64,000 bases of DNA, from the IMG/VR virus record IMGVR_UViG_2861773553_000003, positions 20,849 through 84,848 of that record. One strand, given 5' to 3'. The stretch is from a virus (taxonomy: Duplodnaviria > Caudoviricetes). This document shows positions 1 to 64,000 of this stretch, piece after piece (the first letter of the stretch is position 1; the number at the start of each line of letters is the position of its first letter). The notes under the pieces were generated by a model, which did no database searches, was not told the DNA's origin, and saw nothing but the letters and a program-made list of their open reading frames with translations. The position numbers were made by a program, and so were the translations under genes.

Positions 1-45
1 AGGTGTCGATCCCGCCTCGCACCGTCGCCACCCCCTGTCAGTAAT

Positions 46-88
46 CGCTTTCGCGGCGCGCGAAAAGGTTTCACGCGTCGCGAAAGCG
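46..88. promoter_or_regulatory. 20-bp imperfect inverted repeat (operator or hairpin)
   Basis: CGCTTTCGCGGCGCGCGAAA-agg-TTTCACGCGTCGCGAAAGCG: 18 of 20 Watson-Crick pairs, upstream of the first ORF. Confidence 0.5.
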
Positions 89-221
89 CAACCTGGGAGG
101 CATTGGAGACCCGTGATAATCCGGCTTATCACGGGTCCTGGTGCCTCACCCGCCTGGGCGGAAACCCCAGGCCAGCAGCCATATTCGTCCCCCGACCCCT
201 CTGCCGAGAGGACCGACGACC

Positions 222-467
222 ATGCCCATCTTTTACCGTCCCCGCCTCGTACCCGATCTCCCCGCCTTTCCCCGCCAGCTCCTCCTGTCGCACGACGGGG
301 AGCTCGCCTGCCGCTGCGGCAACATGCCCCACATCGAGGGCTTCGCCTACGCGGCCGCCGACGGAACCGTACTGGACGAGCCCACCGATGACTGGGAGGC
401 CGGCCTCTACCACTGCTCGAACCCCGCGTGCGGGATCTACATCGACTGTCGCGACCCGCAGCGATGA
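222..467 (+). CDS. Small Cys-rich hypothetical protein (possible Zn ribbon)
   Basis: GAGAGGA RBS, ATG at 222; CxC...CxxxxC motifs. Confidence 0.6.
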   Translation: MPIFYRPRLVPDLPAFPRQLLLSHDGELACRCGNMPHIEGFAYAAADGTVLDEPTDDWEAGLYHCSNPACGIYIDCRDPQR

Positions 468-782
468 ACCCCGTGCCGTACCGCGACCGCACCATATGAG
501 GCGAAAACGATGCCTGCGCCCGTGAACGGGGCCACACTGGTGCTGACCTACCGCCGGCCCGGCGGCGAGGTTCTCACGGTTCGCGTCGCCGCCGACGGGG
601 ACCTTCCCTGCGCGCTCTGCCCGGCCTGCCGGGCCGAGACCGTCTAGGCCGAACGCGTCGTGGTGCTACGCCCGTCGCGCTCGCCGGCCAGGCCGTCAAG
701 TTCGGTGGCCGCCCGGGGATCCGGCTCGTCTGCCGGGCCCCGGGCTGCCCGATGGAACCCTCACCCGTTCTGGAGAGATGCC

Positions 783-1142
783 ATGAGCCGCCCCAGCCCG
801 CCCTCATCCGCCAAGCTGATACAGCTGCTGGATCTCGGGGTTGAGACCCTCGAAGCGTACGGCCGCGCCGAGCTGGCGGCGGAGGACTGCGAGGTGATCC
901 CGGCCAAGGGCCTGAGCGACGAGGCGCTGACCGAGCTCGGGTTCACCCTTGGGCCCGTCGATCCCGTCGATCCGCTGTTCCGTGAGGCGACCCTGCCCCG
1001 GGGATGGCAACGCCGTCTCGATCCGGAAGACTCCCGGAGCGTTCTGGTGTACGACCGCGCCGGGCAGCGGCGGCTGCGCCTGTGGTACAAGGCCGCTCCG
1101 TACGACCGGGACGCGCGCATCTCAATCGAGTACCGCCCGTAG
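783..1142 (+). CDS. Conserved phage-type hypothetical protein
   Basis: GGAGA RBS; LPRGW...YDRAGQRRLRLWYKAAPYDRDA resembles a recurrent phage hypothetical family. Confidence 0.7.
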   Translation: MSRPSPPSSAKLIQLLDLGVETLEAYGRAELAAEDCEVIPAKGLSDEALTELGFTLGPVDPVDPLFREATLPRGWQRRLDPEDSRSVLVYDRAGQRRLRLWYKAAPYDRDARISIEYRP

Positions 1143-1274
1143 CCGCATCGGGCGGACGTGCGTCCGCCCTGCGGCCCCTCCCGAGTCCGGCCAAAGCGAG
1201 GGATCGGCTCTTGTCCATCTGTAGTGAGTGAAGGGCCCGACCGGGGGTCACCCACCGCAGTGCAGGGAGACGTC

Positions 1275-2369
1275 ATGAGCCAAGACGCGTACCGGTTCGC
1301 CGCCCTCGACCCTCGCCCCGTCCCCGAGGCGCGGGAGCACAACGCGGCGGTGATCGTCCAGCCCGCCCTGGGCATCAAGGTCACCGCGCCCCAGGTCGCG
1401 GCCGCATGCGACCTGGGGACCATCGGCCCCGAGGATCAGGACGAGGGCACCGGCACGGTCGCGATCGAGTCGGCGCTGACCTGCCCCCTGCCGCCGGCGG
1501 GGACGACCCTGGTCACGGCCGACCCGGACGCGGGCAGCCTCGGCGCGATGGCCGTGCTGGCGCTGCGTGCGGCCAAACGACCGCTCGACGCTGGCGTACT
1601 CGACCGGGTCCGCCTGATCGCGGCGGCCGACGCCGCGGCGGCCGCCCCGTGGCCGGGACCGCAGCCGACGTCTACGCCCGAGGACCTGGTAGGCCCGGCC
1701 ACGCCCGTGTTCCATGCGGCCGCCGACCCCGCCCGGTCCGTGGCCGAGCGCGTCGACCTGCTCGCCGACTGGCTGCGGGGGCGGCCGGCGGCGGAGGAGG
1801 CCATGGCCGGCTATCGCGCCCGCGCCCTGGATGAGGCCCGCACGGCTCTGGCCGACCTCCGGATCCGTGTGCACGGGCCCATCGCCGTGGTCATCGGCAC
1901 CAGCCGCGCGGCGCTCACCCTCGGCCACCGTAGTGCGCCGATGGCGCTGCACACCGACGCGGGACTCCCGGCCGCAGGCGGGAAGCTCCAGCACACCCTG
2001 GCCCGGTGGAATCGGCACACCCAGTCCTACCTGGGATGGCCTGAGCTGAGGGAGGATCTCAACGCCGCCGACCCGGTCGTCACCGCCGCCGCGAGCTGGG
2101 GCGGCTCGGCGAGCACCCTGAGGTCACCCCACGGCGTCGGTTCCGGCCTCAGTACCGAGGACGTCCTGGCGATCGTGCGCGAGCACCTGGCCGACGGGAT
2201 GGAGCATCGCGGCTACGACCTCGTCCTGTACGCCGAGTACTACGCGGGCATGGCCGAGCGGGAGCTGCCGTACGACGAGGATGACGCCACACAGGTCGAG
2301 GAGGCCCTGCGGCAGCTCGCCAGGGACCGGGCGGCCCTGCGGGCCTGGGACGACACCGCGCGGGAGTGA
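1275..2369 (+). CDS. Hypothetical protein (364 aa)
   Basis: GGGAGA RBS, ATG at 1275, GC-rich third codon positions. Confidence 0.7.
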   Translation: MSQDAYRFAALDPRPVPEAREHNAAVIVQPALGIKVTAPQVAAACDLGTIGPEDQDEGTGTVAIESALTCPLPPAGTTLVTADPDAGSLGAMAVLALRAAKRPLDAGVLDRVRLIAAADAAAAAPWPGPQPTSTPEDLVGPATPVFHAAADPARSVAERVDLLADWLRGRPAAEEAMAGYRARALDEARTALADLRIRVHGPIAVVIGTSRAALTLGHRSAPMALHTDAGLPAAGGKLQHTLARWNRHTQSYLGWPELREDLNAADPVVTAAASWGGSASTLRSPHGVGSGLSTEDVLAIVREHLADGMEHRGYDLVLYAEYYAGMAERELPYDEDDATQVEEALRQLARDRAALRAWDDTARE

Positions 2370-2588
2370 GCGGAGGCCACCATCAGGAATCACCCCGGGC
2401 GGGCGATGGTGTAGCGTGCCGTACGGCTCGCGCACAGCCCGCCCAGTCCGACCCCGCCTACGCCGGGGACCGGGCGCCGACGGCGAAGGTCCCGAGCGGA
2501 CCGCGCACCCCTCAGACGTTCACGCCCGCACGGGCACTGGGTTCTCCTCTGGGCGGGGTGCGTAGGGCTCCGCCCGGAAGGACGCTCC

Positions 2589-3584
2589 ATGCCCCGGCAT
2601 GCCGACCGCAAGCAGCACACACGCGAGTACGCCACCCGCAACGGCCTGACCTACCAGCGGGCCGAAGCCCAGCTCCGCGCGCGCCGGGCCGACCCCGAAC
2701 ATGATCGGGTCCGCCGCTACGTGCTCTCCGGCGAGGTCGCGGCCATCCTGGCCGGAGAGGGGCTGCGCGGCGTGGCCCAGGTCGAGCCCGCGGACGCGTG
2801 GCTGGCGCGTCGCACTCCGCGCTACGAGTGCGACGTGTGCCACCGGGAGGGCGACGCCCGGATCGAGGACACCACACTGGGCCTCGTCATGGCCGCCTAC
2901 GACCCCGACATCAGCCCGGTCACCGGCATGATCAGCTCCCGGCGCCAGCACGCCGCCTGCGGCGGCTGCTGGGTGCACTGGGCCTACAACGTCGAGATCC
3001 CGCAGGGACCCACGTTCCTGTCGCTGCCGGCGATCGCCGAGCCGGATCTGGCGGCGGAGCTGTCGGTCGAGGTGCACCCGATCCTGCTGCCCGACGGGGA
3101 AGGGGAGCAGCAGCCGGCGTTGATGACCACCGTCCAGGTCACCAAGGACGCGGGCGCGGGCGCGGCGGCGTGGCTGTCGCAGCTTGAGCTCATGCTGCGC
3201 GAGGCCGGCTTCGGCACCCTGGACGACCCCGGCGAGGCCGAGGGGTGGAGCGTTCGCGTGGTCGAGCACTATCCCGCGTCGTACACCGCGCAGTGGGTGG
3301 CGGTCCGGGCCACGCCTGCGCGGGACGGGGTCGCGCCGGACCACGTGTACCTGGGGGCCTGGTCGCCGTCGTGGGAATGGCTGGCCGCCGTCGGCCGATC
3401 CCGGCACATCCTGCTGATCGTGGGCCCGGTGAGCGTCGCCGGGGAGGTGCCTGACCCGCCGGACCCCGGGAACGTCGAAGCGCTGTGGGAGCTGGACGAG
3501 GAGGGTGCCCTGCTCGCCGCCCAGGTGCCGTTCGAGCTGGACGACATGTCCGATCGCGTTCCCCGGCCCGAACGGCCGGAGTGA
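2589..3584 (+). CDS. Hypothetical protein (331 aa) with CxxC motifs
   Basis: AAGGA RBS, normal composition; CDVC and CGGC motifs. Confidence 0.7.
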   Translation: MPRHADRKQHTREYATRNGLTYQRAEAQLRARRADPEHDRVRRYVLSGEVAAILAGEGLRGVAQVEPADAWLARRTPRYECDVCHREGDARIEDTTLGLVMAAYDPDISPVTGMISSRRQHAACGGCWVHWAYNVEIPQGPTFLSLPAIAEPDLAAELSVEVHPILLPDGEGEQQPALMTTVQVTKDAGAGAAAWLSQLELMLREAGFGTLDDPGEAEGWSVRVVEHYPASYTAQWVAVRATPARDGVAPDHVYLGAWSPSWEWLAAVGRSRHILLIVGPVSVAGEVPDPPDPGNVEALWELDEEGALLAAQVPFELDDMSDRVPRPERPE

Positions 3585-3590
3585 GCGAGG

Positions 3591-3691
3591 TGTCTCACGC
3601 GTGAGACAGACACGGGACCATGTCTCACGCGTGAGACAGTCCTCGTCTCTCACGCGTGAGACAGACGCGCGGGTGTCTCACGCGTGAGACA
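3591..3691. repeat. Four copies of the 18-bp palindrome TGTCTCACGCGTGAGACA (putative parS/centromere)
   Basis: Copies at 3591, 3621, 3646 (one mismatch) and 3674, directly downstream of the parA operon. Confidence 0.85.
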
Positions 3692-3704
3692 CCTTGCGAC
3701 GGGG

Positions 3705-4709
3705 CTACTGTCCCGACTCCAGCTCACGGGTGCGCCGCTGGACGACCTCGTCCAGGATGTCCTCGGGAACGTCGGCCTCCAGCTCAGTGGTCAGATCCTG
3801 CAGGGCCTGCAGGATCCGCCGTGTATCCAGCAGCAGGGCGGCCGCGCCTTCGGGGTAGTACTCGACCAGGTCGCGCAGCTTCTTGCGCCGGGCGTCGTCG
3901 CTGATCGCCATGGACTCGGCGGCCTGGGTCGCGGTCCGCACGGCCACCTCATATCGCTGGTAGGTCGAGCGCACCCGTTTCGGTGCCTCGCCGGTGAACT
4001 GCTCCAGCTGCTTGGGCTCGCCCAGCCCCAGCACCGTGCGCGCCCTCTTCAAGCCGGCTTCGCCGATGTCGCCCTCGGCGTTCGCCAGGTCGAAGACGGC
4101 GCGCGCCTTGTCGGGCCCATGCTTTTTAATCAGCGGGCCCAGGATGCTGGTTTGCCGGAACGACCAGTCGAGCTCCAGGTCGGGCCAGGTGCGCACGACC
4201 CGGCCGTACTCGATCAGGCGGTAGGCGTGCGCGCGCTTGTACCCGAACCGCTCCTCGGCGTAGACCTCGAAGTTGGGCACCAGGCCGTGCTCTTGGATGT
4301 GCGCGAGCGCACCCCCGATCGAGGCGGCGATGTACCGGCGCATGTACCGGTCCGTCAGCTGCTTGTGCTCGGCCGCGTCCCGGATCGCCCGCTCGCAGGC
4401 GGCCAGCTGCTCGGCCGGGGTGCCCTCGGGTTCGTCGAAGGTGGGCAGCAGAGCGAAGTAGTTCTGCAGCGCCTTCTCCGGCGTGTCCGGCAGGGCCGGC
4501 GGTGCGGGCGCGGGACGGGACGTGGGCGCCCACTCGGCGTCGGCCTGAGGCGAGACCGGTTCGGAGAACTCCACCTTGTCCAGCGCGGCCGTGCCGCCGC
4601 CGATCGTCCGGCGGCCGCGCGGTGCCCGGCGGCGGGGCGCCGTGACGGAGTCCTCGGCCTGGGCGGCCGGCTCCGCCCCGGCGGCGGCGGTATCGGTCTC
4701 GGCGCTCAT
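3705..4709 (-). CDS. ParA partner, putative centromere-binding HTH protein
   Basis: Overlaps the parA stop by 4 bp; FEVYAEERFGYKRAHAYRLIE HTH-like motif; low-complexity N-terminus. Confidence 0.7.
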   Translation of the reverse strand: MSAETDTAAAGAEPAAQAEDSVTAPRRRAPRGRRTIGGGTAALDKVEFSEPVSPQADAEWAPTSRPAPAPPALPDTPEKALQNYFALLPTFDEPEGTPAEQLAACERAIRDAAEHKQLTDRYMRRYIAASIGGALAHIQEHGLVPNFEVYAEERFGYKRAHAYRLIEYGRVVRTWPDLELDWSFRQTSILGPLIKKHGPDKARAVFDLANAEGDIGEAGLKRARTVLGLGEPKQLEQFTGEAPKRVRSTYQRYEVAVRTATQAAESMAISDDARRKKLRDLVEYYPEGAAALLLDTRRILQALQDLTTELEADVPEDILDEVVQRRTRELESGQ

Positions 4710-5413
4710 GCGGCGTCCTCATCGTAGGGGGCGACCAGCTCGTCGCCGACGTCCTCGTACTCGGCCAGGTCGTGCAGCGGGTTCTCGCTGTGGATGGCCT
4801 GGCGGTACCACTTCCAGTTCGTCGCCTGCGCCTGGAACGCCTCGAAGTCGTGCCGGCCGAGCCAGGCGCGGGCGTCGCGCCCCTCGTTCGAGGGCGGGGA
4901 AGGCACCTTGGTGAGCAGGACCCGGACCCCGATCTCGTGCGCCACGTCCTGGGCGGCCTCCTCGGCCGCCTTGAACGTCGGCGGCACGCGCTCCAGCTCG
5001 CCGGGGGTGGGCGCGACCGCGATGACCAGCTCGTGCGACTTGCGCAGCGCCGCCTTGAAGATGTCGGGGCTCTCGCCGCCGGTATCGACGATGATCACGT
5101 CATAGGCGCCCTGCTCGACGTGGTCGTCGATGCAGTCGTCCACGTGCGGGCTGGGGAAGGTGACCAGGGTGAAGGGGAGCTCGACCCCGCGGCGCTTGAG
5201 GTTGCGGTACCAGGAGTAGCAGGTCTGGGACAGCGGGTCGGCGTCGACGACGAGCACGCGCAGGCCGTACACCTTGGCGAAGAACACCGCGAGGAAGAAC
5301 GTGCTGGTGCTCTTGCCCGCGCCTCCCTTCAGGATCCCGACCGTGATGACCAGCGGCCGGGGAAGGCGAAGTCTGCGCTCGCTCCGGGCGGGGCGTGCGG
5401 CGGTGATGGACAT
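4706..5413 (-). CDS. parA: ParA family partition ATPase
   Basis: Deviant Walker A KGGAGKST, VVDADP, Walker B IIVDTG. Confidence 0.92.
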   Translation of the reverse strand: MSITAARPARSERRLRLPRPLVITVGILKGGAGKSTSTFFLAVFFAKVYGLRVLVVDADPLSQTCYSWYRNLKRRGVELPFTLVTFPSPHVDDCIDDHVEQGAYDVIIVDTGGESPDIFKAALRKSHELVIAVAPTPGELERVPPTFKAAEEAAQDVAHEIGVRVLLTKVPSPPSNEGRDARAWLGRHDFEAFQAQATNWKWYRQAIHSENPLHDLAEYEDVGDELVAPYDEDAA

Positions 5414-5494
5414 GGGCGGTACCTCCTGCGACGGAACGCCCGCCGTGAGGAGGGCGCAAGCGACATCCTAGAGAGGCGTTTCGGTGCGAGCACG

Positions 5495-5534
5495 GCGAAA
5501 GGCCGTCCGGCGCTGAGCCGGGACGGCCTTTCGC
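5495..5534. terminator. Stem-loop, probable terminator
   Basis: GCGAAAGGCCGTCC...GGACGGCCTTTCGC 14-bp stem between the RHH gene and parA. Confidence 0.6.
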
Positions 5535-5576
5535 ACCCCGTCGCAGGGGATGTGCCCAGCCTACGCCAGGAGCCGC

Positions 5577-6122
5577 TCAGTCTTCGGCGGCATCATCCTC
5601 GGGTGGGTCGTCGGGGATGCCGAGGGCGTCGAAATAGTGCTCCAGGGCCTCGATCCCCAGGTACTTGGGCATGGTGCCGGTGCGGTCCCAGGCGAGCTTG
5701 AGCCGATCCCGGGTGCGGTGCAGCAGCCAGACGGTGACGGGGTAGTCATGGACCCAGACGGGCGGGGAGGTCCGCGGGGTGGGTGTGCGGGTGGGAGCGG
5801 CCGCCTGGACCTCTTCGGGGGTGGGCTCGGCGGGGATCTGCAGTTCGTCGAACAGACGGTTCAGCGCGGCCTCGATGATGTCCTGGCGGCCGTCGCCGGT
5901 GCGCCGGCAGGCGACGGTGAGCCGGCGGTTGAGGGTCTCGTCGAGCCGGAACTGGATGCGCTTGCGTTCGGCCGCGGCACGGGCGGCGCGGGCGCGCACG
6001 CGCTTGCGACGGGGCGCGGCGGCGCTGGCGGGTGGGGCCGGGGCCGGCGGGGTGGGCGCGTCAGGCAGGGGCGGCTGGAACAGCGCCTCGGGCACCTCGC
6101 GCCGCGGGGGCTGTTCGGGCAT
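5577..6122 (-). CDS. Putative tandem ribbon-helix-helix DNA-binding protein
   Basis: Two RHH-like units: KRIQFRLDETLNRRL...RQDIIEAAL and YPVTVWLLHRTRDRL...LGIEALEHYF. Confidence 0.65.
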   Translation of the reverse strand: MPEQPPRREVPEALFQPPLPDAPTPPAPAPPASAAAPRRKRVRARAARAAAERKRIQFRLDETLNRRLTVACRRTGDGRQDIIEAALNRLFDELQIPAEPTPEEVQAAAPTRTPTPRTSPPVWVHDYPVTVWLLHRTRDRLKLAWDRTGTMPKYLGIEALEHYFDALGIPDDPPEDDAAED

Positions 6123-6260
6123 GCGGATCTCCCGGGGTTCGGTCCGGCGGGGGTGTCTCTAATGGGTCTCACGTTTTGGGTTTTTTCGCAAGCTGGGGTT
6201 CTTGGGCGTGGCGGGGACCTGGCGGTCCCCAACCGAATTGTTTGACTTAGATACAAGCTG

Positions 6261-6289
6261 TTGCGATATCACTACAGATATGTTAGAAT
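6261..6289 (+). promoter_or_regulatory. Sigma70/HrdB-type promoter of the rightward operon
   Basis: TTGCGA-17 nt-TAGAAT with extended TG, inside an AT-rich patch. Confidence 0.65.
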
Positions 6290-6417
6290 GAGAGGAAGCT
6301 AGCAGGACTGCGCGCACTTGCGATCTTGAGGGGGCCGGGTCTCCTTTCGCCGCCCCGCCCGCCGCGCGCGCCCGCCCTGCCCACCTCCGTCGCCGCATCG
6401 GCACGTACCCCCCTAGC

Positions 6418-6437
6418 CGCACGCACGAACGCGTGCA
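6418..6437. promoter_or_regulatory. Dispersed palindrome, near match CGCACGC-N6-GCGTGCA
   Basis: One mismatch; abuts the RBS of the gene at 6450. Confidence 0.7.
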
Positions 6438-6449
6438 GAAAGGAAGGCC

Positions 6450-6764
6450 ATGGTGCATCCCCTGTGCTCGAAGGATCCGCTGGGAGACGCCGTCGCCTGG
6501 CTGTACGAGCGCCGCTATCCGTCCGACCCGATGCTGGACTACCCGTGGGGCCTGGAGGACGCCGTCCGCGCGGTGGCCGAGACCTATCGAACCCTGGGCC
6601 CGGGGCCGGAGTACCAGCGGCTGGCCTGGAACGCGCTGCACGGCGAGCGGGCCTGCACCAGCTCGGCGCTGACCGGCTTCACCGCCAGCGCCGAGCTGCG
6701 TGAGCTGACCGCGCGCGTGGACGCGTTGGTCCACCTCGTCACCAGCGATGATGACGAGTGGTGA
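6450..6764 (+). CDS. Hypothetical protein
   Basis: AAAGGAAGG RBS, first gene after the promoter. Confidence 0.7.
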   Translation: MVHPLCSKDPLGDAVAWLYERRYPSDPMLDYPWGLEDAVRAVAETYRTLGPGPEYQRLAWNALHGERACTSSALTGFTASAELRELTARVDALVHLVTSDDDEW

Positions 6765-7011
6765 GCTGGACTGGCTCGACGGGGCCAACGCCCTCCTGGG
6801 CTCGGTGCACGGCATCTGGTGGGCACGGGAGTACGCCCGCAACGCCGGCCTGCGCCGCTGGTTCGGGCGCGTGATCGTCCCCAGCTACGGCCCGACGCTG
6901 GCCGCCCTCGTCGCCGCGCTCTTGGTGGTCTTTTGGTGGCACGTGCTCCTGCTGGCCTGGATCGCCTTCGGCACCCCCGAAGACCCCCCCGAGGACCCCT
7001 CTACCCGCTGA
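6748..7011 (+). CDS. Small membrane protein
   Basis: Hydrophobic C-terminal segment; overlaps the previous gene. Confidence 0.55.
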   Translation: MMTSGELDWLDGANALLGSVHGIWWAREYARNAGLRRWFGRVIVPSYGPTLAALVAALLVVFWWHVLLLAWIAFGTPEDPPEDPSTR

Positions 7012-7030
7012 CCCCCACGGAGGCAGCACC

Positions 7031-7849
7031 ATGTACGGCTACTACGCCGACCCGGCCGGCACCCTCGCCCTGGCCGCCCAGATCGCCGAGCATCTGGATG
7101 AGGGCTTCACCGCCCAGATGTGGCACGACGAGCAGGACGCCGCGCAGGTGGTCCTGCTGGTCAGCGGCCCGCTGCGCATCGCCGTCTACCACCGCACCGC
7201 CGCCGCCTTCCGCAACGGCCGGCTCACCTGTACCGGGGTCTCCCCGACGGACACGCTCCGGGCGTACGCCCGGCCGTACGGGCATTCCATCGAGGTCGCG
7301 ATGGGACGGTCGGCCAAGTCCATCGCCGCCGACATCACCCGCAAGCTGCTACCCGCCTACTGCCGCCAGATCGCCCGGGAACTGGAGTTCAGCGAACGGC
7401 GCGAGCGTCAGGAGGCCGCCGAGCGCGCCGAGGGCGACCGCCTGGCCGCGCGGCTGCCGCACGCCCGCCGAACCGCGCCCGACCGGCTCGACCTGGGCCT
7501 GGCCCGGCTCGACGTGCACAGCGACACGGACGGGCTGGCCTACACCCTCCACCTGCGCCCCGGGGCCGACCTGATCGACCCGCTGGCCACGCTGCTGGCC
7601 GCCGCCCACGATCCCCCCGCGCCCGCCGTACTCGGCGACCTGGAGAACGGCGTCCTGGACGGCACCGCCGGCCTCGACGCCACCGCGGCCTATCTCGGCG
7701 CCGCACATCGGCACGAGCGCGACCGGGTCCTGCGGCTGCTGCGCGAGGGGATCCCCGAGGACCCGGCCGCCGGACTGTCGCCCGACCAGCGCGCCGCCGT
7801 CCAGGCGTCCCTGGAGCGCTACGCCCGGGATCAGGGGTGGATCCCGTGA
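7031..7849 (+). CDS. Hypothetical protein
   Basis: GGAGG RBS, 272 aa, GC-rich third positions. Confidence 0.75.
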   Translation: MYGYYADPAGTLALAAQIAEHLDEGFTAQMWHDEQDAAQVVLLVSGPLRIAVYHRTAAAFRNGRLTCTGVSPTDTLRAYARPYGHSIEVAMGRSAKSIAADITRKLLPAYCRQIARELEFSERRERQEAAERAEGDRLAARLPHARRTAPDRLDLGLARLDVHSDTDGLAYTLHLRPGADLIDPLATLLAAAHDPPAPAVLGDLENGVLDGTAGLDATAAYLGAAHRHERDRVLRLLREGIPEDPAAGLSPDQRAAVQASLERYARDQGWIP

Positions 7850-8139
7850 TCGGCCGCGCCCCCGTCATCGCCGGGGTGCGGGGCACCCGGCGCACCCGCC
7901 GGATCTTGACCGCCCTGCTCGTCCCGGCCTCGGCCCCGACCGTCCAGACGCTGGCACGCCTGGCCCAGGTCCGAAGCGACACCGCCTTCGGGATCTTGTC
8001 CAAGCTTCGCCACGCGCAATGGGTCCGCTGCGAGCACCAGCCCGCCCTGAACGGAGCTCGTGCCCGCACCTACTACCAGCTCACCACGCATGGCCGCACG
8101 CACGCCCGCGTGCTGCTCGGCCTGACGGAGGTCCCATGA
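7846..8139 (+). CDS. PadR-like winged-helix regulator
   Basis: GTGA overlap; LARLAQVRSDTAFGILSKLRHAQWV...ARTYYQLTTHG. Confidence 0.7.
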   Translation: MIGRAPVIAGVRGTRRTRRILTALLVPASAPTVQTLARLAQVRSDTAFGILSKLRHAQWVRCEHQPALNGARARTYYQLTTHGRTHARVLLGLTEVP

Positions 8140-8203
8140 TCGCCGTCCGCGACGCTCGTCGTGGCGCCCCGGCGCCGCACCCGCCCACCCCAGCGAGGCC
8201 ACG

Positions 8204-8671
8204 ATGACCACCCCCTGCCCCATGTCCTATTTCGATGCCCTGCCGTGCGGGGCGCCGACCGTGGCCACGGTCGGCGCTGGCTGCGTCCACGAGCATGTGG
8301 ACACCCTGCCGCTGTGCGCCGACTGCCTGGCCCTGCTGGAGGCCGGCGAGGTCATGTGCGGCCCGTGCGGCCGGGCCGGCCACACCTGCCCGATCCAGCC
8401 CTTGCCCGCATCCGGATCCCACCGACCCCTTGAGGGAGACGTCATGCCCCACCCTGCCCCACCACCGCCGCTGCCCGGCGGCGTGAGCGCCGCCCACCTG
8501 GCGGCCGCCGTCGCCGAGGGCGAGCGCGCCCTGTGGGAGGCGGTCCGCCGCCACTTTCCCGCCATCACCGGCGGGGATCTGCCCCCGGAGCTCGTCGTCG
8601 AGCTCGACCAGGCCCTCACCCGCGCCGTCGCGGCCTGGGTGCGGTGGAACGCCGACCCGGGGGGCGCCTGA
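8204..8671 (+). CDS. Cys-rich hypothetical protein, possibly two genes
   Basis: Multiple CxxC motifs; second RBS and ATG near 8443. Confidence 0.55.
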   Translation: MTTPCPMSYFDALPCGAPTVATVGAGCVHEHVDTLPLCADCLALLEAGEVMCGPCGRAGHTCPIQPLPASGSHRPLEGDVMPHPAPPPPLPGGVSAAHLAAAVAEGERALWEAVRRHFPAITGGDLPPELVVELDQALTRAVAAWVRWNADPGGA

Positions 8672-8892
8672 TGAACGCCTCGGCCTGCCAGGTCTGCGGC
8701 TGCCCCTGGGGCCGATACCCGATCCGGGTCGGCTGCGAGCACGAGCACCTGCAGACCCTGTCCGCCTGCAGGTGCTGCGTGCATCACCTGCGCGAGAACG
8801 ACGAGGTCCTGTGCCAGCCCTGCCTGGAGGCACCGGAGCCGTACACCCACCCTTGCCGCCTGAGCCTGCTGGAGGAGCTGGCCCATGACTGA
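8671..8892 (+). CDS. Cys-rich hypothetical protein
   Basis: Coupled start; GCEHEHLQTLSAC is similar to GCVHEHVDTLPLC in the upstream gene. Confidence 0.6.
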   Translation: MNASACQVCGCPWGRYPIRVGCEHEHLQTLSACRCCVHHLRENDEVLCQPCLEAPEPYTHPCRLSLLEELAHD

Positions 8893-9838
8893 GGGCCCCC
8901 CGCCCCCGGGCCGGCCGGACCTGCATCACAGCTTCGCGCTGGATGAGGCCGTACGGCAGCTGATCGACGACGTCGCCGCCGTGTTCCAGTCCGGGCATCT
9001 GTCCGTGGCCCCGTCCCGTGCGCTGACCGAGCGGTTCGGGCGGCTGCGCGGCGACGTGCGGGACCTGCCCTACCAGACGCTCGACGTGCTGGCCGGGCAC
9101 ATCCTGGCCACCGATCCCCCCGCTCATCAGCTGGAGGAAGGCACGGTCGGCGTCTGCTGCGCCTGCATCCTGGCCCGGACCCGGCTGCCGTCCCACGAGG
9201 TGGCGGCGTGGCTGCTGCCCCACGGAGCGCTGATCGCGGCGTGCCTGGACCTGCACCACCTGGCGCGGCTGCGCGGCGAGTCCGTCCCCGACGAGCTGGC
9301 CGCCCTGGCCGCCGGGGACGAGAGGTTCGTGCAGGTCCTGCTGCCGCTGCTCACCGTGGTCGCCGCCTACGCCCGGCACAGCGACGCGGCCCGGGCGCCA
9401 GCCTCGGGGCACCCCGACCAGCGGTGGAGTGAGCACGCCCCGCTCATCGCCGCCGTCACCTTCGCCGAGGATCTGGTGGCCCAGCTGCGCACCACCCCCC
9501 GGGCGGCGCCCTGGCACGACTCCGATGACGCGGCGATGAGGACGGCCACGGCCGTGCTGCACGAGCACGGCATCGGCGCCCTCACCTTCGGAATCTGGCA
9601 TCTGGCCGGGTGGGTGAGCGAGCGGGCGGCGCCCGAGCATCGGCGCCGCGACGGCCGGCCCGACCTGCGCGCGCTGACCCCGGTCACGCCGCGGTGCTGC
9701 GCCGCCTGCGCGCGTGCTCTGCGCCGGGCCGAGGCCTTCCTGGCGGGCGACCAGGCGGCCATACCCACTCCCGCCACCTACGTCCTGCTGGCCCAGGCGG
9801 CCAGCGCGATCCCCCTCCCGGAGGAACCCTCGCCATGA
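8885..9838 (+). CDS. Hypothetical protein (317 aa)
   Basis: GGAGG RBS; overlaps both neighbours. Confidence 0.7.
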   Translation: MTEGPPPPGRPDLHHSFALDEAVRQLIDDVAAVFQSGHLSVAPSRALTERFGRLRGDVRDLPYQTLDVLAGHILATDPPAHQLEEGTVGVCCACILARTRLPSHEVAAWLLPHGALIAACLDLHHLARLRGESVPDELAALAAGDERFVQVLLPLLTVVAAYARHSDAARAPASGHPDQRWSEHAPLIAAVTFAEDLVAQLRTTPRAAPWHDSDDAAMRTATAVLHEHGIGALTFGIWHLAGWVSERAAPEHRRRDGRPDLRALTPVTPRCCAACARALRRAEAFLAGDQAAIPTPATYVLLAQAASAIPLPEEPSP

Positions 9839-10326
9839 CCGCACCCGAACCGACCGAATCCACCGAATCCACCGAACCCGCCGCGCCCGACGTCCTGGAC
9901 CGCGCACGCACGCTGATCGCCACCAATGGCCTGTACAAGGGGCCCTTCGTGGACCGGGATCAGCACCGCGCCGACGGACGGCCCTGGCGCGCGTGCGCGC
10001 TGTGCCCGGCCGGGGCCATCGCACTGGTCTGCGGCCTGGACCCGTGGGACTGGGTCCATCTGGGCCCGCCCGACCCCGCCCAGCGTGCCGCCGCCACGGC
10101 CCTGCTGCTCCTGCTGGAGCACCTGCAGCGCCGGGGACAGATCCCGGTGGTCGAGACCCACCCGCTGCGCCTGGTGGGCGAGTGGACCGACGCGCCGCAG
10201 CGTACGGCCACCGACGTCCTCATCGAGCTGCGCCTGGCGGCCGAGTACGGCCGCGAGCAGCCCGTGCCCGACCCCGACGACCTGGAGCGGCCGGCCCCGC
10301 CCCAGTCCGATCCCACGGAGGAATGA
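9835..10326 (+). CDS. DUF6197-like protein, copy 1
   Basis: VLDRARTLIATNGL...CPAGAI...WTDAPQRTATDV. Confidence 0.65.
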   Translation: MTAPEPTESTESTEPAAPDVLDRARTLIATNGLYKGPFVDRDQHRADGRPWRACALCPAGAIALVCGLDPWDWVHLGPPDPAQRAAATALLLLLEHLQRRGQIPVVETHPLRLVGEWTDAPQRTATDVLIELRLAAEYGREQPVPDPDDLERPAPPQSDPTEE

Positions 10327-10769
10327 TGGACCGCACCCCGCAGGCGGTGCTCACGAGCGCCCTCGATGTGCTGCGCACCCAGGGTCTGGTGTGCGGCGCG
10401 TACTACGATCGCGATCAGGACGACCTCCCACCGGCCCGGCGGCGAGTCTGCCCGATGGGCGCCATCGCCGTGGCCTGCGGCCACGAGCCGGACCTGTGGC
10501 TGGACCTGGACCCCGACAAGCGCGAGCTGTGGGAGAACGAGCCCTCCATCCGGGCCGCGTTCGGCGCCGCCTGGGCCCTGGTCCGCGAGCTGCGGGATCG
10601 TGATCGTCTCGCCGCGCCGGTGCGAACCCGGGGCGAGATCCACGTGACGGTGATCCACTGGGTGGACTACGTCGCGCAGAGCAAGGGCGAGATCCTGGAG
10701 GTGATGCGGGCCGCCGCGCGGCGCACCGACGACCAGGGCCTCCCGCTGCTGTGGCGGGAGGCGGCGTGA
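10323..10769 (+). CDS. DUF6197-like protein, copy 2
   Basis: VLTSALDVLRTQGL...CPMGAI...WVD...SKGEI. Confidence 0.65.
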   Translation: MMDRTPQAVLTSALDVLRTQGLVCGAYYDRDQDDLPPARRRVCPMGAIAVACGHEPDLWLDLDPDKRELWENEPSIRAAFGAAWALVRELRDRDRLAAPVRTRGEIHVTVIHWVDYVAQSKGEILEVMRAAARRTDDQGLPLLWREAA

Positions 10770-11170
10770 GCGGCGATCTCGTCCTGGACTCCACCGCCGT
10801 CCTGCAGCGCGCCGCCGATCATCTGGACCGGTACGGGATGGTCTACTTCCTGTACACCTCGCCCTTGGGGGCCACGCGATTGGCCGAGCAGAGCATGTGC
10901 CCGGTGGGGGCGATCCGGCACTCCAGCGGCCTGCACCCGGACCCCGACCACCCCGGGGCCGACGAGGATCCGCAGCGGCTGATCCTGGCCGAGACCGCCG
11001 TGCGCCGCCTGGCGGCGTGCGCACCGGTGCCCATGCGCCGCGACCCGGTCAAGGCCGTGCTGGCGTGGGTGGACCGTCGCCTGCCCAGCCGGGCGGAGGT
11101 CGTGTCCTACCTGCGGCAGGCCGCCGCCGACCCGTCTCCTCCCGGCCCCGTGCCGATCGTCCCGGTCTGA
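10766..11170 (+). CDS. DUF6197-like protein, copy 3
   Basis: VLQRAADHLDRYGM...CPVGAI...WVD...SRAEV. Confidence 0.65.
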   Translation: MSGDLVLDSTAVLQRAADHLDRYGMVYFLYTSPLGATRLAEQSMCPVGAIRHSSGLHPDPDHPGADEDPQRLILAETAVRRLAACAPVPMRRDPVKAVLAWVDRRLPSRAEVVSYLRQAAADPSPPGPVPIVPV

Positions 11171-11193
11171 CCGGGTGCGACCTACCATGGAGC

Positions 11194-11213
11194 CGCACGC
11201 GTCCGTGCGTGCG
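11194..11213. promoter_or_regulatory. Dispersed palindrome CGCACGC-N6-GCGTGCG
   Basis: Exact, intergenic; arms extend to CATGGAGCCGCACGC / GCGTGCGGCTCCATG. Confidence 0.8.
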
Positions 11214-11247
11214 GCTCCATGTGCGAATATTCGGGGAGGCCGGGGAG

Positions 11248-11934
11248 ATGGCCGAGTGCGCGCGACCGCGCTGCCGTATCGAGGGGGAACCGCGGGCGGC
11301 CGAGCCGCCGGCCGTGCTGTGCCGGGTGTGCGTCGCCCGGCTGCGGCGCGATCTGGATTGCATGGGGGCGCTGGGGAACTGGCTGGCCGCGCATGTGGCC
11401 GCCGGGGGCCGGCGCGGTGCCCGCGAGTACGTCTCCGGCTCCCAGGAGCCGGGCCTGCCGGTACGGCCGGAGGTGCTGTCGGCGCTGCTGCCCGGAGCGC
11501 CCGGCCCGGTCCAGGATCCCTATGGGGATCAGTGCGGCCCGCCGTCCTTCCCCGGGACCCTCGCCTCCTGGGCCCAGCTGGTGGCCGGGGAGCGCCAGGT
11601 GCATCCGCCCGGATCGGCCGACCTGCGCGAGCTGGGCAGCTGGCTGGCCGGTCACCTGGACTGGAGCATCACCCGGCCCTGGGCGGGGGACTACGCCGGC
11701 GAGCTGGACACGCTGCGGCACACCGCGTACGGGATCGAGCCGTGGGGGCTGCACGTGCAGCCCAAGGTCGGCCCCTGTCCCGGCTGTGATCGGCGGTCGC
11801 TGATCCGGGTGGCCGGGGAACGTTACATCGAGTGCTCCGAGCTCCTCGGCGGCTGCGCGGCGCTGTGGACCGAGGCGGAGTACCACCGCCGGGTCGCGGC
11901 GCTGGTGACCACGGGAGGGGGTGACCTACAGTGA
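11248..11934 (+). CDS. Actinophage-type Zn-finger protein
   Basis: LCRVC...LRRDL, LASWA...WLAGHLDW, GPCPGC...C; pattern common in actinobacterial prophages. Confidence 0.7.
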   Translation: MAECARPRCRIEGEPRAAEPPAVLCRVCVARLRRDLDCMGALGNWLAAHVAAGGRRGAREYVSGSQEPGLPVRPEVLSALLPGAPGPVQDPYGDQCGPPSFPGTLASWAQLVAGERQVHPPGSADLRELGSWLAGHLDWSITRPWAGDYAGELDTLRHTAYGIEPWGLHVQPKVGPCPGCDRRSLIRVAGERYIECSELLGGCAALWTEAEYHRRVAALVTTGGGDLQ

Positions 11935-12350
11935 GCATCATGACCGATTCGCCGTCCACACGGTCTGTGGTGGAACCAGAACAGCTACGGGTGGACGGGG
12001 TGCGGCGGCTCATCGCCTCCGCCACGGCCTTCCATGAGGCGCTCGCCTTCCCGCTACGGGACCCGCAGACCGGCGATCCGGTGTGGGCCACCGCGTCCAT
12101 GGCCGAGATCGTGCGCGGCTCGCACCTGGCCTTCGCGCGGCTGCTGCCTGCCGACCGTGCCGAGCAGGCCTCGGCCCGGCTGGAGCGGGCCACCCGGGAG
12201 CTGTACACCACGGTCCGCGAGCTCGCCCAGGTGCTGCCCGGCGCCAAGCAGGCCTGGATCGTGCCGATCCGCCGGATGTCGGAGATCACCGGGCTGACGG
12301 TGCACACTTTGCGGCAGATCGCGCTGTCCGACAGCGGCCCGCCGGCGTGA
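11931..12350 (+). CDS. Hypothetical protein with possible C-terminal HTH
   Basis: GTGA overlap; IRRMSEITGLTVHTLRQI. Confidence 0.6.
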   Translation: MSIMTDSPSTRSVVEPEQLRVDGVRRLIASATAFHEALAFPLRDPQTGDPVWATASMAEIVRGSHLAFARLLPADRAEQASARLERATRELYTTVRELAQVLPGAKQAWIVPIRRMSEITGLTVHTLRQIALSDSGPPA

Positions 12351-12354
12351 CCGG

Positions 12355-12858
12355 TCAGGCCACGTCGAGGGCGGCGGCCTGGTCGAGGTCGGCCCAGGTC
12401 CGCAGACCCGGGGGCACGCAGCCGCAATACCCCCAGGCGGAGCTGAGCGCCGAGACCAGGTGCAGACCGGCGCCGTGCCCCAGCTGCGGGAAGTCGGTGT
12501 GCGGGCGGAGGACGGGGACCTGATCGGCGCCGGCGTCGTGCACCTCGATGCGCACGCCGCGCCGCAGCCGCCACAGCAGCACCGCGATCTGCCCGCCGAG
12601 GCGGGCGGTACGGCTGTGGCGCAGGCTGTTGGTCCACAGCTCGCTGACGATCAGGCGCGCGTCCGCGGCGAGGGCGGCGGGATAGCCCGCGCGGCGCAGG
12701 ACCTGATCCACGAGGGCGCGCAGGTCCCCCAGCGCGGCGGCCTCGGCGCGGGTGGAGGCGCCGGTGAGCATCGCCACCGCCGGCGCCCGGCCGTGCCAAT
12801 CGACCAGGTGCTCCATCGCCACGGCCGGCCCGGCCGGGCCGGTACGGACGGTGCTCAC
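12355..12858 (-). CDS. HATPase_c / anti-sigma-like ATP-binding protein
   Basis: LIVSELWTNSLRHS, IEVHDAG, GHGAGLHLVSALSSAWG. Confidence 0.88.
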   Translation of the reverse strand: MSTVRTGPAGPAVAMEHLVDWHGRAPAVAMLTGASTRAEAAALGDLRALVDQVLRRAGYPAALAADARLIVSELWTNSLRHSRTARLGGQIAVLLWRLRRGVRIEVHDAGADQVPVLRPHTDFPQLGHGAGLHLVSALSSAWGYCGCVPPGLRTWADLDQAAALDVA

Positions 12859-13088
12859 GAGCCGGCCCCGGATTCGGCGGAGCCGTCGAGCGCGTGGTCG
12901 GTGACGGGACGGGCGGGCAGGTCCTCGGGGAACGGGTGGGGAAGGCGCATGACCTCCGCCAGCGTGGGAAGCTCGGGGGCGCGGACGACGCACCCGCCGC
13001 CGAAGCCGAGCCGCAGGCCATTGCCCAGGACGTCCGGGCGCGCGCCGCGAGGACGCGCCGGAACGTGTGCGTAGTGGTCGGTGAGCAT
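12855..13088 (-). CDS. Hypothetical protein
   Basis: GGAGAG RBS; coupled to the ATPase gene. Confidence 0.45.
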   Translation of the reverse strand: MLTDHYAHVPARPRGARPDVLGNGLRLGFGGGCVVRAPELPTLAEVMRLPHPFPEDLPARPVTDHALDGSAESGAGS

Positions 13089-13641
13089 CGGAACTCTCCC
13101 AAGGTGAGCGGGATGTGGGGCCAGGGTCCGGCCGGGTCCGGCGCCGAGGGCCTCGGCGCCGGACGGCCCAGGAGGTGGGGCGGGGCTCGCGCCCAGGGCA
13201 ACCGTCCGCACCCTCGCGGGCGCGAGCCCCGCGTGCGGCCGCATCGGGGGGCCCGGCACTGCCCTGGCCGGGGGAAGGTGCGGCCGCGCGCGGTCATGCG
13301 ATGTGGGAAGACCCGCCGTCCTCGGGGCGAAGGCCGCGTCCACACGCGCACGACCGAACTCAAGGGGGATCAGGGCGGGGGCCGGGGCGGCGGGGACCCG
13401 GCCTTGGTCGCCGCACGCAGCCGTGCGAGCGCCGCGCGGGCCATGGCGGCCGACTGCCGCGCCATCTGCCGGCGCGTCCGCTCCAGATCCTCAGGGCCCG
13501 AGGCGGGTGACGGGCGGGGCGTGGCCGGGCCGCTCGTCGCGGGAACCGAATACCCGTCACCCGCCGGGGGCGGCGACGGCGCGGCGGCCGAGCCGCACGC
13601 CGGGGAGTCAGTGAGCGGCATCGTCCCGCGCCGTCGCCGGA

Positions 13642-13866
13642 TCATGGGGTCACCTCCCAGAGGTCGTCCAGCAGCCGCTCGCGCGCCGCCAGCACCGCGC
13701 GCATCTCGGCGACGCTGCCCGCGTCGGCGGTGGCCTTGCCCCCGCGCTGACGCTCCTGGACGGTCAGGCCGCGACGCAGCACCGCCCACAATCGCCCGTT
13801 TTTGTAGGTGCGGATGTGCCAGCGCGGGTGATCACGACATAGCGCGACAAATGTGTCCGTCGTCAT
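13642..13866 (-). CDS. Small hypothetical protein
   Basis: HPRWHI...WAVLRRGLT; divergent from the XRE gene. Confidence 0.6.
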   Translation of the reverse strand: MTTDTFVALCRDHPRWHIRTYKNGRLWAVLRRGLTVQERQRGGKATADAGSVAEMRAVLAARERLLDDLWEVTP

Positions 13867-14050
13867 CACATGATCACGTCCCGTCACGGGTGGGGAGCGG
13901 GTCGAGCTGCCAAAGGTGACGCTGTGGTGATGGACCCATACTGGACTCTCGCATAGAGGTTTTCAATGCGCGGTCCGCAATATGACGATTCTGTTCTAGC
14001 GCGTTGGGGCCGCGTAGGATTCAGTCGCACATCCAGCCAGGAGGAATGGC

Positions 14051-14944
14051 ATGCCCTCGTTCAGTCCGCCCGGGCCGCTGCTGCTGCGGCTGAGCATGGA
14101 GCTGCGCCGGGTGCGACTGGAGTCCGCCGAAGACAACCCCGCCCTGCGCAATGTCACGGACGTGGAGAAGGCGCTCCGGTGGGGACGTGGCCGGCTGGCG
14201 GCCTGGGAGCGGGGCCAGTGGCAACGCCCGGACTACACGCTGATCACCGTCCTGCTGGACCACTACGGCACCGCCGATCCCGACCGCCAGCTGATCTTGA
14301 CGCTGGTCGACGAGGCGCGGCGCACCCCCTGGTACAACAAGTACAAGGACGCCTTCCGCTCGGCCTATCCCGGCTTCGAGGCGGCCGCCTCCCAGCTGCG
14401 CTTGATCGAGCTGATGCGCGTGCCGGGCTTGTTCCAGACCGCCGAGTACGCCGCCCACATGGTCCGCAGTGGACAGGCACTGAGTGACGATGTGGTGCAG
14501 CAGCGGGTCGAGGCACGCCTGGCCCGCCAGAACGCCATTCTCAACCGAGAGGAGCCGCCCCAGATATCGGTAGTGATCGACGAATCAGCGCTGCGTAAAC
14601 GGGTGGGCGGACCCAAGGTGATGGCCGATCAGGCTCGGCATTTGTTCGAGCTGAGCGTGCGGGGCCATATCCAGCTGCAGGTCCTCCCCGACGAGTCCGG
14701 CCCGTACCTGGCCATGCACTCCAGCTTCGTGATGCTGGACTTCCCGTACGGCATGCCGCCGAGCATGGTGTTCGTGGAATTGGCCAGTCACGACCTCTAC
14801 CTCGACGGGCCGTCCGAGGTTCAAAGGCATACCCTCGTATTCAATCAGGCCAGTCTGCTGGCGCTGACGCCCGAGCAGACGCGCGCATGGCTGGCCACGC
14901 GTGTAGACCAACTCGAACAACGTAAGGGCGATCATGGACCGTAG
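14051..14944 (+). CDS. XRE-HTH / DUF5753 regulator
   Basis: GGAGG RBS; WYNKY...FEAAA...VPGLFQTAEYA...RLARQ...VIDESAL. Confidence 0.9.
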   Translation: MPSFSPPGPLLLRLSMELRRVRLESAEDNPALRNVTDVEKALRWGRGRLAAWERGQWQRPDYTLITVLLDHYGTADPDRQLILTLVDEARRTPWYNKYKDAFRSAYPGFEAAASQLRLIELMRVPGLFQTAEYAAHMVRSGQALSDDVVQQRVEARLARQNAILNREEPPQISVVIDESALRKRVGGPKVMADQARHLFELSVRGHIQLQVLPDESGPYLAMHSSFVMLDFPYGMPPSMVFVELASHDLYLDGPSEVQRHTLVFNQASLLALTPEQTRAWLATRVDQLEQRKGDHGP

Positions 14945-15149
14945 CACGTCCCACGATCAGCTCCGCTGGCGCAAGAGCCGCTACAGCGGAGACGCATCCA
15001 ACTGCGTGGAACTGGCCCCGAGCACCGACGGTAGCGGCGCGGTGCACGTCCGGGACAGCAAGAATCCCACCGGGCCGGCCCTGCGCTTCGGCGCGGGCTC
15101 CTGGGCGTCGTTCGTCCGGAGCGTCAAGAACGGCGACTTCGACCGGTAA
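14934..15149 (+). CDS. DUF397 protein
   Basis: WRKSRYS...NCVELA...VRDSKNP...WASF. Confidence 0.93.
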   Translation: MDRSTSHDQLRWRKSRYSGDASNCVELAPSTDGSGAVHVRDSKNPTGPALRFGAGSWASFVRSVKNGDFDR

Positions 15150-15166
15150 CGACGGGTTCGCAAGGT

Positions 15167-15195
15167 TCAGGCCCCCCACGACGTGGGGGGCCTGA
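15167..15195. terminator. Stem-loop terminator
   Basis: TCAGGCCCCCCACG-A-CGTGGGGGGCCTGA after the DUF397 gene. Confidence 0.65.
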
Positions 15196-15372
15196 GGACC
15201 GTAGCTCTGTCAGGATATGCCCGGCGCTACTGTCGGGACGAGGGTTGACAGGCGCGGCAGGAGCGCCGCCGCAGCTCACCGCCCGAACGCCGACTCAACG
15301 ATGCATTACAACCTCGTCGCGATCAGTGAAATTTACAGGGCGTGCCCCTACCGGGCAGTCACAATCGCGTGC

Positions 15373-16212
15373 ATGGCGCGCATTTCCCCGCCCGAATTGG
15401 CCCGTGAACTCGGGGAACTCCTGCGCAGCCTGCGCCGGGCGCAGAATCTGACGATGACGCAGGTGGCGCATCGGACCGGTGTCAGCGCCGCCAAGCTCAG
15501 CCGCATCGAGACGGCCACGTTCCGGCCGCAGCGGGACGTCGTCGAGGCCGTCCTTGCGGTGTACGGCGCGGATGAGGAGACCCGCCGGCACTGCGTCGCC
15601 CTGACCGACGGAGCCCTGGCCGAGCCGTGGTGGGCGCCCTACAAGGCGGTGCTGCCGGGCCGGTTCGCGGCCCTGGAGACCGCCGCGGTGCGGATCTGCA
15701 CCTGGCAGCCGCTGCTGCTGCCGGGGCTGGTCCAGACCCCGGACTACACCCGGGCGGTCTTCGCCGCCGCCGGTTCCCCGCCCCAGGTGACCGAGCTGGC
15801 GGTGACCGCGCGGCAGATGCGTCAGCGCGTGCAGCTGAGCGGGCCGGACGCGCTGCGGCTGCGCATGGTGCTGTGGGAGCCGCTGCTGCGGCGCCGGATC
15901 CTGCCCTCGCCGCTGTGGGCCGCGCAGTTGTCCGCCCTGGCCGAGTGCGCGAGCCGGCCGAACCTCAGCGTGCGGGTACTGCCCGAGCGCCCGCATGGGC
16001 ATCCGGGCCTGGAGGGCGGCTTCTCGGTGCTGGAGCTGCCTCATGATCGGCGTGTCGTGCACACCGAGGGGGGTCCGGCCGAGTCGATCATCGATACGAT
16101 CCCCTCCGTTGCTGAGTTCGACCGGCGATACCGGTGGCTGGAAGCGCACGCGCTCCCTACGGGGGAGTCGGCGGTACTGATCGCCAAGATCGCGAGGGAG
16201 ATCAGGTGCTGA
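15373..16212 (+). CDS. Second XRE-HTH / DUF5753 regulator
   Basis: LGELLRSLRR...KLSRIET; LPGLVQTPDY; RQMRQ. Confidence 0.88.
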   Translation: MARISPPELARELGELLRSLRRAQNLTMTQVAHRTGVSAAKLSRIETATFRPQRDVVEAVLAVYGADEETRRHCVALTDGALAEPWWAPYKAVLPGRFAALETAAVRICTWQPLLLPGLVQTPDYTRAVFAAAGSPPQVTELAVTARQMRQRVQLSGPDALRLRMVLWEPLLRRRILPSPLWAAQLSALAECASRPNLSVRVLPERPHGHPGLEGGFSVLELPHDRRVVHTEGGPAESIIDTIPSVAEFDRRYRWLEAHALPTGESAVLIAKIAREIRC

Positions 16213-16391
16213 CACACGACTGGCTCACCGCCTCCGACGTCGGGACGGGCTGCCTGCAGGCCCGCCTCGACGAGCACGGGCGGGTGCTGGTGCGCAACAC
16301 CACAGGCGGCCCGTCCGTGGTGGCGACGGCGCCCGAGTGGCGGGTGTTCGTCCGCGAGGTCAAGACGGGGGCGTTCGACCTGCCGTCCTAA
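16206..16391 (+). CDS. Divergent DUF397 protein
   Basis: WLTAS...CLQAR...LVRNT...EWRVFVREVKTGAFD, following an XRE gene. Confidence 0.75.
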   Translation: MLTHDWLTASDVGTGCLQARLDEHGRVLVRNTTGGPSVVATAPEWRVFVREVKTGAFDLPS

Positions 16392-16395
16392 CGAG

Positions 16396-16429
16396 CCCCG
16401 GTCCCGCCGGCCCGCTGGCGGGACCGGGG
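16396..16429. terminator. Stem-loop between convergent genes
   Basis: CCCCGGTCCCGCC...GGCGGGACCGGGG. Confidence 0.6.
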
Positions 16430-16441
16430 ACCAGTCGCAGA

Positions 16442-16681
16442 TCAGCGCAGGTCGGCGCCGTGCTTCAGTCCGAGCTCATAGGCCTGGCGCACGGACTGGG
16501 CGCGGGCGAGCAGCGAGTACATGGCCAGTACCGCGGCCAGGTTCGCGCACGCCGAGAACAGCGCCAGGGGCAGGTGGCGGGACTCCCACCACCCATTGAT
16601 CGCGATATCGAGGATGAGGATCGCGACCGCAGCCGAGGCGGCAACCACCGCCAGAGCCCCCGTGAGCGTGGACCGACTCAT
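16442..16681 (-). CDS. Small two-TM membrane protein
   Basis: Two hydrophobic segments; downstream of the repressor. Confidence 0.6.
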   Translation of the reverse strand: MSRSTLTGALAVVAASAAVAILILDIAINGWWESRHLPLALFSACANLAAVLAMYSLLARAQSVRQAYELGLKHGADLR

Positions 16682-16790
16682 GAGCGCACCCTTCTGGCCT
16701 TCTGGAACGGTTGACGTGCCCCCGAAAGTCCTCACTGTGGCATTAGTGAAAATTGCACGTCCAACCGTAACCGCCCATGTTGACAGATCG

Positions 16791-17321
16791 TTATGGTCCC
16801 GCTGGGTTTTCCCCGGGGTCCGTCGCCACGGGCGGCCGCTTATGCGCCAGGCGGATCTGGGTGAGCTGGGCGTCGACGGCCGCCCCGGTGAATTGCAACA
16901 GGGCCTGGAACATTTGCTCGTGCTCGCGGGCACTGCCGGGCAACCCCCGGATCTCCTGCTCGGCACGCCAGAGTTTTTCGACGATGTCCTGATGGGTGAT
17001 GGTGCGGGCCTGCTCGGCGAGCCGTTTCTGGGCCCAGGCCTCGATGGCTTCGGCGAGCTTGCGGGCGGCCTGGGGGCGGCCGGCGCGGTCGAGCTGCTCG
17101 GGCACGGCGCGCACGACCTGGGCCATGGCGACCAATTGCTTGTCAGTCGCGCGGGCCGCGCCCTTTTCGATGTTGGACCAGGTGGTGTTGCTGAAGGGCT
17201 GGTCGGTGTATTTGGCCAGTTCGCGGGCGGCGGCACGGACCGACAGTTCCAAGCTGGTGCGGCGGTCGGCGATGAGGACCGCTTCAGGGGGCGGGGAAGA
17301 GGCTGAGAGGCTGGACGCCAC
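16791..17321 (-). CDS. Putative phage repressor (XRE-like HTH)
   Basis: LSVRAAARELA...FSNTTWSNIEKG; divergent from the early operon. Confidence 0.7.
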   Translation of the reverse strand: MASSLSASSPPPEAVLIADRRTSLELSVRAAARELAKYTDQPFSNTTWSNIEKGAARATDKQLVAMAQVVRAVPEQLDRAGRPQAARKLAEAIEAWAQKRLAEQARTITHQDIVEKLWRAEQEIRGLPGSAREHEQMFQALLQFTGAAVDAQLTQIRLAHKRPPVATDPGENPAGP

Positions 17322-17420
17322 AGTCTTCTCCTTCGTCGTGCGCTTTTCCGCCGAGGCGGGAAATTCGGGGTGGCTCTTGCTGCCACGGTAGCAGCCAGGT
17401 ACGCGCTGGCTAGCGGAACT

Positions 17421-17518
17421 ATGCGAAGATTTGCCACGCTTCGCACCGTAGCGCGAAATTTTGCAAAGGTTTGCGTGAAAATGTTGACTTTCGCAAAATT
17501 GAGCGTAGCGTGGAGGTT
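17421..17518. promoter_or_regulatory. Immunity-type switch region with divergent promoters and operators
   Basis: AT-rich; TTGACT (17484) and TAGCGT (17506); repeated TGCGAA, TTCGCA and TTTGCAAA motifs. Confidence 0.6.
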
Positions 17519-17830
17519 ATGACGGACCTCGCGGAGCTTGAGCACCTCAGCGTCCGGCAAGCGGGCGAACTGCTGCGCACCGCCGCCGATACGGTCTTGG
17601 CCAAGCTGGCCGCCGGCGACTATCGCACCTGGGAGCCGCTGCCGTGGATGAGCGTGACTCAGGTCGCCGAGATGTTCGACTGCAGTGACTCCACGGTCAT
17701 GAGCCTGATCCACCGGAAGGAGCTTCCGGCCGTGCGCGTGGGCCGTCGCTGCTACCGCATCCTACGTCCGCACGCCGTGGCCCACCTTGCCTCCCGCCTG
17801 ACCGTGGAACCCGGCCTCACCCCGCACTGA
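17519..17830 (+). CDS. Excisionase-family (HTH_17) DNA-binding protein, in the Cro position
   Basis: MSVTQVAEMFDCSDSTVMSLIHRKELPAVRVGRRCYRI. Confidence 0.85.
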   Translation: MTDLAELEHLSVRQAGELLRTAADTVLAKLAAGDYRTWEPLPWMSVTQVAEMFDCSDSTVMSLIHRKELPAVRVGRRCYRILRPHAVAHLASRLTVEPGLTPH

Positions 17831-17874
17831 TCCCCCGTGCCACCCCTGGCCCCACCCCCTGCGGAGACACCGCC

Positions 17875-18222
17875 GTGACTCGCCTGGACTTCACCACGCG
17901 CACCCTGCGCACCCCCCGCGGCACCTGGACCATCGTCCAGCAGGCCCCGACCCCCGACGGGTCGGTGGAGGTCCTGCTGCGCCGCACCCCCGCCGATGGC
18001 GGAGAGCCGATCTACACCGCCTACCGCGCCACCCCCAGCGGCTGGCGCCAGCTGCGAGGCAGCTGGTATCGCCTGGAGGTGGCGTCGGAGGCCGCTCCGC
18101 ACGCCGCGCCCGACAACCACGTCTGCCACCCGCCGCTGGTCGCCCTGCTCAACCTCGCCCGGCCGGTGCCGACCACCCGCCCCGCCCGTCGCCGCCGCCG
18201 CGCGTCGGCGGCCCTGATCTGA
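17875..18222 (+). CDS. Hypothetical protein
   Basis: GGAGA RBS. Confidence 0.55.
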   Translation: MTRLDFTTRTLRTPRGTWTIVQQAPTPDGSVEVLLRRTPADGGEPIYTAYRATPSGWRQLRGSWYRLEVASEAAPHAAPDNHVCHPPLVALLNLARPVPTTRPARRRRRASAALI

Positions 18223-18287
18223 CGGCGGGGGAGCCGATGACCACCTGCCCCACGCGGGGCCCCGCCTCCTGTGATGATCGAAATAGC

Positions 18288-18307
18288 CGCACGCAAAACC
18301 GCGTGCG
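18288..18307. promoter_or_regulatory. Dispersed palindrome CGCACGC-N6-GCGTGCG
   Basis: Exact, upstream of the exonuclease gene. Confidence 0.8.
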
Positions 18308-18388
18308 GCACAATGGGGCGACCATGAGAACGCCGCGACGACCCTCCCCGCCCATGGTCGTCGCGGCCGCGCGGGCGCGGGGGAGCCG

Positions 18389-19459
18389 ATGAGCACGGAC
18401 GACACGCACGGTCCGGCGGGAGCGACCCCGGACCCGGCCGAGCTCGTCCAGGACCCGGCCCCCCGCGTCCCGCCCTATCACCCGTGCCCGAGCTGCGGGG
18501 AGCGGGTCAAGGTCAACGCCGACGGGCGGCTGTCCAAGCACCCCCGCCGCGTGCCGCTGCCCTGCCCCGGCTCCTACGTCCCGGTCGGGCCGGCCCGCAT
18601 CCCCAAGCGGGGCGGCGACGGCTGGTACCGCGACCCGGTCACCGGGCAGCGGCTGCGCTCGGTCACCACCACCCTCAACCAGGGGTCGGCCAAGGAAGCG
18701 CTGACGTTCTGGGCCGCCAAGATCGTGGCCGAGCTGGCGCTCGACCAGGTCCCAGACCTGGTCCGGGCCGCCCGCAACCCGGCCGAACGCACCGAGATGA
18801 TCGACTGGCTGCGCGCCGAGCCGATCCGCCGCCGCGACGACCGCGGCGACGTCGGCAAGGCCGTGCACCGCGTCATCGAGGCGCGCATCCTGGGCGAGAC
18901 CGTCCCCCCGTCCCTGCTGGCCGACGGCAGCCTGCGTCCCTACCTGCGGCACTTCTTCGCCTTCGTGGCCGACTGGCAGGTCGAGTTCGAGGCCAGCGAG
19001 ATGGTGGTGGCCCACTACGCCCACCAGTACGCCGGAACGCTGGACTACCTGTTCTACTCCGCCCCCTTGGCCGCCCGCCTGGGCGTGCCGACCGGCACGC
19101 TCTTCGCCGGGGACACCAAGACCGGCGGCGAGCTGGACCAGATCACCTACGGCGGGCACCGCCGCGGCGTCTACCCCGAGGCCGGCCTGCAGATGGCCGC
19201 CTACCGGGCCGCCCCCTACGGGTGGCTGCGCAGCGGGGAGCGCATCGCGATGCCGCCCCGCCACGAGGTCGGCGTCGTGCTGCACCTGCGACCCGGCGGC
19301 TACCGGCTGATCCCGGTGCGGTGCGGCGACGCCGAGTACGCGGTCTTCCGGCACATCCAGGCCGTGGCCGCCTGGTCCACCGGGGCGGCCAAGACCGTCA
19401 TCGGGCAGCCCCTGGCGCCGCCCGACCCACCCACCACACCCATCCGGCAGGCAGCATGA
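18389..19459 (+). CDS. PD-(D/E)XK exonuclease (RecE/Cas4-like) with N-terminal Zn ribbon
   Basis: SVTT, GKAVH, YAGTLD, GDTKTG, LQMAAY. Confidence 0.85.
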   Translation: MSTDDTHGPAGATPDPAELVQDPAPRVPPYHPCPSCGERVKVNADGRLSKHPRRVPLPCPGSYVPVGPARIPKRGGDGWYRDPVTGQRLRSVTTTLNQGSAKEALTFWAAKIVAELALDQVPDLVRAARNPAERTEMIDWLRAEPIRRRDDRGDVGKAVHRVIEARILGETVPPSLLADGSLRPYLRHFFAFVADWQVEFEASEMVVAHYAHQYAGTLDYLFYSAPLAARLGVPTGTLFAGDTKTGGELDQITYGGHRRGVYPEAGLQMAAYRAAPYGWLRSGERIAMPPRHEVGVVLHLRPGGYRLIPVRCGDAEYAVFRHIQAVAAWSTGAAKTVIGQPLAPPDPPTTPIRQAA

Positions 19460-21021
19460 CCTCTATCCCGCGCGGTCCCCGGATCAAGGACCTGCAGCAC
19501 ACCACCCGCACCCTGGGCAAGATCCGCGCCGGGGTGTACGAGGGCCGCCCCAAGTCCTCCGAGACGTTCGTCATCACCAGCGAGTTCGAGCACCTGGTGG
19601 CGGCCGCCGCCGAGATGTACGGCGGGCTGGCCGAACCCTATGACCCGCAAGGCCCCGGCCCCACCCAATGGCGGGTGGTGACCGACGAGGTCGCCCTCGA
19701 CGCGCTGCTGCCCCCCGGCCCGAAGGACCCGGTCAGCCAGCACTACGAGTTCTGGACCCGGGGCGGCCTGCAGCGCCGCTGCGACGGTCAGGTGCTCGAC
19801 CGCACCGGCAAACGCTGCTTCTGCAAGGCCCAGTGGGGGCCGTACTTCCTGGACGCCGACACCGGCAACCAGGCGTGCCAGATGATCACCCGCGTCAACG
19901 TCGCACTGCCCGACGTCCCCGACGTGGGCCTGTTCTTGTTCGAGACGCACTCGCGCAACGCCGCGCGCGAGCTCCCGGCGATCGTGGACCTGTTGCGGGC
20001 TGCCTACGGGATCGACGTCGCGGTGCCGATCCAGTTGCTGCTCACCCAGCGCAGCAAGATGATCGGCGGCAGGGTCAAGCACTACCAGGTGCCCGTCCTC
20101 AAGCCGCGCCACCAGCTCAGCTTCGGCGCCGTGGCCGCAGCGCAGATCCCCGCCGGCCCGCCCGGCACGCCCGCTCTGGAGGCCGGTGGCGAACGCCCGG
20201 CCCTGGCCGCCGCGCCCGGACCGGACTACGCCGAGCTCATCCGCCGCGCGGCCGATCGGGAGCAGGCCGCGCGCATCTGGTCCGAGGCGTACGCCGAGCT
20301 ACGCCACCGCCCCGACGCCACCGCGGTGCTCAGCCACATCAAAGAGCAGGCCGATGTGCGGCTGGAGGAACTGGAGGACGTCGGCCCGCTGTGGGAGCAC
20401 ATCGTCGCCCGGTTCGACGGCACCGCCGCCGAGCTGAACGAGGCCGTCGAGCAGGCCTGCGGGCACCCCTGCGAGCACGCCACCCTGGCCGAGTTGCGGG
20501 CTTTCGCCGCCACGCTGCCGCCCGCCCCGGCCGCGCAGGAGTCGGCGAACGCCAGCGAGGGGCAGGTCCGCCGCATCCACGCCCAGCTGCGCGCCCTGGG
20601 CATCACCACCCGCGCCGCCCGGCTGGCCTACTTCCAGAACGTCATCGGCCACCAGGTGGACTCCACCATGGCGCTGACAGGCGAGCAGGCCAGCCGAGTG
20701 CTGGACCGGCTGGAGGCCGCCCTGCGGGACCGCGAGGCCGACAAGGCCCGCGAGGGCATCGACACCGGCTCCGGCATCGCCCCGCCCTCGGCATCGGCAC
20801 CCGAGCCCGAGCCGACCGCCTCGGCCGAGCCGGCCGAGGCCGACAGGCTCGAAGCCAACATCCGCACCGAGGCCGCGGCCCGCGGCCTGGACGCCGACGC
20901 GCTGGAGGCGGCGTTCCTCGCCGTCACCGGCGACCGGCTCGACCGAGCCGACGAGCCCACCCTTGACACCTTCCTGGCCCGGCTCACGGCCGGCCACATC
21001 GCCCCCGAGGACCCCGCATGA
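19456..21021 (+). CDS. Gp3-like (recombination directionality factor-like) protein with long C-terminal extension
   Basis: LGKIRAG...FVITS...YEFWTRGGLQRRCDG...TRVNVALPD...ETHSRNAARE. Confidence 0.75.
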   Translation: MTSIPRGPRIKDLQHTTRTLGKIRAGVYEGRPKSSETFVITSEFEHLVAAAAEMYGGLAEPYDPQGPGPTQWRVVTDEVALDALLPPGPKDPVSQHYEFWTRGGLQRRCDGQVLDRTGKRCFCKAQWGPYFLDADTGNQACQMITRVNVALPDVPDVGLFLFETHSRNAARELPAIVDLLRAAYGIDVAVPIQLLLTQRSKMIGGRVKHYQVPVLKPRHQLSFGAVAAAQIPAGPPGTPALEAGGERPALAAAPGPDYAELIRRAADREQAARIWSEAYAELRHRPDATAVLSHIKEQADVRLEELEDVGPLWEHIVARFDGTAAELNEAVEQACGHPCEHATLAELRAFAATLPPAPAAQESANASEGQVRRIHAQLRALGITTRAARLAYFQNVIGHQVDSTMALTGEQASRVLDRLEAALRDREADKAREGIDTGSGIAPPSASAPEPEPTASAEPAEADRLEANIRTEAAARGLDADALEAAFLAVTGDRLDRADEPTLDTFLARLTAGHIAPEDPA

Positions 21022-21299
21022 CCGACCCGACCCCGCCCCCCTGGACTCCCGCCACCAGGAACTACCGCACGGCGCGCGAGCGCCTGCGCACCTCCTGCAG
21101 CTACGACTACCGGTCTGCGGACCGGGCCGGTCTCGAAGCCCAGCGGGCGCTGGCCGCAGCCACCCTCGCGGTGGCCGACGCGCTCGTCCTGCTGGCCACC
21201 ACGCTCGCCCGATCGTCCTCCACCCCGCTGGACGACCCCGCCGCCCGGGACTGGCGGCGGGTCACCGGGCTGGAATCCGACCCCTCCAAGGAGAACTGA
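21018..21299 (+). CDS. Hypothetical protein
   Basis: ATGA overlap, GAGG RBS. Confidence 0.6.
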   Translation: MTDPTPPPWTPATRNYRTARERLRTSCSYDYRSADRAGLEAQRALAAATLAVADALVLLATTLARSSSTPLDDPAARDWRRVTGLESDPSKEN

Positions 21300-21778
21300 T
21301 GCCCCGCACCCCCCAGCGCGACAGCGAACCCGCCCCGGCGCCCGACCACCCCCCGCTGCCCGACCACGCCCGCAAGACCCTGCTGGACACCCTCTACGGC
21401 CAGCACACCGAGTACGGCAGCCAGGCGCGGACCCACGAGTACACCGGGCTGCAAGCGCGCGCCGAGATCGACCGGCTGCAGCGGCTGCTCGCCAACGCCA
21501 CGCACATGGCCGAGGAGGCCGAACGGCTGGCCCGGCTCGCCCGGGAGAAGGAGGCGGCCTTCGCCGCCGACCTGGAGCGCAACGGCCAGCCCCGCCCGGA
21601 CCCGGCCCCCACCCCGTCCCTGGAGGACCCCAAGCCGGGATGGCCGCTGAGCAAAGCGCAGCCGATCGAGCGCGCGGCCGAGAAGGCCGTCCACGAAGTC
21701 ACCTGGTTCGGCTCACCGCCCTCGCCGCCGCCGGCCCCCGCACCCACCCGGCCCCTGCCGCAGGTGCCCGCCACCTGA
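21299..21778 (+). CDS. Coiled-coil hypothetical protein
   Basis: AAGGAG RBS, coupled start. Confidence 0.65.
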   Translation: MPRTPQRDSEPAPAPDHPPLPDHARKTLLDTLYGQHTEYGSQARTHEYTGLQARAEIDRLQRLLANATHMAEEAERLARLAREKEAAFAADLERNGQPRPDPAPTPSLEDPKPGWPLSKAQPIERAAEKAVHEVTWFGSPPSPPPAPAPTRPLPQVPAT

Positions 21779-21838
21779 ACACACCGCCTGCGCCCGGGGC
21801 CGCCCGCTCCGGGCGCGGGCCTGAGCAAAGGACTCCCC

Positions 21839-22141
21839 ATGGACCCCGACGTACGGCGCCGCTTGCGCCTGGCGGTCACCGCCTGGACCGACGCGGGCGG
21901 GCCGATCGACGACCTCGAAGACCGACTGTCGGCCGAAGGCCTCACGCTGGCGGCCGCGCCCCAGCACCACGACGCGGTGGACGCCTGGCTGCACGCCCAC
22001 CGCGACGCGCACCCGGTCCTGTCCTCGGGCTGGCGCGCGGTCCAGGACCTGATCGAGGACTACCACCGCCGCAGCCGGGCCGGCATCGCCCTGCTCGACC
22101 CCATGCCGGGCCCAGCGCCGGGCGGGGGAGCGCGGACATGA
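21839..22141 (+). CDS. Hypothetical protein
   Basis: AAAGGA RBS. Confidence 0.65.
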   Translation: MDPDVRRRLRLAVTAWTDAGGPIDDLEDRLSAEGLTLAAAPQHHDAVDAWLHAHRDAHPVLSSGWRAVQDLIEDYHRRSRAGIALLDPMPGPAPGGGART

Positions 22142-22683
22142 GCCCGCGGGTGCTCGCCCTCGACCTGGCGGCCGAGTGCAGCGGGGTCGCCTACCCCGGC
22201 GGCACGATGATCCTGCGCGCGCCCGCCCCGGCCGGCCGCACCCGGACCCTGGCCGACAATCTGCGTCGGCTCGACCATATCGACACCCAGGTCGCCGCGC
22301 TGATCCGCCTCTACCGACCCCAGGTGGCGCTCGTGGAGGACTACGCGCGCCGGGTGCGCAGCGGCGCCGCCCACACCCTGGCCGAGATCGGCGGCGCGGT
22401 ACGGCTGGCGCTGTGGCGAGCGGCGGTGCCGTTCGCCGTGGTGAACATCGACCACCTCAAGAAGTACGCCACCGGGGACACCGGCGCGGACAAGACCGCC
22501 CTGGCGCTGGCCGCCTTCAAGCGGGCCGGGGTGGAGTTCGCCAGCCACGACGAGTGCGACGCCTGGTGGCTCTACTGCATGGGGGCCGACGTGCTCGGTC
22601 AGCCCGTGGTCCGCGTCCCGGCCGCACAGCGCGCGGTCCTGTCCCGGCTGACGTGGTCGGCACCGATCGGAGCGCCACCGTGA
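22138..22683 (+). CDS. RuvC-like Holliday junction resolvase
   Basis: VLALDL, VEDY, LKKYATG...ADK, DECDA. Confidence 0.85.
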   Translation: MSPRVLALDLAAECSGVAYPGGTMILRAPAPAGRTRTLADNLRRLDHIDTQVAALIRLYRPQVALVEDYARRVRSGAAHTLAEIGGAVRLALWRAAVPFAVVNIDHLKKYATGDTGADKTALALAAFKRAGVEFASHDECDAWWLYCMGADVLGQPVVRVPAAQRAVLSRLTWSAPIGAPP

Positions 22684-23042
22684 GCCTGCAGGAGCGCTAC
22701 CTCGATCGCTGCCGCCGCTGTGGCGCCGACATCGTCTGGGCCCGGCTGGGCCGGCACGAGGTGCCCGTGGAGCCCACCGACGACCTCCAGGCCGACCTGG
22801 CCTACAGCTGGGAGCAGGGGCCGCTGCGGCGCGCCCTGCTGCTCGTGATCGGGATCAGCCCGATCGCGGCCCGCCCGCTGGGCCCCGGCACCTTCCCCCC
22901 TGCCCCCTGGGAGCACCTCGGGCGCGACCACCGCAGCGCCTGCCTCCCCCGACCGCGCCGCCGCCACCGTGGCGCGACCCGTAGTGGCGATGTCGTGCCG
23001 CTCGATGAGGCACGGCGCCGCAGACAAGGAGACATCACGTGA
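22680..23042 (+). CDS. Phage hypothetical protein
   Basis: CRRCGADIVWA...PVE...HRSAC motif; GTGA overlap. Confidence 0.65.
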   Translation: MSLQERYLDRCRRCGADIVWARLGRHEVPVEPTDDLQADLAYSWEQGPLRRALLLVIGISPIAARPLGPGTFPPAPWEHLGRDHRSACLPRPRRRHRGATRSGDVVPLDEARRRRQGDIT

Positions 23043-23127
23043 TCCCCCCTGCCCCGTCCCCAGGCGCCCGGCCCCTCGACGCCCGCCGGCCTGCACCCCG
23101 GACCGCGCGAGCCGTCGGGAGGAGGTC

Positions 23128-24456
23128 ATGACCCGGCGCGGCGACAACGAGAAGGCCATCAAGGAGGCCGCCGCCCAGGCCGGCCTCACGGTCATCAACG
23201 CCGGTGGGGGATGGCACATCGTGCACCCGGTGACCGGTCACGTCATCGCGCAGTGCAGCAACAACGCCACCAGCCGCCACGTGAGGAACACCGTGGCGCG
23301 CATCAAACGCGCCGCCAAGCAGTACCAGCCCGCAGCGGATGCGACCGGCGACACCCCGCAGCCGGACTCGCCCCCGGACCGCAGGCGGCAGGAGGGCGGG
23401 CGCCAGGACCGCCTGCAGAGCGAGCAGTGGCCGCTCGCCGCCCTGCTGAACTACGCCCACAGCCTGGGCGTGCGCCTGAGTCTCAGTCACGACAAGGACG
23501 ACGTGCGCATCACCGCACCCCGTGGCGGTGACGCCCTGGCCGTCGCCGAAGTCCTGCGCCGCCGCAGCGACGAGGTCCGCGCCCACCTGGCCGCGCTGTC
23601 CGCCCCGGCAGCGCCCGCAGCCCCGCCGACTCCTCATCCCCCAGACGAAGGAGCATCCCCCGTGGCACCCCCGTCCCTACCCGCGCCGAGCACCGTCACC
23701 GGCGCCCGTCAACTGTGGCACGTCCTGCGCGAGGAGGCTCGCAGGCAAGGCGACCTTCTGGCCAGCACCCCCGAGGTGTCCGGGGTGCGATGGGAGGGTG
23801 CGCTCAAGCACCTGGCCCATCAGCGGTTCCCCGACTGGCCTCCCCACCGCTACAACACCGTGCGCACCTACCTGGTAGACACCCGGCATCTGGCGCTGGC
23901 CAGCCAGTACCACCATCCCCACCCCCTGTGGGTGGTCGCCAAGGAGTGGCACGACACGCCGGTCACCCTCACGCACACCAGCAACGGGCACGGCCGGCCC
24001 ACGCCGGCCGACATCGCCCGTCTGAAGGAGTCGCAGCCCAAGCCCGCCGCCCCGGCGCAGGCCGCGCCCGCGCCTGCGAGGCCCGCGGCCACCGCGCCCG
24101 CGGCCCCCGTCCCCGTGCGCTCGACGTCGCTCACCTCCCGCCCGCCCGCGCCCGAGCGGGTGCTCGAACCCACCTCGGTCGCGCTGCCCGCAGACCCGCT
24201 GGAGGTGATCGATCTGATCAACGCCCAGATCCGAGCCGCCAAGGCCGAGGCCGCCGAGGCCCGCGAATGGGCCCGCGAATGCGAGGCGCGCGCCGCCCAG
24301 GCCGAAGACGCCCTGGCCGAGCTGCGCCGCGACCACCAGAACGACCTGCAGGCGCTGCGCGCCGAGCGCGACGAGGCCCGCGCCGAGCTGGCGCGCTACC
24401 AGCAGAGCCTGTCGGGCCTGGCCGCCCTCATCCAGCCCGCCGACCCTCAGGACTGA
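23128..24456 (+). CDS. Multidomain hypothetical protein (HicA-like N-terminus, TubC-N-like segment, C-terminal coiled coil)
   Basis: GGAGG RBS; domain resemblances judged by eye only. Confidence 0.6.
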   Translation: MTRRGDNEKAIKEAAAQAGLTVINAGGGWHIVHPVTGHVIAQCSNNATSRHVRNTVARIKRAAKQYQPAADATGDTPQPDSPPDRRRQEGGRQDRLQSEQWPLAALLNYAHSLGVRLSLSHDKDDVRITAPRGGDALAVAEVLRRRSDEVRAHLAALSAPAAPAAPPTPHPPDEGASPVAPPSLPAPSTVTGARQLWHVLREEARRQGDLLASTPEVSGVRWEGALKHLAHQRFPDWPPHRYNTVRTYLVDTRHLALASQYHHPHPLWVVAKEWHDTPVTLTHTSNGHGRPTPADIARLKESQPKPAAPAQAAPAPARPAATAPAAPVPVRSTSLTSRPPAPERVLEPTSVALPADPLEVIDLINAQIRAAKAEAAEAREWARECEARAAQAEDALAELRRDHQNDLQALRAERDEARAELARYQQSLSGLAALIQPADPQD

Positions 24457-24481
24457 GACGGACCGAGAAGGAACCAGACGC

Positions 24482-24871
24482 ATGCGCGACCGCTTCCGCC
24501 TGCTCTACACCGGAGCCCGCGACCTCGACCGCCCCGGGGACCGGGACACCATCTGGGCCGACCTGGACGGCATCTACGCCCGGCGCGGCCCGCTGCTGCT
24601 CGTGCACGGCAGCTGCTCCCGGGGCGGCGACGCCCACGCCGAGGCCTGGAGGGCCCACGCCGCCGAGCGCGGCCTGGACGTGGCCATCGAACGCCACCCC
24701 GCCCCCTGGTCCGCCCTCGGCCGCGCCGCCGGCCCCTACCGTGACGGCTACATGCTCGGGCGCGGGGCCGACGGCGTCCTGGCCCACGTCACCGCCGCCT
24801 CCCAGGGCGCGCGCAACACCGCCGCCTACGCCCAGCACCTGGGCATCCCCCTGATACGCCGCCAGCGCTGA
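24482..24871 (+). CDS. SLOG family (DUF2493/YspA-like) protein
   Basis: LYTGARD, LVHG...GGD, HPAPW...GRAAGPYRD..M. Confidence 0.85.
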   Translation: MRDRFRLLYTGARDLDRPGDRDTIWADLDGIYARRGPLLLVHGSCSRGGDAHAEAWRAHAAERGLDVAIERHPAPWSALGRAAGPYRDGYMLGRGADGVLAHVTAASQGARNTAAYAQHLGIPLIRRQR

Positions 24872-25015
24872 GCGGCACGCCGTACGCCGCACGCTGGCCG
24901 GCCGGGGAGCCAGGCGTCGCCGTACGGCAGCAAGCGCCACGCACGACCGGGCCTCGCGTGCCCGCCCCCTCACCGGCACGACCTGCAGCACCCCACGCAC
25001 CACGGAAAGAGGGAC

Positions 25016-25423
25016 ATGAGCGCGCGGCTCGTCGGCGACGTGGCCATCTGGCTGGACACCCCGGCCGCACTTGGCCTCACCCCGGCCGAGCGGCTGGTCT
25101 TGATGATCATCGCCGAGCGGGCCAACGAACAGTCCCGCCGCATGTGGCGGTACCGCTCGGACGAGAGCACGCTGCACGACCTGCTCGCCCGCCGCGTCGG
25201 CGTCAGCAGCGGGCAGCTGACCCGCATCCTGGGCCGCCTGTCCCGCCGCGGGCTGGAGGTGCGGGTGCCGCTGAAGTACGACCGGCGCGGCCGGCCCGTC
25301 TACGGCCGGCGCGGGCACGCCTGCGACTTCCAGCTGCCTGAACTGCCCACCACCGTCACCCTGCCGCCCCGCGCGAACCCCTGTGGACAACCGGGTCCGG
25401 ACGTCCCCGGCGGGAGTCGATAA
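25016..25423 (+). CDS. Replication initiator-like HTH protein, probably frameshifted near 25380
   Basis: LTPAERLVLMIIAERAN...LARRVGVS...LGRL; iteron-like repeats follow. Confidence 0.6.
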   Translation: MSARLVGDVAIWLDTPAALGLTPAERLVLMIIAERANEQSRRMWRYRSDESTLHDLLARRVGVSSGQLTRILGRLSRRGLEVRVPLKYDRRGRPVYGRRGHACDFQLPELPTTVTLPPRANPCGQPGPDVPGGSR

Positions 25424-25506
25424 GGGTGGCCTCCAGGCCAGGCTTTCGACCGCAAAGACCGGCCTGGAGGCCAGGCATTACGCCACAGAGACCGGCCTGG
25501 AGGCCA
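25382..25506. repeat. Putative origin: DnaA-box match plus iterons
   Basis: TGTGGACAA (reverse complement TTGTCCACA) at 25382; AGACCGGCCTGGAGGCCA at 25456 and 25489; inverted copy at 25425-25439. Confidence 0.55.
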
Positions 25507-25635
25507 CCCCCATCCCTATAGGGACCTTCCCTATCAACCCCTATCCCTACGGCTGTGGTCGGCCCTCTGCCACCTTGAGGTGGAAGGGAGGCCGGCCGCG
25601 CCGTCCGCCTGTGGAAACCCGAGGAACAAAGATCG

Positions 25636-25890
25636 ATGGACGACACGCACTCCGACGACCCCCAGGGGCACTGGGAACGGCTGCTGCGCACCCTGTACAC
25701 CCGGCTGCGCGCCCACCTGCCCCCCGAAACGGCCTGGACGATCGCCTACCACTTCCGCCAGGACCTGTCCGATCGCGGCTGGACGCCGCCCCGCTCCCCG
25801 CTGCCCACCTGGAAAGAGCTGCAGCTCAACCGGCGCGGGCCCCTGCCCATCCCGCCGCGCCCGCCGGACGAGGACGACCCGCAGCAGTAG
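25636..25890 (+). CDS. Hypothetical protein
   Basis: GAGG RBS. Confidence 0.6.
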   Translation: MDDTHSDDPQGHWERLLRTLYTRLRAHLPPETAWTIAYHFRQDLSDRGWTPPRSPLPTWKELQLNRRGPLPIPPRPPDEDDPQQ

Positions 25891-25896
25891 GCGGCC

Positions 25897-25916
25897 CGCA
25901 CGCACGGCCGCGTGCG
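25897..25916. promoter_or_regulatory. Dispersed palindrome CGCACGC-N6-GCGTGCG
   Basis: Exact, 6 nt after a stop codon. Confidence 0.8.
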
Positions 25917-26241
25917 CCGACGCACAAGATCGGCGACTGCAAAGTGATCATTGTCCGCACCCCGCCCCGAGGGCGGGCAGGCCCCGGCTGTGCCGGGGGC
26001 CTGCCCGCTGGCGGTCTGCCTGATGGCCCACCGCCAGCTACACCGGGTAGTCGGCAGCGCCGACTACCCGGTGTGATCATGCGCCGCATCCGGCGCATGA
26101 TCTTCCCGCCCTGGGGCCGGATGCGGACCGGGAAGCGATCTCCGATCTCTGTGTTTCCGCAGCTCAGAAGCGCTCTCATGGTAACCGTGCTGTATCCAAA
26201 CGGACCGTTGTGCATTTGGAACGGTGTGCTGGAATGGAGGT

Positions 26242-27168
26242 ATGCGAGAGCGACGGTCAGGTTTGGAGATCGCTGGGTACACGGCGGGCGCGCTCGCGGC
26301 TGCCGCTATGGTCGTCCCCGGCGTGATCACCGGCGTCCGCGCCCGCGCGAGCGTCCCGGCGCAGACGATCATCGGCCCGCCCACGACGCCCACGACGCCC
26401 GCGCCCCCGTGCACGTGCCCGACGCCGACAACGATCATGCCGACCGTCACCGTCACGGAGAAGATCACCGAAACGGTGATCCCGCCCCCGGTCACGGCCA
26501 CGGTCACGGCCACGGTCACGATCAAGGTCACCACCACGGCCACCACGACCGAGCGGGTGACCCTGCCCCCGGCCGCCGCGCCGCCGCCCGCCGCGCCTCC
26601 GGCTCCGGCCCCGGCTCCGCAGGCCCCGCCTGCCGCGCCCCCGGCCGCCGCGCAGCCCCCCGCCGCGCCTGCCGCGCCCCCGGCCGCGCCGCCGCCTGCC
26701 GCGCCCGCCCGGCCCCCTCAGGAGGACCCCAAGGCCCCTGACGCGCCCGCGCAGCCTCCGGCCGCTGCGCCGCCGCCTGCCGCGCCTGGCGCACCGCAGG
26801 CTCCCGCACAGCCGCCCGCAGGCGCGGCGGTCCCGTCCGCGCTGGGCCTGCCTGCGGCCGACTCGCCGTCCGCACAGCCGCACGCAAGCCCGCGTGCGGC
26901 AGGGCCGCAGTCCGGGCCGCCCGTGTCTCCGTGGTCTGCCATCCCTGCGGCAGCGGCCGTGATCTCCGCGCTGTGGGCCTGGCGTGCGCTGCGCGCCCGC
27001 AGGGCCGCCGCGCAGCAGGCCGCGCAGCAGGCCGCGCAGCAGGCCGCGCCGGAGTCCACTCCGGCCCCGGCGGGCGCGGACGCGCCCGCCCCCACGACGC
27101 CGGACGCGGCACGGCCCGCGCCCGGTCCCACACCCGCCGACGCGCCGCAGCAGGGCGACGCGTCATGA
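26242..27168 (+). CDS. Pro/Ala/Thr-rich surface or membrane-anchored protein
   Basis: GGAGG RBS; N-terminal hydrophobic segment, TVT repeats, C-terminal TM followed by basic residues. Confidence 0.7.
   Translation: MRERRSGLEIAGYTAGALAAAAMVVPGVITGVRARASVPAQTIIGPPTTPTTPAPPCTCPTPTTIMPTVTVTEKITETVIPPPVTATVTATVTIKVTTTATTTERVTLPPAAAPPPAAPPAPAPAPQAPPAAPPAAAQPPAAPAAPPAAPPPAAPARPPQEDPKAPDAPAQPPAAAPPPAAPGAPQAPAQPPAGAAVPSALGLPAADSPSAQPHASPRAAGPQSGPPVSPWSAIPAAAAVISALWAWRALRARRAAAQQAAQQAAQQAAPESTPAPAGADAPAPTTPDAARPAPGPTPADAPQQGDAS
26879..26898. promoter_or_regulatory. Dispersed palindrome, intragenic copy
   Basis: Exact CGCACGC-aagccc-GCGTGCG. Confidence 0.7.
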
Positions 27169-27188
27169 TCCCGGAAGGGAAAGATCAC

Positions 27189-27704
27189 ATGTCCGACAAC
27201 ACCGCCGACATGGTCGCCGCCGTCGAAAGCGCGGGTGAGGCCATCCTCACCGCGCTTGAGCGGTGGGTGGACACCGACGGCAAGGACGAGAAGAAGCTCG
27301 CCCGCGCCGCCGCGTGGCGACCCCCGCTCACGGTCGTGATGTCCTACGCGGACGCCGGGGAGCTGACCCCCGAGACGTTCCCCCGGGAGGGGATCATCCC
27401 GGCCGACGCGCGCGACCTCCCCGAGGCGATCATGGACCGCAACGGGACCAAGGTCGTGCTCCGGTCCGACCGGGGCCGCGCGCTGCTGGGCCGCATCAGC
27501 CCGACGCACGAGTGGAACCAGTACGCCAAGCTCACCCCCAACATGATCCGGCAGACCGCCGAGGCGTACCGGGCCGCGCAGCGTGAGCGCGCCAAGGACG
27601 CGGAGATCGCGCGGCTTCGCGCGGAGCTGGCCGCCAAGAGCGGCGAGCCCAAGCCGGAGTCCGCGCCCAAGCCCGCGCCCAAGCCCGCCACGGCGCGTAG
27701 GTAG
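27189..27704 (+). CDS. Hypothetical protein
   Basis: GGAAAG RBS, strong codon bias. Confidence 0.75.
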   Translation: MSDNTADMVAAVESAGEAILTALERWVDTDGKDEKKLARAAAWRPPLTVVMSYADAGELTPETFPREGIIPADARDLPEAIMDRNGTKVVLRSDRGRALLGRISPTHEWNQYAKLTPNMIRQTAEAYRAAQRERAKDAEIARLRAELAAKSGEPKPESAPKPAPKPATARR

Positions 27705-27773
27705 GTCCACCCCTGGGGGGCGCTGCGGGGAGCGCCCCCCTTCCCCGTTCCCAGACCAGAGCAAGGACCGATC

Positions 27774-28406
27774 ATGGAACTCCCGATCAACCTCCCGAAG
27801 TCCCTGATCCACAACGCCCAGCTCCACAACGTCAACATCCGGGAAGCCGTGACCGAGGCGTTGGAGCGCGCGACCCGGTTGCACGAGATCGCCGGGCGCG
27901 AGGTCTACGACGTGCACGAGCAGGCCGACGCCGATGGTGAGTGCGCCTTGGCTCACGAGTCCCTGGAGGGGGACCTGAGGTACGCCATCGCCCGCGCCCG
28001 CGCCCTGCTCGTCATGGCGGGGCTCGACCCCGAGGACGTCTGCCGGTCCGTGGACGTGACCACGTGCCCGATGACCGGGCACGTGATCGTCGATGCGAAC
28101 CCCGCCGTACTCCACGACGCCGTGTCCGTGATCGAAAAGGAGCTGATCAACCACGACCTCGACCGGCGCGTGGCGCTGGCCGTGATCCGCAGCGTGGGTG
28201 AGCTGTGGGCGGCTACCGCCGCCGTCGAGCCGCAGGACCTGCGCGCCGTCCGGCGCGAGGTCCACCGGATCGCGGACCTGTCGGCCGTGTACGGCGCGCG
28301 GGACCTGTCCATCGTCGTGAACGCGCTGGCCTACGCGCTCACGTCGGCCGTGCACGTCACGGTCGTGGAGGTCGTGGACAACAGCGGCCTCCCGAACCTG
28401 AACTAG
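27774..28406 (+). CDS. Hypothetical protein
   Basis: AAGGA RBS, strong codon bias. Confidence 0.75.
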   Translation: MELPINLPKSLIHNAQLHNVNIREAVTEALERATRLHEIAGREVYDVHEQADADGECALAHESLEGDLRYAIARARALLVMAGLDPEDVCRSVDVTTCPMTGHVIVDANPAVLHDAVSVIEKELINHDLDRRVALAVIRSVGELWAATAAVEPQDLRAVRREVHRIADLSAVYGARDLSIVVNALAYALTSAVHVTVVEVVDNSGLPNLN

Positions 28407-28514
28407 GCGCGCTGCGGTCCGCGTGCGCCTTCCCTGCACCCCGCACGCGGACCGCACGGCCCCGAGCGCGCGCCGGGCCTCGTGCACACCCCGGCCCGCT
28501 GCGCCGGGGCCACC

Positions 28515-28552
28515 GGCCCCCGGCTCGTCCCTGACGAGCCGGGGGCCTTTCT
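28515..28552 (+). terminator. Intrinsic terminator
   Basis: GGCCCCCGGCTCGTC-cct-GACGAGCCGGGGGCC followed by TTTCT. Confidence 0.75.
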
Positions 28553-28565
28553 CATGCCCGCGCGG

Positions 28566-28670
28566 ATGCTGGCATGGCACATGCTGGCGGGCGGATCGGC
28601 CGCCAGCACGTGCCAGCACGCGCCAGCGCGACGCGTGCTGGCACGTGCCCGGCGTAGGCGTGCTGGCGCG
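28566..28670. repeat. Cluster of seven TGCTGGC / GCCAGC(A) motifs
   Basis: Forward at 28567, 28582, 28636, 28661; reverse at 28602, 28612, 28622 (10-bp period). Confidence 0.6.
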
Positions 28671-28837
28671 CGGGCCTGGGCGCTGTGCGCGCCGACACCG
28701 AACGGGGCGCGTCAGCGCCCCGTTCGGGGCGTTCGATCCACCCCACCCCCGCCGCGCCGATCACGGGGCGGCGATCAACTCGCGGTCGCTCGCCCGGTTG
28801 GGTTTCGGGGATCGGGCGGGGGCCGAAGGAGGGGCTC

Positions 28838-29209
28838 CTAGTCGGGGGTGCCCATGGCGCGCAAGACGCGGTCACGGCGGTCGAGCGCGGCGCGCAGCGC
28901 GATGATCGATCCGGCGAGCGCCATCGCGCTGGGCCCGGCCAGGATGATGGCGGGCAGCGGCGTGGTCATGGACCGGCTCACCCAGTCGGCGGCGTCACTG
29001 ACCTCGTGTGTCGCCCGCTCGGCCAAGGACGCCTGGAGCGCGGCCAGGGCGACGGGGAACTCCTCGGTGCCCAGCGCCTGGATCTGCTCATGGGTGGGGG
29101 CCGGCCCCCCGGCCTCGCCCGTCAGGATGTCGATGACGTCATCGCTGACGTTGCACAGCTGATGCCACACGAGGGCGAGTTCGGCGAGCTCGTCGGGGCT
29201 GGCGTCCAT
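28838..29209 (-). CDS. Hypothetical protein
   Basis: ORF with normal composition. Confidence 0.6.
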   Translation of the reverse strand: MDASPDELAELALVWHQLCNVSDDVIDILTGEAGGPAPTHEQIQALGTEEFPVALAALQASLAERATHEVSDAADWVSRSMTTPLPAIILAGPSAMALAGSIIALRAALDRRDRVLRAMGTPD

Positions 29210-29256
29210 GGGGGCATCCTGACACGGGTCGGCCCGCCGTCAAGGGGGTTCGGTGG

Positions 29257-29460
29257 TCAGCGGGTGCCGCCGATGAGGAGCCAGAGCTTGCGGGCGCGCA
29301 GCGAGTCGAACTCGTGGCGGGCGGCCTGGTCCCGCAGGTCGTCGTAGGTGAGCCCGAGGTCGTCCAGGGCGGCCTGGACGGCGGCGGCGAACTCGGCCTC
29401 GGTCACCACGATGACGTCCTCGGGCTCGGCAGGGGTGTCCATGTCGGAAGGGGTGTCCAT
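29257..29460 (-). CDS. Small hypothetical protein
   Basis: GGAGA RBS; ALDDLGLTYDDLRDQA. Confidence 0.65.
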   Translation of the reverse strand: MDTPSDMDTPAEPEDVIVVTEAEFAAAVQAALDDLGLTYDDLRDQAARHEFDSLRARKLWLLIGGTR

Positions 29461-29544
29461 GGGGCGTTCTCCAGGGATTCGGCTGCGCCGAGATGGGCGG
29501 GTTTGTAGGGTAGGCAGTGCGTTCGAGATCACGAGTCTGGGAAT

Positions 29545-29578
29545 GGGGCGGACCGGCACAGGCCGGTCCGCCCCTTTT
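29545..29578 (+). terminator. Intrinsic terminator-like hairpin
   Basis: GGGGCGGACCGGC...GCCGGTCCGCCCC followed by TTTT. Confidence 0.6.
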
Positions 29579-29594
29579 CGTGCCGGGGGGTGCG

Positions 29595-29876
29595 GTGGTC
29601 TGGGTGGATCTGGACACGGCGGCGCGGTGGGCCGCCGTGTCGCGCAAGACGGTCGAGCGGTGGGTCCGCGAGCGGCGACTGGTGTCGCGGCCCGGCCCCG
29701 GGGGCCGGCAGGTGCGCTTGGAGCGGGTGATGGCGGTGGAGTCCGAGCGGCGGGCGTCGCGACGGCGGGGCCGGCCGGGGGCGCGTCCGGGGGGCGGCCT
29801 GATATCCGGCCCGGAGGCGGGCCCGGCCGCTAGCGTGAGCGAAAGGTCGGTGTCGAGCGAGGGGGAGGCGCCGTGA
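29595..29876 (+). CDS. MerR/excisionase-like HTH protein
   Basis: LDTAARWAAVSRKTVERWVRERRL. Confidence 0.65.
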   Translation: MVWVDLDTAARWAAVSRKTVERWVRERRLVSRPGPGGRQVRLERVMAVESERRASRRRGRPGARPGGGLISGPEAGPAASVSERSVSSEGEAP

Positions 29877-30499
29877 TCATCATGGTGGCGGGGATGCGGG
29901 GCGGGTCGGGCCGGACCACGACCGCCTATGGATTGGCGGCCGCGGCCGCCCTCATGGGCCAGACGGTGCGGCTCATCTTGGTCGACGGGGTCGGGATCGC
30001 CGACGGAGCCGGTGGCGGGGACTGGAAGTCCTGGCCCATCTCGATCCACACCGGCCACGCCGAGGACGTGCCCGGCTGGCTGGCCGCGCGGACCGCGCCG
30101 GATGAGGTGGTGATCGTGGACCTGCCGCCGGGCCGCCACGCCTCGCTGGAGCACGCGGACGTGATCGTGGTGCCGGTGCATCATCGGGCGTGCATGCCCA
30201 GGCCGTCCGCCGGCGCCGAGACGGGACCGCTGAGGCTGCTCGGCGTGGAGCACCTGATCACGGCGGGCAGGCCCCTGGTCGTGGTGCCCTGCCGGGTGCT
30301 GCCGAGGGAACGGGCCGACGAGCTGCGCGCGGCCGGCCGGGACGGCGGCGTGTACGTCGCCGAGGCCGAGATCGGCGAGACCAAGGCGCTGCGCATGGCG
30401 ATCACGCCGTACGCCGTGGCGTGGGCGGCGCTGGCGCCTCTGCACCTGCCGCTGTGGCAGGAGGTCGCGCACCAGGCCGAGGCGCGCACCGTCCGCTGA
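29873..30499 (+). CDS. Degenerate ParA-like protein
   Basis: MIIMVAGMRGGSGRTT, VIVDLPP, ADVIVVPV. Confidence 0.7.
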   Translation: MIIMVAGMRGGSGRTTTAYGLAAAAALMGQTVRLILVDGVGIADGAGGGDWKSWPISIHTGHAEDVPGWLAARTAPDEVVIVDLPPGRHASLEHADVIVVPVHHRACMPRPSAGAETGPLRLLGVEHLITAGRPLVVVPCRVLPRERADELRAAGRDGGVYVAEAEIGETKALRMAITPYAVAWAALAPLHLPLWQEVAHQAEARTVR

Positions 30500-30731
30500 C
30501 CCCCGGGGCGTTCAGATTCGTCTCCTTTCGTTCGGGTGCGTTCACCCGGTTGCGCCCGCGCGTGCGGGTGAGGCACGGTGAGAGGGCGTCCTTTCCCTTG
30601 GTCTGGGGAACGCAGGTGTGATCCCTTGTTGGCCCAGGCGGTGACCACCGGAACGAGGCCCTCCGGTTCCCGGGGGGCCTCGTTCACGTGCGGCAGGCAT
30701 CCGTCGCCGCGCCTGGGCCGGGCCCCCGCGG

Positions 30732-31118
30732 CTACCCCCGGTCGTCGCCGCGGACGACCTGCTCCAGAGCCGCAAGGCGCTGGCTCAGCTCGGCCACGAC
30801 GCGGCGCAGGTCGGCGAGCTGGCGTCCCAGGTCGTCGCCGGCCTCGGACGCGGCACTGGCATGGTCGCCGACGAAGACGCCTTTGCCCTGCTGTCCGATG
30901 AGGCGTCCCTCGGCCCGCAGGAGGCGCACGGCCGCCTTCACCACGCCCAGGGACGTGCCGTACCGCGCGGCGAGCTGGGCGGTGGAGGGCAAGGCCTGGC
31001 CGGGCCGCAGCTCGCCCCGGCCGATCCTGCTCCGCAGGTCGTCGGCGATCTGGAGGTAGCCGGGCCGTCCTGTCCACGTGATCGCGGTGTCCCGCTCGGG
31101 CTCCGGCGTCCTCGACAT
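30732..31118 (-). CDS. GntR family regulator
   Basis: YLQIADDLRSRIGRGELRPGQALPS...GKGVFV, with C-terminal coiled coil. Confidence 0.9.
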   Translation of the reverse strand: MSRTPEPERDTAITWTGRPGYLQIADDLRSRIGRGELRPGQALPSTAQLAARYGTSLGVVKAAVRLLRAEGRLIGQQGKGVFVGDHASAASEAGDDLGRQLADLRRVVAELSQRLAALEQVVRGDDRG

Positions 31119-31192
31119 GCACACCCTCCTGCGCTCCCCGCCAACGTAGACGACTAAGAGCCTGTTTCCTGTTCCGAACCCCGCAGATCGTC

Positions 31193-31267
31193 GCGCTGCC
31201 CAACGGATAGCCGTTTCAGGCACCGGGATAAACCGGACATCGGAAACGGCTATCCGTTGGGCAGCGC
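31193..31267. repeat. Perfect 25-bp inverted repeat with 25-nt spacer
   Basis: GCGCTGCCCAACGGATAGCCGTTTC...GAAACGGCTATCCGTTGGGCAGCGC. Confidence 0.85.
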
Positions 31268-31279
31268 CGAGGCGGGGTC

Positions 31280-31870
31280 TCACCCCGTGAAGGAGGGGCC
31301 GGACCCGCGTGGATCGAGCGCCGGTTCGAGCGCCGTGGTGAACGCCAGCAGCAGCACGGACCGCTGCCGGTCGTCCATCAGATCCAGGTGGAACTCATTG
31401 CCGCCCAGGGCGATGGCGGCGTCGAGCACGCCGCGCTGCGCCGTGGAGTGCGGGATGGAGCCGCCGTTCAGCGCCAGGCGCGCGGCGTCCCAGTTGATGA
31501 CGGCATAGCCGTCGGCGCGGAACACACAGGCGGCGACGAATTCCTCGTGGGCGAGCCAGAACCCGTCCTCGATCAGCAGGTTCACGGCGGCGGCGAGGTG
31601 GGGGCGGCCCTCACGCGTGACCCCGGCACGCAGTTCGGCGATCAGCTCGGGGTCCGGGGCGCGGCGGTCCTCCTCCTGTCGCAGCAGGTCCCGCGCCCGG
31701 GTGATCTCCTCGGCCGGGCGGCGGCTCAGCTCCGCGTCCAGGTGTCCCAGCAGTCCCGAGATGCGCAGGAGCGGGCGATCGTCCATCCGGGCAGCCTGGG
31801 CGAGCAGCATCAGGTGGGCGGTGGCCACCGCGGCGAACGGCCGGGGGTCCGGGGTGGTGCGTTCAGCCAT
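31280..31870 (-). CDS. Hypothetical protein
   Basis: GAGGA RBS; AAVNLL...FWL...INWD...LGGNEF. Confidence 0.7.
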   Translation of the reverse strand: MAERTTPDPRPFAAVATAHLMLLAQAARMDDRPLLRISGLLGHLDAELSRRPAEEITRARDLLRQEEDRRAPDPELIAELRAGVTREGRPHLAAAVNLLIEDGFWLAHEEFVAACVFRADGYAVINWDAARLALNGGSIPHSTAQRGVLDAAIALGGNEFHLDLMDDRQRSVLLLAFTTALEPALDPRGSGPSFTG

Positions 31871-31886
31871 GGGTCCTCATCGGGCG

Positions 31887-32372
31887 TCAGCGGGCAGGGG
31901 TGTCGGACTGCGTCGCCGTGTACTCGGCCATCGCGCGCATCGTGGGCCCGAAGTTCTGCCCCGGCCTGGTGGTGGCGTTGCCGGCATGGGCCAGGGCGGC
32001 TGCCGCCACGTGCAGGTACACCCGCGTGTCGGCGGCGAGCCGGGTCGCCGCCTCCATGTCACCGCGGCCGTAGGCGTCCAGGGCCTCCAGCGCCGCCAGC
32101 TCCTGGGCGGGGTCGAGCACCTGGGCCAGCAGGGGCGCCATGGCCGCGCGCACCTGCTCGCGGTTGACGCCCTCACACGTCCAGACCTGCGGGGACAGGC
32201 AGTTCACGGCCACCACGGGGATCATCGCGGTGGCCAGATGCAGGGCCTGCGGATGCTGGGCCATGCCGACGTCGAGCTGACGGGCCAGCTCGACGTCGGG
32301 AAGCGCGTAGGCGGCGACCAGCCCGAGGGTGAGTGCGGCGGGGCCCCATGCGGACGGGGAGGGCGGCTCCAC
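31887..32372 (-). CDS. Hypothetical protein
   Basis: AAAGGA RBS before GTG. Confidence 0.65.
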   Translation of the reverse strand: MEPPSPSAWGPAALTLGLVAAYALPDVELARQLDVGMAQHPQALHLATAMIPVVAVNCLSPQVWTCEGVNREQVRAAMAPLLAQVLDPAQELAALEALDAYGRGDMEAATRLAADTRVYLHVAAAALAHAGNATTRPGQNFGPTMRAMAEYTATQSDTPAR

Positions 32373-32970
32373 GGACGTTCCTTTCTCCGGCGGGCTCGGG
32401 TTTTCGCCATCATCGCGGTTTACGCTCCTGGCCGCAGGTGGAACGGCGCTGTCGGGGCCGTGCGGGGCTTGCGGACTTGACCTAGGGTGCGCCATGATCT
32501 CCCTTTGATAGGGCGCGTCTACCCGGGACCCTGGGGTGGGGCCGGTGACGCGAGCGACGCGCCCCGCACCCCCGATCCCGTACCCGGCGCACCCTGGTTG
32601 GTTGCTCACGGCCGGGCGGATGTGGGGGGAGCGCTGCGACCGTGGGGGGATCCACAGACGTCGGCCTCAGGGCGGGCGTCACGGTCGCATGCGCGCGTTT
32701 CGGGTGCCCGTGGCCGGGATGGTGGTGGCTCAGAGTCCCGGTCACGGGCCCCCGTCCAGGATCTGCCGCAGGTGCTCCTCGATCCAGTCCCCGGTGAGGT
32801 GGCACCGGGCGAGGTCGTCGAGCAGGTGCAGGTAGGCCGCCGACAGGGCCGCCAAGGCCGCGTCCTCGTCCCCGTGCGGGGTCATCGGCTCCTCCTCAGG
32901 GGGCGGGGCTGGGTCCATACCCGCGTCATCTCCTTCGGCCCGGCCGGCCGTACACCGGCGGGTGCATCTT

Positions 32971-33546
32971 TCAGGACTGGCCGAGCCGGCGGGGCTGCGG
33001 GAGCAGCGTCGCCGCCGCCAGCTCCTGGCCGGGCGGGGACAGGTCGAACAGCCGCCGCGGGGGCCGGCCGGGTTCGGGCTCGGTGAACGCCGTCACCCAG
33101 CCGCACCCCTGGAGGTAGGTGAGCATGCGGGAGGCCTGCCGGTAAGGCACGCGGGCGCGTGAGGCGAGCTGGCAGGCGTCGTCCGGGCCCAGCGCCAGGG
33201 CGGCCAGCATCGCCCGATGCACGCGGTCGGCCCCGGCGTCCGGGTCGGCCCTCTCGCGCCGCCACCAGCGGCGGCGGTGCCGCTCCGACAGGTGGAGGAA
33301 GGCGGCCGCCTTGAGCCGGCCGCCCTCGGTCAGCCCGATCTGGGGCGCGCCCTCCTCGCCGCGCGAGGCCACCACCCAGTCGACGGCGCGGAGCGCGTTG
33401 ATGGCGACCATGACCGGCGTGGAGGCCTCCACCGCCGCCGCGAGCGGAACCGGGGCCGACAGCAGCGTCTTCAGCGCCGCACGGAGCGCGGGGTCATCGC
33501 CGAGGCCGTCGGCGCGCAGCGGGAGACGGGAGCGGAACAGGGGCAT
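32971..33546 (-). CDS. Protein with two degenerate PadR-like winged-helix units
   Basis: C-terminal LASRARV...LTYLQGCGWV...PPRRLFDLSPPG. Confidence 0.6.
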   Translation of the reverse strand: MPLFRSRLPLRADGLGDDPALRAALKTLLSAPVPLAAAVEASTPVMVAINALRAVDWVVASRGEEGAPQIGLTEGGRLKAAAFLHLSERHRRRWWRRERADPDAGADRVHRAMLAALALGPDDACQLASRARVPYRQASRMLTYLQGCGWVTAFTEPEPGRPPRRLFDLSPPGQELAAATLLPQPRRLGQS

Positions 33547-33549
33547 GGG

Positions 33550-34038
33550 TCACTCCGGGGAGATCAGCAGGGGGGACGGGGCACGGCCCAGGGCGTAGTC
33601 GACGAGGGTGTCCATCTCGTCGCTCTCGCCGAGGGACGCCAGGGCCGCGATGACGATGAGGCGCTCGACGGCCTCGGGCGCGGTGCCGGGCGGCAGCCCG
33701 AGCGCGACGGCGTTGACGACGCAGGCCGCCTCGTAGCAGACCCGGCGGTTGCGCGCGGTGTTCGCCGTGTACGGCACGAGCACGACGTAGTCCATGTCGT
33801 CAGGGTGGTGGATGTGCCGCCAGTGGTCGTGATCGCACTGGCCGGCCTCGGGCTCGTCCTCCAGGGAGACCAACTCCCAGTCGGCGTGGGCCCTCAGGTG
33901 CTCGCTGAGCTGGGCGGGGCCGGCGGTGAACGGCACGACGGCGAGGAGGCCGGTGCCGGGCAGGCGCCGCAGGGCCCCGTGGACGCGGGCCAGGGTGGCT
34001 TCGTCGAGCAGGTCGTATCCGTCGGGCAGGGAGGGCAC
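33550..34038 (-). CDS. Hypothetical protein, paralog A
   Basis: VVPFTA.P.QL.EHL.A.ADW...GRAPSPLLISPE. Confidence 0.75.
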   Translation of the reverse strand: MPSLPDGYDLLDEATLARVHGALRRLPGTGLLAVVPFTAGPAQLSEHLRAHADWELVSLEDEPEAGQCDHDHWRHIHHPDDMDYVVLVPYTANTARNRRVCYEAACVVNAVALGLPPGTAPEAVERLIVIAALASLGESDEMDTLVDYALGRAPSPLLISPE

Positions 34039-34049
34039 GGGGTCCCCTT

Positions 34050-34559
34050 TCACTCGGGAGGGATCAGCAGGGGGGACGGCGCCCGACCCATGGCGACGGC
34101 GAAGACGGCGGCCATCTCGGGGATCTCGTCCATGGTCGCGGCCGACAGCGCCGCGATGACGGTCAGGCGCTCGAACGTCTCGTCGCTGGCGATGGGCGGC
34201 AGTCCCAGCGCCAGCGCGTTGATGACGTAGGCGGTCTCCAGGCAAGCCCGCCGGTCGTCGTCGGTGACGGCCAGCCCGGCCGGGATGGACACGATGTACT
34301 CATCGGCGTACTCGCTGTCCACCGCGTGCCTGCGGTGCTGGAAATACAGGTGTCCGGGCAGCGGTCCGATCAGCGGGTCCGGGTCGGGCACGAAGGTCCA
34401 GTCCGCGTCCGCCATCAGATGCTCATAGAGCTGGTCGGGGCGCGCGGTGAACGGCACCACGGGGTGGGTGTCGGCCAAGCGCTTCAGCGCCTGGCGCACG
34501 GCCGCCAGGAACGCGCGGTCGTCGTCGTCGAACTGCTCGGGCAGGGGCGGCTCACTCAT
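34050..34559 (-). CDS. Hypothetical protein, paralog B
   Basis: Same motifs, ending GRAPSPLLIPPE. Confidence 0.75.
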   Translation of the reverse strand: MSEPPLPEQFDDDDRAFLAAVRQALKRLADTHPVVPFTARPDQLYEHLMADADWTFVPDPDPLIGPLPGHLYFQHRRHAVDSEYADEYIVSIPAGLAVTDDDRRACLETAYVINALALGLPPIASDETFERLTVIAALSAATMDEIPEMAAVFAVAMGRAPSPLLIPPE

Positions 34560-34571
34560 CGGCGGGCTGCA

Positions 34572-34907
34572 TCACGCCGGCTCGGGGGGCAGGGAGCCCG
34601 GGGAGTCCGGCACCGATAGTTCCTCGCCCACCAGCTCCGGGCCCAGCAGGTCGATGGACATGAGCATGAACACGTCCGCGATCGCGCCACTGGGGAACTT
34701 GGACTCACTCAGCGCCGCGGCCATCGCCGACAGCGCGACCAGGAAGCGGCCCATCTGCGCTTCGGTGAGTCCCGTGGGCGGGTTCGCGCGCAGCCCGTCG
34801 GCGAATCGCCCCGCCGCCCGACGTTCGTTTTCGAGCCGGGCACCGTCCCTGTGCAGGGCCTGCAGGACCTGCTGCAGGGCGGTGCGCTCGCGTGGGGTGA
34901 GGCTCAT
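34572..34907 (-). CDS. Hypothetical protein
   Basis: GGAG RBS, ATGA overlap. Confidence 0.65.
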   Translation of the reverse strand: MSLTPRERTALQQVLQALHRDGARLENERRAAGRFADGLRANPPTGLTEAQMGRFLVALSAMAAALSESKFPSGAIADVFMLMSIDLLGPELVGEELSVPDSPGSLPPEPA

Positions 34908-35251
34908 GTCGTGGCTCCATCGTCGTAGACCGCGTTCCAGCCCAGCCGAACGGACTGGGCGTTGAGGAGGTACCGCCAGCCGGCCGGGCGGGCCTGGCCC
35001 GCCGGATTGCGCCAGGTGATCCCCAGCCGCTCGGCGTCGGACCTGAGGAGGTCGAGGACCGCGCTCAGCCCGGACCGGTCGCGGCCGTCGCCGACGGCGT
35101 CGCGGGTGCGCAGCGTCCCCTCGGTCGAGCCGGCCGCCAGATCGGGCTGGGGGCTGACGAACCAGCCCTCGTCGTTGAACTGCACCCGGCCCCGCCATCC
35201 TGCGCCGTCGTGCCAGACGCTGATGCCGCTGGCCCACCAGTGGCCGATCAC
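34904..35251 (-). CDS. Hypothetical protein
   Basis: AGGAG RBS before GTG (IGHWWASGISV...). Confidence 0.6.
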   Translation of the reverse strand: MIGHWWASGISVWHDGAGWRGRVQFNDEGWFVSPQPDLAAGSTEGTLRTRDAVGDGRDRSGLSAVLDLLRSDAERLGITWRNPAGQARPAGWRYLLNAQSVRLGWNAVYDDGATT

Positions 35252-35836
35252 GACCGCTCCTGCGGGGTCGCGGACACGAGGGACTCGGCCACGTCCGCGA
35301 GTCGGTCGATCAGGACGTCGCACAGATCCGGGGGCACGTCCTCGATGGCCCCCGGCGTCGATCCCCAGCTCGTCCATCAGCGCGGCGGCCGTGCGCCGCA
35401 GATCGCAGGCGCCGCCGGGCGTGGCCTGGCCGGGGTCCAGCCGGGCCCGCAGGCTGGCCGTCATGGCCTCCAGCACGTCGCTCAGCGGGGCGCCGGCCTC
35501 GCGCGCGTGCCGGGCGATCTGGGCCGGCGGGGGAAGCCATCCGGCCGGGATCGCCTGCGCCGGGTGCGTGCCGGTGCGCACGGCGGCGAGGTCGGTGAGG
35601 GTGACCCCGGTGATCGTGACGCGCCCGCCGTACGGGGCGCTCAGCAGGGTCCGGAACAGGTCCTCGACCCGGTATGGGTCGCCCAGGTCCGTGGACAGGT
35701 GCCGGGTCATGCGCCACCCGTCCGCCGTGGGGGCGATGCCCATCTCGGACAGGGCGTCACGCTCGTCGGGGGTGAAATCGGGCTCGACGCGGAAATCCGT
35801 CAGCACGCGCCAGGCGTACTGCAGCCGGATACTCAC
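35248..35836 (-). pseudogene. Hypothetical gene with an apparent 1-bp frameshift near 35350
   Basis: Removing one base from the C5 run at 35349-35353 gives AIEDVPPDLCDVLIDRLAD... ending in a GTGA overlap. Confidence 0.55.
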
Positions 35837-35864
35837 AAACGGGTCTCCTTACCAGGGACGCAGC

Positions 35865-35884
35865 CGCACGCGGTATCGCGTGCG
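35865..35884. promoter_or_regulatory. Dispersed palindrome CGCACGC-N6-GCGTGCG
   Basis: Exact, intergenic, upstream of the RBS for the gene starting at 35836. Confidence 0.8.
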
Positions 35885-35911
35885 GCTGGCAGCGGATCGA
35901 ACGAGCAGGGA

Positions 35912-36166
35912 TCAGCGGATCGGGGTCGCGGTGGCCTCCACGCACTCGGCCTGCGGGAAGACCTGCCGCAGGAGTTGGCTGAACAGGGCCACGGACTGGG
36001 TCTCATCCGCGTGCCAGGCGATATGGCCGACCAGTTGCCAGGTGCGGCCGTCGCCGGTGGGCGTGAACCCGAACTTGGACAGGTCCTCGTGCTCGGCGGG
36101 GGACAGCGTCCGGTCCGGGACGAAGACCAGCCGCACGTGCCAGGCGGGGAGTCGGCGTCCGGTCAT
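35912..36166 (-). CDS. Hypothetical protein
   Basis: ATGA overlap; motif shared with the 35836 and 38059 genes. Confidence 0.6.
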   Translation of the reverse strand: MTGRRLPAWHVRLVFVPDRTLSPAEHEDLSKFGFTPTGDGRTWQLVGHIAWHADETQSVALFSQLLRQVFPQAECVEATATPIR

Positions 36167-36825
36167 GGCTGGGGCCCGTCGGGGTGGGTGCACCGGTCGC
36201 AGCCGCAGGAGGGGTCGCAGCCCGGGTCGGGTGCGGGCGGGTCCGGCGGATCTGCGGCCCGCGCGGTCAGCTCGGAGAGGAAGGTGTCCTCGCCGGGCAG
36301 GTCCGACAGCCCCCAGCGGCCGACCCGCTTGACGGGGTAGTAGGCGCCCACGTGGTGCGGGGGAGACGGTCTGCCGGCGAAGCGTCCTTCGGCGTGCGGC
36401 CGCCGCTGGAAGCCTCGGTAGACCTCGAACGCGGCGGCGTCGAGGTCGATGAGGTAGCCCCACTCGCAGTCCAGCGAGTCGGCGGGGAAGTCGCGGGCGT
36501 CCTCGATGACACCCGCCGCGAGCATGAGTTCGGGCCGGCCTTGCGTCCGCCGCAGCAGGACGTACCAGTCGTCCAGCCGCCCGGTGCTCACGCGCTGGAA
36601 CGCGAACTCCTTCAGGGCCTCGATGTCCTCGGCGCCGGGGCGGGTGCCCGGATCGACGACGCGCAGGGCACGCACCCGTCGGCGCAGCTCGCCGAGGTCG
36701 GCGGCGGCGAGGCGCAGCCAGGACAGGACGCTCGCGCCCACGCCGCCGGGGTAGCTGTCCGCGTGGACGTAGGCGATCTTCTCGTGGCCATCGATCACGA
36801 AGCCGATGAAGCCGCGCGTGCCCAT
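36163..36825 (-). CDS. Widespread phage hypothetical protein
   Basis: MGTRG...YVHADSYPGG...SLDCEWGYLIDLD...FEVY. Confidence 0.8.
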   Translation of the reverse strand: MGTRGFIGFVIDGHEKIAYVHADSYPGGVGASVLSWLRLAAADLGELRRRVRALRVVDPGTRPGAEDIEALKEFAFQRVSTGRLDDWYVLLRRTQGRPELMLAAGVIEDARDFPADSLDCEWGYLIDLDAAAFEVYRGFQRRPHAEGRFAGRPSPPHHVGAYYPVKRVGRWGLSDLPGEDTFLSELTARAADPPDPPAPDPGCDPSCGCDRCTHPDGPQP

Positions 36826-36872
36826 CAGCCCGCGTCCGGGTCATGGTCATGGTTATGGTCGGTCATGGTGGG

Positions 36873-37163
36873 TCACTCCCGGTTCTCGGCGAGGCGCATG
36901 ATGCAGTCGTGGTGCGCCAGCAGCACCCGGGCCATGCCGTGGAACTGGTGCGGCACCAGCCCCAGGCGGCGCAGGAACGGCCGCAGGCCCGGACCGGCGA
37001 ACTTGTAGCGCCACACCAGCGTGTCCATGTAATGGTGGGCGCGGCAGCAGGCGGTGCAGTAGAGGTACATCCGCCCGGTGACGGTGTCCAGGACCTGCTC
37101 GAACAGCATGTCCTCGGCGCCGCCCCAGGGGCGGCGCCGAGGCGCGGGGCGGTCGGCGCTCAC
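36873..37163 (-). CDS. Hypothetical protein with CxxC
   Basis: GTGA overlap. Confidence 0.55.
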   Translation of the reverse strand: MSADRPAPRRRPWGGAEDMLFEQVLDTVTGRMYLYCTACCRAHHYMDTLVWRYKFAGPGLRPFLRRLGLVPHQFHGMARVLLAHHDCIMRLAENRE

Positions 37164-37657
37164 CGCAGGCCCGCCGGCGGGGGGAAGTAGGTCCCGGCCT
37201 CGGGGGTGACCGGCTGGGCGCTGACCCAGCGGTCGTGGTCCACGCCCCGCAGGTAGCGGCCGGGGCCGAGCTCGACGAGGTCCTGGGGGCAGGGCGGCCC
37301 GGGGGTCAGCGCCTCCTCGTCCTGCGGGGTGAGCTCGTCGTATCCGACCAGGGTCAGGCCCTGGCGCGGCAGGTGCGTCATGTGGTGGCAGTGGTAGCTG
37401 CGCAGGGCGTAGTCGGCGGCCTCGGCCAGCACGTGGGCGGACGGGCACTCCGCCTCGATGCGGGACTCGATGAGCCAGGCCAGTCCCAGGGCGGCGTCCT
37501 GCGGGTCGATCAGGCCCGCGTGGGTGTGCTCCAGGTGGGCGAGGGCGGCGCGGACGGCCACCTCGCGCAGCTCCTCGGGGCGGCCGGAGGTGGCCTCGCG
37601 GACGGCCTGTCCGGGGGTGGGCAGGTCCGGGGCGAGCAGGTCGCGGGTGCAGTGCAT
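37160..37657 (-). CDS. Hypothetical protein
   Basis: AGGAGA RBS. Confidence 0.7.
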   Translation of the reverse strand: MHCTRDLLAPDLPTPGQAVREATSGRPEELREVAVRAALAHLEHTHAGLIDPQDAALGLAWLIESRIEAECPSAHVLAEAADYALRSYHCHHMTHLPRQGLTLVGYDELTPQDEEALTPGPPCPQDLVELGPGRYLRGVDHDRWVSAQPVTPEAGTYFPPPAGLR

Positions 37658-37672
37658 CGGGGTCTCCTGTGG

Positions 37673-38059
37673 TCAGACGTGGGGGACGGGATCGGCGTCG
37701 GCGTTCCAGTGGTAGGCGAAGTACGTCCAGCCGGCGTCGGAGGGGATCGGGTCGTACTCGGGCCGGCCGTGCGGCCACACCTGGACCTCCACCTCGGTCG
37801 CACGCTCGGCGCCGAGGTCGTGGTGCAGTGTCCGCAGCGCCCGCTGTGAGGCGTGTTCCTTGGTAGGGGCGTCGAGGATGAGCGAGATCCGCCACCGGCC
37901 CGAGGAGTGGCCCCTGATGCCCAGAAGGGCGCGCTCTTCTGCGGTGACCTCCGGGTCGGCGGTGAAGATCAGGCGGATGTCCCATCGGGGGTCCCGCTGA
38001 ACCTCGGGCAGGGCCTGGGTCCAGCGGACGGCGAGGACGTCGGGGGCTTCGTGCGGCAT
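37673..38059 (-). CDS. Hypothetical protein
   Basis: GAAGG RBS. Confidence 0.65.
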   Translation of the reverse strand: MPHEAPDVLAVRWTQALPEVQRDPRWDIRLIFTADPEVTAEERALLGIRGHSSGRWRISLILDAPTKEHASQRALRTLHHDLGAERATEVEVQVWPHGRPEYDPIPSDAGWTYFAYHWNADADPVPHV

Positions 38060-38076
38060 GGCGGATTGCCTTCGGG

Positions 38077-38772
38077 TCAGGACTCGGCGGTCAGGGCGGA
38101 GTCGAAGTCGGTGTCGGCGGGGTCGGCGGAGCGCAGGCGCGGTCGCGTGAGCAGCCGGAGGGCGTCTGCGGCGACCTGGTCGGGGGGCGGCAGGACGGTG
38201 TCGCCCAGCGGGAGCCCGTCCTCGACCGCGTCCCAGATGGTGCCGCCGTGGGGGGCGTAGACCCAGCCGCGCTCCTCCGTCCAGCACAACCGGACGGTGA
38301 CCTCGATGGGGTCGCCGCAGACGAGGACGCCGCTGCGGGGCCAGGTGCCCAGGTGCGAGGACAGCCGTACCGCGACCCCGGCGGCGCCGACGGCCTGGGC
38401 GCAGCGGGCGATGTAGCCCTCGTGGGCCGTGCGCTGGTCCCAAGGGGGTTGGATCGGCTCGGCCGGGCCGTCCGCGGCGGCGCGGCTGCGCAGCACCTCG
38501 GCGAGCCGGGCGTTGCCGAAGCGCTCCTGGTAGTGGCGGAGCCGGGACGTGATGTCCCAGCAGCAGGTGCGATCGCCGCAGGAGGTCAGGTCCGCATCGA
38601 GCGCCTGGAGTGCCTCGGAGGCCCACGCGATGTCGTTCACGTCGGCGGGGGCCACTTCGTAGGCGGCGTCACGGAGGGCGTTGGACGCGGCCGGCGGGTC
38701 CTGTCCGGTGAGCAGGTCGGCGGTGCGGAGCAGGATCTGCCCCACGGGGGTGGGCATGTGGTGCTCGGGCAT
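38077..38772 (-). CDS. Hypothetical protein with DUF6292-like C-terminus
   Basis: LCWTEERGW...VLPPPDQVA; first gene of the leftward operon. Confidence 0.65.
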   Translation of the reverse strand: MPEHHMPTPVGQILLRTADLLTGQDPPAASNALRDAAYEVAPADVNDIAWASEALQALDADLTSCGDRTCCWDITSRLRHYQERFGNARLAEVLRSRAAADGPAEPIQPPWDQRTAHEGYIARCAQAVGAAGVAVRLSSHLGTWPRSGVLVCGDPIEVTVRLCWTEERGWVYAPHGGTIWDAVEDGLPLGDTVLPPPDQVAADALRLLTRPRLRSADPADTDFDSALTAES

Positions 38773-38997
38773 GGCTTCGCCCTTCGAGGATGGGGGGTGG
38801 GGGGCGACCATCGGGGGTCGCGCGGAGCGCGGAGATCACCAATTCCATGATCAATCCGATGTCCGCTCCTCTCCTCATTTTACGCGTGGACAGCGCAAAG
38901 CACGAGGTCAGACGCATGATCCGTACGCAGATGTAGACGTGGGGCTAGCGCTGCCGCGCGACGGCGGAGCACGCTCCGAAGACCCCCATTCTCTCGC

Positions 38998-39017
38998 CGC
39001 ACGCGCTCCCGCGTGCG
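38998..39017. promoter_or_regulatory. Dispersed palindrome CGCACGC-N6-GCGTGCG
   Basis: Exact, in the divergent intergenic region. Confidence 0.8.
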
Positions 39018-39256
39018 GTAAATAGCCCCAAATTCCAGACACCGGCGGAATCGCCCGGCTAGGGTGGGATCGCCGTCCCGACGAGCCGGCGAGCGTGCGG
39101 CGCTCGTGGGTGATGTGTGCGGATGGTTGGTGTGGTCCGGAAGGGTGGTCCCGTTCCGGCCGGACAATCTCCCCCGGCCGGAACGGTCCTCCTTTCGCGC
39201 ACACGCAAAAGCAAATCGAGCGCGCGAGGAAAAATGCGCTTCTACGCTCACGGCCT

Positions 39257-39976
39257 ATGAGTCATTCGGTCATCGTATTCGACGGCGACGACACCCTTTG
39301 GGAATGCCAGCGCCATTTCGACGAGGCGCGGGCGGCCGTGGCCGACTACGTGTCCGGCCTCGGGCTGGACGCCGACCTGTGGCGACAGCTGCAGCACGAC
39401 CTGGACCTGGACCTGGTCGCCACGCGCGGTATGGACCGCCGGCGCTTCCCGCTGTCATGTGAGCTGGCCTTGGAGCAGGTCAGTCACCAGGTCGGCCGCC
39501 TGGTGCGTGACCAGGACCGGTACCGGGTGGGCGAGCTCGCCGACCGCGCGCACATCGCGCCGGTCCAGCTGCTTCCGGGCGTGGCCGAGGCGCTGGCCCG
39601 CGCCGCGCAGTCCGCGCCGCTGATGTTGCTCACCTGCGCCGACCCCACGGTGCAGCGCCGCCGAATCTACAACTCCGGCCTCATGCGCCATTTCCAGGGC
39701 GTGCGCATCTGCCCGGATAAACACGCCGGCATCTTCGCCTCCCTGATGCACGATCTCCAGGCCGACCGCGCCCATTCGTGGTCGATCGGCAATAGCGAGG
39801 CCAGCGACATCGTCCCCGCCCTGCAGGCGGGCATGAACGCGGCCTGGGTGCCGCGCGGCACCTGGGCCCACGACCTGCGGCCACCCGCGTACCGCCCGAC
39901 CGCTCCGGCCGGGCTGTCCCTGCGGGCCGAGGACCTGTCGGCCGCCGTGGACCTGGTCCTGGAGCGGCTGGGCTGA
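39257..39976 (+). CDS. HAD-superfamily hydrolase
   Basis: VFDGDDTLW, DK, IGNSEASDIVPALQAG. Confidence 0.9.
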   Translation: MSHSVIVFDGDDTLWECQRHFDEARAAVADYVSGLGLDADLWRQLQHDLDLDLVATRGMDRRRFPLSCELALEQVSHQVGRLVRDQDRYRVGELADRAHIAPVQLLPGVAEALARAAQSAPLMLLTCADPTVQRRRIYNSGLMRHFQGVRICPDKHAGIFASLMHDLQADRAHSWSIGNSEASDIVPALQAGMNAAWVPRGTWAHDLRPPAYRPTAPAGLSLRAEDLSAAVDLVLERLG

Positions 39977-39977
39977 C

Positions 39978-39997
39978 CGCACGCGCCTACGCGTGCG
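39978..39997. promoter_or_regulatory. Dispersed palindrome between convergent stop codons
   Basis: TGACCGCACGCG-ccta-CGCGTGCGGTCA; both stop codons are part of the palindrome. Confidence 0.8.
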
Positions 39998-39998
39998 G

Positions 39999-40760
39999 TC
40001 ACGATCCGCCCATCACCGCCGCCCGCAGGGCCGAGGCGCCCTCCCGCAGCAGGCCCACGTCCGATCCCACGGTGATGAGCCGGGTGCCGGCGGCCACCTC
40101 GGCTCGCGCGGCGGCCGGCGTGGCGCAGAAGATGCCCAGCGGCATCGTGGCCCGCGCGCAGGCGCCGCGCACTCGCGCGATCGCCTCGACCACCGCGGGG
40201 TGTCCGAGCTGGCCGAGGACCCCCAGGCTGCCGGACAGGTCATAGGGGCCGATGTAGACGGCGGCCAGGCCCGGTGTGGCCACGATCTGGTCGATCTGCG
40301 CCACGGCGGCGGCGTCCTCCACCTGCGCGATGACGCTCACGCCGGCGTTGGCGCCTTTCAGGTACGGCGCCAGGTCCGCGCCGTAGCCGTGCGCGCGGGC
40401 GATGCCCACGCTGCGCCGCCCCTCGGGGGGATAGGACGCGGCGGCCACGGCGGCCGCCGCGTCCCGGCCGCTGGTCACGTGCGGCACGATCACGCCGTCG
40501 GCGCCGGCGTCCAGGGCGCGCGCGATCAGGACCGGGTCGTTGGACGGCACCCGCACCACCGCGTGGGCCTGCGGCTGCAGGACCTCCAGCAGACGCTGCA
40601 CGGCCGAGGAGGTCAGCAGCGGTGAGTGCTCCTGGTCCAGGAAGTACCAGGAAAGCCCAGCCACGCGCAGCACGGCGGCGCTCTCGGGGCTGTCCAGCGT
40701 GAGCAGCGTCCCGATCAGCGGCGGGCCGTCGTCACCGAGGCGCTCTTTGAGGGTCGGCAT
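39999..40760 (-). CDS. HpcH/HpaI family aldolase
   Basis: FLDQEHS, VRVP, ALDAGADGVIVPHV, YPPEGRRS, IAQVED, YIGPYDLS. Confidence 0.92.
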   Translation of the reverse strand: MPTLKERLGDDGPPLIGTLLTLDSPESAAVLRVAGLSWYFLDQEHSPLLTSSAVQRLLEVLQPQAHAVVRVPSNDPVLIARALDAGADGVIVPHVTSGRDAAAAVAAASYPPEGRRSVGIARAHGYGADLAPYLKGANAGVSVIAQVEDAAAVAQIDQIVATPGLAAVYIGPYDLSGSLGVLGQLGHPAVVEAIARVRGACARATMPLGIFCATPAAARAEVAAGTRLITVGSDVGLLREGASALRAAVMGGS

Positions 40761-41142
40761 GAGATCACTCCCTTCGCGTGGCGCATCCTCGCACCCGCCC
40801 ACGGGGGCGGCCAAGCGCCGCGACGCGATCCGTATCGGTCAGGGCGTGCGGTCCTGGCGGAGCGGGCTCAGGGCCGCTTGCGGCTCAGCGCCCATCCGGC
40901 GACGTGGCTCAGCCGGTCGGTCGCGGCGACCAGCTCGACGAGCTGGTCGGGAGGCAAGGGCTCCAGCAGATCGGCCAGCCGGGGCAGGTCGTCCCGGTGC
41001 GCCAGCGTGATGGCCCGCTGGGCGACCAGGGTGCGCGGCAGATCGTCGACGATCACTTGCAGATCCTGGCCGCACGGCGCGGCAGGTTCACGGGACACAG
41101 GGCAACCCTTCGCGGCGTGGGTACGGGGGAGAGGGGTGTGCG

Positions 41143-41916
41143 ATCAGACCGCCCTTCCAGTATTACGGCAGTAAGGGACGGTTGGCGCCGCACATCGTGT
41201 CGCTGCTGCCGTCCCACGCGGCCTACGTCGAGCCGTTCGCCGGGTCCGCGGCCGTGTTCTTCGCCAAAGCCCCGGTGCCGATCGAGGTGCTCAACGACGT
41301 CAACGGCGATCTGATCGCCTTTCTGCGGACCCTGCGCGACCGGCCGGGGGAGCTGGAGCGCCTGATCGCGCTGACGCCGTACGCGCGCACCGAGCACGCC
41401 GCCGCCCGCCTGGGCGACGCGGCGGCCGCCGACGTCGAGCGGGCCCGGCGCTGGTGGATCCAGTGCATGCAGTCACGCTCGGGCGAGGCCGGCGGGTCCT
41501 GGCGGCGGCCCACGCACGCCATCGGCAGCTCCAACGCCCACACCGCCAAGCGCCAGGCGGCGCTGATGCACGCCTACGCCGACCGGCTGCGGGACGCCTA
41601 CATCGAGTGCTGCGACGCCGTAGAGCTGATCGGCCGGATGGACGCCCCTGCCACCGCCTTCTACGTCGACCCGCCCTACCTGCGCCAGGTCCGGACCCCC
41701 TCGGGGCGGTACGTGGCCGAGCTGGAGGACGAGGCCGGCCACCGGCGCCTGCTGGCGGCCCTGTCGGCCTGCGCCGGGACGGTGGTGCTGTCCGGCTACT
41801 GCTCGCCGCTGTATGAGGAGCTGCTGCGCGGCTGGGTGCGCCTGGACTATCGGGTCCGCAACGCCGCCTCGGACCTACGCCGCCACGCGGTGGAGTCGGT
41901 GTGGATCAACCGCTGA
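41143..41916 (+). CDS. DNA adenine methyltransferase (Dam/D12 class), start uncertain
   Basis: PFQYYGSKGRLA, YVEPFAGS, EVLND, YVDPPY, VLSGY. Confidence 0.88.
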   Translation: MRPPFQYYGSKGRLAPHIVSLLPSHAAYVEPFAGSAAVFFAKAPVPIEVLNDVNGDLIAFLRTLRDRPGELERLIALTPYARTEHAAARLGDAAAADVERARRWWIQCMQSRSGEAGGSWRRPTHAIGSSNAHTAKRQAALMHAYADRLRDAYIECCDAVELIGRMDAPATAFYVDPPYLRQVRTPSGRYVAELEDEAGHRRLLAALSACAGTVVLSGYCSPLYEELLRGWVRLDYRVRNAASDLRRHAVESVWINR

Positions 41917-41972
41917 CCTGCAGGCCGGCCCCGCCGGGCCGCCGCTCACCACACGCAAGGGGGAGGGAGCCG

Positions 41973-42689
41973 GTGGCCGAGGTGCTGCCGCAGGAGTACG
42001 TGCTGGTGCCGACCGAGCAACTGGAGCCGCATCCGGACAACCCGCATCGCGGGGATGTGGGCCTGATCGGCGAGTCGATCGAGCGCAACGGCTGGTACGG
42101 CGCCACGCTGGTGCAGCGCTCGCGGATGCGCATCATCGCCGGGGAGCACCGCTGGCGGGCCGCGCAGGCCAAGGGCCTGGCGATGACCCCGGCGCTGCTG
42201 CTGGACGTGGACGACGATCAGGCGCTGCGCATCATGCTGGCCGACAACCGGATCAGCGACTACGGCCACTACGACGACCCGGCGCTGGCGGCGTTGCTGG
42301 CCTCGCTGCCGGATCTGGCCGGCACCGGGTGGACGCCCGACGACCTGGCCGACCTGGACGCCGCGCTGCCGGCCTGGGTGGAGGTCGTCGGCCAGGAGCG
42401 CCCCGAGCGTGCCGAGCCGCCGGCCGCCGTACGCGCACCGGAGGAGGAGGCCGGGGCCGCGCGCGGCCCGCACCCGAGTGCCTCGTCGGCCGCCGAGGCC
42501 GCGGCGCCGGGGCCCGCGGCGCCGCTGACGCCGGCGTCGGCCTCCAGCGGCCGGGCCGAACTGCTGGTGGTCTTCGCGCCAGAGGAGCACGCCGAGGCCA
42601 TCGCCCTGATCCGGGCGATCCGTGACCGCGACGGCGAGACCAGCGTGGGCCGCATCGTGCTGGCCGCGCTGCGCGCGCACGCGACCTGA
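41973..42689 (+). CDS. Phage ParB/Srx N-terminal domain protein
   Basis: LEPHPDNP...SIERNGW...IIAGEHRWRAA...LADNR. Confidence 0.85.
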   Translation: MAEVLPQEYVLVPTEQLEPHPDNPHRGDVGLIGESIERNGWYGATLVQRSRMRIIAGEHRWRAAQAKGLAMTPALLLDVDDDQALRIMLADNRISDYGHYDDPALAALLASLPDLAGTGWTPDDLADLDAALPAWVEVVGQERPERAEPPAAVRAPEEEAGAARGPHPSASSAAEAAAPGPAAPLTPASASSGRAELLVVFAPEEHAEAIALIRAIRDRDGETSVGRIVLAALRAHAT

Positions 42690-42697
42690 TCTTCTCC

Positions 42698-42717
42698 CGC
42701 ACGCGCACACGCGTGCG
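42698..42717. promoter_or_regulatory. Dispersed palindrome upstream of terS
   Basis: Exact, intergenic. Confidence 0.8.
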
Positions 42718-42742
42718 GCCCGTCCGGTCCCGGGGGGTGTGT

Positions 42743-43258
42743 GTGACCGTCTCCAAGGCCCGCCAGGTGCAGATCGCCCAGCGCCGCACGCGCGCGGTGC
42801 AGATGCGCCTGGCCGGAGTCTCCTACGCCGTCATCGCCGACCAGCTCGGCTACGCCAGCGCCGGGGCGGCGAACAAGGACGTGACCAGGGCGCTGGCGGC
42901 CACCATGAAGGACCAGCACGAGTCCTCCGAGCAACTGCTGCGGCTGGAACTGGACCGGCTGGACCGGCTCATGGCCGGGGTGTGGACGCGGGCCTGCGGC
43001 GGCGACGTGAAGTCCGTCGAAGCCGCCGAGCGCCTCATCATGCGCCGCTGCGCGCTGCTGGGCCTGGACCTGATCCACCGCAACGGCGCCGGGGACGGGG
43101 ACGTGGCCTCGCTGCTGGGGTCGCTGTTCACCGCGCTGCAGACGCGGCACGCGCCGGCCGAGGTCGAGGTCATCGACGTGCTGGAGGCCTCGCCCCAGGA
43201 GGACGACGGCGCACACGCCCCGGAGGGCGCGGACGGCGCGGAGGGTGCGGCGGCGTGA
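42743..43258 (+). CDS. Terminase small subunit (HTH type)
   Basis: AVQMRLAGVSYAVIADQLGY...ELDRLD...RRCALLGLD; overlaps terL. Confidence 0.75.
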   Translation: MTVSKARQVQIAQRRTRAVQMRLAGVSYAVIADQLGYASAGAANKDVTRALAATMKDQHESSEQLLRLELDRLDRLMAGVWTRACGGDVKSVEAAERLIMRRCALLGLDLIHRNGAGDGDVASLLGSLFTALQTRHAPAEVEVIDVLEASPQEDDGAHAPEGADGAEGAAA

Positions 43259-44550
43259 GCGCGCGGGCCCTGCGCCCGATCGTGCATTTGTCTCCCGCCC
43301 AGGAAAAATCCATCGCGCAAAGCACGGCGCGAATAAACCTGTGGACGGGAAGCATACGATCGGGGAAAACCATCGCCTCTTTGCTGCGGTGGCTCACCTA
43401 TGTGGTGTCCGCCCCGCGCGGTGGCCATCTCGTCATCGTCGGGAAAACCGCAGACACGATCAGCAGGAATGTTTTCGAGCCGCTGACGGACCCGTCGCTC
43501 ACCGGCCCCGTGGCGCGGCGGATCTTCCATACCCGGGGCGCGCCGACGGCCAATATCCTGGGCCGGAGAGTGGAGATCATCTCAGCGGCCGATGTGCGCG
43601 CCGAGTCGCGATTGCGCGGCCTGACCTGCGCAGGAGCCTACGTCGATGAGGTGACACTGCTACCGGAGTCGTTCTTTGAACAACTCCTGGCACGCATGTC
43701 CCTGCCCGGCGCGAAATTGTTTGGCACGACCAATCCGGACGCGCCTAATCATTGGCTGCACAAGAAATTCATCCGGCGAGCGTCCGAGCTGGACATGCGC
43801 CACTGGCATTTCACTCTGGATGACAACCCGGCGCTCGATCCCACGTATGTCGCGAATTTGAAGGCCGAATTCACCGGCCTGTGGTACAAGCGCTTCGTCT
43901 TGGGCCTGTGGGTAATGGCCGAAGGCGCGATCTATGACATGTGGGATCCGGATCGGCATGTGGTGACCGCATTACCGCCGATGGAACGGTGGCTGGCGGT
44001 CGGCGTGGACTACGGCACGACCAATCCCTTCAGCGCGATCTTGGTCGGGGTGTCGGTCCCCGACGAGGCCGGCCAGCGGCGGCTGTACCTGGCCAGCGAG
44101 TGGCGCTGGGACTCGCGCGAGAAGCGCCGCCAGCTCACCGACGCCGAGTACTCGGCCGCGCTCACCGACTGGCTCGACTCCGTCCCCGACGCCTACGGCG
44201 CGGGCACCCGCGGCGTGCGGCCCGAGTGGCTGATCGTCGATCCCAGCGCCGCGAGCTTCGTGGCTCAGCTGTTTCGGGACGGGTTCGCCCCCACCCTGGG
44301 CGCGAACCGGGTCAACGACGGCATCCGCACCGTCAGCAACCTGATCGCCGCCGACCACCTGCGGGTGCACGCCTCGTGCTCGGGGTTCCTGTCCGAGATC
44401 GGCAGCTACTGCTGGGACGAGGCCAAGGCCGACAAGGGCGAGGATCACCCCGTCAAGATCGACGACCACAGCCTGGACGCCGCCCGGTACGGCCTGCACA
44501 CCACGGCGGCGGCCTGGTCTCCGCTTCTGGTGCCCGTGCCGTGCGCCTGA
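43255..44550 (+). CDS. Terminase large subunit (PBSX-like)
   Basis: GSIRSGKT, AYVDE, TTNP, GVDYG, IVDPS, DHSLDAARY. Confidence 0.95.
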   Translation: MSARALRPIVHLSPAQEKSIAQSTARINLWTGSIRSGKTIASLLRWLTYVVSAPRGGHLVIVGKTADTISRNVFEPLTDPSLTGPVARRIFHTRGAPTANILGRRVEIISAADVRAESRLRGLTCAGAYVDEVTLLPESFFEQLLARMSLPGAKLFGTTNPDAPNHWLHKKFIRRASELDMRHWHFTLDDNPALDPTYVANLKAEFTGLWYKRFVLGLWVMAEGAIYDMWDPDRHVVTALPPMERWLAVGVDYGTTNPFSAILVGVSVPDEAGQRRLYLASEWRWDSREKRRQLTDAEYSAALTDWLDSVPDAYGAGTRGVRPEWLIVDPSAASFVAQLFRDGFAPTLGANRVNDGIRTVSNLIAADHLRVHASCSGFLSEIGSYCWDEAKADKGEDHPVKIDDHSLDAARYGLHTTAAAWSPLLVPVPCA

Positions 44551-44793
44551 CCCCTGCCCGACCCCCCGCCCTCCTTTCTCCTTCGCCCTGAGGAGGGCGG
44601 GGTCCGGGTGGGCCGCTCCGCGCCAGTGCCCCCGTTCTCGCGCGTCGAGCCGCCCCCCATCCGTCCTGGCCGCCGGTGGTTGAGGGGCCGCCGGCGGCCA
44701 GGACACCTGACCGGGCCCCTGCGGCGCCGCCGCGCACTGGCCTCCGCTCCCCGTCGGCGCAGCGCCGACCCCGTCCTGCTCACGGAAGGCGCC

Positions 44794-45267
44794 ATGGCCG
44801 ACTTCTGCTTCAACGTCAGTTTGGGCCGCGTCGCCGAGCTCTATCACCGCGTCAAGATCGGCGACCCGTCCGGATGCGCCCTGGTCATCGTGGCCCTGGC
44901 CGCCGCCGGCATCGAGTCCGACGCCGTGCTCAAGGACAAGGACACCCTGGCCGATGTGGTCGCGGGCTCCACCAACGAGGCGACCAACGCCGGCTACAGC
45001 CGCAGGGCCCTGGGCTCCATCGACCTGGTCGCCCTCGCGCCCGACGACGTCAACGACCGCCTGGACCTCGACATCCCCGACCAGACGTGGACCAATGTCC
45101 AGTCCGCCGGAGGGGCGTGGGCCAAGCTGGTGATCTGCTACCGGCCCGCCGCCGCCTCGGCCGACAGCGCGATCATCCCGATGACCTGCCATGACTTCGC
45201 GGTCACGCCGGATGGCTCCAACATCGTCATGCAGGTGGACGCGGCCGGCTTCTTCCGCGCCACCTAA
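44794..45267 (+). CDS. Putative virion structural protein
   Basis: Beta-rich; DFAVTPDGSNI...GFF C-terminus of a type seen in phage structural regions. Confidence 0.65.
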   Translation: MADFCFNVSLGRVAELYHRVKIGDPSGCALVIVALAAAGIESDAVLKDKDTLADVVAGSTNEATNAGYSRRALGSIDLVALAPDDVNDRLDLDIPDQTWTNVQSAGGAWAKLVICYRPAAASADSAIIPMTCHDFAVTPDGSNIVMQVDAAGFFRAT

Positions 45268-45282
45268 GCGCCGGACGCCGCC

Positions 45283-46581
45283 GTGGCCATCTCGACCGCC
45301 CCCGGGCCCGCCCCGGTCAGCGCCCTGTTCGGGACCGCCACCACCGCGCCCATGACCTTCAGCGCGGGCACCACGTTGGTCGCGGTGGTGATCTCGGAAG
45401 GTTCATCCTCCGAGGTGGCCATGGCGTCCAGCCCCGCCCTGGACTGGATCTACCAGGTGGGGACCGGCCCGGCCGTGGCCCCGCGCGTGGAGATCCATGC
45501 GGCGCGGGTGACGGCGACCGCCAGCACGACCGTCTCGGTGACGGGCAGCGACCCGGTGATGATGAAGGTGTACGCCTTCCACGGCGTTGACGGCGATCTG
45601 GTCGGCGACGTCGCCTTCGCCAGTACCGCCGACCACACCCAGAGCACCTACAGCATCGGCCTGGCGGTGCCCACCGCCGGATCCTGGGTGGTGGGCGCCG
45701 CCCAGGAGTACAGCCTCAACGGCACCGTGTCCTCCGCCGACGCCACCGACCAGCTCATCCTGCCCGGAGAATTGCAGGGCCTGGCGCTGCGCAAGGGCGC
45801 GGCCACCACGGGCCCGAACCAGGTCGTCCCGGTCACGGTCACCAGCACCTCCATCTTCCCGAGGTGGGGACTGGCGCTGCTGGCGCTGCTGGCCGCCGAC
45901 GAGCTCACCCAGCCGCTGAGCCGCGCCGCGCACGGCGGCACCGCCTGGCCCCTCAGGCCGGCCCGGGTGCGTCTTCTGGGACGGGGGAGTGGGACCGGCC
46001 AGGCGCTGCCCCTGCGGGCGTCGCGTCCGGTGCGGCCCGCGGCCGCCACGCACACCGTGCGACCGCTCGGGGCCCGCAAGGAGCGGCCGCTGCAGGGGGC
46101 CTCGCACGGCGGTACGGCCCGCCCGGTGATGGCCGCGCACGCCGCGGCGGCCGGGACCGCGATCGAGACCGGCCAGGCCCGTCCGCTCGACAGCACCCCC
46201 GGGATCGGCCGGGCCGCCCAGCTGGGACAGGCCCGGATGCTGACACCCGCCAAGGCCTCGCCGTGCGGGCCGGCGTCGATGACCGGGCAGTGCGCCAAGG
46301 CCGTCGTCCTGCGCTCGGCCACGCTCACCCCGGCCACGCTCGACGTGGCGGCGGCTCCGCTGGGGCGCGGCAAGATCGCCCCGGTGGGGCGGGCCGGACA
46401 GGCCGGCGTGGCCCGCCTGGTCGGCACCGCGCCCTTCCAGATCGGCGCGCTGGCCCCGGCGGCCACCACGGGTACGGCGCTGCCGATCCGCCGGCGCGGC
46501 CGCGTCCTGGCCCCGCGCGGGCCGATCCGCGCCTGGGCGGCGGAGCCGCCCGCGTCCGCGTGGCGGGCCCGCCTCGGCTGA
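45283..46581 (+). CDS. Minor virion protein, paralog A
   Basis: Thr/Ser-rich beta domain followed by ARPL-type repeats. Confidence 0.65.
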   Translation: MAISTAPGPAPVSALFGTATTAPMTFSAGTTLVAVVISEGSSSEVAMASSPALDWIYQVGTGPAVAPRVEIHAARVTATASTTVSVTGSDPVMMKVYAFHGVDGDLVGDVAFASTADHTQSTYSIGLAVPTAGSWVVGAAQEYSLNGTVSSADATDQLILPGELQGLALRKGAATTGPNQVVPVTVTSTSIFPRWGLALLALLAADELTQPLSRAAHGGTAWPLRPARVRLLGRGSGTGQALPLRASRPVRPAAATHTVRPLGARKERPLQGASHGGTARPVMAAHAAAAGTAIETGQARPLDSTPGIGRAAQLGQARMLTPAKASPCGPASMTGQCAKAVVLRSATLTPATLDVAAAPLGRGKIAPVGRAGQAGVARLVGTAPFQIGALAPAATTGTALPIRRRGRVLAPRGPIRAWAAEPPASAWRARLG

Positions 46582-46596
46582 TCGTGAGGGGGCACG

Positions 46597-47928
46597 GTGC
46601 CGCTCAGCGCGCTGACCTCTCCGCCCCTGGTCTTCGTCGAGGGCGGGTCGCTGATCAGCACCGCCGCGTTCGCGGCTCCGGCCGGCTCGCTCCTGGTCGC
46701 CGTGCTGATGGCCGAGGAGGCCTCGGCCGCGCTGACGGTGTCCTCCAGCCCCGCGCTGACCTGGACCAGCCGGGCCAAGACCACCGCACCCCTGGGCCAG
46801 GTGCGCATCTACACCGCCGCCGTGCCCGCCGCCCAGGCCGCGCTGACCGTGAGCGGCCAGACCAACCAGGACGACCTGGGGCTCAAGGTGTTCGCCTTCG
46901 GGGGCGCCGACCTGGCCATCCCGGTCGGGCAGGTCTACCAGAGCGCCACCAACGACGGCTCCGGCAGCATCACGCCGACCCTGTACTCCTCCAGCGTGGC
47001 GGGGACCTGGACCGTGGGCGGCGCGACGGAGTTCTCCGCCAACGGCACCCTGACCTCGACCGACGTGGGCGAAGCGTTCAAGGTCTACCTGAACGTGGAC
47101 GGTATCGCGCTGCGCAAAGCGGCGCCCACCGCCACGGCCGGCACGCCCGTCACGCTGCACGCGTCCACGTCGGCCACCTCGGGGCGCAACTGGGCGATGG
47201 CCGCGATCGAGGTGCGGCCCGCGCCGGGATCGGCACCGGTTCTGACCCCGGCGGCCCAGCTCGCCATAGTCCGCCCGCTGCCCCGGAGCAAGGCCCGCCC
47301 GACGGCGGCGGGCGCCGAGGCCGCGTCCGTCCTCCCCCTGCGGGCCGCCACGTCTGCGCCGCTACTGGCCGCGCTCCAGACCACCCAGGCCCGGCCGTTG
47401 CCCGCCGGCAAGCGACGCCCGCTCGGCGGCGCCCACGCCGGCCAGGTCGCCTCTTCGCCCGGCGCGGCTCACGCCGTGGCGATCACGGGCCCCTCCACCG
47501 CCGAGGCGGCACTGCCGGTGTCGGGCCAGCGGCGGATCGGCGCGGTCGTCGAGGCCGGGGACTGCCGGCCGCTGCTGCCGTCCAAGAGCCGCCTCCTGGC
47601 GCCCGCCGCGCATCTGGCCGGCGCCGGCGCCGTACGCCGGGGCCGCGGCGGCGCGCTCGCGCCCGTCCCGGTCTCGTCGAGCGTGGTGCCCTTCGGCGCG
47701 CGCAAGGACCGCGCGCTGCCCCCGGCGGGGCACACGTCCACGGCGGCGATGATCCGTCCGCTGCCGCCGCAGTTCGTGCCGCTGCTCCCGGCCCTGACCG
47801 CCGGCCAGGCCCGCCCGCTGGGGCGGCCGAGCGCCCCGCTGGCGGCCCGGGGCCCCGTGCGCCTGTTCGGCCTGCGCGCCTCGGGCCGCGCCTGGCGTGC
47901 CTGGCGGGCGGGCCCGCCCGAGGACTGA
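46597..47928 (+). CDS. Minor virion protein, paralog B
   Basis: Shares LVAV...SSPALxW...KVxAFxG...GxWxVG...NGT...ALRK with paralog A. Confidence 0.65.
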   Translation: MPLSALTSPPLVFVEGGSLISTAAFAAPAGSLLVAVLMAEEASAALTVSSSPALTWTSRAKTTAPLGQVRIYTAAVPAAQAALTVSGQTNQDDLGLKVFAFGGADLAIPVGQVYQSATNDGSGSITPTLYSSSVAGTWTVGGATEFSANGTLTSTDVGEAFKVYLNVDGIALRKAAPTATAGTPVTLHASTSATSGRNWAMAAIEVRPAPGSAPVLTPAAQLAIVRPLPRSKARPTAAGAEAASVLPLRAATSAPLLAALQTTQARPLPAGKRRPLGGAHAGQVASSPGAAHAVAITGPSTAEAALPVSGQRRIGAVVEAGDCRPLLPSKSRLLAPAAHLAGAGAVRRGRGGALAPVPVSSSVVPFGARKDRALPPAGHTSTAAMIRPLPPQFVPLLPALTAGQARPLGRPSAPLAARGPVRLFGLRASGRAWRAWRAGPPED

Positions 47929-47939
47929 GGGGAGGCCCG

Positions 47940-48233
47940 GTGGAGCCGATCAGCTCGCTCTCACGCGAGTACCTGTACTTCGTCATCCAGGGCGCGGCCG
48001 GCTTCGAGCCGGTGGAGGTGGCCTTCACCGCCCCCGGCGTCGAGCCGACGAGCGGCCAGTGGCAGGCCGCCTCCTGGACCTCGCCGTCGGCCGACGGCCT
48101 GCCGCGCGCCCGGATCCTGGTCGGCCCCGGATCGCCGGTGGTGCTCACCGACGGCACCTACCAGGCGTGGGTCCGCATCACCGGCACCGTCGAGCAGCCG
48201 GTCCTGCCCTGCGGCCTGATCCCCGTCACCTGA
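47940..48233 (+). CDS. Small Ig-like virion protein
   Basis: GGAGG RBS; RILVGPG...LTDGTYQAWVRIT. Confidence 0.65.
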   Translation: MEPISSLSREYLYFVIQGAAGFEPVEVAFTAPGVEPTSGQWQAASWTSPSADGLPRARILVGPGSPVVLTDGTYQAWVRITGTVEQPVLPCGLIPVT

Positions 48234-48254
48234 CCTTTTGAGCTGGGAGAAATC

Positions 48255-48506
48255 GTGAACAAGGCCCCTGCGGTCGGCTCCATCGTGCACTACACCTCCT
48301 ACGGCACGCCCGGCGGGGAGTACACGCGCACCTGCCGCGCGGCGATCGTCACCGAGGTCGGCCAGGACGGCTGGACCCTCGGCCTGGCCGTCTTCAACCC
48401 GACCGGCACGCACTACGCCCGCGGGGTCGGCCGCTCGGACCAACTGCCGGCCTCCGACGCGCATCCGGGCGGCAGCTGGCACTGGCCCGAGCGGGTCCTG
48501 GGTTAG
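48255..48506 (+). CDS. Conserved small phage protein
   Basis: PAVGSIVHY...CRAAIVTEV...FNPTG...WHWPER. Confidence 0.75.
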   Translation: MNKAPAVGSIVHYTSYGTPGGEYTRTCRAAIVTEVGQDGWTLGLAVFNPTGTHYARGVGRSDQLPASDAHPGGSWHWPERVLG

Positions 48507-48518
48507 CCCCACCGCTGC

Positions 48519-48538
48519 CGCACGCGTGCGCGCGTGCG
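48519..48538. promoter_or_regulatory. Dispersed palindrome upstream of the portal gene
   Basis: Exact, intergenic. Confidence 0.8.
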
Positions 48539-48613
48539 TGTCCTGCCCCGCCGGAGGACCCTCGGCCGCCCCGCTCGTCGGCGGCGGGTCCTCCTCACCT
48601 GAGATGAGGTGTG

Positions 48614-49790
48614 ATGCCGCTCCCCACGACGGACCAGGAGTGGCCGCCGCCGCACACCCGCCCTGAGCAGCGGCTGTACGCGCAGTGGGGGGCCTGGTAC
48701 AGCGGCGACCCGGACCGGCTGGGCCAGGTGTACGGCGCGGGCGCGGTGCCGGGGCTGGGACTGGACCTCAAGGGATACGACCGCCCGCTGCAATATGCCG
48801 GTGGCGTCGTGGGCCGGGTCGCCCGCTGGTTCTGGGGCGCCCCGACCCCGGCCGGACAGAGCAGGAGCACCAAACTCCATGTGCCCATCGCCTCCGACAT
48901 CGCCGCCACTTCCGCCGACTTGTTGTTCTCGGAGCCGCCGACCCTGCGCGTACCGGGCACCAAGGCGCAGCGGCGCCTGGACCAGGTGCTGGCCGAGGGC
49001 GGGGTCTACGGCGTGCTGCTGGAGGCCGCGGAACTGGCGGCCGCCTACGGAGGGGCGTACTTAAGGGCCGGCTGGGACACCACCATGCACGACTTCCCGG
49101 TGCTCGACGTGCTCCCGGCCGATGCGGGGATCCCAGAGTTCGTCTGCGGCCGGTTGTACGCGGTGACGTTCTGGCGGGTCCTGAGTGAAGATCACCGCCA
49201 GGTGTGGCGGCATTTGGAACGGCACGAGCTCGGCCGGGTGTTCCACGGCCTCTACCTCGGCGACCCGGATCGGCTGGGTTACCAGGTGCCACTGGAGGAC
49301 CACCCCGAGACCGCGGGGTTCGCGGCGATGGTGGACAGCGACGGGGGCTTCGACAGCGGCTTCTCCAAGGGCCTGCTGGTGTCCTACATCCCCAACATGC
49401 GCCCCCACAGGACGTTGCGCGGGACCAGCCTGGGGCGCAGCGACTACGCGGGCGTCGAGATGCTGATGGACGCTCTGGACGAGACCTACACCAGCTGGCT
49501 ACGGGACCTGCGGCTGGCCAAGGCGAGGATCATCGTCCCGGAGGTCTTCCTCGCCAACACCGGCCGGGGCCGGGGCAGCTGGTGGGACCCCGATCGCGAG
49601 ATCTACAGCGGCCTGGGGATGCTCCCGGCGCCGGACGGCAGCGCCGGGAACATGATCACGCTGTCGCAGTTCGCGATCCGGGTGACCGAGCATCTGGAGA
49701 CCGCGCGCAGCCTGACCGCGCAGATCCTGCGCGGCGCCGGCTACAGCGTGCAGTCCTTCGGGGAGGCCGGGCAGGAGGGGGCGGCCGCCC
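48614..49790 (+). pseudogene. Phage portal protein, 3'-truncated
   Basis: AWYSGD, LHVPIASDIA..SADLLFSEP, LGRSDY, DALDETYTSW.RD, QFAIR; the frame becomes Arg-rich and non-native after about 49790. Confidence 0.85.
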
Positions 49791-50867
49791 GCCGATCTGC
49801 TCGACCGGCTCTCGGCCGAGCAGCGGGAGGCCCTGACGCCGCAGGAGATCGAGGTCCTGCCGTGGATCTGGTCCTGGCGGCAGGGCGTGCTGCACGAGCA
49901 CGCCCTCGACCGCCGCCATGGCCGCGACACGCTGCCCGAGGAGCTGGAGATGGTGCGCCGTCGCGCCGAGCTCACCGCGCTGCCCGTGGAGCAGCGCCGC
50001 GCCGTCCTGCTCGCGCCCGGCGGCGCCCGGCGGCTCGCCGAGGCGGGCATGACGTGGGAGACCCTCGCCGGGTGGCTGCACGGGCCGATGGACGCGGCCG
50101 CGTGGGCGGCCATCATCCCTTCCATGGGCTACATGGCGCGGCTGCGGAACCTGCGCAACTTCGACGAGGCGGACGTGCCGGACGAGGTCATCGCCCCGGT
50201 GCTCGCGCAGCTGGCCGACCCCGAGCAGGTGCGCCGGTCCCGGCAGCTGCCGTTCCGCTTCTACAGCGCCTACAAGTCCGCGCCCAGCCTGCGCTGGGGA
50301 CACGCCCTGGAACAGGCGCTGGGGCACGCGGTGGGCAACATCCCCGCCCTCGGGGGCCGCACGCTCGTCCTGGTGGACACCTCGGCCTCCATGCAGGCGC
50401 CGCTGTCCGGCCGCTCATCGGTCTCCCGGGTGGAGGTGGGGGCGCTGTTCGGCGTCGCGTTTGCCGCACGCACACGCGCGTGCGACCTGGTGGGCTTCGC
50501 CAACGGCGTCTTCACGCACCACCTGCGGCCGGCCGCGTCGGTACTGAAGCAGACGCAGGCGTTCACCGAGCGAATCGGCGAAGTCGGGCACGGCACCGAC
50601 ATCCCCGGCGCGGTGCGCGCCGCCTACGCCGGGCACGAGCGCGTGGTCATCGTCTCGGACATGCAGACGATCGGCTCACCGGGCCGGGGCGTGTCGGACC
50701 TGGTGCCCGCGCACGTGCCGATCTACGGGTTCAACCTGGCCGGATACGCCGCCGGGGCGATGCCGACGGGGTCGGCCAACCGGCACGAGTTCGGCGGTCT
50801 GTCCGACGCGACCTGGCAGATGATGGCGCTCCTGGAGTCGGGGCGCAACGCCGACTGGCCGTTCTGA
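49791..50867 (+). pseudogene. Ro60/TROVE-vWA protein, 5'-truncated
   Basis: AGMTWE, IPSMGYMARLRNLRNF, SRQLPFRF, LVDTSASM (MIDAS), GTD, VSDMQ; N-terminal part absent. Confidence 0.88.
50465..50484. promoter_or_regulatory. Dispersed palindrome inside the TROVE gene
   Basis: Exact CGCACGC-acacgc-GCGTGCG. Confidence 0.7.
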
Positions 50868-50875
50868 TCACAGCC

Positions 50876-50908
50876 GCCGCCGGGCCTCCGCTGCGGGGGC
50901 CCGGCGGC
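50876..50908. terminator. Stem-loop between convergent genes
   Basis: GCCGCCGGGCCTCCGC-T-GCGGGGGCCCGGCGGC. Confidence 0.6.
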
Positions 50909-50928
50909 GCGGTCAGATCGAGAGCGGG

Positions 50929-51048
50929 TCAGATCGATGAGTTGAAAGTGATCCCCGACTCGGGGGCGTCCCCGAGGGCGACCTGGCCGATCACCTCGTC
51001 CAGAGGCGTCTCCGTCACATCGGCCACGATCGTCGTCACGTCGTCCAT
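50929..51048 (-). CDS. FxSxx-COOH RiPP precursor-like peptide (39 aa)
   Basis: MDDVTTIVADVTETPLDEVIGQVALGDAPESGITFNSSI*; acidic leader, C-terminal FNSSI, GGGGTGAG upstream. Confidence 0.7.
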   Translation of the reverse strand: MDDVTTIVADVTETPLDEVIGQVALGDAPESGITFNSSI

Positions 51049-51126
51049 CCGCTCACCCCAGCACCACCGGCCCCGCGCGGTCAAGACGACCCGCGGGGTT
51101 TCGCATGCGCCGAAGGGGGGCGGCGT

Positions 51127-53949
51127 GTGCTTGTCCGGCTGGCCGTCTACGCCCCCAACGGCGCCCGTCAGGGGGTGCTGGCGCACCCGCTGACGCTGGA
51201 GGCGGCCCACCCCCTGGGCGATGTGCCGTCCTTGCGCATCTCCTACTCCGCGCACGGACCCGGCGCCGAGCTGCTGGACGAGCCGTGTGAGATCGCGCTG
51301 GAGTACTCCGCCGACGGCGGGGTGAGCTGGGCCGAGCCGTACGACGGCCGCTTCGTGCGGATCCGCCGCCGCGCCGATGCCGCTGACCGCAGCGGGGCCC
51401 GCGCCGCCGAGCTGCCCGGCTACGCCTGGATGCTCCGCAAGGTCATCCTTTATCCCGGCAGCGCGCCGCTGGTCAGCGGCAAACGAGCGTTCCTCTCGGC
51501 CACCCCGGGCGCGATCATGGCGACCGTCCTGGCCGAAGGGCAGTTCCGGGGCGCCCTGCCCGGCTTGGCCTACGACTTCACCCCGGCCCACGACTCGGCC
51601 GGGGCCGCCTGGCCGCAGATCCTGACCATCTACTACCAACCCGGGATCGACGCCCTCACCGCGCTGATCAACATGTCCGAGCAGGGGCTGATCGACTGGC
51701 GCATGTCCGGCCGGACCTTGCAGCTGTACGCGGCCGACACCACGCTCGGCCGCGACCTGGCCGCCGGGGACGGCCCGGTGGACCTGCGGCTGGGCCGCGA
51801 CGTGCTCGCCGCCCCTGATGAGGCCACCCTCGAAGACGCCGCCAGCGCGGTGCTCGTGCTCGGCGAGGGCGCGTTCGTCCACCAGCAGACCAGCCCCACG
51901 CCGGGGCCGTGGGGCCGCTGGGAACAGTACGTGGCCGCGGGCGGGGTCTCCGACGTCGGCACCGCGACGCTGCTGGCCACCTCGGCGCTGACCCGCGCCG
52001 ACGGTGAGCGCGTCCAGCGCACCCGGCAGATCACCACGCGCACGGCGCGATGGCTGCCCTACCGCGACTACCGCCCCGGCGACTACGTGCTCGCCCCCGG
52101 CGAAGCCGGCCACGCCACGCCGCTGCGGATCCGCCAGATCACCCTGTGGCGCGACGCCGCCGGGGTCGTGGGCGGGGCGCTGACCCTCAACGACCGCTTC
52201 CTGGAGCACCAGATCCGGCTGGCCCGCCGTACGGCGGGCATCGTGGGCGGTTCCACGATCGACGGCGGCACCGGGGCGCGGCCGGCCCCCGAGGCGCCCG
52301 AGCCGCGCACGCCCGCCGCCCCCACCGGGCTGACCGTGGGCGCGGTGGCCTACATCGACGCCGGAGGCTTCCCGGCCGGGCAGATCACCGCGAGCTGGTC
52401 GCCCGTCACCGCCGACGCCGGCGGGGTCGCGCTGACCGTGGGCGGCTACGAGCTGTGGTGGGCGCTCAACGCCACCGGTGCCCCGTGGACGCTGCTGACC
52501 TCCACCACCGCCCCCGACACCACGGCGACGTACTCGCCGCTGACCGTGGGAGAGTCCTACCAGTTCAAGGTCCGCGCGATCAATCTCGGCAAGGCCGGGG
52601 GCTTCTCCCCGCCACAGGCCGTGACGATCCCCGACGACACCACGCCGCCACCCGTCCCGTCCGCGCCGGTGCTGTCCACCCGGCTCGGCGTCATCCACGT
52701 CGAGTGGGACGGCCTGGGCGCGGGAGCCGTACCGATGCCGGCCGACCTGCACCGGGTGCGGGTGTGGATGCAGGACCCGCTCGCGCCGGGCTACGCCGAG
52801 GTCGGGTCCCTGACGTCGGCCGGGTCCATCGTGGTGCCCGACCAGCCGTACGGCGCGAGCCGCCAGTTCCGCCTGACCGCCATCGACCGCAGCAACAACG
52901 AGTCCGCGGCCTCGGCCACCGCGACGATCGCCACCCAGGCCGTGGTCAACACCGATGTGATCGGCGAGGTGCTGGACGCGGCCAAGCTGATCGACGGCAC
53001 CCTGGTGGCCAGCGACAAGGTCGTCGCGGCCTCGATCACCGGTGGGCTGATCCAGTCCCTGGCGATCAACACCGGGCACCTGGCCGCGAACGCGGTGACC
53101 GCCGCCAAGATCGCCGCCGGGCAGATCCAGACCAGCCACCTGCAGGCCAACGCCGTCACCGCCGACAAGCTCCAGGCGGTGCTCACCCTGTCCACCCGGA
53201 TCGTCGCCGGGAACCCGACCGGCGCCCGAGTCGAGCTGAGCACCACCGGCCTGGAGGCCTACAACGCCTCCAGCGTCCAGACCCTGTCCATCTCCGCGAC
53301 CACCGGCGCGGTGTCGATCATCGGGCAGTTGTCGTCCGGCACCACCGGCACCCGCGTCGTCATCAACCCCGCGGGCGCGGCCACCCCCGAGATCCGCTTC
53401 TACCCCTCGGCCGGGACCAACTTCAGCCGTATCTACTCCGACGCCAGCCTGTTCGCCGGCGAGGCCACGCTGATCCAGCGCTCGGGCACCAACGCGGGTT
53501 CCACGGCCGAGACGCTGGTGCAGCACGCGGCCGGCTCCTGGGACGTGTGGGTCCGGCACCCGGGGACGCTGGCGTTCAACGGCGGCCGTCTCAGCGCCGA
53601 GCAATCCCAGGCGATGATCGGCTACCAGACCGCCTCGCTCGTCCAGCGCCTGACGTTCCTGCCGAGCAGTACGCGGCACTCGGGCACCTGGTCCACCGCC
53701 GGCTCCGACGCCGGGCTGCTGATGTACTCGATGCCGTTCAACGGCGGCATCGGTTGGACGCTGTCCTGGCACGCGACCATGGCCTCGGTGCCGCTGGTCG
53801 TCTGGACCGCCGACACCCTGGCCTCCCCGCCGTCCCACATCACGGTCGGCACCTGCGTCACCAACCGCTCCACGACCGGCGTGCTGCTGCTGACCACCTC
53901 GACCGTGGCCATCTCGATCCAGGCGATGGCCTGGGCCTGGCGCATGTGA
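51127..53949 (+). CDS. Tail protein 1 (tail-tip domain, FN3-like domains, AVTAAKI repeats)
   Basis: PAAPTGL...ASWSPV...YQFKVRAIN; 10-aa repeats; late-region position. Confidence 0.85.
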   Translation: MLVRLAVYAPNGARQGVLAHPLTLEAAHPLGDVPSLRISYSAHGPGAELLDEPCEIALEYSADGGVSWAEPYDGRFVRIRRRADAADRSGARAAELPGYAWMLRKVILYPGSAPLVSGKRAFLSATPGAIMATVLAEGQFRGALPGLAYDFTPAHDSAGAAWPQILTIYYQPGIDALTALINMSEQGLIDWRMSGRTLQLYAADTTLGRDLAAGDGPVDLRLGRDVLAAPDEATLEDAASAVLVLGEGAFVHQQTSPTPGPWGRWEQYVAAGGVSDVGTATLLATSALTRADGERVQRTRQITTRTARWLPYRDYRPGDYVLAPGEAGHATPLRIRQITLWRDAAGVVGGALTLNDRFLEHQIRLARRTAGIVGGSTIDGGTGARPAPEAPEPRTPAAPTGLTVGAVAYIDAGGFPAGQITASWSPVTADAGGVALTVGGYELWWALNATGAPWTLLTSTTAPDTTATYSPLTVGESYQFKVRAINLGKAGGFSPPQAVTIPDDTTPPPVPSAPVLSTRLGVIHVEWDGLGAGAVPMPADLHRVRVWMQDPLAPGYAEVGSLTSAGSIVVPDQPYGASRQFRLTAIDRSNNESAASATATIATQAVVNTDVIGEVLDAAKLIDGTLVASDKVVAASITGGLIQSLAINTGHLAANAVTAAKIAAGQIQTSHLQANAVTADKLQAVLTLSTRIVAGNPTGARVELSTTGLEAYNASSVQTLSISATTGAVSIIGQLSSGTTGTRVVINPAGAATPEIRFYPSAGTNFSRIYSDASLFAGEATLIQRSGTNAGSTAETLVQHAAGSWDVWVRHPGTLAFNGGRLSAEQSQAMIGYQTASLVQRLTFLPSSTRHSGTWSTAGSDAGLLMYSMPFNGGIGWTLSWHATMASVPLVVWTADTLASPPSHITVGTCVTNRSTTGVLLLTTSTVAISIQAMAWAWRM

Positions 53950-53967
53950 GCGCCAGGCCGCACCACT

Positions 53968-54792
53968 ATGCTCGGGACGGTGCGGATCGGCGTGGTCTAC
54001 GACGGCGGCTGGTGGGCCCACGTGTCCGATTACTACGCCCACGTGCACCCGGCGCGGGGGCGCATCTCCTTCCAGGGCTTGCACGACCTGCTCCGCTGGC
54101 ATCTCGGGCACCGGGACGCTGAGGTGGAGGCGCACTACGTCCGCGCCCGCTCGGCTCCCTCCCGCGCCTTCGACGCGATCCTGGACACCGCGGGCGTACG
54201 CCGTCATGACGCGGACTGGGCGGGCGGTCAGGAGAAGGGCGCCGACGTCCTGCTCGCCCTGGTCGCCTACGAGCACGCACTGCGACGGCGGTGGGACGTG
54301 GCGGTCCTGCTGACCGGCGACGCCGACTTCCTGCCCCTGGTCGGGCGGCTGCGGCGCGCGCGGGTCCGCGTGGTCGTGCCCAGCCTCGATGTCGATGCCG
54401 GCGCGATACGGCTGCACACCGCCAGCGCGCTGCGCGAGGCCGCCTCCGACGCGCCTGACCTTGAGGATCTACTCGCCGCCGGCACGGCGGGGCGGCACGG
54501 CGGCCTTCCCCCGTTCGTCCGCCGGGAGGCCGGGGCCACGCCGCCCGCGTCCGGCGATCGTCGTACCGGCCAGATCACCCGCTGGCAGGCTGGGGACACG
54601 GCCGGCTTTCTCACCGAGGAGAAGACGGGCCAGTCGTGGTTCGTCTCCCGTGACGACCTGCCCGCCGACAAGCCCGCCCTGCCGGTGGGCACCCGGGTCA
54701 GCTTCACCGGGCGCCCTCACCCGGCGCCGGGCAAGCGCTACCCGCAGGCCCGCTCAGTCACCCCGATCGAGCGAGGCGGCACAGGAGCGTAG
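53968..54792 (+). CDS. NYN (LabA/DUF88) domain protein with C-terminal cold-shock/OB domain
   Basis: VYDG, EKGADVLLAL, LLTGDADFLPL; GQITRW...GFL...SWFV. Confidence 0.85.
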   Translation: MLGTVRIGVVYDGGWWAHVSDYYAHVHPARGRISFQGLHDLLRWHLGHRDAEVEAHYVRARSAPSRAFDAILDTAGVRRHDADWAGGQEKGADVLLALVAYEHALRRRWDVAVLLTGDADFLPLVGRLRRARVRVVVPSLDVDAGAIRLHTASALREAASDAPDLEDLLAAGTAGRHGGLPPFVRREAGATPPASGDRRTGQITRWQAGDTAGFLTEEKTGQSWFVSRDDLPADKPALPVGTRVSFTGRPHPAPGKRYPQARSVTPIERGGTGA

Positions 54793-55013
54793 GGATCGGC
54801 GCGGTGGCTGTCGCAGTACCGGACGAGCATCCGGCCGTGCTCCAGGACGCCGTCCGTGAGACTCACGATCCTGCCCATGGTGATCCACTCGCAGTCGCCG
54901 CACAGGAACGCGGGCGCGAGCTGGTCGCCGCAGCCGGAGCACAGCGCCGCCACGACGGCTCCAGTGACGGACGCGACCGGCTCCAGGTCCATGTGTCCGC
55001 AGGGGGCCGTCAT
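54738..55013 (-). CDS. Small Cys-rich hypothetical protein
   Basis: CGH...CSGC...CGDC...CDSH. Confidence 0.5.
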   Translation of the reverse strand: MTAPCGHMDLEPVASVTGAVVAALCSGCGDQLAPAFLCGDCEWITMGRIVSLTDGVLEHGRMLVRYCDSHRADPYAPVPPRSIGVTERACG

Positions 55014-55489
55014 GGGCTCAGCGTAGTCCCGTACGGCGCTCACTCCGCGGGGAAGGTCGTGATCCGTGCTGACACCAAGCCCGAGTCCTCGGCCGCGTCC
55101 TGTCGCCATCGGGCGCAGCACGGCGCACAGAGTGGGAGCCGGCTTCCTGGGATCCCGTCGTGATCTGGGAGCGTCCAGAGGTACTCGGCGCGCGGCGGGA
55201 TCCCCGAGCTTGGGTGCGCCGCGCACCGCCCGCGCCTGCGGAACTGCTCGTTGGCGGCTGATTCCCCAGGTCAGCGCCTGCTTGGCGGCTGATGGCGCGT
55301 TGGTTATCCGCTGCTCGTTTGGGGCTCATGACGCGTTTCTTACCGGCACCCCTGGTTAACGGCGCCCCTCGTTCTACCTCCTGACGTCCTCCGTCACCTG
55401 CGCGCGTAGCCAGTCGGAGATCGGGATCGAACCGTCGGGGGCGGGGTCGTCCGCGCTCATCCCCGTGATCCTACGGACCTCGGCGGGGG

Positions 55490-56002
55490 GTGGGCCAGTT
55501 GGAGGTCTGGGAGGTCACCGGCGTCGAGGCCATCGACGATGCGCGAGCCTCGATGCCGTTCTGGGTGATCGTCTACCACGTCCCCGAGTCGGTGATGCCC
55601 GGCGGCCACCTGGACTGTTTCGTTCCGAAAGAGGCGGTGGACAACCGGGCCGTCGAGTACGGCCTGACCGACCTGGACCAGGTGCTGCGGATCATCATCT
55701 GGGAGCCGGTGCTGCGCCACTACCAGCAGCGGGCCGGTCTCGCGCCGCCCACGCCCGCGCTGAGCGACGCCGCCGCCGCGCGCGCGGCTTTCGACGCCCA
55801 GGTCGCCGCCGTGACCGATACCTACGCCACCGTCACCGTCGCCGGCGCGAGCCGTACGGCTGGCGCCGGCCGTACGGGCGCACGTCGTACGGCTGACGCC
55901 CTGCAGCCCATCCGGGACGCCACGGTGCTCGATCCCATCCTGCTCGCCGCGCGCCGCCTGGACTTCGACCGGCAGCGCCTCGCCCGAAGGGAGGGCCGGT
56001 GA
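55490..56002 (+). CDS. Tail-associated protein, paralog A
   Basis: W.V..V...PFW...VP..VM.GG.L.C..P...GLTD, shared with the 59269 gene. Confidence 0.7.
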   Translation: MGQLEVWEVTGVEAIDDARASMPFWVIVYHVPESVMPGGHLDCFVPKEAVDNRAVEYGLTDLDQVLRIIIWEPVLRHYQQRAGLAPPTPALSDAAAARAAFDAQVAAVTDTYATVTVAGASRTAGAGRTGARRTADALQPIRDATVLDPILLAARRLDFDRQRLARREGR

Positions 56003-56169
56003 GCGACGACCTGAGCGTGTCGCTAGAGGCGATCATCGCCGAGCTGCGCCGCCGCCACGCGGCCGCGATGGAGGCCCTGGTGTACGAGGTCGCGGTGCTG
56101 GGGGCTGCGGTGGCGCAGCTGCAGGCCGAGCTCGCCGAGGCCCGCCGGGACGGCGGCGATGCCTCCTGA
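55999..56169 (+). CDS. Small coiled-coil protein
   Basis: GGAGG RBS; overlaps both neighbours. Confidence 0.6.
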   Translation: MSDDLSVSLEAIIAELRRRHAAAMEALVYEVAVLGAAVAQLQAELAEARRDGGDAS

Positions 56170-59100
56170 GCTGATCCGCGCCGGCTCGGCTCCGCCGTTC
56201 GGCATGCGGCTCGTCGCGTACGCCCCCAACGGCGCCCGTCAGGGGGTGCTGGCGCACCCCACCAAGATCGAGGCGGCCTTCCCGCTCAACGACGTCTCCA
56301 GCCTGTCCTTCAGCTACCCAGCGCACGCCCCCGGCGCGGAGGTGCTGGCCGCGCCGTGCGAGGTGGGCCTGGAGTACGCCGTGGCCGGCGGCGCCTGGAT
56401 CGAGCCGCCCGGCGGCCGGTTCCTGCTGATCCGACGCCAGGCCGACCATGCCGACCCGGCGGGGGAGCAGCGCTACAGCTGCCCCGGCTATGCCTGGATG
56501 CTGCGCAAGAACGTCCTGTACGGCGGGCCGTCGCTGGTCGAGGGGAAGCGGGCGTTCTCCGCCGTGCCGGCCGGCGCGATCGTGCGGACGATCACGACCG
56601 AGGGGCAGTCGCGCGGCGCACTGCCCGGGCTGAGCACCGACTTCACCGCCTCGGCCGACTCGGCCGGGCAGCCGTGGGGGCAGCTGCTGACGCTGGCCGT
56701 CGAGCCGGGCACGCCGCTGCTCACCCTGCTGCTCAACCTGAGCGAGCAGGGGCTGATCGACTGGCGCATGTCCGGCCGGATTCTGCAGGCCTACAAGCCG
56801 GACACGGTCATGGCGGCCGACAAGGCCAGCGGGGCGGCCGTGGTGGATCTGCGGCTGGGCCGGGACATCACCGAGGCCCCCGTCGAGAGCACCCTGGAAG
56901 ACCTGGCCAGTGCCGTCCTGGTGACCGGAGAGGCCGGGCTGCGCCTGGAGGTCACCAACCCCGCCGCGGCGACCCCCTGGGGACGGTGGGAGACCGCCCA
57001 GTCGCAGGGCGGGGTGTCCGACACCGGAACCGCGAGGCTGCTGGGGCAGACCGCGCTGGGCCGGGTGGCGGCCGCGCGCACCCAGCTGACCCGGGCGCTG
57101 ACGCCGTACGGCGCGCGCTGGCTCCCGCTCGCCGACTACGCCCCGGGGGACTTCGTCCTCGCCCCCGGCCCGGACGCCAGCCTGCAGCGGGTGCGGGTGC
57201 GGCAGATCACCGTCTCGGCCGACGAGGACGGCGTCATCGGCGGCAACGCGCTGCTCGGCGACCGCTTCCTGGAGCGGGACATCAAGCTCGCCCGGCAGGC
57301 CCAGCGCATCATCGCCGGCGGCACCGGTACCGGCGGGTCCGGCGGGCAGCCCGCGCCCGAGGGGCCCGCCCGGGTTCCGGCCGCCCCGGCCGGGCTGGTC
57401 ATCGACCCGCAGGCGTACCTGGACGAGCACGGCTACGCGCGCGGGCAGATCACCGCCACCTGGTCGGCGGTCACCGCCGACGTCACCGGCACGGCGCTCG
57501 ACATCGACGGGTATGAGCTGTGGTCGCGGATCAACGTAGCCGGTCAGGTGTGGCTGCGGATCGCCGCGATCGACGGCGGCGACACCACGGCGACCTACTC
57601 GCCGCTGGTGGTGGGGGAGACCTACGCGTTCAAGGTCCGCGCGACCAGCCGGGGCACGCCGGGCCAGTTCAGCGCCCAGGTCGTGACGGTGATCCCGGAC
57701 GATGCCACGCCGCCGCCGGTCCCGAGCACCCCGCAGCTGTCCACCCGGCTCGGCGTCATCCACGTGGCCTGGGACGGGCTGGCCGCCGGGGGCACGCCGA
57801 TGCCGGCCGACTTCGAGCGACTCCTGGTCCAGATGCAGGACCCGCTGGCGCCCGGCTGGGCGCAGGTGGGCGACCTGCAGACCAAGGGCTCGCTCGTGAT
57901 CCCCGGGCAGCCGTACCACGCGCCGCGCGAGATCCGCTTCGTGGCGGTGGACCGTTCGGGCAACGCCTCGGCGCCCTCGGCCGCCGCGACCGTCTCGACG
58001 CAGCCGCTGGTCAACGCCGACATCATCGGGCAGATCATCGCCGGGGCGAACATCGCCCCCGAGTCGATCACCGGCGGCCACATCCTGGCCGGCGCGGTCG
58101 GCGGGGCGCATCTGGCTCCCGCCTCGATCACCGGAAACAAGATCGTCGCGGGGACCATCACCGGAGGGCTGATCGCGGCGCTGGCGATCGCCGCCGACAA
58201 GATCGCCGCGAACGCCATCACGGCCGACAAGATCGACGTCGGCGCGGTGCGGGCCAGTCACATCCAAAGCGACGCGGTCACCGCCGACAAGATCGCCGCG
58301 AACGCGATCACCACCGGCAAGATCGCGGCAGATGCGGTCACCGCCGCCAAGATCGCGGCGGGAACGATCACGGCCAGCCATGTCGGCGCCGACCAGATCA
58401 CGGCCACTCACCTGGCCGCTAACGCCGTTCAGGCCGCCAGTATCACAGCCGGCGCGGTGACCGCCGCCAAGATCGCCGCCGGAGCGGTGAACGCGGACAA
58501 GCTCGCCGCCACCATCACCTTGTCGAGCCGGATCGTGGCCGGGTCCCCCTCCGGGGCGCGGGTGGAGTTGTCCGACTCCGGACTGGAGGCGGTCAACAGC
58601 TCCGGGCAGAACACCGTCACCATCACCACCGGCGGACAGGTGGACATCGTCGGCCGGATCACCTCCTCCACCTCCACCTCCGGCAAACGCCTGGTCGTCA
58701 ACCCCCTCATCGGGGCCGATCCCGAGATCCGGATGTATGAGACGGCCTCCAGCTACCACTACTGGACCAGCTACGTCACCGGAGCCGGCATGCAGTTCGG
58801 TTCGACCACGATCTCCTCCCGCAAGGCCGTGCTCGACATGTCGGCCGGCGGCTTCGCCATGTACAGCGCCCTCAACGACCAGGTCAACGGCGGCAACATC
58901 TCGGGCACCTCCTCCTCGGCGCGGCTGGACTCCACCGGCGGGGCCACCGTGGAGACCAGCGGGGCCTGGTTGCGGCTCCGCGGTCGTTTCCAGGTCTCCG
59001 ACGCCAACACCGCGGTGGTGGGCTTCGCCTTGTCGCTGGGCGCGGGGATCGGCTGGAGCATCACCTTCGGCGTCAATCTGGCGGGCACCCCGGCGGTGCA

Positions 59101-59233
59101 GTTCACCGCCGACACCAGCACCGACATCTTCGGCAGCTTCACCCGCAACCGGACCAACACCGGGGTCGAGGTCCGCATCGCCTCCAACGTCAATGCCGCC
59201 ATCTTCGCCAACATCTGGGCCTACCGCGTGTGA
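56159..59233 (+). CDS. Tail protein 2 (paralog of tail protein 1)
   Basis: Collinear with the 51127 gene, with a longer AITADKI repeat tract and a divergent C-terminus. Confidence 0.85.
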   Translation: MPPELIRAGSAPPFGMRLVAYAPNGARQGVLAHPTKIEAAFPLNDVSSLSFSYPAHAPGAEVLAAPCEVGLEYAVAGGAWIEPPGGRFLLIRRQADHADPAGEQRYSCPGYAWMLRKNVLYGGPSLVEGKRAFSAVPAGAIVRTITTEGQSRGALPGLSTDFTASADSAGQPWGQLLTLAVEPGTPLLTLLLNLSEQGLIDWRMSGRILQAYKPDTVMAADKASGAAVVDLRLGRDITEAPVESTLEDLASAVLVTGEAGLRLEVTNPAAATPWGRWETAQSQGGVSDTGTARLLGQTALGRVAAARTQLTRALTPYGARWLPLADYAPGDFVLAPGPDASLQRVRVRQITVSADEDGVIGGNALLGDRFLERDIKLARQAQRIIAGGTGTGGSGGQPAPEGPARVPAAPAGLVIDPQAYLDEHGYARGQITATWSAVTADVTGTALDIDGYELWSRINVAGQVWLRIAAIDGGDTTATYSPLVVGETYAFKVRATSRGTPGQFSAQVVTVIPDDATPPPVPSTPQLSTRLGVIHVAWDGLAAGGTPMPADFERLLVQMQDPLAPGWAQVGDLQTKGSLVIPGQPYHAPREIRFVAVDRSGNASAPSAAATVSTQPLVNADIIGQIIAGANIAPESITGGHILAGAVGGAHLAPASITGNKIVAGTITGGLIAALAIAADKIAANAITADKIDVGAVRASHIQSDAVTADKIAANAITTGKIAADAVTAAKIAAGTITASHVGADQITATHLAANAVQAASITAGAVTAAKIAAGAVNADKLAATITLSSRIVAGSPSGARVELSDSGLEAVNSSGQNTVTITTGGQVDIVGRITSSTSTSGKRLVVNPLIGADPEIRMYETASSYHYWTSYVTGAGMQFGSTTISSRKAVLDMSAGGFAMYSALNDQVNGGNISGTSSSARLDSTGGATVETSGAWLRLRGRFQVSDANTAVVGFALSLGAGIGWSITFGVNLAGTPAVQFTADTSTDIFGSFTRNRTNTGVEVRIASNVNAAIFANIWAYRV

Positions 59234-59268
59234 GTGCGCACCCGCCAGCCGAGCAGGAGGGAGGGTGC

Positions 59269-59871
59269 GTGGCCGTCCACTGGAACATCGTGAGCGTGAC
59301 CGCACGCACGGACGCGGCCGAGCAGCCGTGGTGGGAGGTCGTCTGTGAGGTGCCGCCCGAGATCATGGCGGGGGGACTGCTGCCCTGCCTGTTCCCCGCG
59401 ATCGCGATCGAAGGATACGCCGGCCAGCTTGGGCTGACCGATGTCTCGGTGCTCGTGGACGTGCTGGTCCACATGCCGATGCTGCGCGTGCACCAGGCGG
59501 CCGGTGAGCTCCCGCTGGTGTTCCCGACCCGGGTCAGCGAAGAGGCGGCGCGCGAGGCGCTGCTCGGCCTGGTGGCTCAGGTGAAGTCGCTGCACGACGG
59601 CGGCGTCGTGCAGCATGCTTCGGCGCTGCGCGACCCGGACGCGCCGAGCGATCTTCTGGCCCCGATCCGCCAGACCGTCCTGGTCCTGGACCACGTCGCC
59701 GATCGGCAGTTCCTCTCCGACCTGGAACGGCTGGAACACGGTGTCGTCCAAGAGCGCATCAGCTACGTCAACGGCGTCACGCCCGACTCCTACGGCGCCG
59801 CGCTGCGAGCGCTCCACGGCACCGCGCCGCTGGCCGCACCGGGGTCAGGACGAGCACGGGCGCAGCCGTGA
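59269..59871 (+). CDS. Tail-associated protein, paralog B
   Basis: GGAGG RBS; motifs shared with the 55490 gene, including L.PIR. Confidence 0.7.
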   Translation: MAVHWNIVSVTARTDAAEQPWWEVVCEVPPEIMAGGLLPCLFPAIAIEGYAGQLGLTDVSVLVDVLVHMPMLRVHQAAGELPLVFPTRVSEEAAREALLGLVAQVKSLHDGGVVQHASALRDPDAPSDLLAPIRQTVLVLDHVADRQFLSDLERLEHGVVQERISYVNGVTPDSYGAALRALHGTAPLAAPGSGRARAQP

Positions 59872-60242
59872 CCGGCCCGGAGCTGCTGCAGCTGTTCGCG
59901 GCCGCCGCCACGGTGGCCGGCGGCCTGGCCCTGCTGGTGCTGCTCGGCCGGATGGTGGTGTGGGCGTGGCGCTTCCTGCGCCGGGTCGGCCACTTCCTCG
60001 ACGACTGGCAGGGCGAGCAGCCCAGGCCGGGGGTGCCGGCCCGGCCGGGCATCCCCGAGCGGCTCGCGTCGGTGGAGGCGCGGATGGCGGGGGTGGAGGC
60101 GCGGATGGCCGCGCTGGAGGTCGAGCTCAGCCATGACGGCGGCGCCACGCTGCGGGACGCGGTGGGCCGAGTGGAGGACGGCGTGGCGCGGGTGGAGGAC
60201 GGGCTGCGCGCGCACATCGACCAGCACCGGGAGGAGCCGTGA
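59868..60242 (+). CDS. Lysis-cassette membrane protein
   Basis: N-terminal TM, FLDDW.GE..RPGVP.RPG, coiled coil. Confidence 0.75.
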   Translation: MTGPELLQLFAAAATVAGGLALLVLLGRMVVWAWRFLRRVGHFLDDWQGEQPRPGVPARPGIPERLASVEARMAGVEARMAALEVELSHDGGATLRDAVGRVEDGVARVEDGLRAHIDQHREEP

Positions 60243-60346
60243 GCGGCGAGCACGACCCACGCGCCCGGGCGGCGGTGTGGTGGCTGCTGGGGCTGTGGGT
60301 GCTGGTGGAGCTGGCAATGATCGGCTGGGCCGTGTGGCGGTCCTGA
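60239..60346 (+). CDS. 35-aa single-TM peptide
   Basis: GGAGGAG RBS, GTGA overlap; AVWWLLGLWVLVELAMIGWAVW. Confidence 0.55.
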   Translation: MSGEHDPRARAAVWWLLGLWVLVELAMIGWAVWRS

Positions 60347-60360
60347 CGCTGGGGGGACGC

Positions 60361-61161
60361 ATGGTCAAGATCGTCACGCGGGAACAGTGGCAGGCGGCGC
60401 GGCCCGCGCGCACTCCCACGCGCATCACCCGCACCAAAGGGGTCAAGATCCACTACACCGGGTCCTACGTCAACCCCAAGATCGTCACCGATCACGGGAT
60501 CTGCCTGAAGCTCACCCGCGACATCCAGCGCATGCACATGGCGGGCGGGCGCGGAGAGAAGTACATCGACATCGGCTACAACCTGCTGGCCTGCCCCCAC
60601 CGCTATGTGATCATGGGGCGGGGGCTCGGGGTGATCCCGGCCGCCAACGGCGCCGGGCTCAACGACGACCACTACGCCATCTGCGCGCTGGTCGGCTCCT
60701 CCGGCGCGGTCGCCCCCTCCGACGAGCTGCTGCACGCCCTGTGCGACGGGATCGAGCTGCTGCGAACCAAGGCCGGAGCCGGCCGCGAGGTCAAGGGTCA
60801 CCGCGACGGGTACGCCACCAGCTGCCCCGGCGGCCCCCTGTACGCCTGGGTCCGGCGGGGCGCGCCGCGGCCGGGCGCGCCGGCCGGCAAGACGCCCAAG
60901 CCGGTGCCCATGCCCGACGGGGTGCCGTCCTTCGTGCGCACGCTGCGGCTGGTCCGGCCGTACCTGCGCGGGCCGGACGTGCGGATGTGGCAGGAGCGGC
61001 TGGTCCGGCGCGGCTGGCGCCTGGACGTCGACGGCGTCTATGGCCCCCAGTCCGCCGGGGTGTGCGAGGCGTTCCAGTCCGCCGTGGGGCTGCTGGCCAC
61101 CGGCGAGGTGGACGAGCTCACCTGGCGGACCACGTGGACGTGGCGGCCGCCCCAACGCTGA
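60361..61161 (+). CDS. Endolysin: Amidase_2 domain plus peptidoglycan-binding domain
   Basis: IHYT, DIGYN, GHRD...TSCPG; GPDVRMWQ...VDGVYGP...FQ. Confidence 0.92.
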   Translation: MVKIVTREQWQAARPARTPTRITRTKGVKIHYTGSYVNPKIVTDHGICLKLTRDIQRMHMAGGRGEKYIDIGYNLLACPHRYVIMGRGLGVIPAANGAGLNDDHYAICALVGSSGAVAPSDELLHALCDGIELLRTKAGAGREVKGHRDGYATSCPGGPLYAWVRRGAPRPGAPAGKTPKPVPMPDGVPSFVRTLRLVRPYLRGPDVRMWQERLVRRGWRLDVDGVYGPQSAGVCEAFQSAVGLLATGEVDELTWRTTWTWRPPQR

Positions 61162-61165
61162 TACC

Positions 61166-61185
61166 CGCACGCGCGGGCGCGTGCG
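61166..61185. promoter_or_regulatory. Dispersed palindrome between endolysin and holin
   Basis: Exact, intergenic. Confidence 0.8.
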
Positions 61186-61204
61186 CTCTTTTGCTGGAGG
61201 TCCT

Positions 61205-61453
61205 GTGGTCAGTTTCTCCGTACGCCAGCCGCTGCTGCTGCGCGGCGCCATCGCCCTGGCCATCATCGGCGTGGTGCGGATCGCGATCGCGCTCGGCCTC
61301 ATCCCGCCGCAGTGGGATCTGGATGAGGCCCGCGTCGAGCAGGTCATCGACATGGTCATCGTGGGCTGGGCGTGGTTGTCGGCCCGGGCCAAGGTGACGC
61401 CGGTCGCCGATCCGCGCACCGACGACGGCCGGCCGCTGATGCCGCTGCGCTAG
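61205..61453 (+). CDS. Holin-like protein
   Basis: GGAGG RBS, two TMs, ARAKVTPVADPR tail. Confidence 0.7.
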   Translation: MVSFSVRQPLLLRGAIALAIIGVVRIAIALGLIPPQWDLDEARVEQVIDMVIVGWAWLSARAKVTPVADPRTDDGRPLMPLR

Positions 61454-61645
61454 CTCGCGTCGCGTCGCCGAAATGTCCGAGCCGCCCTCTAGGGTGGCCT
61501 GGTATGGCGGTCCCGCACGGGGCCGAGGATCACAACGAGCACGGATATGTCGCCACGCCCGCCTGCCCCCGGTTTCCGGGGGCGGGCGGGCGTTGTCGTG
61601 TTGTCCGGCCCCCACCCCGGACGATCCGGGGCGGGGGCTCGTCGT

Positions 61646-62233
61646 TCAGCGGTCGGCGAGCAGCGGCTTGCCGTGGCTGGGGCCGGGTTCCGGCTCGCCC
61701 GGCTCCTCGCCTCCGCCGCCGCGTCGGCACCAGGGACACCAGGGCCGCAGCCGCTGGTGGATCTGGCTCACCAGGCCCAGCACGGCGATCGGCCCGACCA
61801 GCATGCCCAGCGCGATGCGCCCGCTGACCTCCACCGGCACCCCGGCGGCCCGCCCGCCGAATGCGACCGCCAGGCTGGCCGCCCACAGGGCCGTCAGGCC
61901 GGCGAGGAGCCGTCCCGAGCGGGGCAGGCGGTGCCAGGTGCGCAGGGCGTACCGGTTGCGGGCGATCTGGGCCTGGGTGTCCAGCGGCAGGGCCCGGGTG
62001 CACCAGTCGCAGTAGCGGCGGGCGTGCACCTGCTCGGCGCCGAGGCCGGCCACCATGCTGACCAGCATCGGCCAGGCCACCACTGCGTGCACGGGCACCC
62101 CGGCCAGGGCCAGGCACGCGACGACGCCGTACACGGCGAGGCCGCAGCGGCCGTACAGGTGACCGTAGCCGACGATGAGCGGGAGCAGGGCGGCGGGCAG
62201 TCGGGGATGCGGGCGGGGATGCGGGCGGGGCAT
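61646..62233 (-). CDS. Membrane protein with H..xxCxxC motifs
   Basis: HARRYCDWC, HQRLRPWCPWC. Confidence 0.7.
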   Translation of the reverse strand: MPRPHPRPHPRLPAALLPLIVGYGHLYGRCGLAVYGVVACLALAGVPVHAVVAWPMLVSMVAGLGAEQVHARRYCDWCTRALPLDTQAQIARNRYALRTWHRLPRSGRLLAGLTALWAASLAVAFGGRAAGVPVEVSGRIALGMLVGPIAVLGLVSQIHQRLRPWCPWCRRGGGGEEPGEPEPGPSHGKPLLADR

Positions 62234-62303
62234 GGGTCTCCGTTCCAAGGGGGGTCGTTAACGGGGTGTCGGTAAGACTGGTGGCACCAGATACACGCGA
62301 TGG

Positions 62304-62762
62304 TTAACGCCGGGGCTGGTTGAGGTGGCGACGGCAGCCGGGGCAGCTGGGCGCGTGCCGCCGATGCGCGGTCCAGGCCGCAGGCAGCACCGCGAGCGGG
62401 AGCAGCGCGGCGCCGAACAGCCAGAGCCGGATGGCCCACGGCGGTTGCGGCAGGAGCACCTCGGCCGCGCTGATGAGCACCAGCGAGGCGACGAAGCCGG
62501 CCGGGATCAGCAGCACCCGCGCCAGCGTGGAGTCCGGCAGCAGGTGCCCCACCTCCAGGAGCAGCGGGTGCGGACGGGGCGAGTCGTCGGGCGGCAGGGG
62601 CGGGGCGGCGAGTTCGACCAGCCCGCTCAGGTACGCCATCGCCAGGGCCAGCTGGGGCAGCGCGCGGCTCAGCGCGAGCCCGGCCTCGTCCCACGCGAGG
62701 ACCGCGATCACGGTGAGGACGGTCAGGCGGCGGCAGCCGCTGACCAGATGACAGATGTGCAT
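62304..62762 (-). CDS. Membrane protein related to its neighbour
   Basis: Multiple TMs; C-terminal HRRHAPSCPGC. Confidence 0.55.
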   Translation of the reverse strand: MHICHLVSGCRRLTVLTVIAVLAWDEAGLALSRALPQLALAMAYLSGLVELAAPPLPPDDSPRPHPLLLEVGHLLPDSTLARVLLIPAGFVASLVLISAAEVLLPQPPWAIRLWLFGAALLPLAVLPAAWTAHRRHAPSCPGCRRHLNQPRR

Positions 62763-62840
62763 GATGTCAGGCCAGTCCCCCAGGGGGACGGCCCGGCCGC
62801 GCCCAGCGCACACCAGTGTGCCCGCATCACCGCCGCGGCG

Positions 62841-62920
62841 GATAGGGATCGCGCGGATCCGGACGGCTTCGGAGGGGTTCGCACGGGTCCGGACGGGTCC
62901 GGACGGGTCCGGACGGATTC
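62841..62920. repeat. 10-bp tandem repeat, about 8 units, consensus GGACGGGTCC
   Basis: gatagggatc gcgcggatcc ggacggcttc ggaggggttc gcacgggtcc ggacgggtcc ggacgggtcc ggacggattc. Confidence 0.7.
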
Positions 62921-62973
62921 GCCCGCCGGCGGGCGCGCGTGCCGGCGGGCGGGAAGGGATCGGGCGGAGCCGG

Positions 62974-63789
62974 TTACCAGGGCTTGCGGGCGACCCCGCC
63001 CAAGATGCCGTGGTAACCGTCGGCCATCTGGGCGGTCTCGGTGCCGTCGGGACGCCATTCGGGCAGCGGCACCAGGCCGGGGTCCAGCAGCTCGAAGTCG
63101 CCGAAGTAGGCCATCAGCTCGTCCCGGGTGCGAAAGCGCACGCTGCCGACCTGCTCTTGGCCGATGCGCTCCATCTCCGACAACTTGGCGTGGACCTCGG
63201 GCATGTCAGGGCCGGGGGTGTGGAAGTTGGACATGGCCAGATAGCTGCCGGGGGCCAGCTCCGTGCGCAGGTAGGCGGCCACGTCATGCGGGCGTTCGTT
63301 GTCGTTGAAGTGGTGCAGGATGCCGAACATCAGCAGCGCCACCGGGCGGCGGAAGTCGATGAAGCCGGCCACGTCGGGGTGGTGCACGACCTCCTCAGGC
63401 CGGCGCACATCGGCGGTGACGATGCGCGTGCTGCCGTTGTCGGCCAGCAGCGCCCGGCCGTGGGCGAGCACGACGGGGTCGTAGTCGACGTAGACGACGC
63501 GGGCTTCGGGGGCGATCGCCTGGGCGACCTGGTGCACGTTCTGCTCGGTGGGCAGGCCCGAGCCGAGGTCGAAGAACTGGCGGATCCCTGACTGGGCCAG
63601 GTAACGGACGACGCGGCCGAGGAACTCCCGGTTGGCGCGCGCCATCTGGGGTGCGTCGGGCAGCACCTTGTTGCTCGCCTCGACGATGGCCCGGTCCACG
63701 GCGTAGTTGTTCTTGCCGTCGAGCCAGTAGTCATAGACGCGGGCGACGTTGGGGACCGTCGGGTTGACGCCGGGGGGGACCTTCTCCAT
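62974..63789 (-). CDS. Actinomycete SAM-dependent methyltransferase (Methyltransf_19)
   Basis: PNVARVYDYWLDGKNNYAVDR, QFFDLGSGLPT, VVYVDYDPVV. Confidence 0.93.
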   Translation of the reverse strand: MEKVPPGVNPTVPNVARVYDYWLDGKNNYAVDRAIVEASNKVLPDAPQMARANREFLGRVVRYLAQSGIRQFFDLGSGLPTEQNVHQVAQAIAPEARVVYVDYDPVVLAHGRALLADNGSTRIVTADVRRPEEVVHHPDVAGFIDFRRPVALLMFGILHHFNDNERPHDVAAYLRTELAPGSYLAMSNFHTPGPDMPEVHAKLSEMERIGQEQVGSVRFRTRDELMAYFGDFELLDPGLVPLPEWRPDGTETAQMADGYHGILGGVARKPW

Positions 63790-64000
63790 TACGGCTCCGC
63801 ACGGGGGTCGGGGGTCACGTTGTGCGGATCTTATGGCGGCCTGCGCCGCTTTCGCGGCGGTTTGCCGGGGCGTACGGCGCGTGTCGCCGACGTCGCGGGC
63901 GGCGGCCGTGGGGGAGGGTGGGGCGGGGGTGCGGGGTGGGCCGGATCGGTCTCGGCGTGTCGCGCGCGGCAGCGCGGTGAGCTGCGATGCAAAAAAAGTC

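Follow-up and report, generated by a model that had tools for sequence, protein, structure and literature searches.

Introduction

FxsA is the precursor peptide of FxsB, a radical-SAM cyclophane maturase, and enzymes of the FxsB type reportedly make three-residue cyclophanes. This chemistry has been studied, but we know of no study of why the peptide is linked to a TIR protein and a ParA/TPR NTPase. Three further kinds of system offer points of comparison. Phages carry mimics of host immunity components, among them the pseudo-ToxI antitoxin RNA of phage PhiTE and the Dmd protein of T4. Arbitrium AimP/AimR represents peptide-TPR signalling in phages. The prochlorosins are RiPP precursors scattered away from a single maturase.

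A 2026 preprint (10.64898/2026.10.19.760177) classes FxsC and FxsT as a TIR-ParA 'apoptosis' (cell-suicide) immune system with a predicted coupling to the FxsAB peptide, which is released; the role it proposes for this peptide is that of an antiviral molecule or alarm signal. PMC12912966 deals with related triceptide enzymes. Our literature searches, which covered main texts, found no description of a phage-borne FxsA.

The DNA analysed here, called the window, makes up the right-hand 64 kb of C20, a contig of 84,848 bp. A prediction made from its sequence held that a small antisense ORF encodes an orphan peptide of the FxSxx-COOH type inside a phage virion region, and that this peptide either acts as a mimic or decoy toward a host Fxs system or is matured in trans. 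That interpretation is partly supported: the FxsA-type identity, the orphan status, the phage neighbours and the presence of Fxs clusters in the host all stand. The recurrence of such genes elsewhere is new support for a real phage-host link.

Results

The peptide gene

The features considered are collected in Table 1. Read directly, the peptide gene runs from ATG to TGA on the minus strand and translates to MDDVTTIVADVTETPLDEVIGQVALGDAPESGITFNSSI, 39 residues long. The C-terminus is FNSSI-COOH with TGA immediately after it, an end of the form F-x-S-x-x, and the recognisable motifs are a leader D10-x4-P15-L16 and a core F35-N36-S37-S38-I39-COOH. The gene forms the 3' end of a mechanical 1162-aa minus-strand ORF (50929-54417), which is spurious because it lies antisense to the genuine plus-strand gene at 51127-53949. 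The sequence and the 940-aa tail gene opposite thus agree with the original description of a 39-aa antisense ORF hidden at the end of a spurious longer one; the C-terminal FNSSI and the bounding hairpin that it reported are likewise present, the latter judged by folding against 200 shuffles.

Table 1. Positions of the peptide gene and neighbouring features in the window.
Feature	Position	Strand	Basis or remark
Terminase large subunit gene	43381..44550	+	phrog_2, 3.8e-39
Portal protein gene remnant	48611..49780	+	phrog_533, profile positions 14-370 of 495, 2.7e-73
TROVE/vWA (Ro60-like) gene, 5'-truncated, convergent with the peptide gene	49887..50867	+	phrog_850
GC-rich hairpin, where the stop of the 49887-50867 (+) gene faces that of the convergent peptide gene	50870..50913	.	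Folding and shuffles
Orphan short-type FxsA (FxSxx-COOH) precursor gene, 39 aa	50929..51048	-	Stop codon 50929-50931
Spacer, 78 bp, from peptide start to start of divergent 940-aa gene	51049..51126	-	Direct sequence reading
940-aa tail protein gene, divergent from the peptide gene	51127..53949	+	phrog_31834, 3.3e-41; GC3 0.94
NYN-domain (RNase-like) gene, between the two tail paralogues	53968..54792	+	PF01936, 1.3e-12
1024-aa tail protein gene, paralogue of the 940-aa gene	56159..59233	+	PHROG
Holin-like gene (59868-60242), short ORF, endolysin gene with PG_binding_1 (60334-61161)	59868..61161	+	Pfam/PHROG families

Several features suit a real gene. Codons ending in G or C number 35 of 39, the ten codons 5' of the ATG hold no in-frame ATG, GTG or TTG, and the ORF earns a coding score of 10.2 from a position-specific GC model used with a gene-call threshold of 8. 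Of the 259 bp that separate the stop of its convergent neighbour from the start of its divergent one, the gene takes up most. A Shine-Dalgarno-like GGGGTGA (about 51053-51059) stands 4 nt ahead of the ATG. A consensus promoter scan found 0 sigma-70-like sites near the gene. The spacer contains a second stem-loop at about 51071-51098, whose fold of -46.8 kcal/mol is weak relative to shuffles (z -1.9).

The hairpin, with a GC stem of about 13 bp, is common to the peptide gene and the convergent gene. Its predicted stability is -38.4 kcal/mol on the minus strand (z -2.9; 2 of 200 shuffles equally stable) and -45.2 kcal/mol on the plus strand (z -4.3; 0 of 200). It is likely a bidirectional terminator lacking a U-tract; the consensus terminator scan returned 0 sites because the hairpin has no T run.

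Phage-derived surroundings

The holin-endolysin segment marks the right end of the phage-like region, and further left the element carries genes for an exonuclease, a Gp3-like/RecT-like protein, RuvC, a DNA methylase and ParB. Portal, tail, terminase and lysis genes around the peptide gene agree with the "virion region" of the original prediction, but the element looks damaged, because truncated portal and TROVE genes meet out of frame and because tape-measure (TMP) and Dit genes are missing. In a GC3 frame plot, the coding frame moves by +1 at about 49780, between portal and TROVE, with neither a stop nor a start. Homology of the TROVE ORF begins at residue 195 of a 556-aa viral homologue and reaches about 20 codons 5' of the first possible start codon. 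Homologues of the 940-aa tail protein, 49-58% identical, occur in four viral contigs, where tape-measure-like and Dit-like genes precede them; contig C20 has no homologue of either, and no recognisable capsid gene. The phage-derived element is probably defective.

No phage matched in a megablast search with 16 kb of the window. Among 21 related viral loci, of which six share the tail gene and 15 the TROVE gene, none has an FxSxx ORF at the equivalent place, which makes the peptide accessory cargo here. A general linkage of TROVE to FxsA was considered and rejected: TROVE lies nearby in the window and in only one of the nine viral FxsA-like loci described below, and the 15 TROVE-homologue loci contain no FxSxx ORF.

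Membership in the FxsA family

TIGR04268, the curated FxSxx-COOH model, for which membership begins at 28 bits or more, returns nothing for the window peptide at E<=10, and the peptide is not among 34 genome matches to that model (150 of 688 candidates scored). Pfam and PHROGs scans of the peptide gave no match. The original prediction had named the lack of an HMM match as evidence against it; the match is indeed lacking, and this silence is uninformative here because the model also misses a genuine FxsA, the 39-aa ORF directly upstream of FxsB on host contig C34, which likewise scores nothing. A second FxsA-like ORF of the host, on contig C2, reaches 22.2 bits, under the cut-off.

The C34 FxsA, MNDYTLPTVVVDNDNVPLSDLAGQIDSPETSAISFNSSI, 39 aa, provides the most direct comparison. 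The two peptides are equal in length and identical at 20 of 42 aligned positions (E 2e-8, pairwise), in an alignment that spans M1 to the C-terminus and retains the D-x4-PL spacing; both end in the core FNSSI-COOH. When the 9-Mb genome was searched in six frames with the window peptide, only the peptide itself and the C34 FxsA ORF rose above noise.

To place the peptide among its relatives, FxsA ORFs directly upstream of FxsB were collected from 43 loci in related genomes. They fall into two types, a long one of about 55-60 aa with consensus ...DLRxVPL...RxLP...VPVAAFNSSI (alignment A1) and a short one of 33-41 aa. Across 30 long FxsA, D17, P22 and L23 vary hardly or not at all, and the short type shows the same alignment. 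The family-invariant positions, namely M1, the leader Asp, Pro-Leu and F-x-S-x-I, are all found in the window peptide with the same spacing. A profile built from nine short FxsB-adjacent peptides, the window peptide excluded, was used to score every one of the genome's 125,141 six-frame ORF tails. The C34 FxsA, a training member, scores 64 bits, and the window peptide is the sole non-training match at 27.2 bits (E 1.7e-5), followed by noise at 12.2 bits (E 0.81). When all types are pooled in a profile of 44 FxsB-adjacent peptides, the window peptide ranks second at 20.2 bits (E 0.0049). On these profile results and the pairwise match to an FxsB-adjacent FxsA, the ORF at 50929-51048 is a genuine member of the short FxsA subtype, in keeping with the FxSxx-COOH identity first proposed for it.

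A profile search of 1.84 billion representative proteins yielded 20 further short peptides of the FxsA kind, and the short FxsA-type peptides that were looked up are nameless or "hypothetical protein" in public sources. The kind of peptide is known already; its short subtype is unannotated. The window peptide itself has no homologue at E<=0.1 in 401 genomes of the host family. A query one codon longer found no protein with three shared 5-residue words in the 22-70 aa range of a 5.8-billion-cluster set, and the exact peptide is absent from a 15-billion-protein collection. The ESM Atlas contains it letter for letter; best match scores there are at most 0.84 and serve as leads only.

An antisense frame of GC-rich intergenic DNA could also end in FNSSI by accident. 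Such DNA is rich in open frames, with 77 ORFs of at least 30 aa within 10 kb, and the failures of the curated HMM and of the exact-sequence lookup would fit an accident. Yet the peptide is the one non-training match to the FxsA profile among all the ORF tails of the genome, the only other match in the 9-Mb six-frame search falls exactly on the ORF upstream of FxsB, and the alignment holds from M1 to the C-terminus with the leader spacing kept. A chance ORF is very improbable, close to refuted.

Fxs clusters of the host and orphan status

No radical SAM, TIR or TPR family is represented among the 89 called ORFs of the window, and FxsB, FxsC and FxsT are absent from the whole of the roughly 85-kb contig C20, all genome-wide matches being on other contigs. 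The claim that the peptide gene is an orphan is borne out, and no cognate fxsB cluster, which had been named as a sign of ordinary cargo, exists in the element.

Elsewhere in the host genome, FxsB (TIGR04269) matches above cut-off are two, at 569 bits on C34 and 452 bits on C2; FxsC is found on C34 only, and FxsT on C34, C2 and C60. The C34 cluster is canonical, in the order FxsA, FxsBH, AAC(3)-like acetyltransferase, FxsC, FxsT. Its FxsBH (726 aa) joins radical SAM/SPASM to an inactivated hydroxylase extension, its FxsC has an N-terminal TIR-like domain and the FxsC C-terminal domain, and its FxsT (1303 aa) combines a KGGVGR-type ParA-like ATPase with TPR repeats (an 830-position TPR module). 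Upstream of the cluster lie a membrane HExxH protease and a ThiF-like protein. The C2 cluster is partial, with an 83-aa FxsA-like ORF, FxsT, an HExxH beta-hydroxylase and a 434-aa FxsB. Judged by gene content, then, the host carries a complete Fxs system at C34, and the finding of two Fxs clusters supplies what both a decoy and a substrate matured in trans require. Fxs systems are common, FxsB being present in 209 of the 401 genomes of the host family.

Orphan FxsA genes in related genomes

Run against the 401 family genomes, the short-type profile gives 13 matches, nine of which are rows of the profile itself; 11 of the 13 lie within 3 kb of FxsB. The two others are the window peptide and a 46-aa ORF, METTLETGVPDLRDTPLGELTGVEAILARVLGEDRRVEVAAFNSSV, on contig C1 of genome G135, where the nearest FxsB on the same contig is 2.5 Mb off. 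An HTH_17 gene flanks that ORF on one side and a serine recombinase on the other; WhiB, a PG_binding_1 lysin and an SPP1_Dit-like tail gene are close by. The long-type profile, run against 121 genomes, gives 36 matches, 32 of them near FxsB. Another (G007:C50) stands beside fragments of FxsB and FxsT in a decayed cluster, and one occupies a 9-kb contig whose sole Fxs match is a weak FxsT-like one. The two clean long-type orphans, G034:C74 and G009:C22, are free of FxsB, FxsC and FxsT for 7-8 kb around. Upstream of the first, at about 340 bp, is DNA that matches Streptomyces-phage holin or hypothetical genes; the second has DNA that matches endolysin genes of Streptomyces phages about 1.2 kb away. 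The hosts of the G135, G034 and G009 orphans all have FxsB elsewhere in the genome. Pooled, 43 of the 49 FxsA matches are near FxsB and four are clean orphans, each of the four beside phage genes.

These four genome-borne orphans were each aligned to 46 FxsB-adjacent FxsA, and the FxsA of the orphan's own host was ranked. It comes first of 46 for the window peptide (score 76, next 59) and for the G009 orphan (129, next 90), third for the G034 orphan, where both higher-ranking peptides come from the host's own genus, and 15th for the G135 orphan; in three of four cases, then, the closest FxsA is from the orphan's own host or from that host's genus. For the window peptide the identity to the host FxsA is only 48%, a match by type and not a close one. 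Host matching of this sort means relatedness to the host's system and is by itself no sign of co-adaptation; it is ambiguous because kinship among hosts or capture from the host lineage could each yield it. Recent capture from the host C34 locus was rejected, since a blastn search with the peptide gene and its flanks finds no DNA similarity to that locus; any capture is therefore old.

FxsA-like ORFs in viral contigs

IMG/VR was scanned four times for codons of (A)FNSSI* or AFNSAI*, which gave at least 173 ORF tails. Scored with the 44-peptide profile, six of them reach 24-47 bits (L238, L259, L257, L125, L254 and L246), three more (L192, L121 and the partial L239) reach 17-18 bits, and the remaining tails listed stay at or below 13 bits. 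The C-terminal motif for which the tails were pre-selected is by itself worth about 10-13 bits, and the E-values of viral tails are optimistic because the tails were chosen for an FNSSI or FNSAI ending. By tblastn, FxsB, FxsC and FxsT are all missing from the sequenced DNA of the nine loci.

Six of the nine have PHROG-annotated phage neighbours: terminase and portal at L259, DNA polymerase and endolysin at L257, an endolysin immediately upstream at L121, RNase H and tRNA-His guanylyltransferase at L125, an operon of TROVE (Ro60-like RNA-binding), RNase H and FxsA at L246, and a terminase at 3 kb at L239. L192 neighbours RecT, and L238 and L254, set near a transposase or FtsK, are less clearly viral; IMG/VR contigs may contain host DNA. 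FxsA-like ORFs are thus carried by at least six to nine uncultivated viral contigs; tblastn of 50,697 cultured phage records with the window peptide or two of the viral FxsA-like peptides found no match.

This distribution bears on two further explanations. The window peptide could be an extra FxsA matured in trans into the same RiPP, riding on a prophage by accident and playing no part in conflict. The intact core and leader motifs and the FxsB of the host accord with such a spare precursor, and a cluster with two tandem FxsA precursors in a relative (G077:C21) indicates that several substrates per FxsB do occur. Neutral scattering would not, however, be expected to leave 43 of 49 FxsA near FxsB and place every clean orphan by phage genes, nor does it account for FxsA-like ORFs on viral contigs with no maturase in their sequenced DNA. 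We regard this explanation as unlikely.

Alternatively, the gene could be a pseudogene-like leftover in a degenerating prophage, unexpressed and unselected. The truncation and fusion of portal and TROVE, the absence of recognisable capsid, TMP and Dit genes, the lack of a promoter in the consensus scan and the shortness of a 39-codon frame are all compatible with a relic, as is the decayed cluster in G007:C50, which shows that Fxs clusters do decay and leave FxsA beside remnants of FxsB and FxsT. No such remnants flank the window peptide, by family scan or blastn. Moreover, the invariant positions, start codon, Shine-Dalgarno-like site, G- or C-ending codons (GC3 35/39) and terminator-like hairpin are all kept, and equivalent intact orphans exist in other prophages and in viral contigs. 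A decaying relic seems quite improbable.

Discussion

The account that we favour, and give somewhat better than an even chance, is that the window encodes a phage-carried copy of FxsA which would be matured in trans by the host FxsB and whose likely target would be FxsC/FxsT. The peptide would be translated and then cross-linked by the host enzyme at Phe35-Asn36-Ser37, and the outcome would be a phage-supplied copy of the host FxsA product, acting probably on the FxsC/FxsT module. Cross-linking in trans is the most likely fate because the D-x4-P-L leader and the FNSSI-COOH core, the two parts that FxsB should require, are kept and the host FxsA is the closest of 46. An intact core and leader also make a functional mimic more probable than a dead-end decoy. 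Counted against the favoured account are the absence of a promoter-like site and of a TIGR04268 match. A 39-codon ORF can stay intact by chance in a decaying element, and we count this against it also, together with the defective look of this element, the modest identity of 48% to the host FxsA and the poor host match of the G135 orphan.

What such a copy would do is a matter of more tentative readings, and the direction of its effect on FxsC/FxsT is purely inferred. The one that we prefer, while holding it to be doubtful, is that a mimic of the host peptide, working much as an antitoxin mimic does, quiets the TIR-ParA suicide module when host expression fails. If a steady supply of matured peptide holds FxsT/FxsC off, a phage copy would stop the triggering and so serve as counter-defence. 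Contact between the peptide and the TPR array of FxsT is plausible speculation, given that the motif is strictly C-terminal and the array large. The next reading, that the peptide boosts the Fxs output of a lysogen against other phages (superinfection exclusion), is less likely again. Orphan FxsA genes in prophages suggest that phages carry the peptide to tap or silence the Fxs system of the host. A general form of this idea, about which we are rather sceptical, is that phages commonly carry a host-matched FxsA without its maturase, and that a cyclophane C-terminus made by FxsB is read by the TPRs of FxsT, holding the TIR NADase of FxsC off.

The findings matter for several reasons. The short FxsA subtype, missed by the curated TIGR04268 and labelled hypothetical, is an annotation gap. 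The recurrent FxsA copies in prophages and viral contigs, which tend to resemble the FxsA of their own host, are a natural experiment on which component of the Fxs system matters to phages. Should counter-defence through an FxsT ligand prove true, it would reveal the purpose of the long-unexplained Fxs peptide.

Compared with known systems, the window peptide is closest to FxsA itself (TIGR04268, with FxsB as TIGR04269). It has the C-terminal FNSSI, the D-x4-P-L leader, the small size and the high-GC actinomycete host of that family, and differs in belonging to a short subtype that TIGR04268 leaves undetected and in lying away from FxsB, FxsC and FxsT, on a separate contig and amid phage genes.

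In its setting the gene resembles phage morons and other lysogenic-conversion genes. It is a small accessory gene among conserved phage genes, opposite to them in orientation, with a hairpin of its own and absent from the equivalent site in related phages, and other orphan FxsA genes lie by a lysis cassette or recombinase at a prophage end. Unlike a moron, it has no promoter that a consensus scan can find, and its cargo is a host-RiPP precursor dependent on an enzyme that the phage lacks, rather than a self-sufficient protein.

With pseudo-ToxI and Dmd it would share the logic of a phage copy of a small, probably labile component of a suicide system whose effector stays with the host; here, too, the copy resembles the host's own version (best of 46) in a genome with a complete Fxs cluster. 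The component differs in being a peptide that must first be matured by a host enzyme, and inhibition is in this case only inferred. Like arbitrium AimP/AimR, the arrangement involves a short phage-encoded peptide and a possible TPR-domain receptor, in this instance FxsT. In contrast to arbitrium, the TPR protein is a host protein that also carries a ParA-like NTPase, the peptide depends on a radical-SAM cross-link, and the phage supplies no secretion signal or processing protease. The prochlorosins, finally, offer the precedent of one maturase with precursors elsewhere in the genome that retain the leader motif; FxsA orphans differ from them in being rare (four clean orphans in 49 matches), and all four are associated with phages.

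Portal/TROVE junction and adjacent virion genes

Across window positions 48611-50867, the portal gene and a TROVE/vWA ORF meet in what looks like a deletion joining two truncated genes. The match of the portal gene to phrog_533 ends at profile position 370 of 495, and near position 49780 a shift of +1 carries the coding frame from the portal gene into the TROVE/vWA ORF. Homology of the latter to a 556-aa viral protein begins at residue 195 of that protein and extends 5' beyond any start codon. An assembly error is the alternative explanation. Read as a deletion-like fusion of truncated portal and TROVE/vWA genes, the junction implies that the prophage is probably defective.

Two tail protein genes are paralogous (see table), their N-terminal DNA being 76% identical across 156 bp. 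The pair is interrupted by an NYN-domain gene, which is missing from the tandem tail pair of four related viral contigs.

Tail paralogues and the intervening gene
Feature	Window position	Size	Relationship
Tail protein	51127-53949	~1000 aa	Paralogue of 56159-59233 gene
NYN-domain RNase-like gene	53968-54792		Inserted between tail paralogues
Tail protein	56159-59233	~1000 aa	Paralogue of 51127-53949 gene

Short FxsA peptides and their settings

TIGR04268, the curated model for FxSxx-COOH, finds no match to a genuine 39-aa FxsA encoded immediately 5' of FxsBH in the same genome, G000 (contig region G000:C34:155000-174999, locus L020; L009:2616-2735). The short FxsA subtype, 33-41 aa in length, occurs across several genera and also as 20 public representative proteins, of which the ones consulted are either unnamed or annotated as hypothetical.

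Some phage FxsA copies are accompanied by RNA-repair-type genes. In the IMG/VR contig L246 (1040-3543), an operon combines a full-length, 556-aa TROVE/Ro60-like gene with a small ORF, an RNase H gene and a 46-aa FxsA-like ORF; viral contig L125 likewise has RNase H and tRNA-His guanylyltransferase close to its FxsA-like ORF. TROVE itself is no general companion of FxsA, occurring at one of the nine viral FxsA loci.

Locus L281 of related genome G007 (G007:C50:110882-127040) is a decayed Fxs cluster: at about 7300-8160, an FxsA ORF has directly behind it a piece of FxsB (33 aa) and the C-terminal ~240 residues of FxsT. The locus shows that "orphan" FxsA genes can arise by a second route, one without phage. 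The third FxsT-like frame of G000 (G000:C60:311861-313891; 203 and 185 bits, the sum above cut-off) holds an in-frame TAG, and may be a broken FxsT paralogue distant from any FxsB.

Other genes of the window

Between the terminase and portal genes (45283-47928) lie two adjoining ORFs of 432 and 443 aa. Their GC3 is very high (0.95-0.96) and their GC2 unusually so (0.65); neither has a match in Pfam, NCBIfam or PHROG. A tRNA-Val (GAC) called by ARAGORN at 28656-28753 is, at 98 nt, well above normal tRNA-Val length; possible explanations are a tRNA with an intron, the remnant of an attachment site or a false call. On the left side of the phage-like genes (9835-11170 and 14051-16391) are three DUF6197 genes in tandem and two tandem HTH_31/DUF5753 plus DUF397 pairs, this being the WhiJ/BldB-like pairing typical of actinomycetes.
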